A stretch of 64,000 bases of DNA from Thermoanaerobaculia bacterium. Lineage in GTDB: Bacteria; Acidobacteriota; Thermoanaerobaculia; Gp7-AA8. Of this stretch, positions 1-64,000 are shown one piece after another; the first letter of the stretch is position 1, and every line of letters begins with the position of its first letter. The notes under the pieces are model-generated. The model was not told where the DNA came from and did not search any database. It saw only the letters and a list, made by a program, of their open reading frames with translations. Where the stretch lies: positions 48,954 through 112,953 of the forward strand of contig DASVEE010000015.1 of assembly GCA_036380735.1 (NCBI GenBank), given 5' to 3'. Both the position numbers and the translations under genes were made by a program.

Positions 1-190
1 CCACACATCGACCGGACCCGCCGGGCCACCACGATCGATATCCCGACACATCGACGGAGACGGCGGCGCTGCCGTTGACAGCGGATCGGCCTTCGTCATC
101 GATACCCTGCCCATCGAGGGCTCGTGCCGGGCGGCGTCGCTCGATGTCCGGCCCCGTCACGGGCGCGCGATCTTCGGGCATCATAGACAA

Positions 191-784
191 ATGTCCAGTG
201 ATGATCGGCAGACCTCTGTTCGTCGTTCCCAGTCCGTCGTGGCGGATGACACGCCGGCAGCTTCGCCCGCGGCCAGTCTGGATCTCGTGCACGCGGCTCC
301 GCCGGCGCTCGCGGAGCCGGAGATGCTCGTCAAGGGGCTGCGCCAGTTGCAGCGGCGCATCCCTGAGTTCACGCAACTGACGCTGCAGGAAAAGCAGTCG
401 CGCGCACGAGTCGCGAACCTCGATCCTGCTTTCATCGAGAGTGGCCTGCACGCCGCCGAAGCCTGGCCGGACAGCCAGCACTTCATGGGCCGAACGGCCG
501 AGGAGCTGCGGGAGGAAGAGGCGGAGATCCGCCGGTGGGACGCGGTGGTCGTGGAGTTCCGCGCGATCACCGACGGCATCGCCGCCGCGAACCTCAAACG
601 GAAGCACCGCCTCGGCACGACCATCCTGGACATCTACTACAGGCTCGGCAGTCACCTCCGGCGTCATAGCGACCCCGAGGATGTGCCCCTGCGTCCCTAT
701 TACGAGAACATGAAACGGGCGTATCAGCAGTCGCAGCGCCCGCGGAAGCGTAAGAAGAAGGAAGAACCGGGCGGGGACCGATAG
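191..784 (+). CDS. hypothetical protein
   Basis: 197-aa ORF with a basic C-terminus (RPRKRKKKEE) and no recognisable motifs; sits just upstream of the histidine kinase. Confidence 0.4.
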   Translation: MSSDDRQTSVRRSQSVVADDTPAASPAASLDLVHAAPPALAEPEMLVKGLRQLQRRIPEFTQLTLQEKQSRARVANLDPAFIESGLHAAEAWPDSQHFMGRTAEELREEEAEIRRWDAVVVEFRAITDGIAAANLKRKHRLGTTILDIYYRLGSHLRRHSDPEDVPLRPYYENMKRAYQQSQRPRKRKKKEEPGGDR

Positions 785-886
785 GACGAATGGGACCTAT
801 GGGACAAATAGGACGAATGGGACAGCAGCGCTGCGGCCTTGTCCTATCCGTCCTATAAGTCCCATCCGTCCTGTCCGTCCCATCGT
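774..886. repeat. Tandem-repeat-armed hairpin element (GGACnnATN / GTCCTAT-type 8-9-nt units), core CAGCGCTGCGG
   Basis: Left arm ataggacgaatgggacctatgggacaaataggacgaatgggacag, right arm gtcctatccgtcctataagtcccatccgtcctgtccgtcccatcg. Confidence 0.8.
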
Positions 887-921
887 GCTTTGCGCATCCC
901 GTCCCCGTCGTTGGCGCGTCG

Positions 922-2100
922 TTGATCCCGGCTTCACACGCGCCCGCTAATGTCGGCGGCGTGACGGATTTCCCCATCATCGGCGCGCTGGTTACGAACC
1001 ACCGCGCCTTCGTACCGCAGACGCCGGTGCCGACCGTGGCCGCGGAGTTCTCGCGCGATCCGCAGCTCGAGGCCGTGGCCATCGTCGACGGCGCGAAGCC
1101 GGCCGGGCTCGTGACTCGCGGCAAGTTCCTCTCCACGGTGTACCGCCAGTTCGGCTGGGAGATCTACCAGCGCAAGACGATCGCGGCGGTCGCCGAAAAG
1201 GCGCCGCTCGTGCTGCCCGACTGGTCGCGCCTCGACGCGGCGCTCAATCTCGCACTGCAACGGCAGTCGCAGGACCTGTATGACGAAGTGGTCGTCATCC
1301 GCGATGATGGCTCTTTCGCAGGGCTGCTGTCCGTGCGGCAGATGGTGCTGCAGCAGTCGCAGGCGCTGGCCACCGCCATCGTGCAGAAAGAGCTGGCCAC
1401 GGTGCGGGCGCAGGAGCTCGAAGAAGTCGGCCGCATCAAGTCGCAGTTCCTGGCGAACGTGACGCACGAGCTGCGATCGCCGGTGAACGCCATCATCGAG
1501 CTGGCGGAGCTGCTGCGCATGAAGCCCGATGAGCACCGCCTGTCGCTGCTCACCTCCTGCGCCACCAATCTGCGCAGCGTCATCAACAACATGCTGGAGC
1601 TGTCGAAGATCGAGGCGGGCAAGATGCGCGTGGTGAACGACCAGTTCGACCTCGTGCCGCTCCTGCACGAGGTCGCGGAGACGGCGCGCGTGCTCGCCGG
1701 CCGCAAACCGGTCGAGGTCCTCGTCTCCACCGGCGGCCGGACCGTGCCGGTCGTCTCCGACGAGGTGAAGGTGCGGCAGATCGTGCTCAACCTCGCCAGC
1801 AACGCGGTGAAGTTCACCGACGCCGGCCGCATCGTCCTGCAGCAGACCAGTATCGAAGACACCGTAGCGATCGCCGTCATCGACACCGGCATCGGCATCC
1901 GTCCGGACGATCTGGCGAAACTCTTCCTCCCGTTCTCGCAGCTCGAAGACGCCCACACCAAGACGCGCGAAGGCACCGGTCTCGGACTGGCCATCGTCCG
2001 GGAGCTCGCCCAGCTCCTCGGCGGCCGCGTGGCCGTCGAGAGCCGTCATGGCCACGGCAGCCGTTTCACGCTTCACCTACCGAAGGAGATTCCGCAATGA
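922..2100 (+). CDS. Sensor histidine kinase, cytoplasmic, with CBS-like N-terminal sensor region
   Basis: HisKA H-box (FLANVTHELRSPVNAI) and HATPase_c G-boxes (GTGLGLAIVRELAQLLGG); no transmembrane segment; stop overlaps the start of the downstream receiver gene (ATGA). The true start may differ. Confidence 0.85.
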   Translation: MIPASHAPANVGGVTDFPIIGALVTNHRAFVPQTPVPTVAAEFSRDPQLEAVAIVDGAKPAGLVTRGKFLSTVYRQFGWEIYQRKTIAAVAEKAPLVLPDWSRLDAALNLALQRQSQDLYDEVVVIRDDGSFAGLLSVRQMVLQQSQALATAIVQKELATVRAQELEEVGRIKSQFLANVTHELRSPVNAIIELAELLRMKPDEHRLSLLTSCATNLRSVINNMLELSKIEAGKMRVVNDQFDLVPLLHEVAETARVLAGRKPVEVLVSTGGRTVPVVSDEVKVRQIVLNLASNAVKFTDAGRIVLQQTSIEDTVAIAVIDTGIGIRPDDLAKLFLPFSQLEDAHTKTREGTGLGLAIVRELAQLLGGRVAVESRHGHGSRFTLHLPKEIPQ

Positions 2101-2465
2101 TCCGTCAGCGCATTCTCGTCATCGACGACGACCCGGCTCACCTCGATTCCACCCGCGGCATTCTGGAGGCCGAGGGGTATGAGGTGGCGACGCACGACCA
2201 GCCGTTCGGCTCGACCAACGCCATCGTCAAGTTCCAGCCCGACCTCGTCCTGCTCGACGTGAACATGCCCGGCCTGTCGGGCGACAAGCTCGCGGACGTT
2301 TACCGCGCGAACGCCCGGACGCGGAGCACGCGCGTGATGCTCTATTCGTCGAACGACGAAGATGCGTTGCGTGAGGCGTCGAAGCGCCTGCAGCTCGACG
2401 GCTACATCTGCAAGGGGAGCCCGGCCACGCTGCGTATCCGGGTGGCGTCGGTGCTCTCGCGCTGA
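2097..2465 (+). CDS. Response regulator, single receiver domain (CheY-like)
   Basis: ILVIDDDP...D...LLDVNMPGLSG receiver motifs; 122 aa; translationally coupled to the kinase. Confidence 0.85.
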   Translation: MIRQRILVIDDDPAHLDSTRGILEAEGYEVATHDQPFGSTNAIVKFQPDLVLLDVNMPGLSGDKLADVYRANARTRSTRVMLYSSNDEDALREASKRLQLDGYICKGSPATLRIRVASVLSR

Positions 2466-2469
2466 TCTG

Positions 2470-3048
2470 CTACCCGTGCAGCGCCGTCAGCTTCATGTAG
2501 TCGATCCAGACCGGCAGCAGCTTGTCCATGCGGGCGCGGAGGGCCGCGGCGGCGCCGGGGGTCAGGGTGGTGAAGGGGTCCTGGGCCAGGCGTTCCTTCG
2601 CGGCCGGGTCGGTGACGCGGGTGAGGTCCATCTCCAGCGGGCCGTCGATCTTGCCCTGGAAGTCGAGGGTCTCGAAGACGTGGTTCACGGCTTCGCGGGT
2701 GCGGCGGTAGCGGGCCTCGTCGATGGAGGCGGCTTTGGCGGCGGCAGGGATGGTGTGGTCTTCCCACTCCTGCTGGGCGGCGGCGCCGCGCTCGGCCGGC
2801 GTGGCGGCGTTCGCGCCGCGCTCTCGCGCTGCCTTGACCAGCGCGATCTCCTGGGTCAGGCCGCGCTCGTAGAGGTCGAGGTCGGCGGCGGTGAAGTCGG
2901 CCGGGCCGGCCGTGGGCGCAGCGCTCTCTGCGGACGAGGCGGCGGCGGTGGTTTCCTCCGGCGCGGCGCCGTTGGTGGTGTCGGTTTTCGATTCGGCGCC
3001 GCCGCACATGACGGCCAGGAAGGGCAGCAGCAGGATGAGGCGTTTCAT
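2470..3048 (-). CDS. Putative lipoprotein, unknown function
   Basis: Signal peptide plus lipobox (LLLPFLAVMCGG), then a low-complexity Ala/Thr-rich linker. Confidence 0.5.
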   Translation of the reverse strand: MKRLILLLPFLAVMCGGAESKTDTTNGAAPEETTAAASSAESAAPTAGPADFTAADLDLYERGLTQEIALVKAARERGANAATPAERGAAAQQEWEDHTIPAAAKAASIDEARYRRTREAVNHVFETLDFQGKIDGPLEMDLTRVTDPAAKERLAQDPFTTLTPGAAAALRARMDKLLPVWIDYMKLTALHG

Positions 3049-3081
3049 GGCGCCATTATCCGCGAACGCGACGGCGTCCTG

Positions 3082-3486
3082 TCAGGGCAGCGGCGGTTCG
3101 GTGGCCTTCAGCTCGGCCGAGGCGTTGAGCTCGGCGGTGGTCTCCGCGATGAGGACGTTGATGTCGAACGGCTTCTCGATGAAGCGCGCCACCGGGGGAC
3201 ACACCTTCTCCAGGGCGCTGGCGCCGAAGGCTGTCATCACGATCACGTGGGCCAGCTTCTCCGGATGGTGCTCGGTGAGGTACTTCACGACGCCGTAGCC
3301 GTCGATGCGCGGCATCATGAGGTCGAGCACGACGAGGTCGTAGTCGTACGCCAGGATCTTCTCGATGGCCTCGGCACCGTCGCGGGCCGAATCCACCTCG
3401 AAGTCCTGCCGGGCCAGGATGCGCGAGACCAGAATCCGGATCCCCGCATCGTCATCCACTACCAGCACCCGGCGCTTCGCGCTCAT
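3082..3486 (-). CDS. Response regulator, single receiver domain
   Basis: RRVLVVDDDAGIR...DLVVLDLMMP receiver motifs; start taken at the internal Met (MSAKRR). Confidence 0.8.
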   Translation of the reverse strand: MSAKRRVLVVDDDAGIRILVSRILARQDFEVDSARDGAEAIEKILAYDYDLVVLDLMMPRIDGYGVVKYLTEHHPEKLAHVIVMTAFGASALEKVCPPVARFIEKPFDINVLIAETTAELNASAELKATEPPLP

Positions 3487-3637
3487 GGCCACACCCCCCC
3501 GGAGACACCCCTGCCAGTACACCGCGCATTACTACGAGAGGACATTCCAGGGATCGACTTAGCAACGGCACTGCCAAGGTGCACAGGGAAAGCGGCAGAT
3601 GGGGGGTATGAATAAAAAATGACACCAAAGAGAACGA

Positions 3638-3758
3638 GAGGACGAATAGGACAGATAGGACGAATAGGACCTATAGGACCGCCGCCCAAACCCCGCGCGG
3701 AACTGCCCATGGGACCCCGGTGTCCTATTGGTCCTATGGGTCCTATTCGTCCTATCGT
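3638..3758. repeat. Tandem-repeat-armed hairpin element (GAATAGGAC 9-mer arms)
   Basis: gaggacgaataggacagataggacgaataggacctataggac ... gtcctattggtcctatgggtcctattcgtcctatcgttcc. Confidence 0.8.
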
Positions 3759-3855
3759 TCCCCCTTCCCCCAAACCGGAACAATCGTTCGGTCTCCCCGG
3801 TTGATAAAGCCGTACCGATTTGGTACTGTTTCGCTCCTTCTGCCGCGGACTGACC

Positions 3856-4325
3856 ATGCTGAAGATCTCTAAACTCACGGATTACGGCCTGCTGGCTGCT
3901 GTCTACCTCGCCAAAAAAACCGGCGAAGTGGTGGCCGCTCGGGAGATTGCCGAGTTCTACCATCTGCCGGCCCCGGCGGTGACGAAGGTGCTGAAGACGC
4001 TCCATGCGGGCGGTCTCGTCCATTCGCACCGCGGCGTCGGCGGCGGTTATTCTTTTGATGGCGACGCCGAGCTCGTCACGCTCGGCCAGCTCATCGAAGT
4101 CCTCGAAGGACCGTGGGATCTCGTCGAGTGCGAGTCCGTCGACGATACCGGTCACGCGGTCTGCGCGATCCGGGTCGCCTGCCCCTCGCGGCGCTTTCTC
4201 TCCGGGATCAACCGCGCCATCAAGGGCGCCTTCGATCAGGTCACCCTCGGCGACCTCACGCGCGGCAGCATGCCGTTCACCGTCATCGACAAGCAGCGCC
4301 TCAACGGCGCGGAGTCCTCCATCTC

Positions 4326-4329
<4 letters not shown>
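3856..4329 (+). CDS. Rrf2-family transcriptional regulator (IscR/SufR-like), likely regulator of the suf operon
   Basis: [19 protein letters not shown]... Rrf2 helix-turn-helix; three Cys ([12 protein letters not shown]) as in Fe-S-binding Rrf2 regulators; immediately upstream of and overlapping sufB. Confidence 0.75.
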
Positions 4330-5768
<1,439 letters not shown>

Positions 5769-5777
5769 GAAAGAACA

Positions 5778-6535
<758 letters not shown>

Positions 6536-6539
<4 letters not shown>

Positions 6540-7744
6540 CGACCGCCCTCACCAACGAACTGATGAACGATCTTCGCGAGCGGGGAGCGGAGCGCTTCTC
6601 GCAGCTCGGCTGGCCGACGACGCGCATCGAGGAATGGCGCTACACGAACCTGGCGAACGTCGCCAAGGTGGCGTGGCGCAGCGATGACGCGCCGAAAGTG
6701 ATCGAGACGCCGGCGACGCTGGCGGGTCGCGCGACCGTCGAGCTGCTCTTCGTCAACGGACGCCTCGTGCGCACGACGGGCGAAGCGCTGCAGCCGGTCG
6801 AGGCCGAGCGCATCGGCAGCGTCGCGGACTTCGAGAGCCACGCCATGATCGCGCTCAACGCCGCGGAGATGCAGGACGGCGCGCGCTTCCGCGTGCCGGA
6901 CAACGCGGTCGTCGACGGCTTCATCCATCTCCTGTTCGTCGGCAGCGGCGACGGGATCTGGTCGCATCCGCGCAACGTCATCGACGTCGGGCGGAACGCG
7001 CAGGTGCGCATCGTCGAGACCTACGTCGGCAGCGGTGAGTACTTCACGAACGCCGTGACGGAGCTGCTCGCCGCCGAAGGCGCCGTCGTCGATTACACGA
7101 AGGTGGTGTGCGAGGCGGAGAGCGCCACGCACGTCGGCAGCGTGCACGTGCGGCAGGAGCGCTCGTCGAGCGTGACGCTGCACAACATGTCGATCGGCGG
7201 CGCGCTGATCCGCAACGACGTCTACGCGGCCCTGACCGGTGAGGGCGCGAGCGTCGCGCTCGAAGGCCTCTTCGCCGGCGCCGGGAAGCAGCACATCGAC
7301 AACCACACCGTCATCGATCACGTCAGCCCGCACTGCGACAGCCTGGAGCTCTACAAGGGCGTCCTCGACGACCAGGCGCGCGGCGTGTTCGACGGGCGCA
7401 TCATCGTCCGTCCGAACGCCTCGAAGACGGCCTCGAAGCAGTCGAACCACAACCTCCTGCTGTCGGAAACGGCGATCGTCGATTCGAAGCCGACGCTGGA
7501 GATCCACAACGACGACGTGAAGTGCAACCACGGCTCGACGATCGGACAGATCGACGAGGAAGCGCTCTTCTACCTCCGCTCGCGCGGCATCGGCGAGGCG
7601 GAAGCACGCAACCTCCTGGTCTACGCCTTCGCGGCCGAAGTCGTCGACCGCATCAAGATCGAGCCGGTGCGCGAGCAGATCCGGCGCGCGTTGTTCCGCG
7701 CGATTCCGGCGCGCCTGCCGGAGCGCAGGGGAGGTCCACGATGA
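6536..7744 (+). CDS. sufD: Fe-S cluster assembly protein SufD
   Basis: SufB paralog lacking the Cys-rich region, positioned between sufC and sufS; stops and starts overlap. Confidence 0.8.
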
Positions 7745-8985
7745 GCAGCGTTCTCGAACAGAGTGTGACGTACGACGTCGAAGCGATCCGCCGCGACTTT
7801 CCGATCCTCGGCGAACCGATTCACGGCAAGCCGCTCGTCTATCTCGACAACGCCAACACGACGCAGAAGCCGTCGGCGGTGATCGAGCGCATCGACCACT
7901 ACTACCGTCACGAGAACTCCAACGTGCACCGCGGCGTGCATTACCTCTCCGAGGTGGCGACGGCGCAGTACGAAGGGGCGCGGACGACGGTGCGCCGCTT
8001 CATCAACGCCCGCGACGAGAAAGAGATCGTCTTCACGCGCGGCACCACGGAGTCGATCAACCTCGTGGCGCAGACGTGGGGACGCCGCCACATCGGCGAA
8101 GGGGACGAGATCCTCATCTCCGCGATCGAGCACCACTCGAACATCGTGCCGTGGCAGATGCTCTGCCAGGAGAAGGGCGCGACGCTGCGCGTGATCCCGG
8201 TGAGCGACGAAGGGGAACTGCTCCTCGAGGAGTACGAGCGGCTGCTGAATCCGCGCGTGAAGCTGGTTGCCATCGGCCATGCGTCGAACGCGCTCGGCAC
8301 CATCAATCCGCTGGCGCGCATGATCCCGCTGGCGCACGCGAACGGCTCGCTCGTCCTCGTCGACGGCGCGCAGGGCGTGCCGCACATGACGGTCGACGTG
8401 CAGGCGCTCGACTGCGACTTCTACGCGTTCTCCGCGCACAAGGTGTACGGGCCCACCGGCACCGGTGTGCTGTACGGTAAGGAAGCGCTGCTCGAGGCGA
8501 TGCCTCCGTGGCAGGCGGGCGGCGACATGATCCTCTCCGTCACGTTCGAGAAGACGACGTACAACGCGCTGCCGTACAAGTTCGAAGCGGGCACGCCGAA
8601 CATTCAGGGCGTCATCGCTCTCGGTGCCGCGCTCGATTACGTGAGCGGCGTCGGGCTCGACGCGATCGCCGCGTACGAGAACGAGGTGCAGCAGTACGCG
8701 ACCGCGCGGCTGCGCGAGGTCGACGGCGTCCGCCTCATCGGCACGGCGAAACAGAAAGCGGCGGTGATCTCCTTCGTCCTCGAGGGCGTGCATCCGCACG
8801 ACATCGGCACGATCCTGGATAAGGAAGGGATCGCCATCCGTACCGGGCACCACTGCGCGCAGCCGCTGATGATGCGCTTCAAGGTGCCGGCGACGGTGCG
8901 CGCGTCGTTCGGGCTGTACAACACGAAGGAAGAGGCCGATGCGCTCGTCGCCGGCCTCCACAAAGTCGTCGAGGTATTTCGCTGA
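7741..8985 (+). CDS. sufS: Cysteine desulfurase SufS (class II aminotransferase, PLP-dependent)
   Basis: MSSVLEQ... start overlapping the sufD stop; PLP-lysine context (FYAFSAHKVYGPTG) and active-site Cys (RTGHHCAQ). Confidence 0.9.
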   Translation: MSSVLEQSVTYDVEAIRRDFPILGEPIHGKPLVYLDNANTTQKPSAVIERIDHYYRHENSNVHRGVHYLSEVATAQYEGARTTVRRFINARDEKEIVFTRGTTESINLVAQTWGRRHIGEGDEILISAIEHHSNIVPWQMLCQEKGATLRVIPVSDEGELLLEEYERLLNPRVKLVAIGHASNALGTINPLARMIPLAHANGSLVLVDGAQGVPHMTVDVQALDCDFYAFSAHKVYGPTGTGVLYGKEALLEAMPPWQAGGDMILSVTFEKTTYNALPYKFEAGTPNIQGVIALGAALDYVSGVGLDAIAAYENEVQQYATARLREVDGVRLIGTAKQKAAVISFVLEGVHPHDIGTILDKEGIAIRTGHHCAQPLMMRFKVPATVRASFGLYNTKEEADALVAGLHKVVEVFR

Positions 8986-9437
8986 TGTCGTCGGACTTAC
9001 GGGAGCTGTACCAGCAGGTCATCCTCGATCACAACCGCAATCCGCGGAACTACCGTGAGATGGCGGACGCGACGCGCCGCATCGAGGGCTACAACCCTCT
9101 CTGCGGCGATCACTACACGGTGTTCCTGAGCCTCGAGGGCGACACGATCCGCGAAGTCTCCTTCACCGGCAGCGGTTGCGCCATCTCCAAAGCCTCCGCC
9201 TCGGTCATGAGCACGACGGTGAAGGGGAAGACGAAGGAAGAGGCGACGCGCCTCTTCGACACGTTCCACCGCCTCGTCACCGGCGACGCGAGCGGACTGA
9301 GCGCGGCAGATCTCGGCCGCCTCGCGGCGTTCTCAGGAGTGAGCGAGTTCCCCGCGCGCGTCAAGTGCGCGACGCTCGCCTGGCATACGCTCCGCACCGC
9401 CCTCGATGGGGATGCAGAGAGCGTGAGTACGGAGTGA
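8985..9437 (+). CDS. sufU: Zn-dependent sulfur transferase SufU (IscU/NifU-like)
   Basis: NPLCGD...GSGCAIS...C motifs typical of SufU/IscU. Confidence 0.85.
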   Translation: MSSDLRELYQQVILDHNRNPRNYREMADATRRIEGYNPLCGDHYTVFLSLEGDTIREVSFTGSGCAISKASASVMSTTVKGKTKEEATRLFDTFHRLVTGDASGLSAADLGRLAAFSGVSEFPARVKCATLAWHTLRTALDGDAESVSTE

Positions 9438-9515
9438 GGCTGTTTTCGGTTGTTGGTTTTCGGTTGTTGGTTAAAAGCCAAACCGAAAACCAACAACCGA
9501 AATCCGAAAACCAAC
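9438..9515. repeat. Tandem-repeat-armed hairpin element (GGTTTTC/GGTTGTT heptamer arms) between sufU and sufT
   Basis: ggctgttttcggttgttggttttcggttgttgg-ttaaaagcc-aaaccgaaaaccaacaaccgaaatccgaaaaccaac; ends 1 nt before the sufT ATG. Confidence 0.85.
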
Positions 9516-9516
9516 T

Positions 9517-10065
9517 ATGCGCGAAGAAGTCGAATTCAACCGCAACACCGAAGCCATCATGATCCCCAGCGGTGAGCGTGTCCTGGTCCCGAAAGGGGCG
9601 CAGGGAACGATCACGCAGGCTCTCGGCGGCACGTACACGCTCATCACGGACCGCGGCCTCATGGTCCGCATCTCCGGCCGCGAAGTGGAAGCGATCGGCA
9701 AGACGCCGGTCGACGCCCCGGAAGTGCAGCCGTCGGAGCTGACCCCCGAGAAGCTCGAAGAGCTGATCTGGGACGCGCTCCGCACCTGCTTCGACCCCGA
9801 GATCCCGGTCAACATCGTCGACCTCGGCCTGGTCTATCTCTGCGAGCTCAATGACGTGGAAGAAGGCGTCCGCGACGTCCACATCAAGATGACCCTCACC
9901 GCCCCCGGCTGCGGCATGGGCCCGGTCCTCGCCGGCGACGTGAAGTCGAAAGTCGAAGCCATCCCCGGCATCCGCACCGCCGAAGTGGAAGTGGTCTTCG
10001 ACCCGGTGTGGGATCGCAGCATGATGTCCGATGCAGCGAAGCTGCAACTGGGCATGATGTGGTGA
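9517..10065 (+). CDS. sufT: Fe-S assembly protein SufT (DUF59/MIP18 family)
   Basis: FDPEIPVNIVDLGLVY...TLTAPGCGMG DUF59 signature with the SufT-type N-terminal extension; separated from sufU by a repeat hairpin. Confidence 0.75.
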   Translation: MREEVEFNRNTEAIMIPSGERVLVPKGAQGTITQALGGTYTLITDRGLMVRISGREVEAIGKTPVDAPEVQPSELTPEKLEELIWDALRTCFDPEIPVNIVDLGLVYLCELNDVEEGVRDVHIKMTLTAPGCGMGPVLAGDVKSKVEAIPGIRTAEVEVVFDPVWDRSMMSDAAKLQLGMMW

Positions 10066-10068
10066 GTA

Positions 10069-10170
10069 GGGCTCAGGGGTCAGGGCTCAGGGCTCAGGGG
10101 CTGCGCTACACGGACGATGACCGCGCATAGCGGAGCCCCCTGAGCCCTGGGCCCTGAGCCCTGGGCCCCC
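10069..10170. repeat. Tandem-repeat-armed hairpin element (GGGCTCA heptamer arms), core GGCTGCGCTACACGG...CCGCGCATAGCGGAGCC
   Basis: gggctcaggggtcagggctcagggctcagggg ... cccctgagccctgggccctgagccctgggccc. Confidence 0.85.
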
Positions 10171-10188
10171 GTCCGCTACAATGCCGCC

Positions 10189-10752
10189 ATGCCTTTTTGC
10201 GCCAACTGCGGTAGCTCCACGCCCGAAGTGTCTTACGCGCTCTGCCCGAGCTGCGGCAATCCTACGAACGGGGCGCCGCGGCCGATGACGTACTCCCCGG
10301 CGGCGCCGCGGCCGGGCGTCAGCAAGTGGGTGTTCGTCATCGTCGGGCTCTTCCTGCTGATCCCGTTCATGGGGATCGTCGCGGCGATCGCCATCCCGAA
10401 CTTCATGACCGCCATGCAGCGCTCGAAGCAGAAGCGCACGATGGCCGATATCCGCGGCGTCGCGATGAAGGTCGAGGAGTACGGGCTGAAGCACAACCGT
10501 TTTCCGGCCGATCTCGAGAGCGCCGGAATCACCGCGCCGAACGACGCCTGGATGCGGCCGCTCTGGTATACCTGCGTGCCGCAGGTGGAGTGCACCGGCT
10601 ATGCAATCGTGAGCATGGGCGCCGATGGCGCGCTCGAGCATGAGGACATCGCCGAGTATGTGGACGCAGGCGGGACGACGAACTTCAATTCCGACATCGT
10701 CTTCATCGATGGTAAGTTCGTGCAGTATCCCAACACAGTCCAGGTGGAGTAG
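10189..10752 (+). CDS. Zinc-ribbon protein fused to a membrane-anchored pseudopilin-like (GspG-like) domain, no prepilin cleavage motif
   Basis: N-terminal CxxC...CxxC (CANCGS...CPSCGN); TM helix then AIAIPNFMTAMQRSKQ and C-terminal ...IVSMGADG, resembling the GspG/pilin fold; lacks the G/FTLIE leader. Confidence 0.55.
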   Translation: MPFCANCGSSTPEVSYALCPSCGNPTNGAPRPMTYSPAAPRPGVSKWVFVIVGLFLLIPFMGIVAAIAIPNFMTAMQRSKQKRTMADIRGVAMKVEEYGLKHNRFPADLESAGITAPNDAWMRPLWYTCVPQVECTGYAIVSMGADGALEHEDIAEYVDAGGTTNFNSDIVFIDGKFVQYPNTVQVE

Positions 10753-10764
10753 GGAAGGAGAGAT

Positions 10765-11271
10765 ATGTACTGTACGAATTGCGGAAATGATCGTCCCGAC
10801 AATCATCAGCCGTGTCCCAACTGCGGGGCCGTGCCTCAGCATGTGCCGCCGGCATCGCAGCAGCAGTTCGGCTCGTCGCCACAGGAGTTTGGCCAGGTAG
10901 GCAATCCCCAGGGGCAGTACACGCCGCCTCCTCCGCCGTCGATCGGTGGACCGGGGTACGGCGGGCCGGGTGGTCCCGGGATGCCGGTGGGCACGAAGGT
11001 GCCGAACTACCTCATCTTCTCGATCATCATGACGATCTGCTGCTGCCCCCTCGGCTCGCCGTTCGGGATCGTGTCGATCATCTTCGGCGCGTCGGTGAAC
11101 AGCAAGCTCGCCGCGGGTGACTACGCCGGGGCGCAGAAGGCGTCGGCCAACGCGCGCCTGTGGCTGATCATCGGTCTGGTGGTCGCGCTGGCCGGGATGA
11201 TCCTCTCGTTCTTCATGGGTGGTTTCGAGGACATCACGCGGTTGATGAATGAAGGCGCTGCGAATCGCTAG
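10765..11271 (+). CDS. Zinc-ribbon / proline-rich / DUF4190 (CD225-like) membrane protein
   Basis: CTNCGN...CPNCGA zinc ribbon, PPPPPS proline tract, then two-TM IFSIIMTICCCPLGSPFGIVSIIFG...LIIGLVVALAG region typical of DUF4190. Confidence 0.55.
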   Translation: MYCTNCGNDRPDNHQPCPNCGAVPQHVPPASQQQFGSSPQEFGQVGNPQGQYTPPPPPSIGGPGYGGPGGPGMPVGTKVPNYLIFSIIMTICCCPLGSPFGIVSIIFGASVNSKLAAGDYAGAQKASANARLWLIIGLVVALAGMILSFFMGGFEDITRLMNEGAANR

Positions 11272-11626
11272 CGTTGCGGCGGCCGCCCTCGTGGCGGCCG
11301 CCGGCGCGTGGGTGCTGTACCACAACGAACCGACGACCGCCGGGTTCTTCCCGGCGTGTCTATTCCGAAAGCTGACCGGCCTGGATTGCCCCGGCTGCGG
11401 CATGACGCGCGGCCTCTATCATCTGCTGCATGGGCACGTCTGGACGGCGTTCCGCTTCAACCCGCTGATGTTCGTGCTGCTGCCGCTCGTCCTGGGCGGC
11501 GGCACGATCGCCCTCCTGCGCGGTGAGCCACCCGCGCTGACGCGCAAGCCGTGGTTCGGCTGGACGGTGCTGTCGCTGATCTCGGTGTTCTGGGTGGTGC
11601 GGAACACGCCGTTGTGGCCGTTCTGA
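11249..11626 (+). CDS. DUF2752-family membrane protein
   Basis: LTGLDCPGCGMTRGLYHLLHG motif characteristic of DUF2752. Confidence 0.55.
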   Translation: MKALRIASVAAAALVAAAGAWVLYHNEPTTAGFFPACLFRKLTGLDCPGCGMTRGLYHLLHGHVWTAFRFNPLMFVLLPLVLGGGTIALLRGEPPALTRKPWFGWTVLSLISVFWVVRNTPLWPF

Positions 11627-11680
11627 CGGGCACCAGTGAAGAAAAAAGGGGACGGACCCGCGGCCCGTCCCCACATGCTG

Positions 11681-12034
11681 CTAGCGGTGGTCGTTGAAGA
11701 ACGTCCAGTCACCGACCGGGTGTCCCTGCTGAAGCTGCTGCGCCTGCAGGTAGCCGTCGATGGCTGCCACGATGCTGACCAGACCACTGACCGTGCCGAA
11801 GGTGCACAGGCCGAGGACCCACGCCACGATGGCGACGATGCCCTTGGTCTTCTGTCCCATGATCAGGTAGCCCACCCCGCCGAGTACCAGCAGGTTGAGC
11901 ACGAGCACGAGAATCGGATCCTTGGGTGGCTGCGTCGGGTAAACGAGACCACCACCGCTGGGCGGCGGCGGAACCGGCGAGCCGCCGGACGGCGGCGGCG
12001 GGGTGTACGAACCTCCGGGAGTTGTGTTCGACAT
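11681..12034 (-). CDS. Proline-rich small membrane protein (TM2/NINE-like)
   Basis: GGSYTPPPPSGGSPVPPPPSGGG N-terminus, then two TM helices (ILVLVLNLLVLGGVGYLIMG...IVAIVAWVLGL). Confidence 0.5.
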   Translation of the reverse strand: MSNTTPGGSYTPPPPSGGSPVPPPPSGGGLVYPTQPPKDPILVLVLNLLVLGGVGYLIMGQKTKGIVAIVAWVLGLCTFGTVSGLVSIVAAIDGYLQAQQLQQGHPVGDWTFFNDHR

Positions 12035-12043
12035 TGATCCTCC

Positions 12044-12484
12044 TTACATCTTGTCTGCGAAGTCGCTGATGACAGGCACTTTCAAACGCTGGCCCGACGT
12101 TGCTTTCACGATGCAGACCACGATGAGAGCGATGTAGGCGAGCCACAGCACGCAGTTCAGCATGGAGAGGCCGCAGCCGACGCCGCTCGGCAGGAAGCGC
12201 ATGAGGACCGTGATGAGGATGTACACCACGATGTAGGCGACGAAGATGGCCAGGCCGTTCTTCGCGTGCCACTGGACTTCGCGGTCTTCCTTCTTCGTGA
12301 GCAGCGGAATCAGGGCGAGCAGCCCCAGGTAAGAGAGGACGAGCATGATCGTGCGATCGCTGCCCGCGCCGCCCGGTGGCGGGTTGTAGCCTCCGCCCGT
12401 TGGCGGTGGCGGCGGAGTGTAGGAGCCGCCTCCCGGAGGCGGAGGTGTAGCAGGGGGAATCGTGGGCGGAGGAATCTCGCTCAT
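12044..12484 (-). CDS. Proline-rich small membrane protein (DUF4870-like)
   Basis: Start at MSEIPPPTIPPATPPPPGGGSYTPPPPPTGGGYNPPPGG, followed by three TM helices; paralogous N-terminal motif to the neighbouring gene. Confidence 0.5.
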   Translation of the reverse strand: MSEIPPPTIPPATPPPPGGGSYTPPPPPTGGGYNPPPGGAGSDRTIMLVLSYLGLLALIPLLTKKEDREVQWHAKNGLAIFVAYIVVYILITVLMRFLPSGVGCGLSMLNCVLWLAYIALIVVCIVKATSGQRLKVPVISDFADKM

Positions 12485-12522
12485 TGCAGCTCCTTCGTTC
12501 TTTCCGAGTTTGGACGTGAATT

Positions 12523-14184
12523 CTAGCCGGATTCGCCGAGGCGAGTGAGACGGCGCTCGGCGAAACGAATAGGTATCACGGTCAGAGCGGCCGACAGCGT
12601 GAGCGCAGTCACCAGCGGCACCGCCGTCGCGATCCAACCGCTGTCGTCCTGCACGGAGAAGACGCGCCAGAAGAAATAGCGCATGATCGGCCGTGCCATC
12701 AGCACCATCATCGTCCCCACATAGCCCATCGAAAGCGCCATGTAGGCGAAGCCGCCGAGCGACAGGCCGACCTGCAGCGGGTTCTCGGCGTTGAACTGCG
12801 GCGACAGGGCGCCCATGCCGATGCCGAGGCTGACCAGCGTGAAGGAGAGCAGCGAAGCGCCGAACAGCGTGAACGCCCACACGGCCGGCCCGGCGCCGAG
12901 CATCGAGTTGGCCACCGCGGTGAGCACCAGCGCGAGCAGCGTCAACGGCGTGGCGTAGACGAGCGCCTTCACGCGCAGAAACTGCCGGTACGACACCGGC
13001 GCCGTCTGCAGCAGCCAGAACGCCTTCCCTTCGGACGAAACGGACGGATACGCGAAGCGGAGGCAGATCGCGGCCACGACGAAGCCGGCCATGCCGAGGT
13101 TGGCGTACGCGACGATCGTGGCGCGCGCGTCGCCGCCGAGCGGCAGCATGCGGATGTTGTAGAGGTAGATGAACATCAGCGCCGCCATGAGGAAGACCTG
13201 CGACCACTGCGCGACGTCGCGCCCCAGCGTGCGCACTTCCTTCCCGATCATGGCGCGCATCGGGAGATCGGCGCGCGCGAAGAGATGGTCGAGCAGCCAC
13301 GTGGCACGCGTGGCGCCGATCGCGACGGGCGCCATGCTTTCGCGCGCGCGGACGAAGGCCGTGAAGTAGATCGCGCGGCCGATGAGGGCGAAGGCGGTGA
13401 AGAGCAGCAGCGCCACGAGCCAGATCTTCGGCGGGAACAGCGTCGCTCCGCTCTGATCCGTCATCACCTGCGCCAGCGCGGTGCTCGGATAGACGCTCAT
13501 CGCCGGCAGCTCGATCTGCCGCAGCACGCGCACCACGTCATCGGTCCCCACCTCGGAGAAGAAGCGCTCCGGCCGCGCCATCCGGAACGCGACGACGGCG
13601 AACGTCAGGATGAGGATGGCGATCGTGGCCACGATCTGATGCACGCGGCGCACAGGAAACCAGCGCACGAGCACGAGGATCACGAGCGAAGCCAGCGAAA
13701 CGGGGATGGTGAGCAGCAGGAGGAGGTTCCCGACCGTGGTCGGATAGAACGTCCACGGCCGGTCGTACTGCCGCGCGTACGCGACGAAGATCGGCAGCAG
13801 GAAGGCGAAGACGATGGTCGCGCTCTGCGCGAGCGTCTTGAGCCAGCGCGCGAGCAGCACGCGCAGCCGCGAGCGTGGCGCCGCGTGGTAGAGGTCGAGA
13901 TCGAGATCCGCAAAGTACGACCCGATGGCGACCGTCATCGACGAGGAGAACAGCACGATCGTCGCGACGAGAAACACCATCGACAGCAGGTTGCGCAGGA
14001 TGCCGATGGCGAAGAACGGCGTGGTGGCCTCGATCTCCGCCGTGGCCCGGAACAGCCGCGCAAAGAGCACGAAGTCACCGATGAGAAAGCCGGCGAACAG
14101 CGCGCTCACAATGAGCGTCTTGAGCAGCATCGCCGCGTTGAACGGGCGGAGCTTGGCGAAGGTGAGGCGGAGGGACCACATCAA
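12523..14184 (-). CDS. Polytopic membrane protein, ABC-2-type exporter permease-like (about 12 TM), no adjacent ATPase
   Basis: 553 aa, two repeated six-TM halves; family assignment from hydropathy pattern only. Confidence 0.4.
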   Translation of the reverse strand: MMWSLRLTFAKLRPFNAAMLLKTLIVSALFAGFLIGDFVLFARLFRATAEIEATTPFFAIGILRNLLSMVFLVATIVLFSSSMTVAIGSYFADLDLDLYHAAPRSRLRVLLARWLKTLAQSATIVFAFLLPIFVAYARQYDRPWTFYPTTVGNLLLLLTIPVSLASLVILVLVRWFPVRRVHQIVATIAILILTFAVVAFRMARPERFFSEVGTDDVVRVLRQIELPAMSVYPSTALAQVMTDQSGATLFPPKIWLVALLLFTAFALIGRAIYFTAFVRARESMAPVAIGATRATWLLDHLFARADLPMRAMIGKEVRTLGRDVAQWSQVFLMAALMFIYLYNIRMLPLGGDARATIVAYANLGMAGFVVAAICLRFAYPSVSSEGKAFWLLQTAPVSYRQFLRVKALVYATPLTLLALVLTAVANSMLGAGPAVWAFTLFGASLLSFTLVSLGIGMGALSPQFNAENPLQVGLSLGGFAYMALSMGYVGTMMVLMARPIMRYFFWRVFSVQDDSGWIATAVPLVTALTLSAALTVIPIRFAERRLTRLGESG

Positions 14185-14213
14185 AGCGACCGTGGTGTGG
14201 TGAGGTGGGACAT

Positions 14214-14308
14214 GGTTTTCGGTTTTCGGTTTTTGGTTTCTGGTGCTGTGCTACGCGGTGAGTGTCGCGTGGCGCAGCACCGAAAACCAAAAACCGAAAA
14301 CCGAAAAC
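14214..14308. repeat. Tandem-repeat-armed hairpin element (GGTTTTC heptamer arms), core GCTGTGCTACGCGG...CGCGTGGCGCAGCAC
   Basis: ggttttcggttttcggtttttggtttctggtg ... caccgaaaaccaaaaaccgaaaaccgaaaac. Confidence 0.85.
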
Positions 14309-14311
14309 GCC

Positions 14312-15388
14312 TCACACGATCCCCTTCACTTCCTCAAACCACTGCATCATCGATTGCGTCCGCGCCGCGCGCTGTTTCGCGCGTTCCAGGCCCAGCTCGA
14401 GAAGGCGCTCGATGAGGCGGGGGTACTTCATCTCCGTGGCTTCCCACAGCTTGGGGTACATGGAGATGTTGGTGAAGCCCGGGATGGTGTTGATCTCGTT
14501 GATGAAGAGGCGGTTGGTGCCGCGCTCGAGGAAAAAGTCGACGCGGGCGAAGCCGGAGGCGCCGATCGCTTTGAATGCGGTGACGGCGTGGCGGCGGAAC
14601 TCCTCGACCTTCTCCTTCGGCAGCTTCGCCGGGATGAGGAGCTGCGATTTGTTCTCGACGTACTTGTCCATGTAGTCGTAGAACTCGGCGCCGGCGACGA
14701 TCTCGCCCGGGACGGACGCTTCGGGCTTGTCGGTGCCGAGGACGGAGACTTCAATCTCCCGGGCATCGAGGCCGCGCTCGACGAGGACCTTTTCGTCGAA
14801 GCGCAGCGCGTGCTCGATGGCTTTCCCCAGCTCCCCTTCGCCCTTCACTTTCGTCACGCCGACGGAGGAGCCGCTGTTCGCCGGCTTGACGAAGTACGGC
14901 AGGCGCAGCGCGTTGTTGATGGCGCGCGTGACACGTTCGCGCTCGCTCGTCCATTCGCGCTCGTGGACGGCGATGTGGTCGACCATCGGCAGCTTCGCGG
15001 CGGCGAACGCCTGCTTCATGTGCGCCTTGTCCATGCCGATGGCGGAGGAGGTGACGCTGCTGCCGAGATAGGGGAGCCCGAGGATCTCGAGGTAGCCCTG
15101 GAGCGAGCCGTCTTCGCCGCCGCCGCCGTGCACCAGCGGGAAGACGAGGTCGACCTCGACGCCGCGTACCCACTGCTCGAAGAAGAAGCCGGTATCGCCC
15201 TGCTCGCTCTTCTCTTCGCCGGCGAGGATGCGCGCGCTGCGCTCCGGCGCGATGAAGCGGCCGTCTTTCCCGATGCAGATTGGCGTCAGCTCGATGCGCG
15301 GCGGTGCGGCGCCCGCGACCGAGCGCGCGGAGAGGATGGAGACTTCATGCTCGGGGCTGCGGCCGCCGAAGAGGAGGATGACTTTCAT
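14312..15388 (-). CDS. ddl: D-alanine--D-alanine ligase
   Basis: MKVILLFGGRSPEHEVSILSARSV... and ATP-grasp motifs (FVKPANSGSSVGV). Confidence 0.9.
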   Translation of the reverse strand: MKVILLFGGRSPEHEVSILSARSVAGAAPPRIELTPICIGKDGRFIAPERSARILAGEEKSEQGDTGFFFEQWVRGVEVDLVFPLVHGGGGEDGSLQGYLEILGLPYLGSSVTSSAIGMDKAHMKQAFAAAKLPMVDHIAVHEREWTSERERVTRAINNALRLPYFVKPANSGSSVGVTKVKGEGELGKAIEHALRFDEKVLVERGLDAREIEVSVLGTDKPEASVPGEIVAGAEFYDYMDKYVENKSQLLIPAKLPKEKVEEFRRHAVTAFKAIGASGFARVDFFLERGTNRLFINEINTIPGFTNISMYPKLWEATEMKYPRLIERLLELGLERAKQRAARTQSMMQWFEEVKGIV

Positions 15389-15393
15389 TTGGC

Positions 15394-15473
15394 GTCGTTG
15401 TCCGTTGTCCGTTGTCCGTTTTCCGTGGCGCCCGGTGAAACCACGGACAACGGAAAACGGACAACGGACAACG
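15394..15473. repeat. Tandem-repeat-armed hairpin element (GTCCGTT heptamer arms)
   Basis: gtcgttgtccgttgtccgttgtccgttttccgtgg-cgcccggtgaaa-ccacggacaacggaaaacggacaacggacaacg. Confidence 0.85.
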
Positions 15474-15479
15474 CGTCAG

Positions 15480-17018
15480 TTACGGTGTCGGGATCGATCC
15501 CAGCAGGTACTTCAGGTCTTCATCGCGCCAGCGGATGCCGCCGCCGAAGGTGAAGGCGGTGTCGTTGAGGGCGTTGTCGACACCCGAGGTCACGAAGAGG
15601 CGCGGGGAGTTGGGCTTCTCGCGCCGGAACGTGTACTCGGCGAAGGTACGGATGTGGGGGTTGTCGTCGCGCTGCTGCCCGAAGTCGAACGCCTCGGCCG
15701 TCACGCGCAGACGGTCGTTGACGTTGTAGTCGGCGCCGACGCCGCCGGTGGAGTCGAAGAGGCCGATGCGCAGCGCGAGGTCGTCGAACACCCAGCCCGC
15801 CTGCGCGGAGAGGAGGAAGTCGCGCTCGTAGCGGCTCTGCTCCGTCACGATCGTCTCGGACTGGCCCGTGTCCGGATTCGTGCGCGTCTCGACGATGGTC
15901 TTGTCGCGCCGCTTGCCGCGCGGATCGTCGACCAGCTCGATGTTGTAGAAGCGGTTGAGGTCGGGGTTCGGCTGCACGCGCGCCATGACCGCGGTGCGCG
16001 AGCTCCCTTCGAAGCCGGTCTCGACGCCGGTCAGCGGATCGGTCGCGCTGTTCTGGCCGATGTAGTAGTCGCCGCGGATGCCGAGGTCGAGGCGGAGGCG
16101 GCCGATGCGTCCGAGCGTGTTGCGCAGCTCGTTCACGCCGCTTTCGACGGAGCCGAGGGCCGCGGTGAGGCGGTCGTGCGCTTCGTCGCTGTAAATCAGC
16201 TTGCCCACGGTGCCCTGGCCGGTCTGCACCTGGCCGGTGATGGCGTTCAGGTTGTCGGCGGTGGTGCGCAGGTCGGTCGAGAGACCTTTGATGTTCTGCA
16301 CGACGGCGCGGACGTCTTCGCGGTTCTCGCCGACGGTGCCGGCGATCTGATTCGCCACGCGGTCGAGCGAGTCGGCGAGGCGGGGGATCTCGACGCGGAG
16401 CTGCGCCGTGATCTCGCGGGCGTTGCCGAGCGTGGCGTCGACGTTCTCGCGGTTCGCGGAGATGAGGAGGCGCACCTGCATCGTGATGTCGCGGACGTTC
16501 TCGACGATGTCGGTGAGGCGCTGCTCGTTGCCCGGTCCGGCGAGGACCTGGCGCAGCGAGGCGGTGATGGCTTTGACGTCGGTGGCGATGTCGGAGACCT
16601 GCGTCGTGACGTCGTCGATCGAGGCGGGCTGCGTGCCGGAGAGCGTGACGACGTCCGTCTGGATGACCGGCGCTTCAGGGCTGCCGGGATCGAGCTCGAT
16701 GTACTTCTCGCCGAGGAGGCCGAGGTTGGCGACGCGCGCGGAGGCGTTGGCGCGGAGGGGGACGTCGTTGTCGACTTGCAGCGTCACTTCCGCGCGGCCG
16801 TCGGGACGCACCTTGATCGAGCGCACGGTGCCTTTGCGGACGCCGGCGATGCGCACGGCCGACTTTTCATCGAGACCGGCGACGTTGTCGAACAGCACTT
16901 TCACTTCACGGGTGCCGGCCCCTCGTCCGAGGTCGATGTCCTCGATCTTGAGGACGAAGAACCCCAGGACCCCGAGGGCGATGAGCATGACGAGGCCGAC
17001 TTTGGCAGCAGAAGACAT
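15480..17018 (-). CDS. MCE/MlaD-family protein with long C-terminal extension
   Basis: N-terminal TM followed by an MlaD/Mce domain (VKVLFDNVAGLDEKSAVRIAGVRKGTV), then coiled-coil-like repeats. Confidence 0.75.
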   Translation of the reverse strand: MSSAAKVGLVMLIALGVLGFFVLKIEDIDLGRGAGTREVKVLFDNVAGLDEKSAVRIAGVRKGTVRSIKVRPDGRAEVTLQVDNDVPLRANASARVANLGLLGEKYIELDPGSPEAPVIQTDVVTLSGTQPASIDDVTTQVSDIATDVKAITASLRQVLAGPGNEQRLTDIVENVRDITMQVRLLISANRENVDATLGNAREITAQLRVEIPRLADSLDRVANQIAGTVGENREDVRAVVQNIKGLSTDLRTTADNLNAITGQVQTGQGTVGKLIYSDEAHDRLTAALGSVESGVNELRNTLGRIGRLRLDLGIRGDYYIGQNSATDPLTGVETGFEGSSRTAVMARVQPNPDLNRFYNIELVDDPRGKRRDKTIVETRTNPDTGQSETIVTEQSRYERDFLLSAQAGWVFDDLALRIGLFDSTGGVGADYNVNDRLRVTAEAFDFGQQRDDNPHIRTFAEYTFRREKPNSPRLFVTSGVDNALNDTAFTFGGGIRWRDEDLKYLLGSIPTP

Positions 17019-17021
17019 GGT

Positions 17022-17651
17022 TCAGAGCTCCGGCCGCGCATTGTAAAGCGGATTGCCGGACGGATCGCCGGGGCGATTGCTGAGCGGATCGATGCCTGCG
17101 CGGCGCAGCATCTGGAAAAGCGTCGCCAGCGGGAGCCCCACCACGTTCGTGTAGCTGCCGTGGATGGACTCGATGAACATGGCGCCGATGCCCTGCACGG
17201 CGTAGGCGCCGGCCTTATCCATCGGCTCGCCGGTGCTCACGTACCAGGCGATTTCGTCGTCGGAGAGCGGCAGCATGCGCACTTCCGACTCGGCCACGCG
17301 CGTCTCGTGGTGCTTCCGCTCGAGGTTCACCAGCGTCACGCCCGTGTAAACAATGTGGGTCTGGCCGGCGATGGTCTTCAGCATGCGCCGCGCGTCGGCT
17401 TCGTCGACAGGCTTTTCGAGGAGCTGCTCGCCGAGGAGGACGGTGGTGTCGGCGGCGATGACCCAGCGCGAGGGATGCTCCTGCGCCAGCGCCGCCGCTT
17501 TGTCGCGCGAGAGCCGCGCGACGTACTCCTCCGGTGCTTCTCCGTCCGCGCGCACTTCGGGGACGTGCGACGGCAGGACGTCGAAGTCGAGACCGATGGA
17601 CGCGAGCAGCTCGCGCCGCCGCGGCGAAGCGGAAGCCAGGATGAATTTCAC
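17022..17651 (-). CDS. maf: Maf-like nucleoside triphosphate pyrophosphatase
   Basis: KFILASASPRRRELL...; GTG start inferred; its start overlaps the stop of the upstream toxin gene. Confidence 0.8.
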   Translation of the reverse strand: MKFILASASPRRRELLASIGLDFDVLPSHVPEVRADGEAPEEYVARLSRDKAAALAQEHPSRWVIAADTTVLLGEQLLEKPVDEADARRMLKTIAGQTHIVYTGVTLVNLERKHHETRVAESEVRMLPLSDDEIAWYVSTGEPMDKAGAYAVQGIGAMFIESIHGSYTNVVGLPLATLFQMLRRAGIDPLSNRPGDPSGNPLYNARPEL

Positions 17652-17908
17652 CGGAGCGGTCTCTCCTCGATGCGCACGATGGCCAGGATCAGCACATACC
17701 GCGCCTCCGCCACGATCCGGTAGAGGATGCGCAGCCCGCCGATGCGATGGCTCCACAGGCCGCGCAACGGCTCGAAGAGGGGCGTGCCGACGATGGGGTC
17801 CTCGTCGATGATCTCCAGCGTCTTCATGACCAGGGCGCGCTCGTCGGAGTTGAGCGCTGCCCAGTCGTCGGCCACGGATTGGGCCAGGCGGAGGCGGTTA
17901 TGCCACAC
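17648..17908 (-). CDS. RelE/ParE-family type II toxin
   Basis: ...LEIIDEDPIVGTPLFEPLRGLWSHRIGGLRILYRIVAEARYVLILAIVRIEER; start trimmed to the GTG downstream of the repeat hairpin; the longer ORF-track N-terminus is repeat-encoded (TDNGPRTTDN). Confidence 0.65.
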   Translation of the reverse strand: MWHNRLRLAQSVADDWAALNSDERALVMKTLEIIDEDPIVGTPLFEPLRGLWSHRIGGLRILYRIVAEARYVLILAIVRIEERPLR

Positions 17909-17920
17909 ACGCCACCTCGG

Positions 17921-18013
17921 CCGGTTGTCCGTTGTCCGTGGTCCGTTGTCCGTGCTGGCGCTGCACGGACGCATAGCGCAGCACGGAAAACGGAAAACGG
18001 ACAACGGACAACG
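17921..18013. repeat. Tandem-repeat-armed hairpin element (GTCCGTT heptamer arms) between antitoxin and toxin genes
   Basis: ccggttgtccgttgtccgtggtccgttgtccgtgctg-gcgctgcacggacgcatagcgcag-cacggaaaacggaaaacggacaacggacaacg. Confidence 0.85.
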
Positions 18014-18019
18014 CGTCCC

Positions 18020-18277
18020 TCACCCCAGATCCTCCACTTCCAGCACCGCCCCCGCGCGCACCTCTTCTTCCGCGCGGTTCAATCTGGCCGTGACGTTCGC
18101 GTCGTTGGCCAGCTCGATCGTTTCGCGGAGGGCAAAGTATTCGTCGTAGGAGACGAGCATCACGACCGGGCGGCCGTGGCGCTCGAAGATGGTGCGTTTG
18201 CCCGTGAGCTCGCACTCGAGCACGAGCTCGCGAGCGTCGGGCGGAAGGTCGAGGATCTCGGTGCGGCGCTCGCGCAT
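18020..18277 (-). CDS. Phd/YefM-family antitoxin
   Basis: ...FERHGRPVVMLVSYDEYFALRETIELANDANVTARL..., matching the Phd/YefM signature; lies upstream of the RelE-like gene. Confidence 0.65.
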   Translation of the reverse strand: MRERRTEILDLPPDARELVLECELTGKRTIFERHGRPVVMLVSYDEYFALRETIELANDANVTARLNRAEEEVRAGAVLEVEDLG

Positions 18278-18283
18278 GGCGGC

Positions 18284-19207
18284 TTACGGTTTGGTGGCGA
18301 CCTTGCGCGGTCCGCGATGCGAGGCGCGTGGATGCTCGTCGCGGTTGGCCACGAGGTCCTCGATGAACGCGTCGAACTCCTCGCCGAGCTGCTCGTGGCG
18401 CAGCGCGTAGTCGACCGTCGCCTTGAGGTAGCCGAGCTTCTCGCCGGCGTCGTAGCGGCGTCCTTCGAAGACGTAGCCGTAGAAGTCGCCGGTGCGCACC
18501 AGCTCGCGCAGGGCGTCGGTGAGCTGGATCTCGCCGCCGGCGCCGCGCTCGGTCTTCTCAATGAGGGGGAAGACGTCGGGCGGCAGGATGTAGCGGCCGA
18601 TGATGGCGTAGCGCGAGGGGGGATTGACCTTCGGTTTCTCGACCATGTCGCGCACGCGGAAGCGGCGCTCGCCGACCATCTCGCCGGCGACGATGCCGTA
18701 GCGCGAGGTCTGATCGGCGCTCACTTCCATGAGCGCGATCACAGGTCGTCCGGTCTCCTCGAACACGCGGCGCATCTGCAGGAGGCACGGATCGTCGGCG
18801 AGGATCACGTCGTCCGGCAGCACGACGGCGAATGGCTCGTTGCCGACGGCGTCGCGGGCGGTGAGCACGGCGTGCCCGAGCCCGAGGGCTTCCTTCTGGC
18901 GGACCGCGATGAGGTCGGCCATGCGGCTGACTTCCTCCACCTCGGCCAGGAGGTCATCCTTGCCGCGATGGCGCAGCGAGCGCTCCAGCTCCGAGGTGCG
19001 GTCGAAGTGATCGAGGATCGTCTCTTTGCCCTTGGAGGTGACGATGATCAACTTGTCGAGCCCCGACCCGAGCGCCTCCTCGATCCCGTACTGCAGGATC
19101 GGCTTGTCGACGAGCGGCAGCATCTCTTTCGGAATGACCTTGGTGGCCGGAAAGAAGCGGGTGCCGAAGCCGGCGCAGGGAAAGACGCACGTGCGTAGCT
19201 GAGACAT
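18284..19207 (-). CDS. galU: UTP--glucose-1-phosphate uridylyltransferase
   Basis: VFPCAGFGTRFFPATKVIPKEMLPLVDKPILQY nucleotidyltransferase motif. Confidence 0.9.
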   Translation of the reverse strand: MSQLRTCVFPCAGFGTRFFPATKVIPKEMLPLVDKPILQYGIEEALGSGLDKLIIVTSKGKETILDHFDRTSELERSLRHRGKDDLLAEVEEVSRMADLIAVRQKEALGLGHAVLTARDAVGNEPFAVVLPDDVILADDPCLLQMRRVFEETGRPVIALMEVSADQTSRYGIVAGEMVGERRFRVRDMVEKPKVNPPSRYAIIGRYILPPDVFPLIEKTERGAGGEIQLTDALRELVRTGDFYGYVFEGRRYDAGEKLGYLKATVDYALRHEQLGEEFDAFIEDLVANRDEHPRASHRGPRKVATKP

Positions 19208-19223
19208 GAGGCGGTTGTATCAC

Positions 19224-19330
19224 AAAGGACGGAAGGGACCGATGGACCGATCGGACAGACCGCGCAAGTCCGGGTGGGCGGGGTCCCATCCGTCCTATCG
19301 GTCATATACGTCCCATTCGTTCCATCGTCC
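19224..19330. repeat. Tandem-repeat-armed hairpin element (GGACCGAT / GTCCTAT-type arms)
   Basis: aaaggacggaagggaccgatggaccgatcggacag ... gggtcccatccgtcctatcggtcatatacgtcccattcgttccatcgtcc. Confidence 0.7.
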
Positions 19331-19348
19331 GCCCCATTCCCATGCAAA

Positions 19349-20005
19349 ATGCGGCCACGCATGGAACTCCTCCTCTGGCGCTGGAGCACCACAGCGCAGA
19401 TTGCGTCCGCGTTCATGATCGCGGTCTTCTTCGTGGTGCTCAGCCGCCCGGTGCGGCGCGTGGAGCTGCGCCCGTGGGTCGCCGCGTGGCTGGCGATGAC
19501 GCGCTCGAACCGGGACCTGCTCGACGCGCAGGAAGTGCTGCAGGACCTGGTCGACCTCGATCCGCTGACGGGACTGGCCAACCGGCGCGCGCTGCCGGCG
19601 GTGTTCCGCGAGTCGTCCGAGAGCGGCGCGACGATCCTCTTCTTCGACCTCAACGACTTCAAGCGCATCAACGACGCGCACGGCCACGCCGCGGGCGACG
19701 ATTGCCTGAAGCGCTTCGCGCGCGCCCTGCAGTCGTCCTTCCGGCCCGACGATCACCTGATCCGCTACGCCGGCGACGAGTTCGTCGTCGTGGCCCCGGG
19801 AGTCGCGCCGCCCGACCTCGGCCGCCGCATCGACGCGCTACGCGAGCGGCTGAAGTTCGACCGCAACGAAGGACCGGAGATCCGCTTCTCCGTCGGCACC
19901 TCGCATCTGCCGGTGCACGGCGACGCGCAGGCTGCCCTGCGCGCCGCCGATGACGCGATGTACGTGGAGAAGTCGCGGAAGAATCAGCGCGCGGAGCTCG
20001 GCTAG
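19349..20005 (+). CDS. GGDEF-domain protein with degenerate A-site (RYAGDEF) and a single N-terminal TM
   Basis: DPLTGLANRRAL...FFDLNDFKRINDAHGHAAGDDCL...LIRYAGDEFVVV; start set after the GTCCTAT repeat array. Confidence 0.75.
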   Translation: MRPRMELLLWRWSTTAQIASAFMIAVFFVVLSRPVRRVELRPWVAAWLAMTRSNRDLLDAQEVLQDLVDLDPLTGLANRRALPAVFRESSESGATILFFDLNDFKRINDAHGHAAGDDCLKRFARALQSSFRPDDHLIRYAGDEFVVVAPGVAPPDLGRRIDALRERLKFDRNEGPEIRFSVGTSHLPVHGDAQAALRAADDAMYVEKSRKNQRAELG

Positions 20006-20036
20006 CTCACCGCGCGCGCCGGTCATTTCGCCGCAA

Positions 20037-20798
20037 TCATTTCGCGCTGAGCGCCTTCGCCTCGCGCAGCATCTCGTCGGCGCGGGCCCGGACGCGGTAA
20101 TCCTCCGTCAGGTTGCGCCAGCGCACGACGCCGTTGCGATCGATCAGGAACTCCGCCGGCCGTGCGGTCGGTCCGCCGCCCATGCCGGATTTCTCGTGGA
20201 GCAGGTCGTAGCGGCGAATGACGTTACCTTTAGGATCGCCGAGAAATGTGTACGAAAATGCAGATCCGTAATGCTTCTTGGTGACCTCGGCGGGATCGAT
20301 GCTGATCGCGATCGGCTTCACGCCGGCCGCTTCGAATTCGGGAAGACGCTGCTGGATACTCCGTAACTCGGAGTTGCAGAACGGTCACCAGTAGCCGCGG
20401 TAGAAGATGAGCAGGACGCCGTTCGAGCCGGCGAGCGTCTGCGACAGCGTGACCGGCTTGCCGTTCGTGTCGGCCAGCGTGAAGTCGGGCGCCTTCTGTC
20501 CCGGAGCCGGCGAGCCCGCCGCGCCCGGCATCCCGCCGCGCGTGGAGGCGATCGCGAAGACGAAGGCGCCGGCGATGACCACCCCCAGCACGGCCACGAT
20601 CGAGGCCAGCACTTTTTTCGGCGCCCGTCGCCAGCCGGTGACGAGGAGCACCAGCGCGAGGACGAAAAGGGCGTAGTTCACCCAGGGCACATCGCGCGTG
20701 ACGGGATAGTTGACGAACACCGTGAAGTAGGTGAGGAACGCGGCCACACAAAGCAGTAGCCCCGTCCAGAGCGGCCAGTTGAAGCGTTTCTGCTGCAT
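20037..20798 (-). CDS. Redoxin (AhpC/TSA / thioredoxin-fold) with in-frame TGA at the first Cys of the CxxC motif; candidate selenoprotein (UxxC), or a pseudogene
   Basis: One continuous reading frame across two ORF-track fragments; ...GVLLIFYRGYW-TGA-PFCNSELRSIQQRLPEFEAAGVKPIAISID...; the TGA at 20385-20387 falls exactly where Cys is expected; N-terminal TM anchor. Confidence 0.55.
20345..20384 (-). promoter_or_regulatory. Candidate bacterial SECIS-like stem-loop immediately 3' of the in-frame UGA
   Basis: mRNA CUGC-A-ACUCCG-AGUUA-CGGAGU-AUCCA-GCAG beginning about 8 nt after the UGA: 6-bp upper stem, 5-nt loop, 4-bp lower stem. Confidence 0.3.
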
Positions 20799-20872
20799 AG
20801 CCGGAATGATAATGAAACCCACGGCACAAAAAAGACACGATCCCGGTGGCCAGCAAGGGTTGGGCGGCTCAT

Positions 20873-20914
20873 GGGGTCCTATAGGTCCTATCCGTCCATA
20901 CGTCCTATCGTCTC
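20873..20914. repeat. Single-arm GTCCTAT-type tandem array
   Basis: ggggtcctataggtcctatccgtccatacgtcctatcgtctcc; no clear complementary arm. Confidence 0.6.
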
Positions 20915-21006
20915 CCCCTGCCCCTGGTACCGCACCCATCCTTCCCATGGCAGCGAACTTGCGTCCGGCGCCTTGTGGTACAACTAACTCCTCGGACTGG
21001 GCGGGC

Positions 21007-22947
21007 ATGCGTAAATTCCTGATTCTCTTCATCGTTGTTCTTCTTGCGACTCCGGCATTCGCACAGTGGCGGCGGGCGGGTCTCTACGGCGCCGACGTCC
21101 GTGCGCTCATCGTCGACCCGAACGAGCCGGACACGCTCTATCTCGGCACCAGCAGTGGTGAGGTTTACTACTCGGTCGACGGCGCGAAGACGTGGCTGAA
21201 CCCGAGGAACGGCATCCCGTTCCCGAATCACGTCGTGGACAACCTGGTCATCGACCGCGCCGGACGCCTCTGGGTGGCCGCGTGGGGTCTCTGGGGCGGC
21301 GGCGTCATCGCCGTCTCGAACGACCGCGGACGCACCTGGACGCGCCGTGACGCCGGACTCGAGGACTTCTCCGTCCGCGCCATCGCGCTCGATCAGAAGG
21401 ACCCGAACTACGTCGTCGTCGGCGGCCTGACGGGCGTGTACCGCAGCAAGGACGGCGGCGAGCAGTGGCAGAAGATCTCCGAACAGATCAACGTCGAATC
21501 GCTGGCCATCGATCCCCGCTCGCGCGAGCGCATCTTCGTCGGCACGTGGCGCCAGGGATGGCGCACCGACGACGGCGGCAAGAACTGGAAGCACATCGCG
21601 AACGGCATGGTGCTGGACACCGACATGTTCTCGATCACCATCGACGCGAAGAACCCCGACAACATGTGGGTGGCGACGTGCGGCTGGGTCTACAACACGA
21701 AGAACAGCGGCGACCTCTGGACGCGCTACCGCGACGGCTTCAACAACCGCCGCATCCACGCCGTGGAGATCGACCCGTGCAACGCCGACACGGTCTACGC
21801 CGGCTCGGTGGCGGGACTCTACCGCTCCGAAGATCACGGCAAGTCGTGGTACGTCGTCTCCGATGAAGGACTGGTCATCAACTCGATCGTCCTGCATCCG
21901 CAGCGCCCCAACCGCATCATCCTCGCCGTCGAAGGCGATGGCGTTTACGTCTCGCACGACCGTGGGAAGACGCTGAAGCGCACCGCCGACGGGCTGCACA
22001 ACCTCCGCATCACCAGCGTCGTGGCCGACCCGGTCGAAAAGGACCGCGTCTACGCCGCCGTCGCTTTCGGCGGTCAGGCCTCCGGCATCTACTCCTCGGA
22101 GGACGCCGGAAAGACGTGGGCCAAGATGAGCCACGGTGCGACGCTCCCGGAAGTGCTGTCGCTGACGGTCGCCCCGGAGCCCGACGCCGAGGTGCGCTTT
22201 TTCGCCGGCACCGAGAAAGGCTTCTTCTTTAGCAAGGACGGCAAAGAGTGGACGCAGGCGGAGCCTTCCAGCTTCCCGCTGCGCGTGGCGAAGGTCGTCC
22301 GCTTCAACCGCAACCGCTACTTCGCGGCGACGAGTGAAGGCGTGTTCACCTCGAAGGACGGTGGCCAGAACTGGTACCGCCTCGCCGACTCCGACCGCCG
22401 CACCGTCGACATCGCCATCGGCAACGTCGGCGGCAAGCAGGCGCTCTTCGCCCTCACCTCCGATGGCGTGAAGGTCTACGACAGCGGCCGCTGGGCCCCG
22501 GTCGCCGACGCCCCGTCGCAGGGACGCACGCTCGCCGTCCGCAACGTCGCCGGGGGACAGCTCGTCTTCGTCGCCGGCGCGCATGGCGTCAAATCCGGCC
22601 GCATCGACGACGAGCGCCGCTGGCAGCCGGTCGAAGCTCCCGACGCGCAGTACGCCTCCGTCCTCAGCGGCACCCGCTCGGCCGGACAGATGCTGTTCCT
22701 CACGTCACGCCAGCAGCGCGAGATCCTCGTCGGTGACGCCAACGAGAACGACTGGCTGGAACTGGTGATGCCGACACGCAACACCGAGGTCACCGCCGTC
22801 TCCCCCGATCCCTTCGCCGGCGACCGCTACTACGTGGCCACCCTCGGCGAAGGCGTCTACGTCTACGAGGGCAAGACCCGCAAGTACGTGAAGAAGGTCA
22901 CGCCGCCCGCGGAAGAGCGCGCAGCGCTGACCGGCGGGGCCAAGTGA
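21007..22947 (+). CDS. Secreted BNR/Asp-box repeat beta-propeller protein (Ycf48-like / sialidase-like)
   Basis: Signal peptide MRKFLILFIVVLLATPAFA and many S/x-DxGxTW Asp-box repeats (SVDGAKTW, SNDRGRTW, SKDGGEQW, TDDGGKNW, SEDHGKSW, SHDRGKTL, SEDAGKTW, SKDGKEW, SKDGGQNW). Confidence 0.8.
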   Translation: MRKFLILFIVVLLATPAFAQWRRAGLYGADVRALIVDPNEPDTLYLGTSSGEVYYSVDGAKTWLNPRNGIPFPNHVVDNLVIDRAGRLWVAAWGLWGGGVIAVSNDRGRTWTRRDAGLEDFSVRAIALDQKDPNYVVVGGLTGVYRSKDGGEQWQKISEQINVESLAIDPRSRERIFVGTWRQGWRTDDGGKNWKHIANGMVLDTDMFSITIDAKNPDNMWVATCGWVYNTKNSGDLWTRYRDGFNNRRIHAVEIDPCNADTVYAGSVAGLYRSEDHGKSWYVVSDEGLVINSIVLHPQRPNRIILAVEGDGVYVSHDRGKTLKRTADGLHNLRITSVVADPVEKDRVYAAVAFGGQASGIYSSEDAGKTWAKMSHGATLPEVLSLTVAPEPDAEVRFFAGTEKGFFFSKDGKEWTQAEPSSFPLRVAKVVRFNRNRYFAATSEGVFTSKDGGQNWYRLADSDRRTVDIAIGNVGGKQALFALTSDGVKVYDSGRWAPVADAPSQGRTLAVRNVAGGQLVFVAGAHGVKSGRIDDERRWQPVEAPDAQYASVLSGTRSAGQMLFLTSRQQREILVGDANENDWLELVMPTRNTEVTAVSPDPFAGDRYYVATLGEGVYVYEGKTRKYVKKVTPPAEERAALTGGAK

Positions 22948-22950
22948 TGC

Positions 22951-23096
22951 GAACTTCGAATGAAGAATTTCGAATGAAGAATTGAGGTGCGCCGCTTCGC
23001 GGCGGCGCTGTTCATAGCTGCGGTGGCGAAGCCACCGCACACCACAATTCGAAATTCGAACCTCTTCATTCGAACTTCGAAATTCGCCTCTCCTCG
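22951..23096. repeat. Tandem-repeat-armed hairpin element (GAATGAA/GAATTTC/GAACTTC heptamer arms) with long GC-rich core
   Basis: gaacttcgaatgaagaatttcgaatgaagaattg ... aattcgaaattcgaacctcttcattcgaacttcgaaattcg; the core is itself palindromic (cgcttcgcggcggcgctg ... cggtggcgaagccaccg). Confidence 0.85.
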
Positions 23097-23102
23097 AGGC
23101 CT

Positions 23103-23576
23103 TCACCTCGGATCAAAGTATCTGACCGCCATGAACCCCACGCCCTTCTGGCCGTTCTCCGACTTCGGGTCATCGGACAGCACGACGATGACGTTGGGCA
23201 GACGGTCGTCGTAGATCAGGACCGACTTCGTCCCTTTCTTCGGTTGACCGAGGGTCTTGGTCAGGAACTGCTTTTCCTCGGCGAAGGCCTTGCGGACCTC
23301 GGGGAGAAACGAGAACAGCTCGAAGCGGACGGACTTCAGCCGCTCCTTCTGGAACTCCAGGGTGAGGGCGCGCTCGTCGGTGTAGTCGACGAGCATTTCG
23401 TCCGCCTTTTTCCCCTGCTTCACCTGCCAGCCGCCGTCGGAGAGGGTGCGGACGGCGTCGGCGCGGCTCATGCCAATCGTGAGACGGAACGATTCGGGGC
23501 GCATCCAGCCGGTCTGACTGGCGGAGGGGAAGGCCGTGGCGGCCGAGAGCAGGAGAGTGAGGATCGTCGTGAGCAT
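23103..23576 (-). CDS. Hypothetical secreted protein
   Basis: Signal peptide only; no recognisable motifs. Confidence 0.4.
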   Translation of the reverse strand: MLTTILTLLLSAATAFPSASQTGWMRPESFRLTIGMSRADAVRTLSDGGWQVKQGKKADEMLVDYTDERALTLEFQKERLKSVRFELFSFLPEVRKAFAEEKQFLTKTLGQPKKGTKSVLIYDDRLPNVIVVLSDDPKSENGQKGVGFMAVRYFDPR

Positions 23577-24257
23577 TCAGTGTATGTACGGAGAGTCCGG
23601 ACGGGCCGTCGAGCGGCGGGACTGCACGATGGAGGTGGCGAGGAGGACGCGGCGGCCGATCTCGTCCCACTGCTGCGTCTTGACGAGGTCCGGCATCGCC
23701 AGCGAGCCGCCGAGGTTCACGGCGACGCAGCCGGCGTCGAGATAGGAGTCGATGTATTCGAGCGTCACGAGTCCGCCGGCGAGCATCGGGATGTCGCGCA
23801 GCGGTCCGCGGATCGTGCGGATGTAATCGGGTCCGCCGAGCTGCGGCGCGGGGTAGACCTTGACGATGTCGCAGCCCGCTTCCCAGGCGCGCACGATCTC
23901 GGTCGGCGTGGCCGCTCCGGCGACGGAGAGCATGTCGTTCTCGATCGAATAGTCGATGAGGCGGACGTCGGTGTGCGGCGAGACGATGACTTCCGCCCCG
24001 GCGCGACGGGCCAGCGCCGCGTCGTTCGTGCTGCGAACCGTTCCGGCCGCGACGACGATGCCCTGATCCTTGTAGCGCTGCACCATCTTCCCGATCAGCT
24101 CGACGGCGTCGGGCGTGGTGAGGGTGATCTCGAGGACCCGGATTCCGTTACGGGCATAAGCATCAGCGACGGACTCGGCAATGCGAGCGTCATCTTCGCG
24201 AACGACGCCGACGATCTGTTCCGAGCAGACGCGGCGCAAGAGCTCCTTGCGTGACAT
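23577..24257 (-). CDS. eda: KDPG / KHG aldolase (Eda family)
   Basis: ...GIRVLEITLTTPDA...VAAGTV...GAEVIVSPH...VKVYPA... typical of Eda TIM-barrel aldolases. Confidence 0.75.
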   Translation of the reverse strand: MSRKELLRRVCSEQIVGVVREDDARIAESVADAYARNGIRVLEITLTTPDAVELIGKMVQRYKDQGIVVAAGTVRSTNDAALARRAGAEVIVSPHTDVRLIDYSIENDMLSVAGAATPTEIVRAWEAGCDIVKVYPAPQLGGPDYIRTIRGPLRDIPMLAGGLVTLEYIDSYLDAGCVAVNLGGSLAMPDLVKTQQWDEIGRRVLLATSIVQSRRSTARPDSPYIH

Positions 24258-24280
24258 GCGGGTAGGGTAGCACGCGCGAT

Positions 24281-24362
24281 TTATGGGACTAATAGGGCAC
24301 ACACTTCTGCCTCTGTCCTATACGTCCCATTCGTCCTATCGGTCCTATACGTCCTATCGTTC
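24281..24362. repeat. GTCCTAT-type tandem array with weak complementary left arm
   Basis: tatgggactaatagggcac ... tgtcctatacgtcccattcgtcctatcggtcctatacgtcctatcgttcc. Confidence 0.65.
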
Positions 24363-24371
24363 CCCGGCGAT

Positions 24372-26660
24372 TCAATGCACCTTGGCAATCAGACGCCCGA
24401 AGGCCGCCTCTCCGCGAAGTACATCCAGCCGCGGGTCTACCGCCAGAAAGACCATCCAGGCGCTGCGCTCCGCGAAGGCTTCTTCCAGTTTGGCCAGCGC
24501 CGCCGCGCGGTCGCCTAAGCCGGCGTGCACGATGGCGATGTCGTACGCGGAGATGTACCGCTGCTGCGCCTCGTTCATCAGCTCCGCCAGCAGCGCCTCC
24601 GCTTCGCTCCTCCGCCCGGCGATGGCGTACGTGTGGGCCAGCATCGCGCGCAGGATCGGGATGCGGTCCACTTCCAGCGCCCGGCGGAAGGCGTCGAGCG
24701 CTTCGTCGTAGCGGTGCTGCTGCCCGAGGGCCATGCCGAGCCAGCCGTGGGCGGGGATGAAGTTCTCGTCGAGCTCCAGCGCCTTGCGGAAGCGGCGGAT
24801 CGCCGTCTCGTGATCGCGGGCGAAGTAGAACGGCCACCCGGCGTGCACGGCGATGATCAGCGACAGCGGATCGAGGTCGCCCGCCTTCGTCACCTGCTCG
24901 ATCGCCTCGGACGGCCGGTTCCGCGCGCACAGCAGCATGGCGTAGCCGTCGTGTGCCGTGGCGTAGTTTGGATTCAGCTCGATGGCGCGGCGGTACGCCT
25001 GCTCGGCGCCATCCCAGTCCCAGTCGAACCACCACTTCACCGCGCCGAGCGACGCCCACGCTTCGGCGAGCCCGTCGTCGATCTCCAGCGCGCGCATCGC
25101 CGCCGCTTTCGCCTTCGGCATCGCGTCGTTCGGCGGCAGCGGGATGTTGGTGGCCAGCGTCATGAACGAGTCGGCCAAGCCGGCGTACGCGGAGGCGAAC
25201 GACGGATCGGATTCGATCGCCTCGCGGAAGAACGTGATGCCGCGCTTGAGGCTCTCCTCCGTCCGTTTGTTCCAGTGGTAGCGCCCCTTGAGGTAGAGCT
25301 GGTACGCCTCGCTGTTCTCCGTCTGCCGCTTGCGCAGCTTCTTTTTCTCCGCGCCGGTCAGCTTGAGGCGCAGCTTCTCCGTGATCTCGCGCGCCATCTC
25401 TTCCTGCAGCTTGAGGATGTCCGCGAGCTCGCGGTTGTACGTTTCGCCCCAGAGCTGCGAGCCGTCGAACGAATCGACCAGCTCCACGTTGATGAGGAAG
25501 CGATCGCCGAGCTGCGCCAGTCTGCCGGTGAGCACCGCGCGCACGCGCAGCTCGCGGCCGGCCTGTTGCGCATCGGTCTCGCGGTTCTTGTAGCGGAAGA
25601 CGGTGCTGCGCGCCATCACCTTCAGCTTCGGCAGTTGCGACAGCTTGTTGATGATCGCCTCGGTGATGCCGTCGCTGAGGTACTCCGCGTTCGGATCGTT
25701 CGTCGCGTTGCGCAGCGGCAGCACGGCGATGGAATCGATCGACTTCGAGCGGCGCGTGCTCGTCAGCTTCCGCACCAGCTCCCCCTTCATGGTGGAGGAG
25801 CTGCTGCCGATCGCGCGCAGCGTCAGCGCGAGGTCGCGTGTCGACTGGAAGCGCGAGGAGGGGTTCTTCTCGACGCAGCCTTCGATGATGCGCTGGAACT
25901 CGGGTGGTACGGCCTCAGCGAGGAGGTCGCGCGGCAGGTCTTCCTTGAGGATCGCCGCGATGGTGGCAGCGCCGGAGTCGCGGTGGAACGGCTTCCGCGA
26001 GGTGACCATCTCGAAGAGGATGCAGCCGAGGGCGAAGATGTCGGCGGTCGGATCGACGGCTTCGCCGCGGAGCTGCTCGGGCGACATGTAGCCGAGCGTG
26101 CCGATCACCGTGCCCGGATCCGTCTGGAACCACTTCGTGGTGGGGATGTTCGCTTCGTCGCGCTGCATGAGCAGCGGATCGGTCTGCGCGAGCCCGAAGT
26201 CGAGGATCTTCACACGCCCGTCGGCGGTGAGGAAGATGTTCTCCGGCTTCAGGTCGCGATGGATGACCGACTTCGCATGCGCCACCGCCAGCCCTTCGGC
26301 CACTTCGGCGCCGACTTCGACGGCGCGGCGCCAGTTGAGCGGCATGTGCTGCAGCTGATCGCGCAGCGTGCGGCCTTCGAGCAGCTCCATGACCACGTAG
26401 AACGTGCCGTTCTCCCGGCCGACGTCGTGGACGGCGACCAGGTTCGGATGCGACAGCGCGGCGATGGCGCGCGCCTCCCGCTCGAAGCGCGCGACCGCTT
26501 CGGCGTCATGTTGCGAGTCGCGGTGAAGGATCTTGATGGCGACGTCCCGCCCGAGCCGCGGGTCGCGTCCCCGCCAGACCTGCCCCATCCCGCCTTCGCC
26601 CAGGAGCGAAAGCACGTCATAGGGGCCGATCCTGGAGCCGGCGGACAGCACGGGGGACAT
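24372..26660 (-). CDS. Serine/threonine protein kinase with C-terminal TPR repeats
   Basis: GEGGMGQVWRG...VAIK, HRDLKPENI, DFGLA and SPEQ motifs; the C-terminal half is TPR repeats. Confidence 0.9.
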   Translation of the reverse strand: MSPVLSAGSRIGPYDVLSLLGEGGMGQVWRGRDPRLGRDVAIKILHRDSQHDAEAVARFEREARAIAALSHPNLVAVHDVGRENGTFYVVMELLEGRTLRDQLQHMPLNWRRAVEVGAEVAEGLAVAHAKSVIHRDLKPENIFLTADGRVKILDFGLAQTDPLLMQRDEANIPTTKWFQTDPGTVIGTLGYMSPEQLRGEAVDPTADIFALGCILFEMVTSRKPFHRDSGAATIAAILKEDLPRDLLAEAVPPEFQRIIEGCVEKNPSSRFQSTRDLALTLRAIGSSSSTMKGELVRKLTSTRRSKSIDSIAVLPLRNATNDPNAEYLSDGITEAIINKLSQLPKLKVMARSTVFRYKNRETDAQQAGRELRVRAVLTGRLAQLGDRFLINVELVDSFDGSQLWGETYNRELADILKLQEEMAREITEKLRLKLTGAEKKKLRKRQTENSEAYQLYLKGRYHWNKRTEESLKRGITFFREAIESDPSFASAYAGLADSFMTLATNIPLPPNDAMPKAKAAAMRALEIDDGLAEAWASLGAVKWWFDWDWDGAEQAYRRAIELNPNYATAHDGYAMLLCARNRPSEAIEQVTKAGDLDPLSLIIAVHAGWPFYFARDHETAIRRFRKALELDENFIPAHGWLGMALGQQHRYDEALDAFRRALEVDRIPILRAMLAHTYAIAGRRSEAEALLAELMNEAQQRYISAYDIAIVHAGLGDRAAALAKLEEAFAERSAWMVFLAVDPRLDVLRGEAAFGRLIAKVH

Positions 26661-26703
26661 TGTAGATGGGGAGGGACCAACCAACGGGCGATACCGATGA
26701 ACC

Positions 26704-26805
26704 GAATTAAGAATTTCGAATTTCGAATGAAGAATGGCTGCGCTGTCCGGGGGCAGACCGTGGGTGGGGGGGACTTCGAAATTCGAAATTCGAAATTCTT
26801 AATTC
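26704..26805. repeat. Tandem-repeat-armed hairpin element (GAATTTC/GAATGAA heptamer arms), core GGCTGCGCTG...
   Basis: gaattaagaatttcgaatttcgaatgaagaat-ggctgcgctgtccgggggcagaccgtgggtggggggga-cttcgaaattcgaaattcgaaattcttaattc. Confidence 0.85.
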
Positions 26806-26912
26806 ACTCTCCGCCCCCTAAATCCCGAACGATCCGCGATCCAGTTCTCCCCGCCCCCAACGCGACCCCGCTCACAGTCCCCCGCCCACCAACTGGTTTA
26901 ACATCCCGCCCC

Positions 26913-27911
26913 ATGGTCCTGATCAACAAGGCGATCAACGAGGTGACGGTCAAGCTGGTCTACTACGGCCCGGGCCTCTGCGGCAAAACCACGAACCTGG
27001 AAAAGATCTACGGCAACCCGAAGCTCGAGAACAAAGGGAAGATGATCTCGATGGCGACGGAGACCGACCGGACGCTGTTCTTCGACTTCATGCCGATGGA
27101 GCTCGGCACGATCGCCGGGCAGAAGGTGCGTGTGCAGCTCTACACGGTGCCGGGGCAGGTGTTCTACGACGCCACGCGCAAGCTCGTCCTGCGCGGCGCC
27201 GACGGCGTCGTCTTCGTGGCCGACTCGCAGAAGTCGATGCGCGAGTCGAACCTCGTCAGCCTGGAGAACCTGAAGACGAACCTGCGCATCAACCGCATCG
27301 ATCCGGACAAGGTGGCGATCGTCTTCCAGTACAACAAGCGCGATCTGCCGACGGCGGCCACGGTCGAAGAGATGACGGAGTACCTCGAGCCGGGCAATGC
27401 GCCGATCGTCGAAGCGTCGGCCATCAACGGCGCCGGCGTGACGGCGACGCTGCGCGCGGCGGTCTCGAAGATCCTCGACAACCTGAAGAACAACGTCGAC
27501 GTGACGCTGTACGAAGCGGCGCCGCTGGCCGCGCCCGACATGACGCAGAAAGCGGGCGTGACGCCGTCGTCCGCCGGCACGCCGAAGCTGTCGATGAAGA
27601 ACGAAAACCTCATGCGCACCGACCCGGTGCCGGTCGCGTCGTTGCCCCCGGAGCCCGAGCCCGCGCCCTTCGAGGTGCCGTTCGCCGCCGTCGAAGCCGC
27701 GGTCGATACCGCCTTCGACAGCGCCATCGACACCTCGATCGCGGTCGAAGTCCAGGACGATCCGTTCGCCTCGCATCACGAAGAGGAGCCGCGCATCGAC
27801 CTCTCCGCCATGCTGGCAAGCGCCCGCGCGGTCGTGGCGTCGCTGGAAGCCGCGCTGGAAAAAGCGCGGGAACATGAACGGTCGATCCAGGAACAGATGA
27901 ACCGCGGATAG
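26913..27911 (+). CDS. MglA-like Ras-superfamily small GTPase with about 130-aa low-complexity C-terminal extension
   Basis: VKLVYYGPGLCGKTTNLEKI (P-loop), LYTVPGQ (switch II), FQYNKRDL (NKxD); no MglB/roadblock partner adjacent; gene bracketed by two same-family repeat hairpins. Confidence 0.75.
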   Translation: MVLINKAINEVTVKLVYYGPGLCGKTTNLEKIYGNPKLENKGKMISMATETDRTLFFDFMPMELGTIAGQKVRVQLYTVPGQVFYDATRKLVLRGADGVVFVADSQKSMRESNLVSLENLKTNLRINRIDPDKVAIVFQYNKRDLPTAATVEEMTEYLEPGNAPIVEASAINGAGVTATLRAAVSKILDNLKNNVDVTLYEAAPLAAPDMTQKAGVTPSSAGTPKLSMKNENLMRTDPVPVASLPPEPEPAPFEVPFAAVEAAVDTAFDSAIDTSIAVEVQDDPFASHHEEEPRIDLSAMLASARAVVASLEAALEKAREHERSIQEQMNRG

Positions 27912-27915
27912 GCCG

Positions 27916-28010
27916 GAATTTCGAATGAAGAATTTCGAAGTTCGAATGAAGAATGGCTGCTGGCCAGTGCGTTTCTAAATTCAACATTCGAAATTCGAAA
28001 TTCTTCATTC
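27916..28010. repeat. Tandem-repeat-armed hairpin element (GAATTTC/GAATGAA heptamer arms), core GGCTGCTGGCCAGTGCG
   Basis: gaatttcgaatgaagaatttcgaagttcgaatgaagaat ... aaattcaacattcgaaattcgaaattcttcattc. Confidence 0.85.
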
Positions 28011-28072
28011 ACCGTTTCCCTCATCCTCACGTCGTTCCTACTCCCCACCTGTTATAAAGTGCCCCCCGCCCA

Positions 28073-28786
28073 ATGACCTGGTACCAGGAATGGTTCGGCG
28101 AGGAGTACCTCGAGCTCTACGCCTACCGCGATGAAGAGGAAGCGCGGCAGCAGGTCTCCTTCTTTCGCGAGCAGTGCGGCCTCTTTCGCGGACCGGTGCT
28201 CGATCTCGCGTGCGGGATGGGTCGGCACATGGACGAGCTGCGCACCGCCGGCTACGAGCCCGTCGGCTGCGACCTCTCCTACACGCTGCTGCGCACCGGC
28301 ATCACGCAATACGGCACGATGCCCGTCGTGCGGGCCGACATGCGCAGCCTGCCGTTCTGTGACGACACGTTCGACGGCCTGGTCAACTTCTTCACGAGCT
28401 TCGGCTACTTCGCCACGGAAGACGAAAACCTCCAGGTCGTCCGCGAGATGGCGCGCGTCCTCAGCAACAACTCGCCCTTCCTCTTCGACTACCTCAACGT
28501 CCATCGCGAGCTCGAGAAGATGGTGCAGCGGGAGACGCGCACGACGCCGACGGGCGAGGTGAAGCTCGAGCGCTGGTTCGACGGATCTGACCGCTCCTTC
28601 AACAAGCGGATAACGATCGGTGACAAGCGCTATCTGGAGCGGGTTCGCGGCTACGATCTCGACGAAATCTCGATGATGTTCACTTCCTGCAACCTCGCGA
28701 TCCGCAGCGCCTTCGGCGACTTCGACGGCTCGCCGTTCACGCACACCTCGCCGCGGCTGATCCTCGTCGGGAGCTACATCCGATGA
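28073..28786 (+). CDS. Class I SAM-dependent methyltransferase; candidate N-methyl-bacillithiol synthase (NmbA-like), by context
   Basis: VLDLACGMGRH (motif I); overlaps the bshC start (ATGA). Confidence 0.6.
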   Translation: MTWYQEWFGEEYLELYAYRDEEEARQQVSFFREQCGLFRGPVLDLACGMGRHMDELRTAGYEPVGCDLSYTLLRTGITQYGTMPVVRADMRSLPFCDDTFDGLVNFFTSFGYFATEDENLQVVREMARVLSNNSPFLFDYLNVHRELEKMVQRETRTTPTGEVKLERWFDGSDRSFNKRITIGDKRYLERVRGYDLDEISMMFTSCNLAIRSAFGDFDGSPFTHTSPRLILVGSYIR

Positions 28787-30333
28787 GCGAGCCCGGTTGT
28801 CTCCGCGCGCCGCTGGCGCGCTATCCGGGCTTCAATCGCTTCGTCCTCGACTGGCTTTCCTCACGGGAGAGCGCCGTGCGCTTCCTGCCGCGCGCGACGG
28901 AGCTTCGCGAGCGCGGAGCGCAGTCGCCGGAAGTCAGCCAGCGCAAAGCCGAAGTCGCGAATGCGCTGATCGCGACGAACCAGCGCTGGGGCCTCTTCGT
29001 CGAGAACGACGTCCGCCAGTGGGAGTCCGGCGAAGCGGTGACGCTCGTCGCCGGGCAGCAGGTCGGCTTCGCCGGCGGGCCGCTCTACACGCTGGCGAAG
29101 ATCGCGTCGCTCGTGCGCATGAAGCGCGACCTCGAAGCGCAAGGCCGGAAAGCGACCGCGTTCTTCTGGCTGGCGACCGAGGATCATGATTTCGACGAAG
29201 TGGCGAACATCGCGCTGCCGGTGCAGTCGATCGGCGGCGAGAAGAGCGTCAACCGGCAGCTCGACCTCCTGAAGCTGCGCGCCGTGCGCGGGCTCGACGG
29301 GCACTCCGTCGTCGGTTCGCTGCCGCTGCCCGAGGTGCTGATCGCGCAGCTCCTCTCCGTGTACGACATGCCGCGCCCGTCGTGGCTGCGCGAAGGAGTG
29401 AACTTCCGCGACTCGTTCGCGGAGCTGCTGGCCACCGTCTTCGGCGGCGAGATCGTCCTCATCGACGCACTGCAGCCGGAACTGCGCCGCGCCGCCGCAC
29501 CGCTCTTCGACGCCATCACCGCGAAGTGGGACGACGTGCAGCACGCCATCGGCGCGCGCTCGGTGGAGTTGCAGCAGGCCGGCTACGCGCAACAGGTCGT
29601 GCCGCGCGAAGGGGAGTCGTACACGCTGCTCTTTCACGTCTACGAAGACGGCACGCGCAGCGCCCTCGGGCGGCCCGAGCAGCTCGTGCCGGAGCAGACG
29701 TCGACCTCCGCGCTCACACGCCCGCTGCTGCAGGACTTCGTGCTGCAGCCGGACGTCTTCGTCGGCGGTCCCGCCGAAGTCGCCTACTACGCGCAGATCG
29801 CCCCGCTCCACGACCTCCTCGGCGTGCCGATGCCGCGCGTCGCGTTACGCGCGCACGCACTCGTCGCGCCGAAACGCAACGTGCGGGCGATGGAGCGGCT
29901 GCACATCTCCGCCGACGAAGTGTTCGCCAGCGCCGACGAGATCGTCGCCGCTCGTGAGCCTGAGGGCGTGGCGCGCGTGCGCGAGCTCGCCGACGCCGCG
30001 CACAAGGAGCTGCTGACGCGGATCGAGGAGCTCGGGCAGATCGCGCTGCCGGCCGATCACGCGCTGGCGCGCGCGTTCAACCGTTCCGTCGGCCACATCG
30101 AGTTTCATTTCGGGAAGCTCGCCGAGCGCTCCATCAAAGGGCTCGTGCGGAAGGACAAGGAGCGTCACGCCGCCGTGCGCGAGCTCGTGGCCACGCTCTA
30201 TCCCGACCGTCACGTGCAGGACCGCGTCGTGTCGTGGTTCTCGTACTGGTGCCACTATGATCGGTACCTCGTCGACCGTCTGATCGACTGCGTCGAGCCC
30301 GATTCCGATTCCTTTGTGATCGTAGGTCTATGA
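28783..30333 (+). CDS. bshC: Bacillithiol biosynthesis cysteine-adding enzyme BshC
   Basis: 516 aa; BshC/YllA-family architecture and length; sits in an operon with bshB and bshA. Confidence 0.65.
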   Translation: MSEPGCLRAPLARYPGFNRFVLDWLSSRESAVRFLPRATELRERGAQSPEVSQRKAEVANALIATNQRWGLFVENDVRQWESGEAVTLVAGQQVGFAGGPLYTLAKIASLVRMKRDLEAQGRKATAFFWLATEDHDFDEVANIALPVQSIGGEKSVNRQLDLLKLRAVRGLDGHSVVGSLPLPEVLIAQLLSVYDMPRPSWLREGVNFRDSFAELLATVFGGEIVLIDALQPELRRAAAPLFDAITAKWDDVQHAIGARSVELQQAGYAQQVVPREGESYTLLFHVYEDGTRSALGRPEQLVPEQTSTSALTRPLLQDFVLQPDVFVGGPAEVAYYAQIAPLHDLLGVPMPRVALRAHALVAPKRNVRAMERLHISADEVFASADEIVAAREPEGVARVRELADAAHKELLTRIEELGQIALPADHALARAFNRSVGHIEFHFGKLAERSIKGLVRKDKERHAAVRELVATLYPDRHVQDRVVSWFSYWCHYDRYLVDRLIDCVEPDSDSFVIVGL

Positions 30334-31052
30334 GCGAACAAGTCGACATCATCTTCTTCGGCGCGCATCCGGACGACGTCGAGCTCTCCTGCGGCGGCAC
30401 CGTCGCCAAATTCGTGAAAGACGGCGTGCGCGTCGGCATGGTGGACCTCACGCGCGGCGAGATGGGGACGCGCGGCACGCCGCAGACGCGGAAGCGCGAA
30501 GCCGCCGCCTCGGCGAAGATTCTCGGCGCGGCCTTCCGCGAGCAGCTCGACTTCGGCGACGGCGACCTCCGCACCGGCCGCGAGGAACAGTTGCAGGTCA
30601 TCGACGTCATCCGCCGCTACCGGCCGAAGGTCATCTTCACCGCGTGGCCGGACGAGCGTCATCCCGATCACGAGCGCGGCGGCCGGCTGGTCACCGAAGC
30701 CTCGTTCTACGCCGGCCTCAAAGCGCTGGAGACCAAGTACCCCGTGCACCGGCCGCAGACCGTCGTGTACTACCTGCAGAACTACGTCCTCGCGCCGACG
30801 TTCGTCGTCGACGTGACGAGCGCGTGGAAGACGAAGATGCGCTCCGTCGCCGCGTTCAAGTCGCAGTTCTACGACCCGAATTCGAAAGAGCCGAAGACGG
30901 TGCTCTCCGACCCCAGGTTCCTCGAAATGATCGACGCCCGCGGCCGCCACTTCGGCGCGTTGATCGGCGTGAAGTACGGCGAAGCGTTCCTCACGAAACA
31001 GCCGCCGCGGATCGATGATGTGGTGGCTGCGTACAGCGGGCGTGAGGTCTAG
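30330..31052 (+). CDS. bshB: Bacillithiol biosynthesis deacetylase BshB (LmbE/PIG-L family)
   Basis: IIFFGAHPDDVELSCGGT...HPDH LmbE motifs. Confidence 0.75.
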   Translation: MSEQVDIIFFGAHPDDVELSCGGTVAKFVKDGVRVGMVDLTRGEMGTRGTPQTRKREAAASAKILGAAFREQLDFGDGDLRTGREEQLQVIDVIRRYRPKVIFTAWPDERHPDHERGGRLVTEASFYAGLKALETKYPVHRPQTVVYYLQNYVLAPTFVVDVTSAWKTKMRSVAAFKSQFYDPNSKEPKTVLSDPRFLEMIDARGRHFGALIGVKYGEAFLTKQPPRIDDVVAAYSGREV

Positions 31053-32165
31053 ATGAGAATCGGCATCACCTGCTATCCCACTTTCGGCGGTTCCGGCGTC
31101 GTGGCCACGGAGCTCGGTCTCGCCCTGGCGAAGCGGGGCGACGACGTGCACTTCATCAGCTACGCGCTGCCGTCGCGGCTGAACATCCTCCACGAGCGCG
31201 TGCACTTCCACGAGGTCACGGTCACGCCGTACCCGCTGTTCGATCCGTATCCTCCGTACACGCTCGCCCTGGCGACGAAGATGGCAGAGGTCGCGGCGTA
31301 CGAGCGGCTCGACGTGCTGCACGTCCACTACGCGATCCCCCATGCGATCAGCGCGCATCTCGCGAAGCAGATCCTGGCGAACCAGAAGCTGAAGGTCGTC
31401 ACCACGCTGCACGGCACCGACATTACGCTCGTCGGCCGCGACCCCAGCTACCTGCCCATCACCAAGTTTGGCATCGAGGTATCGGACGGCGTCACGGCTG
31501 TCTCGCAGTGGCTGAAGCGGGAGACGGCGCAGAACTTCGCGACCGACAAAGCCATCGAGGTGATCCCCAACTTCGTCGACCCGCAGCGCTTCCGCCGCAC
31601 CGACCAGGCGTATTGCCGGCAGTTCGGCGCGCCGGGCGACAAGCTGCTCTGCCACGTCTCCAACTTCCGCCCGGTGAAACGGATCATGGACGTCGTGGAG
31701 GTCTTCGAGCGCGTCGCGCGTGAAGTCCCGAGCCGCCTGCTGATGGTCGGCGACGGCCCCGATCGTTCGCGCGCCGAGGCGTACTGCCGCGATCACGGCC
31801 TCCGCGACCGCGTCATCTTCATCGGCAGCGTCCCCAACCTGGAAGAGATCGTCGGCTCCACGGACCTCTTCCTGCTGCCCTCGGACGCCGAGTCGTTCGG
31901 TATGGCGGCGCTGGAAGCGCTGGCCTGCGAAGTCCCGGTCATCGCCACGCGCGCCGGAGGCCTACCCGAGGTCGTCGACGACGGCGAAACCGGCTTCCTG
32001 CTGCCGGTGGCGGATGTCGACGGCATGGCTGCCAGAGCCATCGAGATCCTGCGCGACGACGCCCTGCGGAAGAAAATGGGCGCCCGCGGCCGGGAACTGG
32101 CCATTGAGAGGTTCGACGTGAACCGGATTGTGCCCAAGTACCGCGAACTGTACGAAAGCGTGTAG
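31053..32165 (+). CDS. bshA: N-acetyl-alpha-D-glucosaminyl L-malate synthase BshA (GT4 glycosyltransferase)
   Basis: [22 protein letters not shown]... GT4 fold; adjacent to bshB and bshC. Confidence 0.7.
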
Positions 32166-32170
32166 CAGGG

Positions 32171-32296
32171 GAACGATAGGACCTATAGGACGAATAGCAC
32201 CTATAGGACGGATAGGACCCCGCCACCCGAGATCCGCCTTTGACGTTGTCCTCTAGGTCCCATCCGTCCCATCCGTCCTATAGGTCCTATCGTCCC
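32171..32296. repeat. Tandem-repeat-armed hairpin element (ATAGGAC 9-mer arms) between bshA and the slt gene
   Basis: aacgataggacctataggacgaatagcacctataggacggataggac ... gtcctctaggtcccatccgtcccatccgtcctataggtcctatcgtcccc. Confidence 0.8.
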
Positions 32297-32297
32297 C

Positions 32298-34718
32298 TCA
32301 CGGTTCCGCGCGAATGCCGCCAGCCGGGCCACTTCCTCCGTAGATCTCGTTGTACCTTTCGTACGAGTTCATCACTTTGCGGATGTAGTGTTTCGTCTCG
32401 TCGAAGTTAACGGAGGACAGGAAGAAGTCATCCCCTGCGGCGGGCTGGATGCGCGACCACAGGGCGACCTGTTTCGGGCCGGCGTTGTAGGCCGCGGCGA
32501 CGCGGTAGCGGTTGCCGCCGAGTTGCTCCGACAGTTCGCTGACGTACTTGGCGCCGAGCTGGATGATCACCCTCGGGTCGTACAGATCCTCCGGGTCGAC
32601 GTCGACGAGGCCGATGCCGCGGCCGATCTCGCGTGCGGTGGTGATGATGAACTGCAGCAGGCCGCGCGCCGCCGCGACCGACTTTGCGCGCGGGTTGAAG
32701 CGCGACTCTTCGCGCATGATCGACAGCACGAGCGTCGGGTCGGCGCCGAAGCGTTTGGCGTCGGCCGTGATGAACTCGTGGAAGTAGCGCGGGTAGAGCA
32801 GCTCGCGCACGCGGCGCGGCAGCAGCTCCGGGTAGAAGTCCTTCGGCACGCGGTTCATCATCACTTCGATCGCGTAGATCGATTCGCGCGACGCGCTCCC
32901 TCGGTTCAGCGCCAGCGAGCGCGTCAGCGCTTCCTTCGCCGGGCGCAGGTCCCACCGCCGGGTGATGTCGTCGACCGCTTCGTCGTGCAGCCCCATCGCC
33001 ATCAGCAGCAGCGCGCGGTTGTCCGACTCCATCGGGAGCTTCGGGAACGCGTGCGGCTCGAGCGACAGCACCGCCTTGTAGACGCCGAGCTGCTCGTAGA
33101 TCTGGCGCAGGATCGCGAGCTGCTTCGCGTGATCGCGCGACGACAGCAGCAGGCGATCCGTCTGGATCTCCTTCGCTTCCTCGAACTTCTTCTCCGCCAT
33201 CAGCGTGCGCACCTGCGCTTCGCGGCGCGCCAGCTCCTGCGCCAGGCGCGGCGCCATCTGCGCCGAGTCGAGCCGCCGCCGCGCAAAGTACGCAAAGTGC
33301 GCCGGGACGTCGGAGCGCAGGACCGTCAGGTAGTCGCGGAACGCACCCGCGGGATCGCCCGCTTCGAGGGCACGCGCTCGCCAGTACGCAAACTCCGCTT
33401 CGTCGTAGCCGTCGAGCAGCGCGCGCGGCACGGCGTTCAGCGTGCCCACCGCGGCGGTGTGCTGGTTGCGGCCGATCATGCCGATCGCATACGCCAGCGA
33501 CCCTTCGAGCACCGCGCGCTCGTTCGGCGCCAGCTTGCGCAGCAGCGCGAGATCGCCTTGCGCTTCGGCCAGACGTCCGGCGCGTAGCCGCGTACGCAAC
33601 CGCTGCGTCAGCGCGGCCAGCGTCGCAGGGAACTTCCCCGGGATGGCGATCGACTGCGTCATCAGCTTCTCGGCCGTTGCATCGTCGCCGCGCAACTGCG
33701 CCGCACGCGCGGCGTGCCAGAGGAACGTGACCTTCTGCTCCGGCTTTTGCGTCGCCGCCGCACCGGCCAGGTACGTCCGCTGCGCCTCGGCGAACTGCTC
33801 GTTGCCGAAGTAGCTGCGCCCGAGGGCGAAGCGGAGATCGTCGGCGCGCTGGGGGAGGCGGGGGATGGCCATCGACAGCAGCGCCACGGCGCGCGCGTAG
33901 TGGCGGTGATTGCGGAACGTTTCGCCGAGGAGCGCCCACTGCTCCGGGTTCATGCGGCGGATCAGCTCCGGACGGTCGAGCGCGCGCGAGATGCGGTCGG
34001 ACGCGTCGTCCGTCGAGTTGCCGCGCAGCAGCGGGATCCCGTTCGCCAGCGCGCGCTCCTCGTCGCCGCCGCGTACGAGCGTGGCCACGATGCGTGCGTC
34101 GATGTCGCGTTTCTGCTGCGGCGTGGCCGTCACGTTAAGGCGCATGGCGAACGAGAGGAGGGGCCGTGCGTCCTCGAGCCCGCCGAGGTATTCCAGCTCC
34201 TCCTCGATGGCGGTGTCGCGATACATCGCGTCGGGCATGCTGAAGATCAGCGTGTGGCGCGTCTTGCTCGCCGCGGCCGCGTCTCCGCCGGCGTCATCGA
34301 GCGCGGCGCGGTGATACAGCGCCAGCTCGCGGAACGGATTCCCCTCGGCCAGAAACGGCGCGAGGCGCTGTCCCGCTTCCTCGCGGTCGTTCTCCTCGAT
34401 GAGCGCGCGGGCGTGGAGGTAGCCGAGCGACCACTGCTGGTACTCCTTCGGATGCTTCTTCTCGATCTCGTCGAGGAGGTCGTCGAGCGCCGAGGGGTTC
34501 AGTTGCTGGAAGGTCTCGGTCCACTGCTCGACCGGCGGGATGCCGGCGGGCGGTTGCGGTTTCACCTCTCCCGCGGTCGTGCGGAAGACGCGATGGCGGC
34601 GGACGCGCTGCCGGGCGAGGTAGATGGCGGCGAGGGTGACGATCAGGACGAGAGCGACGAGACTGAGGAGGATTACGCGTCGTGGGACGCGTCGATGTTC
34701 ATCGTGTTTCTCGGTCAT
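32298..34718 (-). CDS. Soluble lytic murein transglycosylase (Slt family) with long superhelical N-terminal domain
   Basis: C-terminal SLT catalytic motif (ESRFNPRAKSVAAARGLLQFI...AYNAGP); 806 aa. Confidence 0.8.
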   Translation of the reverse strand: MTEKHDEHRRVPRRVILLSLVALVLIVTLAAIYLARQRVRRHRVFRTTAGEVKPQPPAGIPPVEQWTETFQQLNPSALDDLLDEIEKKHPKEYQQWSLGYLHARALIEENDREEAGQRLAPFLAEGNPFRELALYHRAALDDAGGDAAAASKTRHTLIFSMPDAMYRDTAIEEELEYLGGLEDARPLLSFAMRLNVTATPQQKRDIDARIVATLVRGGDEERALANGIPLLRGNSTDDASDRISRALDRPELIRRMNPEQWALLGETFRNHRHYARAVALLSMAIPRLPQRADDLRFALGRSYFGNEQFAEAQRTYLAGAAATQKPEQKVTFLWHAARAAQLRGDDATAEKLMTQSIAIPGKFPATLAALTQRLRTRLRAGRLAEAQGDLALLRKLAPNERAVLEGSLAYAIGMIGRNQHTAAVGTLNAVPRALLDGYDEAEFAYWRARALEAGDPAGAFRDYLTVLRSDVPAHFAYFARRRLDSAQMAPRLAQELARREAQVRTLMAEKKFEEAKEIQTDRLLLSSRDHAKQLAILRQIYEQLGVYKAVLSLEPHAFPKLPMESDNRALLLMAMGLHDEAVDDITRRWDLRPAKEALTRSLALNRGSASRESIYAIEVMMNRVPKDFYPELLPRRVRELLYPRYFHEFITADAKRFGADPTLVLSIMREESRFNPRAKSVAAARGLLQFIITTAREIGRGIGLVDVDPEDLYDPRVIIQLGAKYVSELSEQLGGNRYRVAAAYNAGPKQVALWSRIQPAAGDDFFLSSVNFDETKHYIRKVMNSYERYNEIYGGSGPAGGIRAEP

Positions 34719-35157
34719 CGTTGGTTTTCTCGATGAGCGTTCCGGATCGGATCGCCTGCGGAGCCCGCCTCAGGATCTCCGCGCGTGCAATCGCGTAGCC
34801 AAGGATGGCGTCCACGAGCAGCCGGCGCCCGTCAGCGGACAGCAGAATGAGCACTTTCCGGCGCACTTCCCGGACCTCGACGATGTCTTCCCACCGCATC
34901 CAGCGGCCCCGGCGGCCGAACAGCTTGAGCAGCCGGTTCTCGTACTTCACCCCCTCGGGCGCCACGTAGATGTGATCGCCGTACTGCATGACGAAGCCGG
35001 CGAGGGTGCCGAAGAAGAGGAGCGCCAGGCCGATCAGGACGAGGATGCTGTAGTCGTTCGGATGCTCCGCCAGGTACATGAAGAAGATCGCCGCCGACCC
35101 GAACGTCGCCGCGCAGGAAACGAGGCGGGAAATGGGCGGGCGCTCGAAGACCAGCAT
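34699..35157 (-). CDS. Membrane-anchored bacterial PH-domain protein (DUF304-like)
   Basis: Two N-terminal TM helices followed by a bPH_2-like segment. Confidence 0.4.
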   Translation of the reverse strand: MLVFERPPISRLVSCAATFGSAAIFFMYLAEHPNDYSILVLIGLALLFFGTLAGFVMQYGDHIYVAPEGVKYENRLLKLFGRRGRWMRWEDIVEVREVRRKVLILLSADGRRLLVDAILGYAIARAEILRRAPQAIRSGTLIEKTNDDRETR

Positions 35158-35216
35158 TCGGGCGGAATTGTATGGGACCTCCTCGAAAACACGCCCTGCT
35201 ACAATCCCGGTCCTTT

Positions 35217-36947
35217 ATGCGCTGGTCTCAATACTTCCTCAACACGCTCCGTGAAGTCCCCTCGGATGCCGACGTCATCTCGCAGAAGCTGATGATGCGG
35301 TCCGGGATGATCCGTAAGGTCGCTGCCGGCATCTATACATACCTGCCGCTCGGCCTCCGCTCCATCCGCAAGCTCGAGAACATCGTCCGCGAAGAGATGA
35401 ACCGCGCGGGCGCGGCCGAGCTGCTGATGCCGGCCATCCAGCCGGCCGAGCTCTGGATGGAATCGGGGCGCTGGCAGAAGTACGGGAAGGAGCTCCTGCG
35501 CATCAAGGACCGTCACGACCGCGACTTCGTGTTCGGCCCCACGCACGAGGAAGTCATCACCGAGTCGGTGCGCGACGCCATCTCCTCGTACCGCCAGCTC
35601 CCGATCAACCTCTACCAGATCCAGACGAAGTTCCGCGATGAAGTGCGGCCCCGCTTCGGCCTGATGCGCGGCCGCGAGTTCATTATGAAGGACGCGTACT
35701 CCTTCCACACGAGCCGCGAGTCGCTCGACGAGACGTACGACAAGATGCGCGAGGCCTACACGCGCATCTTCCACCGCTGCGCGCTGGATCACGTCCCGGT
35801 CGAAGCCGACACCGGCAACATCGGCGGCTCGGCGTCGCACGAGTTCATGGTGCTGGCCGGTTCCGGCGAGGACGCGGTCGTGAGCTGCCCCAGCTGCCGG
35901 TACGGCGCGAACATGGAGAAGGCCACGTCGAAGTTCTTCAGCGACGAGCCGGAGCCGGCGCCCGCGCAGCTCGAAGAGCTCGCGCCGCTGCACACCCCCG
36001 GCACGCAGTCGATCGACGACGTCGGCAAGTTCCTCGGCAAACCGACCTCCCAGCTCGTCAAGACGCTGATCTTCGACACCGACCTCGGGCCGGTGATGGT
36101 CCTCGTGCGCGGCGACCGCGAAGGCAACGAGGTCAAGATCAAGAACCACCTCGGCGCGCAGTGGATGGAGATGCTCCCGGACTCCCGCTTCGAAGCGGAG
36201 ACCGGCGGCGTCGTCGGCTACTGCGGCCCGGTCGGGACGAAGTGCAAGCGCGTGCTCGCCGACGTCTCGCTCAAAGGCTTCAAGCGCTGGATCATCGGCG
36301 GCAACAAGAAGGACACGCACCTCGACCACGCCTCACCAGGCCGCGATTTCCCCGAGCCGGAGTACGGCGACTTCACGACGGTTTACGCCGGCGACGCGTG
36401 CCCCCGCTGCGGCACCGCGCTGGAGATCTACCGCGGCATCGAGGTCGGCCACATCTTCAAGCTCGGGACGAAGTACTCCGAGGCGATGCACTGCGAGTAT
36501 CTCGACGAGAAGGGGCAGCGCGTTCCGATGATCATGGGGTGCTACGGCCTCGGCATCGGCCGCACCGTCGCCTCCGCCGTCGAGCAGAGCCACGACGACG
36601 ACGGCATCATCTGGCCCATGCCGATCGCGCCGTTCGAGGTGGTCGTCACCTCGGTCGGCAAGGACGAAGCGGTCATCGCCGAGGCGACGCGGATCTACTC
36701 GGAGCTGCTTGCGGCCGGTGTCGACGTGCTGCTCGACGATCGTGACGAGCGTCCCGGGGTGAAGTTCAAGGACGCCGATCTGGTCGGCTTCCCTCTCCGG
36801 GTAGTCATCGGCGGTAAGAGCCTGGCGAACGGCCAGATCGAATGGAGCTGGCGCAAAGACAAGGAGAAGCAACTCTCCACCCCGCAGGAGATCGTCGGCT
36901 TGATCGGTGAGCACGTGCGCACGGGACGTCTGGCCGGGATTCAGTGA
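35217..36947 (+). CDS. proS: Proline--tRNA ligase
   Basis: MRWSQYFLNTLREVPSDADVISQKLMMRSGMIRKV...; class II aaRS motifs and a C-terminal anticodon-binding domain. Confidence 0.9.
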   Translation: MRWSQYFLNTLREVPSDADVISQKLMMRSGMIRKVAAGIYTYLPLGLRSIRKLENIVREEMNRAGAAELLMPAIQPAELWMESGRWQKYGKELLRIKDRHDRDFVFGPTHEEVITESVRDAISSYRQLPINLYQIQTKFRDEVRPRFGLMRGREFIMKDAYSFHTSRESLDETYDKMREAYTRIFHRCALDHVPVEADTGNIGGSASHEFMVLAGSGEDAVVSCPSCRYGANMEKATSKFFSDEPEPAPAQLEELAPLHTPGTQSIDDVGKFLGKPTSQLVKTLIFDTDLGPVMVLVRGDREGNEVKIKNHLGAQWMEMLPDSRFEAETGGVVGYCGPVGTKCKRVLADVSLKGFKRWIIGGNKKDTHLDHASPGRDFPEPEYGDFTTVYAGDACPRCGTALEIYRGIEVGHIFKLGTKYSEAMHCEYLDEKGQRVPMIMGCYGLGIGRTVASAVEQSHDDDGIIWPMPIAPFEVVVTSVGKDEAVIAEATRIYSELLAAGVDVLLDDRDERPGVKFKDADLVGFPLRVVIGGKSLANGQIEWSWRKDKEKQLSTPQEIVGLIGEHVRTGRLAGIQ

Positions 36948-36955
36948 TCTAGCCC

Positions 36956-37027
36956 GAGGACGAATAGGACCTATGGGACGCCCTATTTGTCCCATCTGTC
37001 CTATAGGTCCTATTCGTCCTATCGAGC
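36956..37027. repeat. Tandem-repeat-armed hairpin element (ATAGGAC 9-mer arms, very short loop)
   Basis: gaggacgaataggacctatgggacg-ccctatttgtcccatctgtcctataggtcctattcgtcctatcgagcc. Confidence 0.75.
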
Positions 37028-37048
37028 CCATGCCCTAAACTCAGCAGC

Positions 37049-38455
37049 ATGCGTATCCGCACTTTGACCGTTTTTCTTGCGTTCGCCCTGACGGCGGGCG
37101 TTCACGCCCAGAACACCGACATCGAGGCTCTGGCCGGGCTGCAGTTCAACTTCGGGAACCCCGGGGCCCGTTCGCTCGGCATGGGCGGCGCGTTCCTCGG
37201 GCTGGCTGACGATGCTTCGGCGGCCGAGGCGAATCCCGCCGGGTTGTCGATCCTGAGGAAGGCGGAGGTCTCGCTCGAGGTCCGCAACTACCTCGAGAAC
37301 CAGATCCTCACCACCAGCGGCACCTTCCCCGACTTCGAGCGCACCGCGTTCGGCCACCACAGCGACCGCGCCGTCATCAGCTTCGCCAGCGCCGTCGTCC
37401 CGGTGCGCAACTTCACCTTCGGCGCCTACTTCCACGAGCCGCTGCGCAACCAGGGCGCCGGGGCCGTCATCCCGCAGCGCAATCCGCTGACCGGACAGAT
37501 CGAGAAAGACCTCCCGGTCTTCTACATGGAGCAGCAGAACAACCAGCCGATCGGCGGGCCGCTCAGCTTCGAGGAGTGCGAAGCCGTCAAGGACCGCAAC
37601 AACGATCCGTTCTCCTGCCTCGGCTATGAGGTCTTCCCCTTCATCTCCGCGCTCGACGTCCAGCAGCGCACGTTCGGCGTCGCCGGTGCGTGGCAGGTGA
37701 CGCCGAAGTTCTCCGTCGGCGCCACCGCGCGCTACCACACGTTCAAAGAGGACGCGTTCACCTTCCGCATCGACCGCTTCTTCAACTTCGTCGGCTACGC
37801 CGTGCAGGCCACCGGCGATGTGAGTGAAGACGGCACCGAGATCGAGATCAAGGAAGAGACCGACTTCACCTTCACCGCCGGCTTCAAGTGGGCGCCGAGC
37901 GACAAGCTCAGCTTCGGCGGCGTGTACAAGAAGGGTCCGACCTTCGACGCGCCGACGTTCCTCGCCACCGACGCCACCGACCGTCTCTTCGTGCGCGTCG
38001 GCAACACCGAGTTCCACACGCCGGACGTGGCGGGCCTCGGCGTCTCGTACCGCCCGATCCCGGTGCTGACGATCAACTTCGACGCGGTGCACGTGAAGTA
38101 CACGAACCTCGTCGACGACTTCACCACGACCGTGGCCATCGGCGACCTCGATGAGCCGTACATCACCCACGACGTCACCGAGCTCCACCTCGGCGGCGAA
38201 TACTTCTTCGCCACCCGCATCCCGTTCGCCATCCGCGCCGGCTACTGGCGCGAGCCGGCCCACGCCATCGAGTACAACGGGCCCCTCGACACCCCGGACC
38301 GCATCGCGGCCGCGTTCATCTATCCCGAGGGGAAGGACCAGAACCACTTCTCCATCGGCGCCGGCATCGCGCTGCCGCGGTTCCAGATCGACTTTGCGTA
38401 CGACACGTCGGACACGTACAAGGTCGGATCGATCTCGATGGTGACTCGGTTCTAG
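37049..38455 (+). CDS. Outer-membrane beta-barrel protein, FadL/TodX-like (or PorV-like)
   Basis: Signal peptide, then GARSLGMGGAFLGLADDASAAEANPAGL, the conserved N-terminal hatch motif of the FadL/OMPP1 family. Confidence 0.6.
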   Translation: MRIRTLTVFLAFALTAGVHAQNTDIEALAGLQFNFGNPGARSLGMGGAFLGLADDASAAEANPAGLSILRKAEVSLEVRNYLENQILTTSGTFPDFERTAFGHHSDRAVISFASAVVPVRNFTFGAYFHEPLRNQGAGAVIPQRNPLTGQIEKDLPVFYMEQQNNQPIGGPLSFEECEAVKDRNNDPFSCLGYEVFPFISALDVQQRTFGVAGAWQVTPKFSVGATARYHTFKEDAFTFRIDRFFNFVGYAVQATGDVSEDGTEIEIKEETDFTFTAGFKWAPSDKLSFGGVYKKGPTFDAPTFLATDATDRLFVRVGNTEFHTPDVAGLGVSYRPIPVLTINFDAVHVKYTNLVDDFTTTVAIGDLDEPYITHDVTELHLGGEYFFATRIPFAIRAGYWREPAHAIEYNGPLDTPDRIAAAFIYPEGKDQNHFSIGAGIALPRFQIDFAYDTSDTYKVGSISMVTRF

Positions 38456-38545
38456 GAATTGAGAATTCCGAATTGAGAATTGAGAATTGGCTTCGCTGGC
38501 CGGTGCGCAGCTATCTCAATTCTCAATTCCCCAATTCTCAATTCC
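38456..38545. repeat. Tandem-repeat-armed hairpin element (GAATTGA heptamer arms), core GGCTTCGCTGGCCGGTGCGCAGC
   Basis: gaattgagaattccgaattgagaattgagaattg-gcttcgctggccggtgcgcagctatc-tcaattctcaattccccaattctcaattcc; the right arm overlaps the last codons of the VanX-like gene. Confidence 0.85.
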
Positions 38546-39230
38546 GGATCTCCGTCAGCGGCACGTTCATCAGGTCGAACCTCTGCCACCCGCCAAAGTC
38601 GTAGTGCCACCATTCCGACGGCAGCGGTTCGAAGCCGTGCTTCACCATCACGTCACGTAGCCTTGCGCGATTGACCAGCACGTCGGCCGACAGGTCGTTG
38701 AAGTCGTGGCGGGCTCTCGGGGTGAAGTCGTCGTACGGGGTGGGCATCGCCAGCTCTTCGCCGGTGCGCAGGTCGATCAGCGTCAGATCGACCGCCGCGC
38801 CGCGGTTGTGGCGCGAGCCCTTCGACGGATCGGCAACGTAGTCGGGGTTCTTGATCGGCTCCCACATCCGTTCCGTGATGCTGTAGGGGCGGTAGCCGTC
38901 GAAGACCTTCAGCCCGAGACCGTCGGCGGCGAGCTCCTGCTGCACGGCGGCGAGAGCTCGTGCGGCGGGCGCGCGGAGATACGCCTTTGCCACCGGGTAC
39001 AGCGTCGTCTTCATGAAGTTGTTGTCGGTGGCGTAGCGGATGTCGAGACGCACGCCGGGAATGGTGGAGAGGTCGACGAGACGCGTCTCCGCGTTAGCAG
39101 CGGCGAGCCGCTCGTACGTCGCGGCGTCAGGGACGACGCGCAGCCCGTATCGGTTGGCGGGGATGTCGGGCGCGGAGGCGCAGGCGGCAACCAGCAGCAG
39201 AAGCGGGATCAGACGTCGCATGCCGCGCAT
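38538..39230 (-). CDS. D-Ala-D-Ala dipeptidase (VanX/DdpX, peptidase M15D), secreted
   Basis: ...SRHNRGAAVDLTLID...E...HYDF motifs, so His/Asp/His zinc ligands are present; signal peptide; the last codons lie inside a repeat-hairpin arm. Confidence 0.7.
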   Translation of the reverse strand: MRGMRRLIPLLLLVAACASAPDIPANRYGLRVVPDAATYERLAAANAETRLVDLSTIPGVRLDIRYATDNNFMKTTLYPVAKAYLRAPAARALAAVQQELAADGLGLKVFDGYRPYSITERMWEPIKNPDYVADPSKGSRHNRGAAVDLTLIDLRTGEELAMPTPYDDFTPRARHDFNDLSADVLVNRARLRDVMVKHGFEPLPSEWWHYDFGGWQRFDLMNVPLTEIRN

Positions 39231-39297
39231 GCTACCGCCCCTTCGCCCCATTCGTCCCCTCCCCCCGCTCGATCCACCCGGTGATACCTTACGCGCG

Positions 39298-40485
39298 ATG
39301 GAACTCGACATCTTCTTTTCGATCTGCCAGACGGAAGTGAACGGCTATCTGCCGAGCGAGCGCGTCATGTTCGAGAACTTCTTCGAACAGGTCGACCTCG
39401 CCGACCGCCTCGGCTTCGGCACCGCGTGGGTGGCGGAGAGCCATCTCTCCACGGAAGTGCAGAAGACGAACCCCGGCGCGGTGATCCCTCACTTCGTCGG
39501 CGAGATCGGGCTCAACACCGACATTCTCCAACTCGCGCACAAGGTGTTCGCGCGGACGAAGCGGATCGGCATCGGCTCCGCGATCCTCAACATCCTCTGC
39601 AACGGCGGCCCGATCGCGCACGCGGAGCGGATCAAGACGTTCCTCTCGCTCCATGGGCTCGACCCGCACGAAACGCGCACGCTGACGATCGGCTTCGCGT
39701 CCGGCCGCTTTCCCTTCATCAACATCCCGTACGGCATCGTGCCGCGGAATGCGGTGGAGGAGGCGGCGTGGCCGGTGGTGAAGAACAAGATCTTCGAGGA
39801 GGCGACGGAGATTTTTCTCCGCCTGCTCAAAGGGGAGACGCTCAACTCCTCGATGATTGCCACGCGCACGATGAAGCGGGCCGACTTCCGCAAAGACGAG
39901 GACTGGCAGCGTGTGCAGGAAGCCTACGGGCAGCCGGCGGAGGAGATTCCGCTCGCCGCGCGCTGGCCGTTCCCCAACCTCAAGATCGTGCCCGAGGAGC
40001 CGCGGATGGAACTGCTGCGCCTCTCGATCGGCTCGCACGACCCGGCTACGCAGATCTTCGCCAACACGATCCTCCCGGTCGGCGTCTTCAACCTCTCGAT
40101 CACCCCTGGGGACGAGATCGAGAAGACGAACGAGCGGATGCAGACGCACTACCACCCCGACGGCGGCGGCTGGCAGCGCCGGCTGATGCCGCGGACGGTC
40201 CTGGTCTTCATCAACGACGACGATCCGGCGAAGGCGCACCAGGAGGCGCGCGACGCGCTGTCCAACTACTGGCGCGCGCTCGAAGGGACTCTGGACGAGG
40301 AGAAAGTGCGCCGCGCCACGAACAACGCGCTGGTCGGCAACGCCGAACAGATCGCCGCCCAGATGCAGGAGCGCTTCCATTCGGACGACCGCCTGATGCT
40401 GTGGTTCGACTTCAATAATCACGACTCGAAGAGAGTCATGAAAAACATGCACGATTTCATGACGAAGATACCGCATAACAAATAG
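39298..40485 (+). CDS. LLM-class (luciferase-like) flavin-dependent oxidoreductase
   Basis: Bacterial-luciferase TIM-barrel family features; start at MELDIFFSI. Confidence 0.6.
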   Translation: MELDIFFSICQTEVNGYLPSERVMFENFFEQVDLADRLGFGTAWVAESHLSTEVQKTNPGAVIPHFVGEIGLNTDILQLAHKVFARTKRIGIGSAILNILCNGGPIAHAERIKTFLSLHGLDPHETRTLTIGFASGRFPFINIPYGIVPRNAVEEAAWPVVKNKIFEEATEIFLRLLKGETLNSSMIATRTMKRADFRKDEDWQRVQEAYGQPAEEIPLAARWPFPNLKIVPEEPRMELLRLSIGSHDPATQIFANTILPVGVFNLSITPGDEIEKTNERMQTHYHPDGGGWQRRLMPRTVLVFINDDDPAKAHQEARDALSNYWRALEGTLDEEKVRRATNNALVGNAEQIAAQMQERFHSDDRLMLWFDFNNHDSKRVMKNMHDFMTKIPHNK

Positions 40486-40594
40486 GACGAATAGGACGAA
40501 TAGGACCAACAGGACCGATGGGACCGACAGCACCTACCGACAGCCGGGCGCAGCGTCCCGTTCGTCCTATTCGTCCTATAGGTCGTCCTATCGT
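40481..40594. repeat. Tandem-repeat-armed hairpin element (ATAGGAC 9-mer arms), core contains GGGCGCAGC
   Basis: aataggacgaataggacgaataggaccaacaggaccgatgggaccgacag ... gtcccgttcgtcctattcgtcctataggtcgtcctatcgttgcc. Confidence 0.75.
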
Positions 40595-41282
40595 TGCCCT
40601 GCTGCTGGCTGCAGGGCTGCTGCTGTTTGGCGCCTTCCACCTCAGCCGGTCCCGGACCTTCCAGCTTTTCGGCACGATCGTCCAGCGCGTCGACACCGAG
40701 CGCCGCGTCGTGGCGCTGACCTTCGACGACGGGCCGACGCGCGAGTACACGGACAGCGTCCTGGCCACGCTGCGGCAGCACAACGTCCGCGGGTCTTTCT
40801 ACCTCGTCGGGCGCGACGTTCAGCGGAACCCGGACCTCGTGCGGCGCATCCTGGCCGAGGGGCATGAGGTCGGGAACCACTCCTGGTCGCATGAGCGGAT
40901 GCTGCTGAAGTCGCCCTCCTGGATTCGCGGCGAGGTGGAGAATACCGACCGCGTCCTGCGCGCCGCCGGCGTCACCGGCCCGATCCACTTCCGCGCGCCG
41001 TACTGCAAGAAGCTCGTCGGTCTGCCGTGGTACCTCGCCCGGACGAACCGCACGCACGTCACCTTCGACGTCGAGCCCGAGACCGAGGAGCGGGTGGCCG
41101 CGTCCGCCCAGCTCATTGCCGATGACGTCCTGCAGAAGGTGCAGCCCGGATCGATCATCCTGCTCCACGTGATGTTCCGCAGCCGGGAAGAGTCGCGCAA
41201 GGCGCTGCCGCTGATCATTCCGCGCCTGCGCGCGGCCGGCTATGACTTTGTGACCGTGTCGGAGCTGCTGGCAATGCGGTAG
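40518..41282 (+). CDS. Polysaccharide deacetylase (NodB-homology domain), membrane-anchored; 5' end uncertain
   Basis: VALTFDDGP...HNVRGSFYLVGRD...GHEVGNHSWSH NodB motifs; the annotated N-terminus overlaps a GTCCTAT repeat array, so the real start is probably near [10 protein letters not shown]. Confidence 0.75.
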   Translation: MGPTAPTDSRAQRPVRPIRPIGRPIVALLLAAGLLLFGAFHLSRSRTFQLFGTIVQRVDTERRVVALTFDDGPTREYTDSVLATLRQHNVRGSFYLVGRDVQRNPDLVRRILAEGHEVGNHSWSHERMLLKSPSWIRGEVENTDRVLRAAGVTGPIHFRAPYCKKLVGLPWYLARTNRTHVTFDVEPETEERVAASAQLIADDVLQKVQPGSIILLHVMFRSREESRKALPLIIPRLRAAGYDFVTVSELLAMR

Positions 41283-41288
41283 AAGCTT

Positions 41289-41392
41289 GAACGCAGAACG
41301 CAGAACGCAGAATGCAGAACGCAGAACGCAGAATTGAGAACGCGGTTGCCCCTTTTCAACGTTCTGCGTTCTGCGTTCTGCATTCTGCATTC
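41289..41392. repeat. Tandem-repeat-armed hairpin element (GAACGCA heptamer arms)
   Basis: gaacgcagaacgcagaacgcagaatgcagaacgcagaacgcag-aattgagaacgcggttgccccttttcaac-gttctgcgttctgcgttctgcattctgcattc. Confidence 0.85.
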
Positions 41393-41461
41393 ACGGTTCT
41401 GCCTTCAAACCCCGGCGCAATAGGACAGAGGCGCCCCACCGTTTAGAATGGCCGCCTCGCC

Positions 41462-42553
41462 ATGACCACCATCGATCAGGCACCAGCCACCTTCGACGAA
41501 TCGCAGGCCGTCAGTTTTGCCCGGGCCATGCCGAACTGGCAGCCGCTCGTGGAGTACCGGCGGAACGGCGTCGCGGAGAACACGATTCACGGCGCCGTTT
41601 CGTGGGTGTCGGGGAAGAACCTCATCTACTCGTTCGGCGGCAACGTCGAGGTCTACGGACGCTCGATGGTGAAGCCGATCATGATGAAAGTCTTCGCTCG
41701 CGAGTTCTCCGGCGCGCTCGATCCGGAACAGCAGGCGATCTCCGTCGCCTCGCACAACGGCGACAGCGACCACGTGCGCGTCGCGCGCTCCATCCTCCGC
41801 GAAGGGGAATGGGGGCTGATGCAGACGCCGCACGATGTGCCGCTCGTGCAGTTCGGCCGGCAGGTGCGCCGTCCACGGCGCTGGTATCACTGCTGCTCCG
41901 GCGAGCACGCGGCCATCCTCCGCGGCTGCAAGATCAAAGGGTGGTCGCGCGTCGGCTACGTCTGGCCGCATCACCCCTTCTTCCAGGAGCACCTCCGCTA
42001 CATCCGCGAGGTCCTCGGCCCCGACTGGAAAGCCGGCACCATCGCCAAGGACGGCTGCGGCCTGCCGACCGTCTCCATGACGGTCACCGATCTGGCCAGG
42101 CTCTTCGCCAACATGGTCACGGAGAAGGACTCCGACTGGATCTGGGGAGCGATGACGGCGCATCCCGACCTCATCGGCGGTTTCAACCGTCTCGACTCGA
42201 CCGTGCTCAAAGCCTGTGGCGGCCGCGTGCTGGCCAAGGAAGGCGCCGACGGTCTCCTCGGGCTGGCCATCGAGCATCCCGAATATCCGGAAGGGCTCGG
42301 CGTGGTGGTGAAGATCGCGCACGGCTGGAACCCGCAGGCCACCTGGTACATCGCCCGCTACATCCTCGGCGTCCTCGGCTTCGAGTTCCGCAACCCGTAC
42401 AAGCTGCGGCGCCAGAAGGCCTTCATCGTGCCGGAGGTGATTCCGCCGAACCTTCGCGAGCGCATGGCGGCGATCACGCCGTGGGATTCGTGGGATCCGG
42501 ACATCGACCGCTGGGAGTTCGAACCGGAGGAATTCGTTGCAGCCCCACGGTAA
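41462..42553 (+). CDS. Asparaginase-II-family protein (PF06089-like)
   Basis: SMVKPIMMKVF...SVASHNGDSDH...HCCSGEHAAIL pattern characteristic of the Asparaginase_II family. Confidence 0.5.
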   Translation: MTTIDQAPATFDESQAVSFARAMPNWQPLVEYRRNGVAENTIHGAVSWVSGKNLIYSFGGNVEVYGRSMVKPIMMKVFAREFSGALDPEQQAISVASHNGDSDHVRVARSILREGEWGLMQTPHDVPLVQFGRQVRRPRRWYHCCSGEHAAILRGCKIKGWSRVGYVWPHHPFFQEHLRYIREVLGPDWKAGTIAKDGCGLPTVSMTVTDLARLFANMVTEKDSDWIWGAMTAHPDLIGGFNRLDSTVLKACGGRVLAKEGADGLLGLAIEHPEYPEGLGVVVKIAHGWNPQATWYIARYILGVLGFEFRNPYKLRRQKAFIVPEVIPPNLRERMAAITPWDSWDPDIDRWEFEPEEFVAAPR

Positions 42554-43964
42554 CTTCATCGACGGGAAGTTCGTCCCGCCGGTCCACGGTCAGTACCTCG
42601 ACGACATCGGCCCGGCTACCGGCGAAGTGATCGCGCGGATTCCCGACAGCGATGCGGCGGACGTGGCGAACGCCGTAGCCGCGGCGGAGCGCGCCTTCAA
42701 GACGTGGTCGCGCACACCGGCCTCTGAGCGCTCGCGCCTGCTGCTGAAGCTCGCGGACCTGATCGAACAGCATCTCGACGAGCTGGCGCAGCTCGAGTCG
42801 CGCGACAACGGCAAGCCGGTGGCGCTGGCGAAGCGGATGGACATTCCCCGCGCCGTCGCCAACTTCCGCTTCTTCGCCACCGCCATCCTCCATCACTCCA
42901 CCGGCGCGCACGTCACGGACGGTGCGGCGCTGAACTACACGCTGCGTCATCCGCTCGGCGTCGCGGGGCTGATCTCGCCGTGGAACCTGCCGCTCTATCT
43001 GCTCTCATGGAAGATCGCGCCGGCCATCGCCTCCGGCAACACGTGCGTGGCGAAGCCGTCGGAGCTGACGCCGCTCACCGCCAACCGCATGGCGGAGCTG
43101 GCGAACGAAGCGGGCATCCCGCCGGGCGTCATCAACATCGTGCACGGCCTCGGCGCCAAAGCGGGGGCCGCGATCTGCGAGCATCCGGGCGTGCCGGTGA
43201 TCTCGTTCACCGGCGGCACGGTCACGGGACAGAAAGTTGCCGCCACCGCCGCGCCGATGTTCAAGAAGCTGTCGCTCGAGCTGGGAGGCAAGAACCCGAA
43301 CGTCATCTTCGCCGACGCCGATCTCGAGCAGGCGATCCCCACCTCGATCCAGTCGAGCTTCGCGAACCAGGGCGAGATCTGCCTTTGCGGCTCGCGTATC
43401 TTCGTCGAGCGCACCATCTACGATGAGTTCTGCGAGCACTTCGTCGCCGCGACGAAGAAGCTGCGCATCGGCGATCCGGCCGATGCGGCGACGGACGTCG
43501 GCGCGCTCATCTCGCAGGCGCACCTCGACAAAGTCCTCGGCTACATCGCCCTGGCCCAAGAAGAAGGCGGCGTCATTGCCGCCGGCGGCAACCGCGTCGA
43601 CCGTCCCGGTTACTTTGTCGAGCCGACGGTCGTCACAGGCCTCGGGTGCGAATGCCGCGTGCTGCAGGAAGAGATCTTCGGTCCCGTCGTCACGATCACG
43701 CCGTTCGAGTCGGAGGAGGAAGCGGTCGGCTTCGCCAACTCGACGAAGTACGGGCTGTCGGCGTCGCTCTGGACGCGCGACCTGCAGCGCGCCCACCGCG
43801 TCGCGGCGGCGCTCGACAGCGGCACCGTCTGGGTGAATTGCTGGCTCCTGCGCGACCTGCGTGTCCCCTTCGGCGGCGTGAAGGAGAGCGGCGTCGGACG
43901 CGAAGGCGGCTTTGAATCGCTGGAGTTTTTTACCGAAGCCAAGAACGTCTGCGTGAAACTTTAG
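42537..43964 (+). CDS. NAD(P)-dependent aldehyde dehydrogenase (2-aminomuconate / 2-hydroxymuconate semialdehyde dehydrogenase-like)
   Basis: ALDH glutamate and cysteine active-site motifs (LELGGKNP, FANQGEICLCGSRIF); context with the amnB-like genes. Confidence 0.85.
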   Translation: MQPHGNFIDGKFVPPVHGQYLDDIGPATGEVIARIPDSDAADVANAVAAAERAFKTWSRTPASERSRLLLKLADLIEQHLDELAQLESRDNGKPVALAKRMDIPRAVANFRFFATAILHHSTGAHVTDGAALNYTLRHPLGVAGLISPWNLPLYLLSWKIAPAIASGNTCVAKPSELTPLTANRMAELANEAGIPPGVINIVHGLGAKAGAAICEHPGVPVISFTGGTVTGQKVAATAAPMFKKLSLELGGKNPNVIFADADLEQAIPTSIQSSFANQGEICLCGSRIFVERTIYDEFCEHFVAATKKLRIGDPADAATDVGALISQAHLDKVLGYIALAQEEGGVIAAGGNRVDRPGYFVEPTVVTGLGCECRVLQEEIFGPVVTITPFESEEEAVGFANSTKYGLSASLWTRDLQRAHRVAAALDSGTVWVNCWLLRDLRVPFGGVKESGVGREGGFESLEFFTEAKNVCVKL

Positions 43965-44044
43965 GAATTGAGAATTGGCGAATTGAGAATTGAGAATCGC
44001 GTAGCGCAACCCATTCTCAATTCTCAATTCCGAATTCTCAATTG
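43965..44044. repeat. Tandem-repeat-armed hairpin element (GAATTGA heptamer arms), core CGCGTAGCGCAACCC
   Basis: gaattgagaattggcgaattgagaattgagaat-cgcgtagcgcaaccc-attctcaattctcaattccgaattctcaattg; ends 9 nt before the downstream ATG (GAGGAAG Shine-Dalgarno partly inside the arm). Confidence 0.85.
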
Positions 44045-44053
44045 AGGAAGCCC

Positions 44054-45295
44054 ATGACCGCCACCGCCCTTCCCTTCGCCATCCCTGCCGAACCGACGGC
44101 CACGTGGAGCATCGCCAAGCGCCTCACCTTCCGCTTTGCGTTCGTCTATCTGATCCTTTACAGCCTGCCGTTCCCGCTGATGATGCTGCGGGAGCCGTGG
44201 CAGAACCTGTGGAACGCCATCGTGCCGGCCGTGGCCACGAGCGTCTTCGGCGTCGCGGCCGACGTGCTGCCGAATGGGAGCGGGGACACGACGTGGAACT
44301 ACGTGCAGGTGTTCTGCTTCGCGTCGTTCGCGCTGCTGGCGACGCTGCTGTGGACCGCGCTCACGCGGGCGAAGAGCCACCCGAAGCTGTACGCGGCGCT
44401 GCGCATTTACGTGCGCTTCTCGCTGGCGATGGTGATGGTCCAGTACGGTGCGGTGAAGGTGATCCAGGCGCAGTTCCCGTCGCCGACACTCGAGCGGCTC
44501 GTGCAGCCGTACGGCGCCTCGTCACCGATGGGGATTCTCTGGACGTTCATGGGCGTCTCTGCCGCGTACAACCTCTTCGCCGGGCTCGGTGAAGTCATCG
44601 GTGGGGTGCTCCTCACGATGCGCCGCACCACCCTCGCCGGCGCGCTGCTGTCGCTGGCGGTGATGGGGCACGTGGCGATCCTCAACTACTGCTACGACGT
44701 GCCGGTGAAGCTCTTTTCGACGCACCTGGTGCTGATGGCGCTGTTCCTCGCCGCGCCCGACCTGCCGCGCGTGCTGCGCTTCTTCACCGAATGGAGCGGC
44801 GGCCACGGGAAGCGGTGGCTAGTCCTCGCCCGCACAGTCGTCGTCGCCGGCTTCGTCGGCTATTCGTTGTTCGTCGCTCAGCAGGGGCGGACGTTGTATG
44901 GCGATCTTTCACCGCGCTCGCCGCTGCGCGGCATCTGGAACGTCGACGAGCTGACGGTTGACGGCGTCAGCCGTCCGCCTCTGGTCACGGACGCCAGCCG
45001 CTGGCGCCGTGTCATCTTCGACAACCCGCGCTTTTCGTCGATCTACACGATGGATGACGTGCGCCAGCGCTTCGCGTCCACGCTGACGGGGAAAACGCTG
45101 GAGCTGACCGACCGTGATGATCCGCAGCGGAAGATCGTGCTGACGTACGCCCGCGTCGACGCGAAGACGCTGCGGCTCGAAGGGAAGGTCGACGGAAAAC
45201 AGATCGCCGCCACCTGCCACCTGCAGGACGAAGGGCAGTTCCTGCTGAAGACGCGCGGCTTCCACTGGACCAATGAGTACCCGTTCAACCGGTAG
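44054..45295 (+). CDS. Membrane protein (DoxX-like N-terminal TM domain plus about 140-aa soluble C-terminal domain), function unknown
   Basis: Multiple TM helices (FRFAFVYLILYSLPFPLMML...); embedded in the aromatic-amine cluster. Confidence 0.35.
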   Translation: MTATALPFAIPAEPTATWSIAKRLTFRFAFVYLILYSLPFPLMMLREPWQNLWNAIVPAVATSVFGVAADVLPNGSGDTTWNYVQVFCFASFALLATLLWTALTRAKSHPKLYAALRIYVRFSLAMVMVQYGAVKVIQAQFPSPTLERLVQPYGASSPMGILWTFMGVSAAYNLFAGLGEVIGGVLLTMRRTTLAGALLSLAVMGHVAILNYCYDVPVKLFSTHLVLMALFLAAPDLPRVLRFFTEWSGGHGKRWLVLARTVVVAGFVGYSLFVAQQGRTLYGDLSPRSPLRGIWNVDELTVDGVSRPPLVTDASRWRRVIFDNPRFSSIYTMDDVRQRFASTLTGKTLELTDRDDPQRKIVLTYARVDAKTLRLEGKVDGKQIAATCHLQDEGQFLLKTRGFHWTNEYPFNR

Positions 45296-45378
45296 GATCG
45301 GATTGAGGATGGCTTCGCTGGGCGGAACGTTTCGCCGAGCGCAGCCATCCTCAATCCTCAATCCTTCATCCTCAATCC
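45296..45378. repeat. Tandem-repeat-armed hairpin element (GGATTGA heptamer arms), core GGCTTCGCTGGGCGGAACGTTTCGCCGAGCGCAGCC
   Basis: ggatcggattgaggat ... atcctcaatcctcaatccttcatcctcaatcc; the right arm is longer than the left. Confidence 0.8.
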
Positions 45379-45384
45379 CGATAG

Positions 45385-46311
<927 letters not shown>

Positions 46312-46317
46312 CAACCC

Positions 46318-46414
46318 GAACGCAGAACGCAGAACGCAGAATGACGAATTGAGAAAGGGGACCGATCGTGGTGCGCAGCATTTCTTCGTTCGACGTTCTG
46401 CGTTCTGCGTTCTG
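46318..46414. repeat. Tandem-repeat-armed hairpin element (GAACGCA heptamer arms)
   Basis: gaacgcagaacgcagaacgcag-...ggtgcgcagc...-cgttctgcgttctgcgttctg. Confidence 0.85.
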
Positions 46415-46419
46415 ACTTC

Positions 46420-47880
46420 ATGAATCCAATCCTCAAGGCTTACGTAGTCCCTGGACAGCCCCACATTCTTCTCGGCGATCGGCAGAACGCCGGCTGGGCC
46501 AAACTGAAACATGCCTACGAACAAATCGGTCGTGAGATCGAACGGTCCGGGGCGGAGCTGATTCTCCTTTACTCGACGCAGTGGTTCTCCGTCATCGGGC
46601 ATCTGTTCCAGATCGATCCGCGGCCGAAGTGGACGCTGGTCGATCAGAACTGGTACGAGCTCGGGGAAATCCCTTACGAGTTTCGTGTCGATCCGAACTT
46701 CGGGGAGCTGTATTGCCGCACGGTGAAAGACGCGGGGATGCAGGCGGCGACGGTCGCGTATCACGGCTTTCCGATCGACACCGGGACGGTCGTGGCGCTG
46801 AAGCTGATGAACCCGAACAACGCGGTGCCGGCGTCGATGGTCTCGTGCAACATCTACGCGGAGCGCGAGGAGACCCGCGCCCTCGGCTTCGCCGCACGCA
46901 AAGCGATCGAGGCGTACGGGAAGAAGACGATCGTCGTCGCGGTGACGAACTTCTCGAACCGCTACGAGGTGGCGGAGATCGATCCGGCGAAGGACCGTAT
47001 CTCCTCGCAGAAGGATGACGAGTGGAACCGTAAGCTCCTCGAGATGTTCGCCGAGGGGCGGCTGGAGGATGTGGCGCAGGTGGCGCGTGATTTTGCGCGC
47101 GAGGCCAACGCCGACATGGGCTTCAAAGCCATCTGGTGGCTCGGCGCGGTGATGGGGGAGCACAACAGGTACGACGGCAAGGTGTGGGAGTACCAGCCTG
47201 TCTGGGGCACCGGCAGCGCCATCGTCGAGCTGACCCCGAACGACCGCAAGCAGATCGACTGGGAGAAAGAGTTCGACGAAGGACCGGTCCCGGTCTTCGA
47301 CAGCGCGGGCTCCGGCGGTTCCAGCGGCACCGGCCTGGAAACGCACAACGTGCTGGAACGCGGGCCCGATGTGCACCAGCAAAGCGAAATGAACTCCCAG
47401 GAGGATTCCTCGACGGGACGGTCCAGTCCGATGAGGTCCATCAGTCCTCTACGTGCGATCGGTCCTGATGACACCGCGGTGCGCACCGATCGCGCGCCTG
47501 CGCCGGTCGGCCCGTATCCGCACGCGCGGCGTGTCGGTGATTTCCTGTTCCTTTCCGGGATCGGGCCGCGCAAGCCGGGAACGGGGGAGATCCCGGGGCT
47601 CATTCGGGATGCGGCGGGCTCGGTGATCGATCACGACATCGAGGTGCAGACGCGCGCGTGCATCGAGAACATCCGCGCGATCCTGGAGGACGCGGGCAGC
47701 TCGCTGGAGAAGGTGCTCGACGTGACGGTGTACCTCACCGACATGCAGCGCGATTTCGACCGCTTCAACAAGGTCTACGCCGAGTACTTCGGGCAGATCC
47801 AGCCGACGCGCACGAGCGTCGGGGTCGATTCGCTGCCGACGCCGATCGCCGTGGAGTTGAAAGTGATCGCGGCGCGATGA
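46420..47880 (+). CDS. Fusion protein: LigB-family AmnA-like domain + Ser/Gly-rich linker + RidA/YjgF-family (AmnD-like 2-aminomuconate deaminase) domain
   Basis: N-terminal about 300 aa paralogous to the preceding gene (ILLYSTQWFSVIGH...); C-terminal about 130 aa with the RidA fold (PAPVGPYPHARRVGDFLFLSGIGP...VTVYLTDM...F); single ORF of 486 aa. Confidence 0.6.
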   Translation: MNPILKAYVVPGQPHILLGDRQNAGWAKLKHAYEQIGREIERSGAELILLYSTQWFSVIGHLFQIDPRPKWTLVDQNWYELGEIPYEFRVDPNFGELYCRTVKDAGMQAATVAYHGFPIDTGTVVALKLMNPNNAVPASMVSCNIYAEREETRALGFAARKAIEAYGKKTIVVAVTNFSNRYEVAEIDPAKDRISSQKDDEWNRKLLEMFAEGRLEDVAQVARDFAREANADMGFKAIWWLGAVMGEHNRYDGKVWEYQPVWGTGSAIVELTPNDRKQIDWEKEFDEGPVPVFDSAGSGGSSGTGLETHNVLERGPDVHQQSEMNSQEDSSTGRSSPMRSISPLRAIGPDDTAVRTDRAPAPVGPYPHARRVGDFLFLSGIGPRKPGTGEIPGLIRDAAGSVIDHDIEVQTRACIENIRAILEDAGSSLEKVLDVTVYLTDMQRDFDRFNKVYAEYFGQIQPTRTSVGVDSLPTPIAVELKVIAAR

Positions 47881-48503
47881 AGCTCATCGACATCTCGCCG
47901 CTGATCGACGAGTCGATCGGCGTCTGGCCGGGCGACACGCCGTTCCGGCAGAACGTTAGCGTGGACATGCATCAGGGAGCGAACCTCACGCTCTCCGACG
48001 TCCACACGACGCTGCACGTCGGCGCGCACACCGACGCGCCGAACCATTACGTCGCGGACGGCGAGGACATCGCGCAGCGGCGGCTGGAGCTGTACATCGG
48101 AGCGTGCAACGTGATCCACGTGGACGTCGCCCGCGGCGAGCGCATCATGCCGTCGCACCTCGCGGGGAAGGCGATCACCGCCGCGCGCGTGCTCTTCCGC
48201 ACCAACACGTTCCCCGATCCCCGCGCGTGGAACGACGACTTTGCCAGCCTCTCGCCGGAGCTCATCGAGGTGCTGCACGATCGCGGCGTCGTCCTCGTCG
48301 GGCTTGATACGCCGTCGGTCGATCCGTTCGAATCGAAAGCGCTCGAAGCGCACAACGCGCTCGCGCTGCACGACATGGCCAACCTCGAAGGGGTCGTGCT
48401 CGAAGGCGTTCCGGAAGGGGAGTACGAGCTGATCGCGCTGCCGCTGCGGATCAGGGGAGGAGACGCAAGTCCCGTACGAGCGGTGTTGCGAACGCTCGAT
48501 TGA
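47877..48503 (+). CDS. Cyclase-family protein / kynurenine (aryl) formamidase KynB-like
   Basis: DISPLIDESIGVWPGDTPF...HVGAHTDAPNHY, the HxGTHxDxPxH metal-binding motif; ATGA overlap with the upstream gene. Confidence 0.7.
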   Translation: MKLIDISPLIDESIGVWPGDTPFRQNVSVDMHQGANLTLSDVHTTLHVGAHTDAPNHYVADGEDIAQRRLELYIGACNVIHVDVARGERIMPSHLAGKAITAARVLFRTNTFPDPRAWNDDFASLSPELIEVLHDRGVVLVGLDTPSVDPFESKALEAHNALALHDMANLEGVVLEGVPEGEYELIALPLRIRGGDASPVRAVLRTLD

Positions 48504-50418
48504 GCTGCTCGTCGAGCTCCGCGGCCGGCACCGGCTTGCTGTAGTAGTAGCCCTGAATGAGGTCGCAGTCCTTGCGCCGCAGCAGCTCGAGCTGCTCCTT
48601 CGTCTCGACGCCCTCGGCGACCACCGTCATCTCCAGGCTGTGCGCCATGGCAATCACGGCGGAGACGATCGCCGCGTCGACGCTGTCGCTCGTCACGTCG
48701 TGCACGAACGACTGGTCGAGCTTGAGCGTGTCGATGGGGAAGCGCTTGAGGTAGTTGAGCGAGGAGTAGCCGGTGCCGAAATCGTCCATCGCGATCTTCA
48801 CGCCGAGGGCGCGGAGCTCGCGCAGCGTGAACATGGTGCTCTCGGCGTTCTGCATCGCGTTGGACTCGGTGATCTCGAGCTGCAACTGCGCCGGATTGAT
48901 GCCGGTGTCGGCGATGACAGCGCGGATCTGGTCGACGAGATCGGGCTGCCCGAACTGCCGCGCGGAGAGGTTGACCGACATGGTGAGCCCGTGCTGCTCC
49001 CACGCGCGGATCTGGCGGCAGGCGGTGGCGAGCACCCACTGGCCGAGGGGGATGATGAGGCCCGACAGCTCGGCGACGGTGATGAATTGCGCGGGCCCGA
49101 GGAGGCCGAGCTCCGGGTGCCGCCAGCGGACGAGGGCTTCGGCGCCGACGATCTGCTCCGTGCGTGCGTCGATGACGGGCTGGTAGTGCAGCACGAGCTC
49201 GTCGTGGGTCAGCGCCTTGCGCAGCATGTTCTCCAGCGCGAGCCGTTCGAGCGCGCGTGCGTTCATCGCCGGCGCGTAGAGCTGGTAGTTGTCGCGCCCC
49301 TGCTCTTTCGCGCGGTACATGGCGGTGTCGGCATTGCGCACGAGCGTCTCGGGATCGAGGCCGTCCTCGGGGAAGAGGCTCACGCCGATCGACGTCGTGA
49401 CGAACAGCTCGCGAGCGTGGATGAAGAACGGGAGCTTCAGCGTCTCGATGATCTTGTGGGCGATGGTGGCGGCGTTTTCGACGCTCTCGACGCGCGGGAT
49501 CAGCAGCGTGAACTCGTCGCCGCCGAAGCGCGCGACGGTGTCGCCCTCGCGGATGCAACTGCGGATGCGCTCGGCGACGGACTTGAGCAGCGCGTCGCCG
49601 GTGGAATGCCCGAGGGAGTCGTTGATGTCCTTGAAACGATCGAGATCGAGGAAGAAGACGGCGAGCTTCTGCTGTCCGCGCTGCGCCTGCGCGAGCGCGA
49701 CGATGAGGCGGTCGACGAACAGCGGTCGGTTCGGCAGGCCGGTGAGTGCGTCGTGGTAGGCGAGGTGCTCGATCTCGTTCGCGGCCAGCTCGGCGGCTTC
49801 GCGCTCGTCCTCGAGCAGCGAGGCGATCATGCCGATGCCGAGGACGGCCTGCATCAGGAAGTCGATGTAGCCGAGGTAGGTGATGGGGGTGAGGTAGCGA
49901 AGCTGGGCGGTGCCGTAGAGGGCGAAGGCGCCGGCGAGGATGGCGAAGCCGATCCCTTCGCGGCGCATGCGGGCGCGCCAGAGAGCGACGGCGGCGACGA
50001 AGAAGGCCAGGGAGGCGGCGCCGGCACGCAGCTCGGGCAGCAACCACGCGGCGAGACCGAGCGCCGTCAGCGCGAGAGTGATGCGCTGCGCATCGACGAG
50101 CCGGACCGGACGGCGACGCAGCAGCTCGTAGACGCCGAAGAGGAGCCACGCGATCTCGAGCCAGCCGGCGACGCTCGCGGTGATCTTCGCCGTGATGCTG
50201 AAGGGATGGTGGGCAGGATACTGCCATAACGACTGGATCGCGATCGTCAGTCCGGAGGCGAGGTTGAACACTGCCAGCGCGCCCCAGGCGCACGTCCAGT
50301 GCAGAAGATAGGACTTGCGGTACTGCCGGTGGAAGCTGAGCAAAAGCAGAGCGAGCACGATCGCTCCCAGCGTTTGCGCAGTAAAGGTGGCAGCAACGAC
50401 GATGTTGTATTCGGACAT
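48451..50418 (-). CDS. Membrane-anchored GGDEF-EAL protein (diguanylate cyclase/phosphodiesterase)
   Basis: Start at MSEYNIVV; about 7 TM helices, then GGDEF (RFGGDEFTLL) and EAL (QLEITES...DDFGTGYSSL) domains. Confidence 0.85.
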   Translation of the reverse strand: MSEYNIVVAATFTAQTLGAIVLALLLLSFHRQYRKSYLLHWTCAWGALAVFNLASGLTIAIQSLWQYPAHHPFSITAKITASVAGWLEIAWLLFGVYELLRRRPVRLVDAQRITLALTALGLAAWLLPELRAGAASLAFFVAAVALWRARMRREGIGFAILAGAFALYGTAQLRYLTPITYLGYIDFLMQAVLGIGMIASLLEDEREAAELAANEIEHLAYHDALTGLPNRPLFVDRLIVALAQAQRGQQKLAVFFLDLDRFKDINDSLGHSTGDALLKSVAERIRSCIREGDTVARFGGDEFTLLIPRVESVENAATIAHKIIETLKLPFFIHARELFVTTSIGVSLFPEDGLDPETLVRNADTAMYRAKEQGRDNYQLYAPAMNARALERLALENMLRKALTHDELVLHYQPVIDARTEQIVGAEALVRWRHPELGLLGPAQFITVAELSGLIIPLGQWVLATACRQIRAWEQHGLTMSVNLSARQFGQPDLVDQIRAVIADTGINPAQLQLEITESNAMQNAESTMFTLRELRALGVKIAMDDFGTGYSSLNYLKRFPIDTLKLDQSFVHDVTSDSVDAAIVSAVIAMAHSLEMTVVAEGVETKEQLELLRRKDCDLIQGYYYSKPVPAAELDEQLNRAFATPLVRDLRLLP

Positions 50419-50449
50419 GGGGGCGAGGCGGACCTGCCGCCGATTGTAA

Positions 50450-51520
50450 TCACAGTACGGCTGAATACGCCGTAATGAGTCGGGTTGCCGCTGCCCGGTA
50501 GCCGAACTGTTGCGAGTGCGTCGCGACGCGCGTCCGAAACGGGCGAACCTCGTTCGCCAGCAGCGCCTGCACTTTCGTGGCGAGCGCTTGCGGTGTGGCG
50601 GCATCGGCGATGAGCCGCGGGGCGAGGTCGCCGAGGAGGGCGTGGACGCCGTCGAGTGGAAAGACGGCGGGAGGCACGCCACAGGCCATGGCTTCGAGGA
50701 TGGCTCGATGCCCCTCGTCGGAGCCGCGAGCGGTGAAGAGGAGCAGATCGGACGCGCGGTAGTGATCGGCGAGGTCGACCTCGTGATAGCCGGCCCAGAG
50801 GACGTCGGCGGCGATGTCGAGATCGCGCGCGAGCTGCTCGAGCACCGGGCGGTGAGGGCCGTGGCCGATGACCATCATGCGCGCGCTCGGCAGATCGCGC
50901 CGCACGAGCGCGAAGGTGCGCAGCGCGTCCTCGAAGCCGCGCCGCGGGGCGAGCTTGCCGATGACCGTGATGAGCTTCGCGTCGTCGGGGATGGCGTAGG
51001 TGACGCGGACGTCGTCGCCGTGGGGGTCGAACTGGCGGTGATCGAGCGGCGGCGGCGTGAAGACGGCGTCGCGTCCGCGGAGCGCCTCGGCATCGCGGAA
51101 GGTGTCGTTCACGACGCAGAGCAGTTTCGTGCGGCGGATCAGTGCGCGCGTGAAGGGATCGGTGCGAAGGACGCGCTCCGCGTGAAACGTGCGCGCGACG
51201 GTGACGCGGCGGCCGACGGCGAGGAAGCGGGCGAGCCAGTGGTCGTACGTGAGGTGCGCGTGGATGACGTCGAAGCCGTGACGGTCCAGCATCCGCCCGA
51301 GCGCCGCGAGCGTCCGCCGGAAGGCGAGCGGGTTCTGCGCCTTCTCGATCAGCGGGTGCGCGAAATCGTGGTGCGCGAGCTTCTCCTGCAGCTTGTAGCC
51401 GCCGACGTAGGCATAGTGCGCGTCGACGCCCGCCTCACGCAGAGCTTCAACCTCGGCGAAAGCCGGCGCCGCGGCCCCGGTCCAGCGGTTGCCGGCGGCC
51501 AGGTGGAGGATCTTCAACAC
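50450..51520 (-). CDS. Glycosyltransferase family 4
   Basis: GT-B C-terminal motif (...EGHRAILEAMACGVP...). Confidence 0.7.
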   Translation of the reverse strand: MLKILHLAAGNRWTGAAAPAFAEVEALREAGVDAHYAYVGGYKLQEKLAHHDFAHPLIEKAQNPLAFRRTLAALGRMLDRHGFDVIHAHLTYDHWLARFLAVGRRVTVARTFHAERVLRTDPFTRALIRRTKLLCVVNDTFRDAEALRGRDAVFTPPPLDHRQFDPHGDDVRVTYAIPDDAKLITVIGKLAPRRGFEDALRTFALVRRDLPSARMMVIGHGPHRPVLEQLARDLDIAADVLWAGYHEVDLADHYRASDLLLFTARGSDEGHRAILEAMACGVPPAVFPLDGVHALLGDLAPRLIADAATPQALATKVQALLANEVRPFRTRVATHSQQFGYRAAATRLITAYSAVL

Positions 51521-51646
51521 GCGCGCGCATTATGCCGGAGGCGTGCGGGGATGGAACCGATGGCCGAATGGGACACCACGATGTTGACCACGACACATCC
51601 TCCGTCCCATCGGCCTTTCCCGGCCGTCTGATATATTCGCGCGCCT

Positions 51647-51886
51647 ATGGCCGTCGATCAGGAACTGCTTGCCATCCTTGCCTGTCCCCTGTGCAAACAG
51701 GAAGTGAAAGTCGTCCCGCTCACGGAGGCGCGGCGCTCCGCGGTGCGCGACAAGTACCGGGAGAAGTTCCGCGGCGAGGAGCCGGTCGTCGAGAGCGGCC
51801 TCCGTTGCGTGAAGTGCGGCCGCGTCTACCCCGTCGTCAGCGACATCCCGATCATGCTCGTCGAAGAAGCCTACGATGAGCCCTGA
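51647..51886 (+). CDS. Trm112-family protein (DUF343)
   Basis: LLAILACPLCKQ...LRCVKCGRVYPVVSDIPIML zinc-ribbon-like Trm112 signature. Confidence 0.7.
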   Translation: MAVDQELLAILACPLCKQEVKVVPLTEARRSAVRDKYREKFRGEEPVVESGLRCVKCGRVYPVVSDIPIMLVEEAYDEP

Positions 51887-51889
51887 GTC

Positions 51890-53128
51890 GTGCTAGCCCG
51901 TCTGCTGGCTGGAGTCCGCTCGGAGTTCTCCAGCCTCAGTCCTCACGGTCTCCTCCGCTGGGCCGGCTTCTTCTACTTCGCCCACATCCTTTTCCAGGGA
52001 AAGATCGCCCCCTCGGAGCTCGGCGCGTTCTGGTTCATCTTCTGTCTCGGCTGGGCCATGGTCCGCCGCGAGGCGCGCTTCTCGTTCCACATCCTCTATT
52101 ACCCCCTGATCCTCTACGGCGTCGTCTCGACGCTCTCCGCCGCCGTGGCGCAGGCGCGCATCCACGCCGGGTTCGAGTCGATGCTGTGGTTCAAGATGCT
52201 GATCTTCCCGGCGGCGCTGATCTACTTCCGGATGATCCCGCGCGCGCGGACGCTCGCGCTCTGGGCGCACGTCGTGTTCGGCGTCGGCATCGCTGCGTGG
52301 GGCATCTTCGAGTTTCTCGTCCTCGACCAGCGCGATCTGGAGCGGCGGATCAACGGTCCGTCGACGCACGTCATGACGTTCTCCGGGCTGCTGCTGCCGC
52401 TGTCGCTGATGCTGCTGATGATGTGGTGGCACCAGCGGAAGGCGTGGCAACTCGCCGCCACCACGGTCATCTCCCTCACGCTCGTCCTGACGTTCACGCG
52501 CGGCGTCTGGCTCGGCTGGATCTTCGCGGTCGTCGTGATTCTCGTCGTCGCGCGGCCGCGGCTCCTCCTCTATCTGCCCATCGTGCTGGTGTGGGGACTC
52601 GTCCTCATGCCGTTGCCGGTCTTCGGACGGCTGATGTCGATCTTCGATCCGACGCAGTCGTCGAACCTGGACCGCATCCGGATGATCGAGGCGGGGGTGG
52701 AGATGATCCGCGACTATCCGGTCCTGGGTGTTGGGCCGGCGAACGTGAAAGAGGTGTATCCGCTCTACAAGAAGCCGGACGCTCCCCGCTTCCGGCCGCC
52801 GCACCTCCATAACAACGTGATCCAGCTCTGGGCGGAGCGCGGGGTCCTTGGGGTGGTCGCCTACATTCTGTTGCTCGCCCTCTTCCTCCGCGAATGCGCC
52901 AAGGGGTGGCGCTCGCCGGGGGAGGGGAGGATGTGGGCCGAGATCGGGATCGTCATCACGGCCGGCCTGACCTGGGCCGGGCTGTTCGAGTTCAACTTCG
53001 GCGATACCGAGGTCTTCTACATCATGCTCGACCTCTTCGCCCTCGTGATCGCTTCCATCGAGGCGAGCGCGGCCGAGCCGGTGAATGAACCGGCAGTAGG
53101 GGCTGTTCCGGCGATGTCAGCAGCTTAG
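51890..53128 (+). CDS. O-antigen ligase-family membrane protein (Wzy_C)
   Basis: Polytopic, with a large periplasmic loop containing TFTRGVWLGW; non-ATG start probable. Confidence 0.6.
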   Translation: MLARLLAGVRSEFSSLSPHGLLRWAGFFYFAHILFQGKIAPSELGAFWFIFCLGWAMVRREARFSFHILYYPLILYGVVSTLSAAVAQARIHAGFESMLWFKMLIFPAALIYFRMIPRARTLALWAHVVFGVGIAAWGIFEFLVLDQRDLERRINGPSTHVMTFSGLLLPLSLMLLMMWWHQRKAWQLAATTVISLTLVLTFTRGVWLGWIFAVVVILVVARPRLLLYLPIVLVWGLVLMPLPVFGRLMSIFDPTQSSNLDRIRMIEAGVEMIRDYPVLGVGPANVKEVYPLYKKPDAPRFRPPHLHNNVIQLWAERGVLGVVAYILLLALFLRECAKGWRSPGEGRMWAEIGIVITAGLTWAGLFEFNFGDTEVFYIMLDLFALVIASIEASAAEPVNEPAVGAVPAMSAA

Positions 53129-53160
53129 GGCCCTGAGCCCTCAGGCTGCCCGAAACCATT

Positions 53161-53781
53161 TTGATCATGCTTCCGTCGAAGAGCCGAGACATAGGGGAAA
53201 TGAAACACCTGAGCGATCAGGAGCTCATGCGAATCGTTCAGGCGGGTGACTACTCCCCGGCCTCCGAGATTTATGACCGCTACAGCGGACGGATCTACAA
53301 CTTCGCGTTTCGTTTCTTGAAGAATGCGGAAGCGGCCGAGGACGCGACGCAGGAAGTATTCGTCAAGATGATCAAACACGCCAATCAGTTCCACGGGGAT
53401 GCAAAGCTGTCGACGTGGCTCTTCTCCATCACGGCCAACTGGTGCCGTGACTACCTCCGGAAAGCGGACAACAAGTCGAAGGAATCCGACGATGTGCTGG
53501 TGACTCTGCCGGCGCCGGCGGAGAACGCGCCCGACCGCAATCTGGAGCAGAGGGAGAACGAGATCCGCGTACGCCGCGCGCTCCAGGAACTGACGCCGGA
53601 ACAGAGAGAAGCGATCCTGCTCTCACGCTACCAGGGACTGTCGTACGCCGAGATCGCGCAGATCGCCGGCTGTTCCGAAGGTGCCGTGAAGACGCGGGTT
53701 TTTCGCGCGATGGAAACATTGAAAAAAGCGCTCGCGGGTGACGTGGGCGGAGGTGCCCGATGGCCGATTGCAGTGCGCTGA
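53161..53781 (+). CDS. ECF-type RNA polymerase sigma factor
   Basis: Sigma-70 region 2 (FSITANWCRDYLRK) and region 4 (LSYAEIAQIAGCSEGAVKTRVFRA). Confidence 0.85.
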   Translation: MIMLPSKSRDIGEMKHLSDQELMRIVQAGDYSPASEIYDRYSGRIYNFAFRFLKNAEAAEDATQEVFVKMIKHANQFHGDAKLSTWLFSITANWCRDYLRKADNKSKESDDVLVTLPAPAENAPDRNLEQRENEIRVRRALQELTPEQREAILLSRYQGLSYAEIAQIAGCSEGAVKTRVFRAMETLKKALAGDVGGGARWPIAVR

Positions 53782-54830
53782 GAGAGAACCTGCCGATGCT
53801 TCTGACCGAGTCGATCGACCCGGCCCGGCGGGAGCTCACTCACGAGCACATCGAGAGCTGCGAAGCCTGTACGGCGGAGTGGCTCGCGTACAAAGAAACC
53901 TGGAACGTGCTCGACGAGCTGCCGGAAGTCGAAGTGCCGGCGCGCGTGAAGCAGCGATTCCTCGCCGCGGTCAACCCGCAGGCGGTGGTCGCTCCCGTCG
54001 TCGCTCCGGCGCCCGCGGAGAAGGCCGATAACGTCGTGCCCTTCACGCGGAAGCCGGCCTTCAAGTGGGTCGCGCAGGCCGCGGCCGTCGCCCTGCTCGT
54101 GGGCGGCTCCTACTTTGCGGGTCAGCGCACCGCGACGCCGGAACCGGCGCCGATGGTCGCGCAGCAGCAGGAACTGACGCCTGCGCGGATCAACAGCGTG
54201 CAGGAGTTCTCGCCCGTCTCCATGTCGCTGGCCGAGACGCGCGTCCTCGACGCGAGCACGCTCAGTCCGAACATCGAAGGGCGCCCCGACATCACGAACG
54301 TGAAGTTCGTCGACGCCGATCCCAGCGATGACGCCATCGGCGTCTCGTTCGACATCACCTCGCGCTGGACCGTGAAGGGCAGCCCGAACGACAAGAGCAT
54401 GGTGCGCCTCCTTTCGTACGTGCTGGAGAGCGAAGGGCAGTCGTCCTCGCCGCGCTCCGACGCCATCGACTGGGTGCGCCAGACCTACTCCGATCCGCAG
54501 TACTCGCACCCCGAGATCGCGAATGCGCTGGCCAAAGTGCTGCGCACCGACGATCACGAAGGCGCCCGCATCAACGCCGTCGACACGCTGAAGACGCTGC
54601 CGGCTTCCTCGACCCAGCAGACGCGCGAGGCACTGATCGAAGCGCTCAAGAGCGATCCGAATCCCGCGGTCCGCATGAAGGCCGTCGATGCGCTGGCGAA
54701 GCTCGCCGCCGCCGGTGAGCGCCTCGATCCGGCCGCGCTCGACATGCTCCGCCAGAAGGCCGGCCAGGCCGATGAGAACGTCTACGTCCGCGTCAAAGCG
54801 GCAGAAGCCCTTGGGAACATCCGTCCGTAA
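53760..54830 (+). CDS. Anti-sigma factor: N-terminal zinc-finger (ZAS-like HxxxCxxC), single TM, C-terminal HEAT-repeat domain
   Basis: HEHIESCEACTAEW; TM helix AAAVALLVGGSYFAG; HEAT-like ...VRMKAVDALAKL...VYVRVKAAEALGNI. Confidence 0.7.
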   Translation: MADCSALRENLPMLLTESIDPARRELTHEHIESCEACTAEWLAYKETWNVLDELPEVEVPARVKQRFLAAVNPQAVVAPVVAPAPAEKADNVVPFTRKPAFKWVAQAAAVALLVGGSYFAGQRTATPEPAPMVAQQQELTPARINSVQEFSPVSMSLAETRVLDASTLSPNIEGRPDITNVKFVDADPSDDAIGVSFDITSRWTVKGSPNDKSMVRLLSYVLESEGQSSSPRSDAIDWVRQTYSDPQYSHPEIANALAKVLRTDDHEGARINAVDTLKTLPASSTQQTREALIEALKSDPNPAVRMKAVDALAKLAAAGERLDPAALDMLRQKAGQADENVYVRVKAAEALGNIRP

Positions 54831-56432
54831 ATGAACAGCATCCGCACACTTTCGGCCGCGCTCGCGCTCGCGCTCCTCGTCGCCTCGCCGCTCCTCGCGG
54901 CGACGACGAAGACGAGCAAGTTCGAGCGCGCACTGCCGCTCGGCATGGCCGGCGTCCTGACGGTCCGCACCACGACCGGCAGCGTCGAGGTCGTCGGCGT
55001 CGATGAAGGTGGTGTGCGCTTCACCGCGATCAAAACCGTCACCGCGTTCAACACCGACAAGGAGAAGGAAAAGGCGCTCCTCGCCGAGGCCGACCGCCTG
55101 GTCGAGCTCCGCGAGGCCGTTTCCGCCGACGGCCGCAACGCCCTGATCCACACGCTCGCGCCGGCGATGAGCGGCCGTGGCTGGCGCGTCGACGTGCGCT
55201 ACGTCGTCTGGATGCCGCGCACCGCCGATCTGCGCGTCGAGGTCGTCAAATCGCAGCAGATCCGCGTCGTGAACATGATCGGCAACGTCAGCGTGAAGAA
55301 CTTCTCCGGCACGATCGTGCTGGAGCGTGTCACCGGCGTTGCCAACGTCGAAAGCACCAACGGCGGCATCGTCTACATGCCGCAGCAGCGCCTCGGCGGC
55401 AACGTCACGCTGAAGACCGTCAACGGCAACATCGAGGCGATCGTCCCCGACGGCATCGGGTTCCAGTGGGCCGCGGAAGCGCTCGCGGGCGATGTACGCT
55501 CGACGATCCCCGGCGTGCGTGGGCGGCTCAGCGGCCCCGCGTTCCGCGGCAGCGTCAATGCTCCGGGCGGACCGACGCTGACGACGGCCACCGTCACGGG
55601 CAACGTGTTCCTCCTCCGCGCCGGTACGCAGGCCGCGGCGGCGCGTTCTCTGCGCGAGACGATTCCGCAGGCGCCCGTTCCGCCGTCGCAACAGCAGCCG
55701 GCCGCGGCGACGCTGGCCGCCTCACGTGCCGGACGGCGCGACATGACGCAGCAGTTCGTCCAGGGACGCGTCGATTTCGCCACGAACATCGGCGACATCT
55801 CCATCAGCGAGCTGCGCGGCGACGCCACGCTCTCCACCGGCGCCGGCGAAGTCCGCCTCGGCACCGTGACCGGCACCTGCCGCGTCACGTCGCTCGGCGG
55901 GCCGCTCGAGCTGGGCGACATTTTCGGGTTGCTCGATGCCCGGACGCAGGCCGGCGACGTCACGATCCAGGCCGCGCGTTCCGGCGGCTCCGTGCAGACC
56001 GGCGGCGGCATCATCCGCCTGGTGTATGCCGGCGGACCGACGTCGCTGAGCTCGGCCGGCGGCGACATCATCGTGCGCCAGGCCGCGTCCTCGGTGAACG
56101 CGGAGACGCGCTCGGGCGACATTTCCATCTCCGTCGATCCCGGCGCCAAGACCCAGCGTCTCGGCGCGAAGACGGCGAAGGGGAACGTCGTGCTGTTCCT
56201 CCCTCCGCGCTTCGGCGCCGACGTCGACATCACCGTCATCACGACGGATGCGAATGCGACGCACCTCATCGAGTCGTCTTTCGGCGCGCTGAGCGTGCAG
56301 AGGGAACAGATCGCCGGCGGCAAGACCCGCCTCCGCGCCAGCGGCAAGATCAACGGCGGCGGCGAGCGCCTGGAGCTGTTCGCCGAAGGTGGCGGCGTGC
56401 AGATCAAGACGCAGCCGGTGCCGGGCCGCTGA
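54831..56432 (+). CDS. Secreted DUF4097-family (putative adhesin / beta-helix) protein
   Basis: Signal peptide; repeated GDV/GNV beta-strand units (VNGNIEA, TGNVFL, AGDVTIQA, GGDIIV, SGDISIS, KGNVVL). Confidence 0.65.
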   Translation: MNSIRTLSAALALALLVASPLLAATTKTSKFERALPLGMAGVLTVRTTTGSVEVVGVDEGGVRFTAIKTVTAFNTDKEKEKALLAEADRLVELREAVSADGRNALIHTLAPAMSGRGWRVDVRYVVWMPRTADLRVEVVKSQQIRVVNMIGNVSVKNFSGTIVLERVTGVANVESTNGGIVYMPQQRLGGNVTLKTVNGNIEAIVPDGIGFQWAAEALAGDVRSTIPGVRGRLSGPAFRGSVNAPGGPTLTTATVTGNVFLLRAGTQAAAARSLRETIPQAPVPPSQQQPAAATLAASRAGRRDMTQQFVQGRVDFATNIGDISISELRGDATLSTGAGEVRLGTVTGTCRVTSLGGPLELGDIFGLLDARTQAGDVTIQAARSGGSVQTGGGIIRLVYAGGPTSLSSAGGDIIVRQAASSVNAETRSGDISISVDPGAKTQRLGAKTAKGNVVLFLPPRFGADVDITVITTDANATHLIESSFGALSVQREQIAGGKTRLRASGKINGGGERLELFAEGGGVQIKTQPVPGR

Positions 56433-56515
56433 TCGGACGAATCGGACCTACAAGACCAAAGCGCCGGTCCCATTCGTCCTATAGGTCCTATTCGTCCTAT
56501 TTGTCCTATCGGACC
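56431..56515. repeat. Tandem-repeat-armed hairpin element (GGACGAAT / GTCCTAT-type arms)
   Basis: gatcggacgaatcggacctacaagacc-aaagcgccg-gtcccattcgtcctataggtcctattcgtcctatttgtcctatcggaccc. Confidence 0.75.
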
Positions 56516-56601
56516 CATCCTGCGGCCACCATTGCGTCCCACCGGTTTTCCCGCATAGCATTCGCCGCCTGTATGAACCGCTGATCCGGAGGACTTTCCA
56601 T

Positions 56602-57324
56602 TTGAAATCGATTTTGTACGGAGCACTGCTGTTTGCCCTCGTGGCCTGCAACGCGACCGATCCTGCCAACACGACGGCTGGCACGGAGGCGGAAGGCACC
56701 ACTGCGACGGCGACCGACACGAGCGCCTCGACCACCGCGGCCGCGACCGACACCAACAGCACGGCGCCGGCGGCGCCTGCGCAACAGGAGAAACCAATGA
56801 GCGAATACCAGGACCAGGTAGCGGTGATCAAGACCACCGCGGGCGAGATCCAGATCCGCTTCTTCCCCGACGTCGCCCCGAACCACGTGAAGAACTTCAT
56901 CGACCTGGCGAACCAGGGCTTCTACAACGGCACGAAGTTCCACCGCGTCATTCCCGGCTTCATGATCCAGGGCGGTGACCCGAACACCAAGAGCGGCGAC
57001 CCGTACACCTGGGGCACGGGCGGCTCGCCGAACCGCCTGCGCGCGGAGTTCAACAACGTCAAGCACAAGCGCGGCATCGTCTCGATGGCGCGCTCGACCG
57101 ATCCGAACAGCGCCTCGTCGCAGTTCTTCATCATGGTCGCGGACTACCCGTCGCTCGACAACCAGTACTCGGTCTTCGGCCAGGTGCTCTCCGGCATGGA
57201 AGTCGTCGACAAGATCGTGAGCGCGAAGACGGAGCGCGAACGTCCGGTCGAGCCGACCGCCATCGAGAGCATCACGTTCCGGGCGGCCACGGACGCGGAG
57301 AAGGGGCCGGCGCCCCAGGCGTGA
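56602..57324 (+). CDS. Peptidyl-prolyl cis-trans isomerase, cyclophilin type, lipoprotein
   Basis: Lipobox (LFALVACN), low-complexity Thr/Ala-rich linker, then FHRVIPGFMIQGGDP...MAR...SQFFI cyclophilin motifs. Confidence 0.9.
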   Translation: MKSILYGALLFALVACNATDPANTTAGTEAEGTTATATDTSASTTAAATDTNSTAPAAPAQQEKPMSEYQDQVAVIKTTAGEIQIRFFPDVAPNHVKNFIDLANQGFYNGTKFHRVIPGFMIQGGDPNTKSGDPYTWGTGGSPNRLRAEFNNVKHKRGIVSMARSTDPNSASSQFFIMVADYPSLDNQYSVFGQVLSGMEVVDKIVSAKTERERPVEPTAIESITFRAATDAEKGPAPQA

Positions 57325-58298
57325 CGCTTCCGGACGAAGTCGCGGTCGTCGTGAGCGAGTGGCTGGGTGAAGGTTGGACCGCGCAGCCACTCGCGGGCGA
57401 CGCCTCCGTGCGTGCGTACTTTCGCATCGCGCACGGCGGGCAGACGTACATGCTCGCGTATTACCCGGAAGAGGTGCGGTCGCAGCTGAAGCGTTTCCTG
57501 GACGCGTACGCTGCGGTCGCACCGAGCGGCCGCATCCCGGCAGTCCTGCACGACAGCGCATTCGCGGTGCTGCAGCACGACGTCGGCGACCGCACGCTCT
57601 TCGACATCCTGCACGAGCACCGCGACGAAGGTGTGCGTCTCTACCACGAGGCCATCGAGCTGCTCGTGGCGTTCCAGCAGGCGCGCGCGGAGGTGAACCC
57701 TCCGTTCACGGCGGAATCGTTCTTCGCGGAGCTGGAGATGGCGCGCGACTTCTACGCCGGTCAGCTCATGGGTGCGCCGTCCGAAGAGCTGAAAACACTT
57801 TTCGAGAAGCTGTCACAGAAAGTCGCACAGCATCCGTATGTTTTATGTCATCGCGATTTTCACGGACAAAACCTGCATGTTTTAAATGACACGGTTTATC
57901 TCATCGACTATCAGGATCTGAGAATGGGTCCGGATACGTACGATCTCGCCTCGCTGCTGCGCGACCGCGGCGTCGCGCGCATCCTCGGCGAAGCGACGGA
58001 GCTCGACCTGCTCGAGCACTACCGCCGCGTCACCGGCGCCGATGAGACCATCCGCCGCCGCTACTTCGAAACGCTGCTGCAACGCTCCGTCAAGATCCTC
58101 GGCACGTTCTCCAAGCAGCCGATCGTCCGCGGCCGCATGCACTATCTCAAGTTCATCCCCCCGACGCTCGAAAGCATCCGCCGCTGCCTCGACGAGCTGC
58201 CGGAGTTCGCCGCGCTCGGCCAGCAACTGCCGATGGAGTTCTCCCTGGAAGCGGCACAGGAACGCGCGCGCTCTCTCTACGAAGCCGTGCAATCATGA
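57321..58298 (+). CDS. Phosphotransferase-family kinase (APH fold; AmgK/anomeric sugar kinase-like)
   Basis: HRDFHGQNL catalytic loop and IDYQD motif. Confidence 0.6.
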   Translation: MTLPDEVAVVVSEWLGEGWTAQPLAGDASVRAYFRIAHGGQTYMLAYYPEEVRSQLKRFLDAYAAVAPSGRIPAVLHDSAFAVLQHDVGDRTLFDILHEHRDEGVRLYHEAIELLVAFQQARAEVNPPFTAESFFAELEMARDFYAGQLMGAPSEELKTLFEKLSQKVAQHPYVLCHRDFHGQNLHVLNDTVYLIDYQDLRMGPDTYDLASLLRDRGVARILGEATELDLLEHYRRVTGADETIRRRYFETLLQRSVKILGTFSKQPIVRGRMHYLKFIPPTLESIRRCLDELPEFAALGQQLPMEFSLEAAQERARSLYEAVQS

Positions 58299-58367
58299 TT
58301 TCCGCTTTCCGAGTGCCGGTTTCCGCGCTGCCTCGCGCCGGAAGCCGGCAATCGGAAATCCGAAATC
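58297..58367. repeat. Tandem-repeat-armed hairpin element (GATTTCC heptamer arms), core CGCTGCCTCGCG
   Basis: gatttccgctttccgagtgccggtttccg-cgctgcctcgcg-ccggaagccggcaatcggaaatccgaaatc; overlaps the stop of the kinase-like gene. Confidence 0.75.
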
Positions 58368-58379
58368 GAGGTAAGACAG

Positions 58380-59408
58380 ATGGCTAAACACAAGATCACC
58401 CTGCTCCCCGGCGACGGGATCGGCCCGGAAGTCACGGCCGCCGTGGTGCAGATCATCGAATGCGCGGGTGTCGACGTCGAATGGGAGAAGTACTTCGTCG
58501 GCGCGGAAGCGCTCACACGCTCCGGCGATCCGCTGCCGCAGGAAGTGCTCGACTCGATCCTGCGCAACAAGGTCGCGCTCAAAGGGCCGGTGACGACGCC
58601 CGTCGGAACCGGCTTCGCGTCGATCAACGTCCGGCTGCGCAAGACGCTCGACCTCTACTCGAACCTCCGCCCGGTGCGCTCGATGCCGAACATCAAGACG
58701 CGCTACGAGGACATCGATCTCGTGGTCGTGCGTGAGAACACCGAAAGCCTCTACGCGGGTCTCGAGCACGAGGTGATCCCCGGCGTCGTCGAGTCGCTGA
58801 AGATCATCACGGAGAAGGCGTCGACGCGCATCGCCCGCTTCGCGTTCGAGTACGCGCGCCAGCACGGACGCAAGCGCGTCACGGCCGTCCACAAGGCGAA
58901 CATCATGAAGCTGTCGGACGGCCTGTTCCTGCAGTGCTTCCGCAACGTGGCGAAGGAGTACCCGAACATCGAGGCGGACGACAAGATCGTCGACAACCTC
59001 TGCATGCAGCTCGTGACGAACCCGAACCAGTTCGACATCCTGCTGCTCGAGAACCTGTACGGCGACATCGTCTCCGACCTGACCGCGGGCCTCGTCGGCG
59101 GCCTGGGCGTCGTCGCCGGCGCGAACATCGGCGAGAACGGCGCGGTCTTCGAAGCGGTGCACGGCAGCGCGCCCGACATCGCCGGCCAGAACAAGGCGAA
59201 CCCGCTGGCGCTCCTGCAGTCGGCCGTCCTCATGCTGCATCACATCGGCGAGCCGCAGGCTGCCCAGCGCATCCACACCGCGATCCTCAAAGTGCTGGCC
59301 ATGGGACCGGAGCACCGCACGAAAGACATCGACGGCACCGGCTCCACCACCGACTTCACCGTGGCCATCTGTGACGTGCTGCGGAAAGGTGTGCGCTCCA
59401 CGGATTAG
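58380..59408 (+). CDS. NAD-dependent isocitrate/homoisocitrate dehydrogenase (IDH3-like beta-decarboxylating dehydrogenase)
   Basis: LLPGDGIGPEV, LKGPVTTPVG...LRKTLDLYSNLRPV and VRENTESLYAGLEH, closely matching the NAD-IDH pattern. Confidence 0.8.
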   Translation: MAKHKITLLPGDGIGPEVTAAVVQIIECAGVDVEWEKYFVGAEALTRSGDPLPQEVLDSILRNKVALKGPVTTPVGTGFASINVRLRKTLDLYSNLRPVRSMPNIKTRYEDIDLVVVRENTESLYAGLEHEVIPGVVESLKIITEKASTRIARFAFEYARQHGRKRVTAVHKANIMKLSDGLFLQCFRNVAKEYPNIEADDKIVDNLCMQLVTNPNQFDILLLENLYGDIVSDLTAGLVGGLGVVAGANIGENGAVFEAVHGSAPDIAGQNKANPLALLQSAVLMLHHIGEPQAAQRIHTAILKVLAMGPEHRTKDIDGTGSTTDFTVAICDVLRKGVRSTD

Positions 59409-59416
59409 CCTCGACC

Positions 59417-59502
59417 GGATTGAGGATTGAGGATGGAGGATCGAGGAAAGAAGCCTGGCCATGCGCAGCGATCCTCAATCCTCGATTCCCGATCCTCAAT
59501 CC
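59417..59502. repeat. Tandem-repeat-armed hairpin element (GGATTGA heptamer arms), core AAGCCTGGCCATGCGCAGCG
   Basis: ggattgaggattgaggatggaggatcgagga ... atcctcaatcctcgattcccgatcctcaatcc. Confidence 0.85.
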
Positions 59503-59838
59503 TTTCTCGCCGAGGGCGTGGCCCACTTCAATTTCCACCGATTCTGGGAAGCACATGAATCGTGGGAGCACCTCTGGCTGGCCGACCGTACGCCCGAGCG
59601 CGAGTTCCTTCAGGGGCTGATCCAGCTCGCCGCGGCGTACTACCACGTGCGGCGCGGCAACGTCCGCGGGGCGACGCGCCTGTTCGACGCGGGGCTGCGC
59701 CGTCTCGATCCGTTTCCTCCCCGCTTCCGTGGCATCGACCGTGAGGCCGCGGTCGAGGCGGCGCGCCGTCACCGCGACGTGATCGCCGGCGGGGGCACCG
59801 TCCCGGCTGACGCTTTCCCGAAGCTTTCGATGACGTAA
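59461..59838 (+). CDS. DUF309-family protein; true start probably downstream of the repeat hairpin (about 59500)
   Basis: FN.HRFWEAHE.WE.LW......REFLQGLIQLAAAYYHVRRGNVRGATRL signature. Confidence 0.5.
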   Translation: MRSDPQSSIPDPQSFLAEGVAHFNFHRFWEAHESWEHLWLADRTPEREFLQGLIQLAAAYYHVRRGNVRGATRLFDAGLRRLDPFPPRFRGIDREAAVEAARRHRDVIAGGGTVPADAFPKLSMT

Positions 59839-59920
59839 GTTTTCCGCACCAGAGTCCGGCGGAAGGACTACAATCGAGCCCTCATCCAATCGAAAAATCC
59901 TCACGTCGCGAGGGTCAACA

Positions 59921-60937
59921 ATGCACGAGATCGATCAACGGGACCGGGAGCTTTTGAACGCTCTGCAGGGGGAGATTCCGCTCGTCTCGACGCCGTTTGC
60001 CGTTCTGGGCCAGCAGCTCGACATGTCCGAGAAAGAAGTGATCAAACGGACGGAGCGGCTCCGGCGCGAAGGACTGGTGCGGCAGGTCGCGCCTCAATTC
60101 GATTCGCGCGCGCTCGGCTACCGCTCGTGCCTCGTCGCGGCGCGCGTCATGCCCGAGCGCATCGACGATGCGGCGGCGACGATCGGCGCGCATCCCGGCG
60201 TCACCCAGAACTACCGGCGCAACAACGACTTCAACCTCTGGTTCACGATCCACGTCTCGCCGCTGTCGAAGCTGGGACTCGAAAAGACGATCGAGATCCT
60301 CGGCGATGAAGCCGAATGCCAGATCGTCCGGCCGCTGCCGACGCTGAAGCTCTTCAAGACCACGAGCGCCGACGGTGATTCGCACGCCGAGAACGAGACG
60401 CACGAGCCGGCGGCGCTGACGCCGCTGGAGATCGAATGCGTGCGCGTACTGCAGCGCGAAGTGCCGCTGCAACCGCGTCCCTTCGACGCGCTGGCGCGCG
60501 CCGCGAACCTCGGCGCCGACGAAGTGCTCGCGGCTGCACGCGCGCTGCTCGAGCGCGGCCAGATCCGCCGCTTCTCCGCCACGGTGACGCCGCGCAAGGC
60601 CGGCTTCGTCGCCAGCGCCATGGGCGTGTGGGCGGTGCCGCCCGACAGCGCCGACACGTTCGGCGCGCAACTCTCGCAGCACAAAGCGGTGTCGCACTGC
60701 TACCTCCGCCCGGTCTACGAGGACTGGCCGTACAACCTCTACACGACCGTGCATGGGCGCAGCGTCGATGAGTGCGAATCGATCATCAACGACCTCGCGA
60801 TCGACACCGGCCTGACGCAGAAGCAGGCGCTCTATCCGACCAAGGAGTACAAGAAGGCGCGTCTTCAGCTCTTCTCGCACGAGGCGGAAGAGTGGGAAGC
60901 GACGCACGCGTCGCGCCGCGCCGCCGCCGCGTCGTAG
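59921..60937 (+). CDS. Siroheme decarboxylase, fused NirD/NirL (AhbA/AhbB)-type Lrp/AsnC-like tandem domains
   Basis: Two repeats of LLNALQGEIPLV...PF..LG...SE.EV......L...G..R.....D..ALGY...L.A and AHP.VTQNYRR...FNLWF, typical of NirD/NirL/AhbA/AhbB. Confidence 0.65.
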   Translation: MHEIDQRDRELLNALQGEIPLVSTPFAVLGQQLDMSEKEVIKRTERLRREGLVRQVAPQFDSRALGYRSCLVAARVMPERIDDAAATIGAHPGVTQNYRRNNDFNLWFTIHVSPLSKLGLEKTIEILGDEAECQIVRPLPTLKLFKTTSADGDSHAENETHEPAALTPLEIECVRVLQREVPLQPRPFDALARAANLGADEVLAAARALLERGQIRRFSATVTPRKAGFVASAMGVWAVPPDSADTFGAQLSQHKAVSHCYLRPVYEDWPYNLYTTVHGRSVDECESIINDLAIDTGLTQKQALYPTKEYKKARLQLFSHEAEEWEATHASRRAAAAS

Positions 60938-60941
60938 CCGC

Positions 60942-61259
60942 TTGTTCGAGTCGTTTCAGGAGCCGCAGCCGGCCGAGCGCCTCCGCGCCGTGGCCGCGGC
61001 TCCGGTCGCGGCGTTTCTCCTCGCGCAGTTCTACTTCTCGCTGTACCCGCTGCTGAGCCGCGTGCCCGCGTGGCTGTTCTGGCTCATCGTGGCCATTCTC
61101 TTCGCGGGCACCGCGTGGGGCTTCTTTGCTACCGCGCGCATCGTGGTCAGACACGGCCGCAGCCTTGGGTGGCGGGGGATCGTCTGGCTGGTCTTCGCGG
61201 TGCTGGCGTCGCTGGTCTGCGGTTGGCTGCTGCTGTCGTTGACGCTGCCGTGGTTGTAG
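60942..61259 (+). CDS. Small hypothetical membrane protein (3 TM)
   Basis: Hydrophobic helices only. Confidence 0.35.
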   Translation: MFESFQEPQPAERLRAVAAAPVAAFLLAQFYFSLYPLLSRVPAWLFWLIVAILFAGTAWGFFATARIVVRHGRSLGWRGIVWLVFAVLASLVCGWLLLSLTLPWL

Positions 61260-61274
61260 GCCCGGGGGACGCAT

Positions 61275-61312
61275 CTGTCCTATACGTCCCATACGTCCTA
61301 TAGGTCCTATTA
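61275..61312. repeat. Single-arm GTCCTAT-type tandem array
   Basis: tgtcctatacgtcccatacgtcctataggtcctatt. Confidence 0.6.
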
Positions 61313-61329
61313 GAAATGAGGCCTCTCGC

Positions 61330-61992
61330 ATGACCTATCCCACCATCCCCTACACCCGTGAGCGCCGCTCCGAAATCGAGATGATCGAGGCCGCGCGCGC
61401 GTTCCTGCACACGCTTCTCCAGCGGCGCACGGTGCGTGAGTTCGCTCCCGATCCGATTCCGGACGAGGTGCTCGAGCTCGCGATCGCGGCCGCCAACGCC
61501 GCGCCCTCCGGCGCCAACATGCAGCCGTGGAAGTTCGTCGTCGTGAAGGATCCGGCGATCAAACGCGAGATCCGGCTCGCCGCGGAGAAGGAGGAGTACG
61601 ACAGCTACCACGGCCGCATGCCCGAAGAGTGGCTGCGCGCGCTCGCGCCGCTGCAGACCGACTGGCACAAGGAGTTCCTGGAGGTCGCCCCGGCGCTGAT
61701 CGTCATCTTCAAGGAGGACTTCGGCCTCGCGGAGGATGGGACGAAGGTGACGCACTACTACGTCAACGAATCAGTCGGCATCGCGTGCGGCTTCCTCCTC
61801 GCCGCGCTCAACGCCGCCGGACTGGCCACCCTCACTCATACGCCCAGTCCCATGGGCTTCCTTCGCGACATTCTGGGCCGCCCGAAGAACGAGAAGGCCT
61901 ACCTCCTCATCCCCGTCGGCTACCCGGCGGAGAATTGCCGCGTCCCCGACATCCGCAAAAAGACGCTCGACGAAGTACGGATCGTCCGTTGA
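61330..61992 (+). CDS. Nitroreductase-family flavoprotein (iodotyrosine deiodinase/BluB-like subfamily)
   Basis: RRTVREF...PSGANMQPWKFVVV nitroreductase N-terminal motif. Confidence 0.75.
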   Translation: MTYPTIPYTRERRSEIEMIEAARAFLHTLLQRRTVREFAPDPIPDEVLELAIAAANAAPSGANMQPWKFVVVKDPAIKREIRLAAEKEEYDSYHGRMPEEWLRALAPLQTDWHKEFLEVAPALIVIFKEDFGLAEDGTKVTHYYVNESVGIACGFLLAALNAAGLATLTHTPSPMGFLRDILGRPKNEKAYLLIPVGYPAENCRVPDIRKKTLDEVRIVR

Positions 61993-62222
61993 GGCCAACT
62001 TTTTTGACAAGCCATCAGGCGTAAGTCACTGAGCCCACGTGACCGGCATGCGGAACGCCGCGTGGAAAGACGCTCTCCCGAAAGGAGATGCGCATGGACC
62101 ACGATTGGATGGACGAAGACTTCATCCAGGACATGGACGAGATCGTGACGAGGGTGGAATCGCGCGACCTCACAGGGTGGGAAAAAGTCGTGTTTGTTGT
62201 TGGGACCGAGGAGGACTAACCT

Positions 62223-62420
62223 TTGACTATCATGACGATTCCCAAAGACAGAGTTCGTCGCCTGCTCGATTCTCTGCCGGACGAAGTGTCGTACGACGAC
62301 ATCCAGTACCACATCTACGCTCAGCAGAAGATCGATCGCGGACTCGATGCCTCGGCGCGGGGAGACTTCATCTCCGATGCCGAGATCGAGCAACGGATCG
62401 CTCGATGGGCTGGCGAGTAA
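62223..62420 (+). CDS. Small antitoxin-like protein (putative addiction-module component)
   Basis: 65 aa, acidic; 16-nt overlap with the downstream ParE-like gene. Confidence 0.45.
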   Translation: MTIMTIPKDRVRRLLDSLPDEVSYDDIQYHIYAQQKIDRGLDASARGDFISDAEIEQRIARWAGE

Positions 62421-62713
62421 AGTGGACGACGCCCGCATGGAATGACGTCGAGCACGCAGCTCGGTTCATCGCCCGCGATTCTCCGCATTATGCGGTGGTC
62501 CTGCAGCGCGAAGCTCAGGCCGCGGCGAATGCCTTGCGCCAGTTCGCGAAACGCGGACGAATAGTCCCGGAGCGTGAAGACGAGCGGCTGCGCGAGCTCT
62601 TCGTCGTCAGGACGTACCGCCTGATCTACAGGATCGTGGCTGACGACGAGGTGCACATCATCGCCTTCATCCATGGCGCCCGCCAGTTGGACTTGAGCGA
62701 TCGGCTCAACTAA
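62405..62713 (+). CDS. RelE/ParE-family type II toxin
   Basis: WTTPAWNDVEHAARFIA...RELFVVRTYRLIYRIVADDEVHIIAFIHGARQLD, a ParE signature; start at MGWRVKW inside the longer ORF. Confidence 0.65.
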   Translation: MGWRVKWTTPAWNDVEHAARFIARDSPHYAVVLQREAQAAANALRQFAKRGRIVPEREDERLRELFVVRTYRLIYRIVADDEVHIIAFIHGARQLDLSDRLN

Positions 62714-62940
62714 CTCTTCGTGCCGTCGTCCGGGTTCTCCACCGCCTGGACGGCGGCGATCGCTCCCTGGAAGCCGATCTTGGAGTGGGTGCCGTCGCAG
62801 AACGGCTTCATGGTCGAGCCGCCGCAGCGGCAGAGGGCGGCTTTCTTCACCGGGACCTCGTTGCCCTGCGCGTCGACGAGTTTGAACTCACCTTCGACTA
62901 TCAGCGGACCGTTATCGCGAATCTTGATCGTGACGCTCAT
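62710..62940 (-). CDS. CDGSH iron-sulfur domain protein
   Basis: CRCGGSTMKPFCDGTH motif. Confidence 0.85.
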   Translation of the reverse strand: MSVTIKIRDNGPLIVEGEFKLVDAQGNEVPVKKAALCRCGGSTMKPFCDGTHSKIGFQGAIAAVQAVENPDDGTKS

Positions 62941-62949
62941 CGGCTCTCC

Positions 62950-63336
62950 TTAGAAGATCGGGTTTTCGGCCACGTGGTGGAAGTTCCACTCGTACGTGAA
63001 GCCGGGGAACGGCACGGGCACCATGTACTTGACGTCGATACGGATGGAGTCGCGGCGGCGGACGATCTCGATGTCTTCCTTGCCGACCGGCAGGTTGAGA
63101 CGTTCCGCCTCGCCCAGAATCGCGCGGATGATCTGCGGGTCCTCGTGCGTGCCGGCGGCGCGGGCTTCGTCCGTCACGGTCTGACGGAGATCGGCGGTTC
63201 TCACCTTCACCGGAATCATCTTGTACGCGATGAACACCCCGGCAAGCAGCAAAAGCACACCGAAAATACAGCCGAGCTGACCCTCGCCCCGTTCGCGGCG
63301 GTTACCACCCATAGACCCTCCGATGATTTTCGACAT
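62950..63336 (-). CDS. Small N-terminally anchored hypothetical protein
   Basis: One TM helix (IFGVLLLLAGVFIAY); no motif recognised. Confidence 0.4.
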   Translation of the reverse strand: MSKIIGGSMGGNRRERGEGQLGCIFGVLLLLAGVFIAYKMIPVKVRTADLRQTVTDEARAAGTHEDPQIIRAILGEAERLNLPVGKEDIEIVRRRDSIRIDVKYMVPVPFPGFTYEWNFHHVAENPIF

Positions 63337-63351
63337 CTGGACGGCCGCATT

Positions 63352-63903
63352 CTACTCGATTGGAACGAGCGGGCGCGTCGCGGCGTGCGCGACGTTGTCA
63401 CGAGACGACGACGACCAGAGGATCAGCCGCGCGCGTCCGACGATGTACTCCGCCGGCAGCGGTCCCCAGTTGCGGCTGTCGTACGAGGCGTCGCGGTTGT
63501 CGCCCATCACGAAGTAGCAGTTGGAGGGGACGAGTTGCGCTCCGATCTCGCCGCTGGCGGAGGCACGGCGCACGTAGGGCTCCGGCAGTGTCTGCCTGCC
63601 GATGCGCACCTGCCCGAACGCCGAGTCGATCAGGTCGCCGGGCGTGGCGATGACCCGCTTCACCACGATCTCGTCCGGCTTCAGCGGCGAGCGGAAGACG
63701 ACCACGTCGCCGCGCCGCGGCTCATTGCCGAAGACGTACGGCGTCACCAGGATGTGGTCGCCCACCTGCAGCGTCGGGGACATCGACTCCGAGGGGATGG
63801 CATAGATGCCGATGGCCACCCGGACGAGCAGCGCCAGCCCGACCGCTACGGCGAGCGGCTCCAGAACCAGGCGAACGACGGACTTCTGGCGCATCAACAC
63901 CAC
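63352..63903 (-). CDS. lepB: Signal peptidase I
   Basis: SESMSPTL (Ser box), VVKRVIATPGD (Lys box), GDNRDASYDSR. Confidence 0.85.
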   Translation of the reverse strand: MVLMRQKSVVRLVLEPLAVAVGLALLVRVAIGIYAIPSESMSPTLQVGDHILVTPYVFGNEPRRGDVVVFRSPLKPDEIVVKRVIATPGDLIDSAFGQVRIGRQTLPEPYVRRASASGEIGAQLVPSNCYFVMGDNRDASYDSRNWGPLPAEYIVGRARLILWSSSSRDNVAHAATRPLVPIE

Positions 63904-64000
63904 GATAACGAACGAAGGGCCCTGGAAGTTCCGCGGGCGACAGCTACAGCGGGCACGACGGAAAAGCTGCCTACAGCGGAGCCGCGTGGAACGTCTCGTT

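Follow-up and report, generated by a model that had tools for sequence, protein, structure and literature searches.

A gene for a class I SAM-dependent methyltransferase heads a run of biosynthesis genes for the antioxidant thiol bacillithiol (BSH) in an uncultured soil acidobacterium of the class Thermoanaerobaculia, raising the question of whether the enzyme belongs to the BSH pathway and, if so, which step it catalyses. A first-pass annotation of this DNA had proposed that the methyltransferase is a counterpart of NmbA, which makes N-methyl-bacillithiol (N-Me-BSH). Our view of the host genome is a single stretch of 64 kb (the window). In it, the methyltransferase, bshC, bshB1 and bshA genes lie co-directionally on the + strand between 28073 and 32165 (Table 1), with ORF positions that match the annotation exactly and with gene assignments that are borne out by the ORFs themselves, by HMM scores and by matches to solved structures.

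Table 1. Genes of the predicted N-methyl-bacillithiol operon and flanking repeat elements (window coordinates)
Feature	Position	Strand	Remarks
nmbA-like class I SAM-dependent methyltransferase	28073-28786	+	237 aa; identical to HEX7151143.1
bshC, putative cysteine-adding enzyme of bacillithiol synthesis	28783-30333	+	516 aa
bshB1, GlcNAc-malate deacetylase	30330-31052	+	240 aa
bshA, UDP-GlcNAc:L-malate glycosyltransferase	31053-32165	+	370 aa
AT-rich palindromic repeat element, TTCGAATGAAGAAT units	27923-28010	.	Long hairpin between upstream GTPase gene and operon
Long hairpin of 9-nt ATAGGACNN repeats	32168-32297	.	Between convergent bshA and lytic-transglycosylase genes

All four ORFs have a coding-type composition (GC3 0.89-0.91, GC2 0.41-0.43). 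The stop codon of the methyltransferase gene and the start codon of bshC share a true 4-nt ATGA overlap (cgATGAgc at 28783), and bshC and bshB1 are joined in the same way (ctATGAgc at 30330). These two junctions are as first described, whereas the overlapping ATG claimed for the third is not seen: bshB1 ends in a TAG that is followed directly by the ATG of bshA (31050-31055), the two genes abutting with zero spacer. Because the start and stop codons overlap or abut, the arrangement suggests that the four proteins are produced together from a single mRNA. A scan of 27700-32400 found neither a sigma-70-like promoter nor an intrinsic terminator, hence none within the four-gene block, and the operon boundaries are based solely on hairpins and gene orientation. 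The transcription unit is probably bordered at its 5' end by the upstream palindromic element (MFE -37.6 kcal/mol, z = -5.1), whose TTCGAATGAAGAAT unit occurs seven times in the window where 0.22 copies would be expected. At the 3' end, the border is probably the downstream hairpin (MFE -67.8 kcal/mol, z = -8.1), built from a repeat with 53 matches in the window where 0.13 would be expected; this hairpin has no T-tract and is therefore not a classical terminator. The ATAGGAC repeat is genome-specific, since its exact pattern has no match in 124 loci from relatives. None of the BSH-dependent enzymes Brx, Bdr/YpdA, BstA and FosB is encoded at 11.7-24.3 kb or 32.3-53.1 kb of the window, where the sole related item is a peroxiredoxin fragment (20037-20321).

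The three bsh genes encode members of the same enzyme families as their Bacillus counterparts, and in each case the corresponding solved Bacillus protein is the best or sole PDB match. BshA, a GT4 protein, scores 530.9 bits against TIGR03999 (cut-off 273.7) over its full length (residues 1-369) and matches the BshA structures 2JJM, 3MBO and 5D00 with E values of 1e-109 to 1e-117. BshB1 scores 288.3 bits against TIGR04001 (cut-off 182.5) and 100.6 bits against PF02585, has BshB1 6P2T/6ULL as its best structural match (E 5e-47) and carries the LmbE/PIG-L metal motifs AHPDD and HPDH. Both proteins thus exceed their NCBIfam equivalog cut-offs. BshC is divergent from the Bacillus enzyme and passes HMM validation only in part: both Pfam domains score above the gathering score of 27 (PF10079 139.5 bits, PF24850 40.7 bits), its sole PDB match is BshC 4WBD (E 3.6e-26, 95.6 bits) and the blocks GQQxGxxGGPLYT, EDHD and GGPxExxYW are conserved, but its TIGR03998 score of 236.3 bits is 30 bits below the equivalog threshold (265.8). 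In B. subtilis, bshB1 and bshA belong to a ypjD-mgsA-bshB1-bshA operon and bshC is found with panE, making two loci (PMC5790435), so that the earlier description of BSH genes as scattered in Firmicutes is only partly right, bshA and bshB1 being co-transcribed. Bacillus has no methyltransferase among its bsh genes, whereas in the window all three are packed with the nmbA-like gene into one compact unit.

Searching the whole PDB with phmmer identified Chlorobaculum tepidum NmbA (CtNmbA; CT1040; 9RI2), the known N-methyl-bacillithiol synthase (Hiras et al. 2018, PMC6282198; Hammerstad et al. 2025, PMC12719100), as the top solved relative of the window methyltransferase, with a full-length match (E 3.3e-26, 95 bits) that includes both the Cap-forming N-terminus and the segment inserted after beta5. 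The runner-up lies 53 bits lower (E 5.9e-10, 42 bits), and the grouping with unrelated small-molecule methyltransferases that would have told against an NmbA assignment is not seen. In pairwise comparison with residues 15-259 of CtNmbA (rebuilt from the alignment, the first 14 residues being left out), the two proteins, of similar length at 237 and 266 aa, are 32% identical over 231 of the 237 window residues (97% coverage; E 4e-34). Hammerstad et al. 2025 (PMC12719100) delimited NmbA homologues against CT1040 by requiring a BLAST E<=1e-20, a similar length, more than 80% coverage and more than 25% identity, and the window protein falls inside these limits. NmbA proteins are also expected to have a class I SAM-binding core (motif I VLDIAxGxG plus an aromatic pair) and to co-occur with bshA, bshB and bshC; here, all four genes share one operon, motif I reads VLDLACGMGRH (VLDLACGMG at 42-50; VLD(I/L)ACGxGRH in common with CtNmbA), acidic residues are present at D67 and D89, and Y112/F113 of the shared SFGYF sequence align with Y134/F135 of CtNmbA. 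All 15 columns that are invariant in a family alignment including CtNmbA are retained. BSH is an in vitro substrate of both CtNmbA and the P. polymyxa enzyme, whereas BSSB, glycine and GSH are not (PMC12719100). On these grounds, the window protein is a predicted bacillithiol cysteine-N-methyltransferase, in keeping with the candidacy first put forward.

The predicted fold agrees with this assignment, whilst adding little to it. The AlphaFold2 model (pLDDT 91) has a seven-strand Rossmann-like core and a four-strand sheet after beta5 (153-192), with a low-confidence N-terminus (pLDDT 45-64). Its nearest folds in the PDB, according to Foldseek, are CypM, NmbA, 3D2L, CgnL and CcbJ, all at E ~1e-18 to 1e-17; these neighbours are mostly amine N-methyltransferases, and CypM, 3D2L and CcbJ are also reported as structural neighbours of CtNmbA. 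Foldseek comparison with 9RI2 gave a TM score of 0.72-0.74 and an rmsd of 7.2 A, to be read alongside the report, in the crystal structure paper, that AlphaFold mispredicts the narrow 'basket' type of Cap found in CtNmbA (PMC12719100). Other four-strand Cap N-methyltransferases, namely CypM (7WZG), CcbJ (4HGY) and TylM1 (3PFG), share the fold (Foldseek E 1e-18 to 1e-14, TM 0.65-0.77) and carry out SAM-dependent amine methylation, but are only 16-23% identical to the window protein (sequence E 1e-4 or worse), act on a peptide N-terminus, a lincosamide and amino sugars, and have no bsh context. The fold is therefore consistent with NmbA, yet does not separate it from other natural-product methyltransferases.

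Further evidence comes from gene order in relatives. The order methyltransferase-bshC-bshB-bshA, which recurs in ~30 Thermoanaerobaculia species, is found wherever the contig allows among 33 species representatives from Thermoanaerobaculia or Acidobacteriota, and it is also present in two relatives at 45-48% identity. Of 80 diverse metagenome loci, 53 have sufficient flanking sequence, and in 21 of these bshC lies directly downstream of the methyltransferase gene on the same strand; the pair is seen again in a Gemmatimonadota MAG (rlmH-methyltransferase-bshC) and in many metagenome contigs. In total, the methyltransferase is linked to bsh genes at ~55 independent loci in at least two phyla, upholding the expectation that it would be conserved beside bsh genes elsewhere. 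In one lineage, the methyltransferase and BshC are joined in a natural in-frame fusion of 807 aa, present on 15 contigs from independent assemblies, with PIG-L (bshB) and GT4 (bshA) genes following downstream. Chance adjacency of the methyltransferase and bsh genes was rejected on this conserved linkage and fusion.

The same observations bear on whether the protein could be a generic small-molecule or quinone (UbiE/MenG-like) methyltransferase, unrelated to BSH, that sits upstream of bshCBA. Database names would fit such an enzyme: the Pfam matches are the generic Methyltransf_25/11/31, the NCBIfam matches carry MenG, UbiE and daptide-methyltransferase names (the best, of MenG/UbiE type, at 47 bits and far under the cut-offs), and public annotation goes no further than 'class I SAM-dependent methyltransferase'. 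There is, however, no NmbA model in either Pfam or NCBIfam, and as functions for the window protein we rejected the MenG, UbiE and daptide names as generic or sub-threshold. With same-strand adjacency kept across phyla, a stop/start overlap and in-frame fusion with BshC, and a full-length match to NmbA far above that to any other solved methyltransferase, an enzyme foreign to the pathway is scarcely credible.

Pairing with bshC is not a feature of all NmbA proteins. In C. tepidum, CT1040 stands alone, with bshA (CT0548), bshB (CT1419) and bshC (CT1558) at other loci, whereas the window gene heads a bshCBA operon. In Gemmatimonadota such as Candidatus Palauibacter spp., NmbA and BshC have consecutive RefSeq accessions (Supplementary Dataset 1, PMC12719100), a pairing like that in the window, but bshB and bshA are located elsewhere rather than all four genes lying together. 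The adjacency draws no comment in that paper, and the linkage and fusion of nmbA and bshC, absent from discussion in the cited NmbA papers, are the sole new point here, a modest one. In a midpoint-rooted neighbour-joining tree without bootstrap, in which CtNmbA was the one representative of the experimentally validated NmbA proteins (those of C. tepidum, Polaribacter MED152 and Paenibacillus P. polymyxa), the window protein falls within a bshC-linked clade that is sister to a stand-alone clade holding CtNmbA. The suggested phylogenetic comparison with Chlorobaculum NmbA places the window protein, whose activity is predicted, in a sister clade rather than in the subclade of CtNmbA, whose activity has been demonstrated.

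This division leaves room for an NmbA paralogue that acts within the BSH pathway at a different step or atom, whether by methylating the amine of GlcN-malate or free or activated cysteine ahead of BshC, or by N,N- or S-methylation, to yield another BSH derivative. Linkage and fusion are specific to BshC, as opposed to BshA or BshB; the structural neighbours include TylM1 and DesVI, which N,N-dimethylate amino sugars; NmbA can methylate a secondary amine in vitro; and neither the chemistry of BshC nor its cysteine donor is known (PMC5790435). The alignments point the other way. No column of the family alignment is conserved but different between the bshC-linked and stand-alone clades, whereas 30 columns are at least 85% conserved with the identical residue in both, including the Cap-region positions W3, F8, Y12, Y16, K178 and R228. 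In addition, N-methyl-GlcN-malate would be a poor acylation acceptor, N-Me-Cys was not detected in C. tepidum, whose nmbA mutant accumulates BSH (PMC6282198), and the published homologue set already includes Gemmatimonadota proteins that, judged by their consecutive accession numbers, are apparently bshC-adjacent. We consider a different step or atom unlikely. It is also unlikely that the bshC-linked clade goes beyond simple last-step tailoring, either serving as a physical partner of BshC that methylates a cysteinyl moiety bound or channelled there, or making a different methylated bacillithiol; if true, this would open a way into the reaction of BshC, whose reconstitution in vitro has never been achieved.

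It might also be that the methyltransferase is inactive or acts conditionally, which would leave BSH, and not N-Me-BSH, as the working thiol. Of 51 BSH-positive Acidobacteriota in a published RefSeq survey, only 4 have NmbA; the survey states that NmbA is missing from most members of the phylum that carry BSH genes, and lists the one cultured Thermoanaerobaculia species, Thermoanaerobaculum aquaticum, with BshABC only. In C. tepidum, moreover, BSH is present alongside N-Me-BSH. In the window protein, however, all SAM-binding motifs are intact and no family-invariant residue has been lost, the methyltransferase is more strongly conserved between species (70-89% identity) than BshC (55-81%), and its gene heads the operon and is translationally coupled, all of which makes a pathway that stops at plain BSH very unlikely.

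The direct results presented here are the identities of the genes, the homology to NmbA and the conserved linkage and fusion with bshC. From these, we think it probable that the locus is a single operon for a complete N-methyl-bacillithiol pathway. In this pathway, BshA would couple UDP-GlcNAc to L-malate, BshB1 would remove the acetyl group to give GlcN-malate and BshC would add cysteine to form bacillithiol, after which the NmbA-type methyltransferase would transfer a methyl group to the amino nitrogen of the cysteine in reduced bacillithiol, yielding N-Me-BSH. We infer that the bacillithiol cysteine amino group is the methyl acceptor and that N-Me-BSH would be the main low-molecular-weight thiol of the host, as originally proposed. 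A second NmbA paralogue may be present elsewhere in the genome, outside the window.

N-methyl-bacillithiol chemistry is already known from other bacteria; it is left unchanged by the present locus, a well-supported further example, though an ordinary one, of a predicted pathway of this kind. The four-gene operon and the fusion protein could serve as ready constructs, both to produce N-Me-BSH in a heterologous host and to ask whether BshC depends on a partner protein. The pairing of nmbA with bshC, together with the natural fusion, provides independent context support for the function assigned to a whole NmbA subclade and, should the prediction hold, N-methyl-bacillithiol would be in use in an abundant lineage of uncultured soil Acidobacteriota.

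Pfam and NCBIfam place the methyltransferase that opens the operon only among the generic class I SAM-dependent methyltransferases; no family named for NmbA was among the matches from either library. Among all PDB sequences, its top match is 9RI2_A (E 3.3e-26, residues 2-233 of 237), from the crystal structure of Chlorobaculum tepidum NmbA (CtNmbA; PMC12719100), the runner-up (E 5.9e-10) covering the Rossmann core only. Pairwise, the window protein is 32% identical to CtNmbA (E 4e-34) and falls within the working thresholds by which PMC12719100 recognises NmbA homologues (E ≤ 1e-20, coverage >80%, identity >25%, similar length), so that its proposal as a candidate NmbA in the first-pass annotation is upheld. 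Motif I (VLDLACGMGRH) is conserved, as are the adenine-stacking GYF pair (Y112/F113, aligning to CtNmbA Y134/F135) and two blocks within or flanking the Cap domain, an N-terminal W-x4-F-x3-Y-x3-Y and a C-terminal SPR. The AlphaFold2 model is confident (pLDDT 91). Its nearest solved folds (CypM, NmbA, 3D2L, CgnL and CcbJ), the same as the published structural neighbours of CtNmbA (PMC12719100), have nearly equal scores, and the fold therefore agrees with the NmbA assignment but does not discriminate; the rmsd of 7.2 Å to 9RI2 is uninformative because AlphaFold mispredicts the NmbA Cap (PMC12719100). HEX7151143.1, a protein of a Thermoanaerobaculia (Acidobacteriota) metagenome-assembled genome (MAG), has exactly the same sequence as the window protein, and over 2,000 close homologues exist in metagenomes of soil and other origins.

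All four ORFs of the operon have the codon-position composition typical of true genes (GC3 0.89-0.91, GC2 0.41-0.43; host genome G+C 66%). The translationally overlapping block described in the first-pass annotation stands at two of its three junctions, methyltransferase/bshC and bshC/bshB, which are ATGA overlaps, but at the third the bshB TAG is followed at once by the bshA ATG, with zero overlap. A site scan found no promoter-like or terminator-like sites inside 28073-32165, and on either side of the block stands a strong hairpin built from genome-specific repeats. We infer that the four genes are co-transcribed and translationally coupled. The neighbours are unrelated to the operon: on the upstream side are a minus-strand gene for a Ser/Thr kinase that also contains TPR repeats and one for a small GTPase of the Ras/Arf type; on the downstream side are a convergent gene for an SLT-domain protein, one for a small protein without Pfam match, and proS. 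At its C terminus the GTPase has an Ala-, Pro- and Glu-rich extension of ~140 aa, and in most Thermoanaerobaculia relatives its gene likewise immediately precedes the operon.

Coordinates of the operon, repeats and other features (window positions unless a locus is named)
Feature	Position	Strand	Description
Methyltransferase ORF	28073-28786	+	237 aa
bshC ORF	28783-30333	+	516 aa
bshB ORF	30330-31052	+	240 aa
bshA ORF	31053-32165	+	370 aa
Hairpin 5' of operon	27923-28010		AT-rich TTCGAATGAAGAAT repeat; -37.6 kcal/mol, z = -5.1
Hairpin 3' of operon	32168-32297		ATAGGACNN repeat; -67.8 kcal/mol, z = -8.1
Small GTPase gene	26913-27911	+	Ras/Arf-like
Peroxiredoxin ORF	20037-20321	-	AhpC/TSA profile
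LigB-family gene 1	45394-46311	+	extradiol dioxygenase
LigB-family gene 2	46420-47880	+	extradiol dioxygenase, RidA/L-PSP fusion
ATAGGACNN arrays	781-883, 3637-3755, 19283-19316, 20876-20891, 24283-24357, 32176-32290, 36955-37022, 40482-40579, 56432-56518, 61277-61310
TTCGAATGAAGAAT copies	22955-23074, 26722-26735, 27920-27992		one is the hairpin just 5' of the operon
Hairpins in related species (locus L005)	6834-6967, 11020-11061		GGAGTGCGGTGACCGC-type
Methyltransferase-BshC fusion (loci L125-L127)	5001-7424		in frame, 807 aa

The BshA and BshB calls are confirmed: BshA scores 531 bits on TIGR03999 (cut-off 274) and BshB 288 bits on the BshB1 model TIGR04001 (cut-off 182.5), with best PDB matches to BshA structures (2JJM, 3MBO, 5D00) and to BshB1 (6P2T), respectively. 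The bshC call holds in part. BshC is more divergent, reaching 236 bits on TIGR03998, where the cut-off is 265.8, but it clears the threshold of 27 bits for each of the two Pfam BshC domains (139.5 and 40.7), the sole PDB sequence matched is B. subtilis BshC (4WBD, E 3.6e-26) and the characteristic motif blocks are kept. The low score may reflect fast evolution: among the relatives (loci L002-L035), bshC changes faster than any other gene of the operon, its product keeping 55-81% identity (mostly 56-62%), against 70-89% in the methyltransferase and 74-84% in BshA. BshC falls to 27% in the relatives furthest away, whilst the methyltransferase there is still at 45-48% and BshA at 56%. With acidobacterial BshC just under the NCBIfam equivalog cut-off, automated annotation may miss such proteins.

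The contextual argument, that the methyltransferase belongs beside bsh genes, is borne out in other genomes. Among GTDB species representatives, 35 relatives (45-89% identity) were recovered, including a 45%-identical Candidatus Multivoradales genome, and bshC lies immediately 3' of the methyltransferase, followed by bshB and bshA, wherever the contig is long enough (bshA went undetected in one, a 48%-identical Acidobacteriota MAG in which bshC does follow). A profile-guided scan of metagenome contigs added 80 loci at 29-45% identity. Where at least 1.5 kb of downstream sequence was available (53 loci), bshC is directly downstream on the same strand in 21, five of these running on through bshB and bshA and one as far as bshB; no bsh gene is near the methyltransferase in the remaining 32. 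Gene tables of homologues show methyltransferase-BshC-PIG-L-GT4 on a 735-kb contig, rlmH-methyltransferase-BshC in a Gemmatimonadota MAG and two additional methyltransferase-BshC cases. An exhaustive representative search also recovered a protein of 807 aa in which residues 7-247 are the methyltransferase and residues 339-790 are BshC. Its 90% cluster has eight members; the gene for one of these, likewise 807 aa long, occurs on 15 contigs of independent assemblies, and PIG-L and GT4 genes follow it in the three places shown. This locus is the window operon with the methyltransferase gene and bshC joined into one. The same methyltransferase family is fused once to a GloB-like (hydroxyacylglutathione hydrolase type) MBL-fold domain (MHC5056885.1, Planctomycetota MAG) and once to a HAD phosphatase (homologue P0188), the glyoxalase-II-like fusion hinting at thiol metabolism.

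In a neighbour-joining tree of the methyltransferases of all loci plus CtNmbA, the proteins split into a bshC-linked clade, with the window protein, and a stand-alone clade, with CtNmbA; the tree is midpoint-rooted and without bootstrap, so the split is indicative only. The main rival reading, that the bshC-linked clade methylates another atom or intermediate of the same pathway, would fit such a division, but we think it improbable: in 30 alignment columns the two groups share one residue at 85% conservation or more, the comparison found no column conserved with differing residues, and the sequences therefore give no sign that the function has changed. Linked genes seem to be in the published list of homologues already, since the Candidatus Palauibacter NmbA and BshC have consecutive accessions (PMC12719100). 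Of the 51 BSH-positive Acidobacteriota in that survey, 4 have NmbA, all four being Chloracidobacterium with non-consecutive accession numbers; Thermoanaerobaculum aquaticum is entered as BshABC-only. The survey covered RefSeq, and a term search of its lists found no uncultured Thermoanaerobaculia genomes.

The 9-nt unit ATAGGACNN occurs 53 times in the window (0.13 expected), in intergenic arrays that are mostly inverted repeats forming long hairpins. The exact pattern is absent from 124 related loci (L001-L124), and it therefore looks like a genome-specific REP-like element. The AT-rich palindromic TTCGAATGAAGAAT units (7 matches vs 0.22 expected) are conspicuous at 66% G+C. In a related species (L005), hairpins unrelated in sequence stand at the matching positions, 5' of the methyltransferase gene and just past bshA, so flanking hairpins may keep position rather than sequence; no such hairpins stand in L016, the other relative inspected. 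The sole redox-related gene found within ~15 kb of the operon is a short ORF matching the C-terminal half only of the AhpC/TSA peroxiredoxin profile, which may be a truncated gene or have a mis-set start. The two adjacent LigB-family genes lie downstream of an aldehyde dehydrogenase gene and have no apparent tie to the bsh operon.

By homology to characterised enzymes, BshA would form GlcNAc-malate, BshB1 would remove its acetyl group and BshC would add cysteine, a reaction never reconstituted and with an unknown activated cysteine donor (PMC5790435). An NmbA-type enzyme would then transfer the SAM methyl group to the cysteine amine of reduced bacillithiol (BSH). The C. tepidum and P. polymyxa enzymes methylate reduced BSH in vitro and reject BSSB, glycine and GSH (PMC12719100). 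We infer that the final thiol of the pathway predicted for the window operon is probably N-methyl-bacillithiol (N-Me-BSH). N-Me-BSH, NmbA and the predicted occurrence of both in some Acidobacteria are already published, and the NmbA papers (PMC6282198, PMC12719100) make no mention of operons, adjacency or fusions. What is added here is modest: the arrangement of the whole pathway as one operon, a widespread nmbA-bshC pair together with its fused form, and the extension of the predicted pathway to an abundant uncultured soil lineage.

Follow-up and report, generated by a model that had tools for sequence, protein, structure and literature searches.

In a soil acidobacterium of the class Thermoanaerobaculia (Acidobacteriota), the silent partner subunit of a ring-cleaving dioxygenase and the deaminase of the same pathway form one fused polypeptide, an arrangement that seems not to have been described before. 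The fusion gene lies in a block predicted to encode the first three enzymes of the 2-aminophenol ring-cleavage pathway, a variant of known chemistry and not a new system. We estimate at about 65% the joint probability that this Thermoanaerobaculia bacterium inherited the block vertically as a native operon and that its products act in the three-step pathway proposed below. The features found in the window (the whole 64-kb stretch of DNA that was analyzed) are listed here.

39283–40485, plus strand: luciferase-like (LLM) oxidoreductase (Pfam Bac_luciferase, 6.3e-10)
40478–40584, no strand: hairpin of tandem 9-mers (ACGAATAGG)
40518–41282, plus strand: polysaccharide-deacetylase (NodB-fold) protein, variably present (Pfam Polysacc_deac_1, 1.8e-30)
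41287–41408, no strand: hairpin of tandem heptamers (GAACGCA)n, 47-nt arms, 89% complementary
41462–42553, plus strand: divergent class-3-asparaginase-fold hydrolase, AsnII (PF06089, Pfam Asparaginase_II, 5e-50)
42537–43964, plus strand: AmnC/AMSDH-like 2-aminomuconate-6-semialdehyde dehydrogenase, ALDH (Pfam Aldedh, 1.9e-173)
43961–44046, no strand: hairpin of tandem GAATTGA heptamers
44042–45295, plus strand: 417-aa hydrophobic membrane protein, optional member of the block (no Pfam or NCBIfam match)
45300–45378, no strand: palindrome with 29-nt arms and a third copy of the arm end
45394–46311, plus strand: AmnB, catalytic beta subunit of 2-aminophenol 1,6-dioxygenase (Pfam LigB, 1e-27)
46318–46419, no strand: another (GAACGCA)n hairpin, separating amnB from the fusion gene
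46420–47880, plus strand: fusion ORF, 486 aa (LigB at aa 19–263, Ribonuc_L-PSP at aa 357–485)
46420–47238, plus strand: AmnA-like, predicted non-catalytic alpha-subunit domain, aa 1–273 (7TXY_A, 1.1e-56; 3VSG_A, 1.2e-47)
47239–47472, plus strand: linker, aa 274–351 (conserved motif WEKEFDE...GTGLETHNV, then a tail of variable length)
47473–47880, plus strand: Rid-family domain, predicted 2-aminomuconate-deaminase type, aa 352–486 (Pfam Ribonuc_L-PSP, 2e-27; 6IZH, 1.7e-26)
47877–48503, plus strand: KynB arylformamidase (kynurenine formamidase) (Pfam Cyclase; TIGR03035, 228 bits)

All open reading frames of the block were found on the plus strand where an earlier note on this DNA had placed them, and its family assignments (AmnB, an AmnA-like/Rid fusion, an AmnC-like ALDH, a KynB-like protein and an asparaginase) hold by Pfam, NCBIfam and PDB matches; the LigB, RidA, Cyclase and Asparaginase_II domains were all four detected with Pfam. 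The LLM gene, whose start was set at the Met of MELDIFF, lies outside the coordinates of that note.

AmnB matches the structurally characterized beta subunits 3VSG_B (9.5e-135), 8IHG_A (2.4e-125) and 7TXY_B (2e-108) and retains H14, H63, E252 and H196, the metal and base positions. The best PDB matches of both LigB proteins are all subunits of 2-aminophenol 1,6-dioxygenases, the next PDB family having an E-value about 125 orders of magnitude weaker. The pair had been read as AmnB and AmnA, and these matches bear this out; an identity as gallate or protocatechuate enzymes was rejected. The N-terminal domain of the fusion matches PDB alpha subunits with E-values of 1e-45 to 1e-56, its closest solved relative being 7TXY_A, and is folded in the AF2 model. 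At the positions of H14, H63, H196 and E252 of AmnB it carries G12, Q54, N180 and D232, i.e. it has lost the catalytic residue at three of four positions and has Asp for Glu at the remaining one, in agreement with the earlier view of this paralog as a predicted non-catalytic partner subunit.

The linker had been described as rich in Ser and Gly, which is true of part of it; its first part carries the motif, which is conserved only within the Thermoanaerobaculia. The variable part is 22 to 77 aa long in 120 homologs, and aa 281–349 have a pLDDT below 50 in the AF2 model. The Rid domain shares an 11–12-residue insertion in loop Lp2 with the 2-aminomuconate deaminase AmnE (6IZH) that is absent from the generic RidA proteins 2DYY, 2CSL, 2B33 and 1XRG, it keeps the RidA arginine (Arg of PTRTS) and the GPY motif, and it is 46% identical to the RidA encoded beside amnB-amnA-amnC on the Ensifer plasmid pC. 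Against this stand the scores of generic RidA structures, which about equal that of 6IZH, and the alignment of Arg56, which forms the AmnE hexamer, to a Ser. As judged from its sequence, the domain is of the 2-aminomuconate-deaminase type, the AmnD fold proposed for it before. The same ALDH subfamily recurs beside, or in one protein with, its closest relatives: the gene of a standalone homolog (55% identity) follows, at a distance of 15 nt, that of an ALDH sharing 54% identity with the one in the window, and in another case an ALDH with 59% identity is joined to three such Rid domains.

The ALDH gene starts with TTG, preceded 6 nt upstream by a GGAGG Shine-Dalgarno sequence. Its top PDB match is 4O6R (3.5e-140), annotated generically as an aldehyde dehydrogenase, and the second-best matches, the AMSDH structures 4NPI and 4I1W (∼2.5e-139), lie within one order of magnitude. 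Both substrate-binding arginines, equivalent to Arg120 (DIPRA) and Arg464 (LRDLR), are conserved, so that the proposed AmnC-like semialdehyde dehydrogenase is confirmed at the family level; counting against the assignment, the protein scores under the NCBIfam equivalog cut-offs for HpaE and 2-hydroxymuconic semialdehyde (2-HMS) dehydrogenase.

We propose that AmnB together with the AmnA-like domain would open the ring of 2-aminophenol, or of a close analogue, to give 2-aminomuconic 6-semialdehyde (2-AMS), that the ALDH would oxidize this compound to 2-aminomuconate, and that the Rid domain would hydrolyze the latter to 2-oxohex-3-enedioate (4-oxalocrotonate) and ammonium. The disordered linker of ∼75 residues would tether the Rid domain to the AmnA-like domain, and the fusion may thereby set a 1:1 stoichiometry and hold the deaminase at the dioxygenase. 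The window and 2.27 Mb of flanking DNA from relatives were found to contain no gene for 4-oxalocrotonate decarboxylase or hydratase, DmpF or DmpG. The enzyme families that the earlier note had named for ring cleavage, semialdehyde oxidation and deamination are present, but its suggestion that the fusion channels the reactive enamine product is questionable. Since the dioxygenase product would go first to the ALDH, the fusion links the non-consecutive steps 1 and 3, and the labile 2-AMS, with a half-life of 35 s, would pass to an unfused enzyme; the deaminase substrate 2-aminomuconate lasts far longer (half-life about 160 min).

Two further enzymes may supply the substrate. KynB scores above the TIGR03035 (trp_arylform) equivalog cut-off of 223.05 bits and matches P. 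aeruginosa KynB (4COB) at 3.8e-54, in line with its previous reading as KynB-like, and its start codon overlaps the stop codon of the fusion gene as ATGA, as previously noted; it would probably free an arylamine from an N-formyl precursor. The asparaginase-fold hydrolase is probably an amidohydrolase that would release the arylamine from an N-acyl or amide precursor. It is far from R. etli ReAIV and ReAV (8e-22 and 3e-15) and keeps the S-x-x-K tandem and both Zn cysteines, and the Zn-ligand Lys is replaced by Glu (CSGEH vs. CSGKH).

In an alternative reading, the module would be the tail of tryptophan/kynurenine (or anthranilate) catabolism. N-formylkynurenine would then be the substrate of KynB, the AmnAB-type enzyme would stand in for 3-hydroxyanthranilate dioxygenase (with or without ACMSD), and the ALDH and the Rid domain would serve as the route's AMSDH and AMD, respectively. 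Besides the equivalog score of KynB, whose closest match is P. aeruginosa KynB, this would fit the linkage of kynB to the fusion gene, retained in several lineages, including the distant locus L083 and loci where amnB is elsewhere; AMSDH and AMD are common to both routes, and core chromosomal genes are as expected of amino-acid catabolism. However, neither TDO, KMO, kynureninase nor ACMSD was recognized among the ORFs of the window (first residues read by eye) or in the annotated neighborhoods of the distant loci L081 and L083, the AmnB sequence very closely resembles those of enzymes characterized on 2-aminophenol and 2-amino-5-chlorophenol, and kynB is found in just 33 of 68 assessable loci, i.e. 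it is absent from about half. We consider this combination of roles unlikely.

A reversed order of steps, in which the tethered Rid domain hydrolyzes the imine tautomer of 2-AMS to the stable 2-HMS before oxidation by the ALDH, would keep the intermediate from being lost as picolinate. That the Rid domain is physically joined to the dioxygenase suggests the product of that enzyme as its substrate, the short-lived 2-AMS may be bound in its 2-imine form, 2-HMS is a good substrate of AMSDH-type enzymes (Km about 10 μM), and the best NCBIfam matches of the ALDH are hydroxymuconic-semialdehyde dehydrogenases. On the other hand, loci that have no dioxygenase still pair this Rid subfamily with the ALDH or fuse the two, which fits the standard ALDH-then-deaminase order, and the Rid domain resembles a characterized 2-aminomuconate deaminase. 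We regard it as rather improbable and retain oxidation before deamination.

The block had also been called an island, and a horizontally acquired xenobiotic cluster (for nitrobenzene, chloroaniline or aminophenol) flanked by mobile hairpin elements was considered, as Comamonas, Pseudomonas and Ensifer carry Amn/Cnb clusters on plasmids and repeat hairpins lie between the genes. This origin is very improbable and already largely refuted. The GC content of the block (0.63–0.66) equals that of the whole window; the flanking genes (OMP, D-Ala-D-Ala dipeptidase-like, GGDEF/EAL and glycosyltransferase) are syntenic across the family in dozens of species; no transposase or integrase gene was found in or beside the block; and an entire family has the genes, with amnB, the fusion gene and others dispersed in a large subclade at separate loci among housekeeping genes. 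The hairpins occur at every intergenic gap inside the block, not at its borders. They are five in number, not the two pairs reported before, and only those at 41287–41408 and 46318–46419 have the (GAACGCA)n heptamer in common (14 matches vs. 0.02 expected). The hairpin at 40478–40584 overlaps the start of the polysaccharide-deacetylase gene, whose annotated N-terminus is translated repeat; this gene is found in only a few related loci.

The native operon is not uniform in its composition. Of 58 related loci that could be assessed, 39 have the LLM gene upstream of AsnII-ALDH-AmnB-fusion, and so does L081, showing that it belongs to the conserved module, and we infer a role for it in the pathway. 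With unrelated flanks, L081 carries SDR-LLM-AsnII-ALDH-AmnB-fusion and L083 carries AmnB-fusion-Cyclase. Linkage in an operon is not obligatory, since roughly a third of the related genomes have the fusion gene (with kynB) away from amnB, ALDH and AsnII, and in 31 of 58 metagenome loci no fusion gene follows amnB. The 417-aa membrane protein occurs in about 20 related loci at only 40–53% identity, in some metagenome loci directly upstream of a solitary amnB. Its previous label as DoxX-like finds no support, as there was no match to DoxX or any other Pfam family even at E ≤ 10 and no similarity to a genuine DoxX protein of an Ensifer amn cluster.

The fusion itself, which the earlier note had not known from elsewhere, is widespread. 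Its ORF is uninterrupted here. All of the best 120 database clusters contain both domains in a single ORF of 452 to 518 aa, and 80 species-level genomes, nearly all of them from Thermoanaerobaculia, have the fusion, which also occurs at 46–54% identity in more distant lineages and other 50%-identity clusters. RidA and AmnA/AmnB genes are separate but adjacent in Proteobacteria, yet the chance that an assembly or frameshift error joined amnA and ridA here is negligible and this explanation was rejected, because the single ORF recurs in these clusters and genomes from independent assemblies of many studies, including several long-read or complete-chromosome MAGs, with the reading frame always kept despite the variable linker length.

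Among the closest known systems is the modified meta-cleavage pathway encoded by amn/cnb/nbz genes (Pseudomonas sp. AP-3 amnBAC..., Comamonas CNB-1 cnbCaCbD...; 3VSG, 8IHG, 6IZH), which draws on the same three enzyme families, namely an alpha/beta LigB-type dioxygenase whose alpha subunit is inactive, an ALDH of the AMSDH type and, for 2-aminomuconate, a deaminase of the Rid type; there, too, amnB lies immediately 5' of amnA. The present locus differs in joining the alpha subunit to the deaminase in a single polypeptide, in its accessory genes (LLM, asparaginase-fold hydrolase and KynB), in being chromosomal and core instead of plasmid-borne, and in its host, which belongs to an uncultured acidobacterial class; moreover, the genes for the decarboxylase, hydratase, aldolase and acetaldehyde dehydrogenase, contiguous in Ensifer pC, are not linked. 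With the tail of the bacterial and fungal kynurenine pathway (KynB, NbaE/ALDH8A1, NbaF/AMD) the block shares KynB, a two-arginine AMSDH-like ALDH and an AMD-type Rid domain, but its ring opener is of the AmnAB type and not the cupin HAAO, and none of the four genes sought in the window and around L081 and L083 (ACMSD, TDO, KMO, kynureninase) is linked. Rid domains in multidomain proteins are also described in the part of Niehaus et al. (2015) available to us, which reports tandem fusions (3x-RidA) and mentions no fusion to a dioxygenase subunit; a 3x-Rid arrangement fused to an ALDH (P0129) was found here. In the ARO bacterial microcompartment of Actinobacteria (Doron et al., 2023, PMC10470539; 7TXY), which provides the closest solved relative of the alpha domain and whose description does not mention a fusion, KynB or RidA, only the early enzymes (dioxygenase, ALDH and deaminase) are likewise found together, with the late-pathway genes elsewhere. 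Both systems can be read as co-localizing enzymes around a reactive aldehyde; the block described here has no shell proteins, and any co-localization would be achieved by covalent fusion instead of encapsulation.

Eight tightly spaced ORFs, all on the forward strand, occupy 39.3-48.5 kb of the window, and their families were assigned with Pfam and NCBIfam profiles.

Genes of the block (coordinates, strand, product)
39283-40485, +, luciferase-like oxidoreductase (LLM)
40518-41282, +, polysaccharide-deacetylase-fold protein
41462-42553, +, Asparaginase_II-family protein
42537-43964, +, aldehyde dehydrogenase (ALDH)
44042-45295, +, membrane protein of 417 aa without a family
45394-46311, +, LigB protein (AmnB)
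46420-47880, +, LigB and Ribonuc_L-PSP fusion of 486 aa
47877-48503, +, Cyclase-family protein (KynB), arylformamidase equivalog, 228 bits against a cut-off of 223.05

The gene content given in an earlier note on this DNA was borne out by the ORFs and profiles, save for the DoxX-like label of the 417-aa protein: a Pfam search relaxed to E ≤ 10 gave no match for this protein, and BLASTP against the DoxX protein of Ensifer plasmid pC reached only E 2.1. The ATGA overlap described there between the fusion stop and the kynB start is present. The ALDH gene starts with TTG, 6 nt after a GGAGG and still within the last codons of the gene before it. No informative PDB match was obtained for the LLM. 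The best-supported reading of the block is an upper modified meta-cleavage segment, in which AmnB and the AmnA domain of the fusion would open the ring of an o-aminophenol, the ALDH would oxidize 2-aminomuconic semialdehyde (2-AMS) and the Rid domain would deaminate 2-aminomuconate (2-AM), leaving 2-oxohex-3-enedioate.

The two LigB proteins had been taken for AmnB and AmnA, and their best PDB matches were indeed Amn subunits. AmnB matched over its full length 3VSG_B (9.5e-135), 8IHG_A (2.4e-125) and 7TXY_B (2e-108), the beta subunits of 2-aminophenol or 2-amino-5-chlorophenol 1,6-dioxygenase, whereas the best LigB match outside the Amn group, the homoprotocatechuate dioxygenase HPCD (8IQ8), reached only 8.8e-10. 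A grouping with gallate or protocatechuate enzymes, which would have spoken against the pathway, was looked for and not seen. H14, H63, E252 and H196 of AmnB align identically to 3VSG_B; the corresponding CnbCb residues His13, His62, Glu251 and His195 are presumably the 2-His-1-carboxylate Fe(II) ligands and the catalytic histidine (3VSG). Residues 1-273 of the fusion were closest to alpha subunits (7TXY_A, 1.1e-56; 3VSG_A, 1.2e-47; 8IHG_B, 4.4e-45), with weaker matches to beta subunits (1e-22 to 1e-26). This domain carries G12, Q54, N180 and D232 at the positions of AmnB H14, H63, H196 and E252, and has STQW in place of SPHW, like CnbCa. Judged by these residues, it is a non-catalytic partner subunit, as are the known AmnA and CnbCa.

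The C-terminal domain (aa 352-486) matched PF01042 at 2e-27 and keeps the GPY motif as well as the RidA-type arginine, which lies in its PTRTS and aligns with the PAR of RidAs and AMD; its TIGR00004 score was borderline (106.2, cut-off 106.25). By score alone, generic RidAs were as near as 6IZH, a 2-aminomuconate deaminase from Pseudomonas sp. AP-3. The alignment to 6IZH, however, spans the long Lp2 loop without gaps, and those to four generic RidA structures are broken there by a gap of 11-12 residues. It is 46% identical to, and shares the Lp2 loop with, a RidA encoded beside amnB-amnA-amnC on Ensifer adhaerens plasmid pC. The hexamer-forming Arg56 of AmnE (PMC6742747) is replaced by Ser; the deaminase appears in the literature as AmnD or AmnE. 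The distinction between AMD-type and generic proteins matters because deamination of 2-AM is accelerated by AMD-clade proteins and not by generic human RIDA. A standalone homolog of the domain (55% identity) is encoded 15 nt downstream of an ALDH 54% identical to that of the window, and in the protein P0129 an ALDH 59% identical to it is fused to three such Rid domains in tandem; these are two independent links between the Rid subfamily and this ALDH subfamily. Taken with the fusion of the window, this pairing and this ALDH-Rid protein form a Rosetta-stone tie of the Rid subfamily to 2-AM deamination, and the predicted function of the domain is that of a 2-aminomuconate deaminase. Such an assignment helps in annotating a notoriously ambiguous family. 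P0129 itself (L084, 165-2786) is an 873-aa AMSDH-like ALDH-3xRid protein, possibly eukaryotic, and the sole gene on a 2.9-kb JGI contig.

The best named relatives of the window's ALDH in the PDB were the AMSDHs 4NPI, 4I1W, 7BZV and 4U3W (1e-135 to about 2.5e-139), with equal scores for the generic ALDH 4O6R and the gamma-hydroxymuconic semialdehyde dehydrogenase 4GO4. Arg120 and Arg464 of AMSDH hold the substrate carboxylate and 2-amino group (Huo et al., 2015). Alignment to 4NPI showed that equivalents of both are kept (DIPRA and LRDLR), the second arginine being absent from the generic 4O6R. The protein stayed below the NCBIfam cut-offs of HpaE (TIGR02299, 572.7 vs. 638.35) and 2-hydroxymuconic semialdehyde (2-HMS) dehydrogenase (TIGR03216, 571.9 vs. 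693.25). On these profile scores, it is placed in the superfamily branch of both equivalogs and is a member of neither.

The identity of KynB as a kynurenine formamidase, also put forward previously, was upheld by the equivalog cut-off (TIGR03035) and by the structures 4COB (3.8e-54) and 4COG (4.2e-47), compared with 6e-4 for isatin hydrolase. Its HxGxHxDxPxH motif is present as HVGAHTDAPNH. By homology, KynB is a good orthologue of the characterized kynurenine formamidases and goes with the fusion. The Asparaginase_II-fold (AsnII-fold) protein scored 170.8 bits with PF06089 (cut-off 25) and is only distantly related to the enzymes of R. etli. In class 3 L-asparaginases, one Lys and two Cys form a zinc site, and Ser-Lys tandems are present (PMC11024299; PMC12292245). 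The Ser and Lys (RSMVK) and both Cys are kept in the AsnII-fold protein, and the zinc-ligand lysine is replaced by Glu (CSGEH vs. CSGKH). The name asparaginase is therefore not warranted, and the protein is better named an uncharacterized amidohydrolase. KynB and this hydrolase may plausibly act on N-formyl or N-acyl compounds and release from them an o-aminophenol or a precursor of it. Together with the LLM they are conserved partners pointing to a natural soil arylamine or arylamide substrate. Catabolism of tryptophan or anthranilate is a live rival as the route served: KynB is of the kind this route would call for, and no other linked kynurenine-pathway genes were seen among the ORFs of the window, read by eye from their first residues, or in the annotated neighborhoods of two fusion loci with unrelated flanks (L081 and L083).

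At loci with enough flanking sequence, amnB lay directly upstream of the fusion in 51 of 74 cases, with the ALDH (44/66), AsnII-fold (42/59) and LLM (39/58) genes further upstream, and kynB followed directly downstream in 33 of 68. Genes for the deacetylase and for the 417-aa membrane protein were present only now and then. The orders SDR-LLM-AsnII-ALDH-AmnB-fusion (L081) and AmnB-fusion-Cyclase (L083) recurred in distant lineages between unrelated flanks, which shows that the linkage is functional and goes beyond common descent. Two or three clades (∼23 genomes) have an Eda-like aldolase gene in front of the fusion and kynB; amnB does not occur within 10 kb there and is found at another locus. 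Similarly, 31 of 58 metagenomic amnB loci had no fusion downstream, amnB standing alone among housekeeping genes. Since the parts remain highly conserved after separation, they are under selection without a need for co-transcription.

AmnB conservation (83-97% identity) was well above that of its neighbors. The lone amnB genes of L105-L165 (e.g., L106 8001-8912, L123 8001-8912 and L112 7995-8906) were 88-92% identical to that of the window; their neighbors included a Maf-like gene and others, and sometimes the 417-aa membrane gene directly upstream. The window has its own Eda-like gene at 23577-24302 (−), 22 kb from the operon and KDPG/KHG aldolase-like by its N-terminal sequence only, whose counterpart lies directly upstream of the fusion in the rearranged clade (L044, 9302-9979). 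The position of this gene marks the rearrangement breakpoint.

The view of the block as a catabolic island was rejected on account of the uniform GC content over the window, of flanks (outer-membrane protein, D-Ala-D-Ala-dipeptidase-like, GGDEF/EAL and glycosyltransferase genes) that keep their synteny with it across dozens of species, and of dispersal among housekeeping genes in a subclade; no mobility genes were found in or beside the block.

The fusion itself is genuine. All of the best 120 clusters (90% identity), whose members stem from numerous separate soil metagenomes and from MAGs, contained both Pfam domains in 452-518 aa and were annotated as 'Rid family hydrolase' or '2-aminophenol 1,6-dioxygenase alpha subunit'. 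When each species was represented by a single genome, 80 fusion loci were found, nearly all matching query residues 4-485 in one frame. A frameshift in the linker, for which comparison with related genomes had been suggested, or an assembly artefact is excluded by the intact single ORF in these clusters and 80 genomes. All 80 loci belong to Thermoanaerobaculia or Acidobacteriota 'gp7' MAGs, save one in a MAG labelled Bdellovibrionales (49% identity). Further fused lineages at 46-54% identity (P0121, P0123, P0126 and P0130) came from searching the 50%-identity representatives exhaustively; on the short contigs of P0121, P0129 and P0193, the context is limited to the gene itself. The earlier statement that the fusion was not known elsewhere is thus superseded, at least 120 clusters and 80 genomes carrying it. 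No paper describing it was found in searches on the fusion, on aminophenol in Thermoanaerobaculia and on amn genes in Acidobacteria; the paper on the ARO microcompartment does not mention it, nor do the accessible parts of a Rid-family survey mention a dioxygenase-subunit fusion. No exact copy of the window's protein is on record in the assembly index. A different arrangement was seen in P0155, P0159 and P0161 (682-1034 aa), where an AmnA-like LigB domain stands behind an ABC permease domain for branched-chain amino acids (BPD_transp_2), followed in one of them by an alpha/beta-hydrolase domain; this architecture may be real or may have arisen by gene calling.

An AlphaFold2 monomer model (40 homologs) contained both domains folded, and aa 281-349 had a pLDDT below 50, so that the model says that the linker is disordered. 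The linker had been described as Ser/Gly-rich; it is not uniformly of low complexity, the segments WEKEFDE (aa 281-287) and GTGLETHNV (aa 303-311) being invariant or nearly so in 120 homologs and followed by a variable stretch of 22-77 residues. The motif is kept to ∼62% identity in Thermoanaerobaculia and not in distant lineages, and the fusion of L083 has nearly no linker. A hairpin search in the linker DNA of the window returned only a weak 12-nt pair. The linker of the closest relative (L077) contains an in-frame GAACGCA run of ∼6 heptamers and then a GTCCCAT-type repeat (8186-8290), translated as RTQNAERRTQNAE...PIRPIGPIGPIG within the fusion coding sequence. GAACGCA is also the unit of two intergenic hairpins of the window. 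Repeat elements of the genome can apparently insert into the disordered linker and be tolerated there, which would account for part of its length variation.

Every intergenic gap holds a long hairpin of tandem 7-9-nt units (40478-40584, 41287-41408, 43961-44046, 45300-45378 and 46318-46419), and the unit differs at most sites; (GAACGCA)n occurs at only two hairpins within 64 kb (14 matches vs. 0.02 expected). Since the amnB-fusion gap in relatives is either ∼3 or ∼450 nt, the hairpins resemble REP/MITE-like elements that have been inserted. In the deacetylase ORF, the N-terminus as annotated (40518-40600, RPVRPIRPIGRPI) is one translated arm of the 9-mer hairpin, and translation probably begins at a later codon.

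As the reason for joining the alpha subunit to the deaminase, the earlier note saw channelling of a reactive enamine product, yet the unstable species is the semialdehyde, which has a half-life of 35 s, decays to picolinate and is consumed by the unfused ALDH. As 2-AM lasts ∼160 min, the fusion joins steps 1 and 3 of the pathway. It may serve plain stoichiometric co-expression and co-localization. Possibly the ALDH is recruited into the complex, perhaps by the conserved linker motif, or the Rid domain acts on the semialdehyde imine to give the stable 2-HMS, which AMSDH-type enzymes, known to oxidize 2-HMS well, would then use. Taken together, the observation of the fusion and largely the enzyme-level reading have stood, and the island, the uniqueness and the channelling have not.

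What emerges is that an uncultured soil lineage has, within a core operon, a conserved fusion of alpha subunit and deaminase, the pathway itself being known. Opening of o-aminophenol rings has mostly been described from pollutant-degrading Proteobacteria and the kynurenine pathway, and would here be a core conserved capacity of an abundant uncultured acidobacterial lineage in soil. A complete proteobacterial amn-type cluster is found on Ensifer adhaerens plasmid pC (L170, NZ_CP098810.1, 45103-60462), with genes for an amidase, a nitroreductase, DoxX, IclR, an SDR, two RidA, amnB, amnA, an ALDH and the lower pathway; its AmnB and AmnA are misannotated in RefSeq as 'tRNA U-34 5-methylaminomethyl-2-thiouridine biosynthesis protein'. 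On pC the lower-pathway genes are contiguous with the upper amn genes, whereas none are linked in the window: with Ensifer proteins as queries, a search of the window and of 2.27 Mb of flanking DNA from related loci found no FAH-family decarboxylase/hydratase, DmpF or DmpG gene, the only matches being weak ones to an HMG-CoA-lyase-like gene.

A second comparison concerns assembly. AmnAB units dimerize via their beta subunits and Rid proteins form trimers or hexamers, from which a higher-order assembly of the fusion is predicted. Two alpha C-termini would point outward, each with a Rid domain that must trimerize or hexamerize, giving a large closed or networked particle, e.g., (alpha-Rid)6-beta6 or a 12-mer cage; the WEKEFDE...GTGLETHNV motif would bring in the ALDH, with direct deamination of the semialdehyde by the Rid domain as a further possibility. 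That the fusion forms such a shell-less metabolon around the 35-s-lived semialdehyde, as a co-assembly alternative to compartmentalization, we consider rather improbable. A dimer-forming subunit joined to a trimer-forming domain makes it possible to test whether enzymes co-assemble in nature where a very unstable aldehyde is handled. Such a particle would be the shell-less counterpart of the actinobacterial ARO microcompartment, which is bound by a shell.
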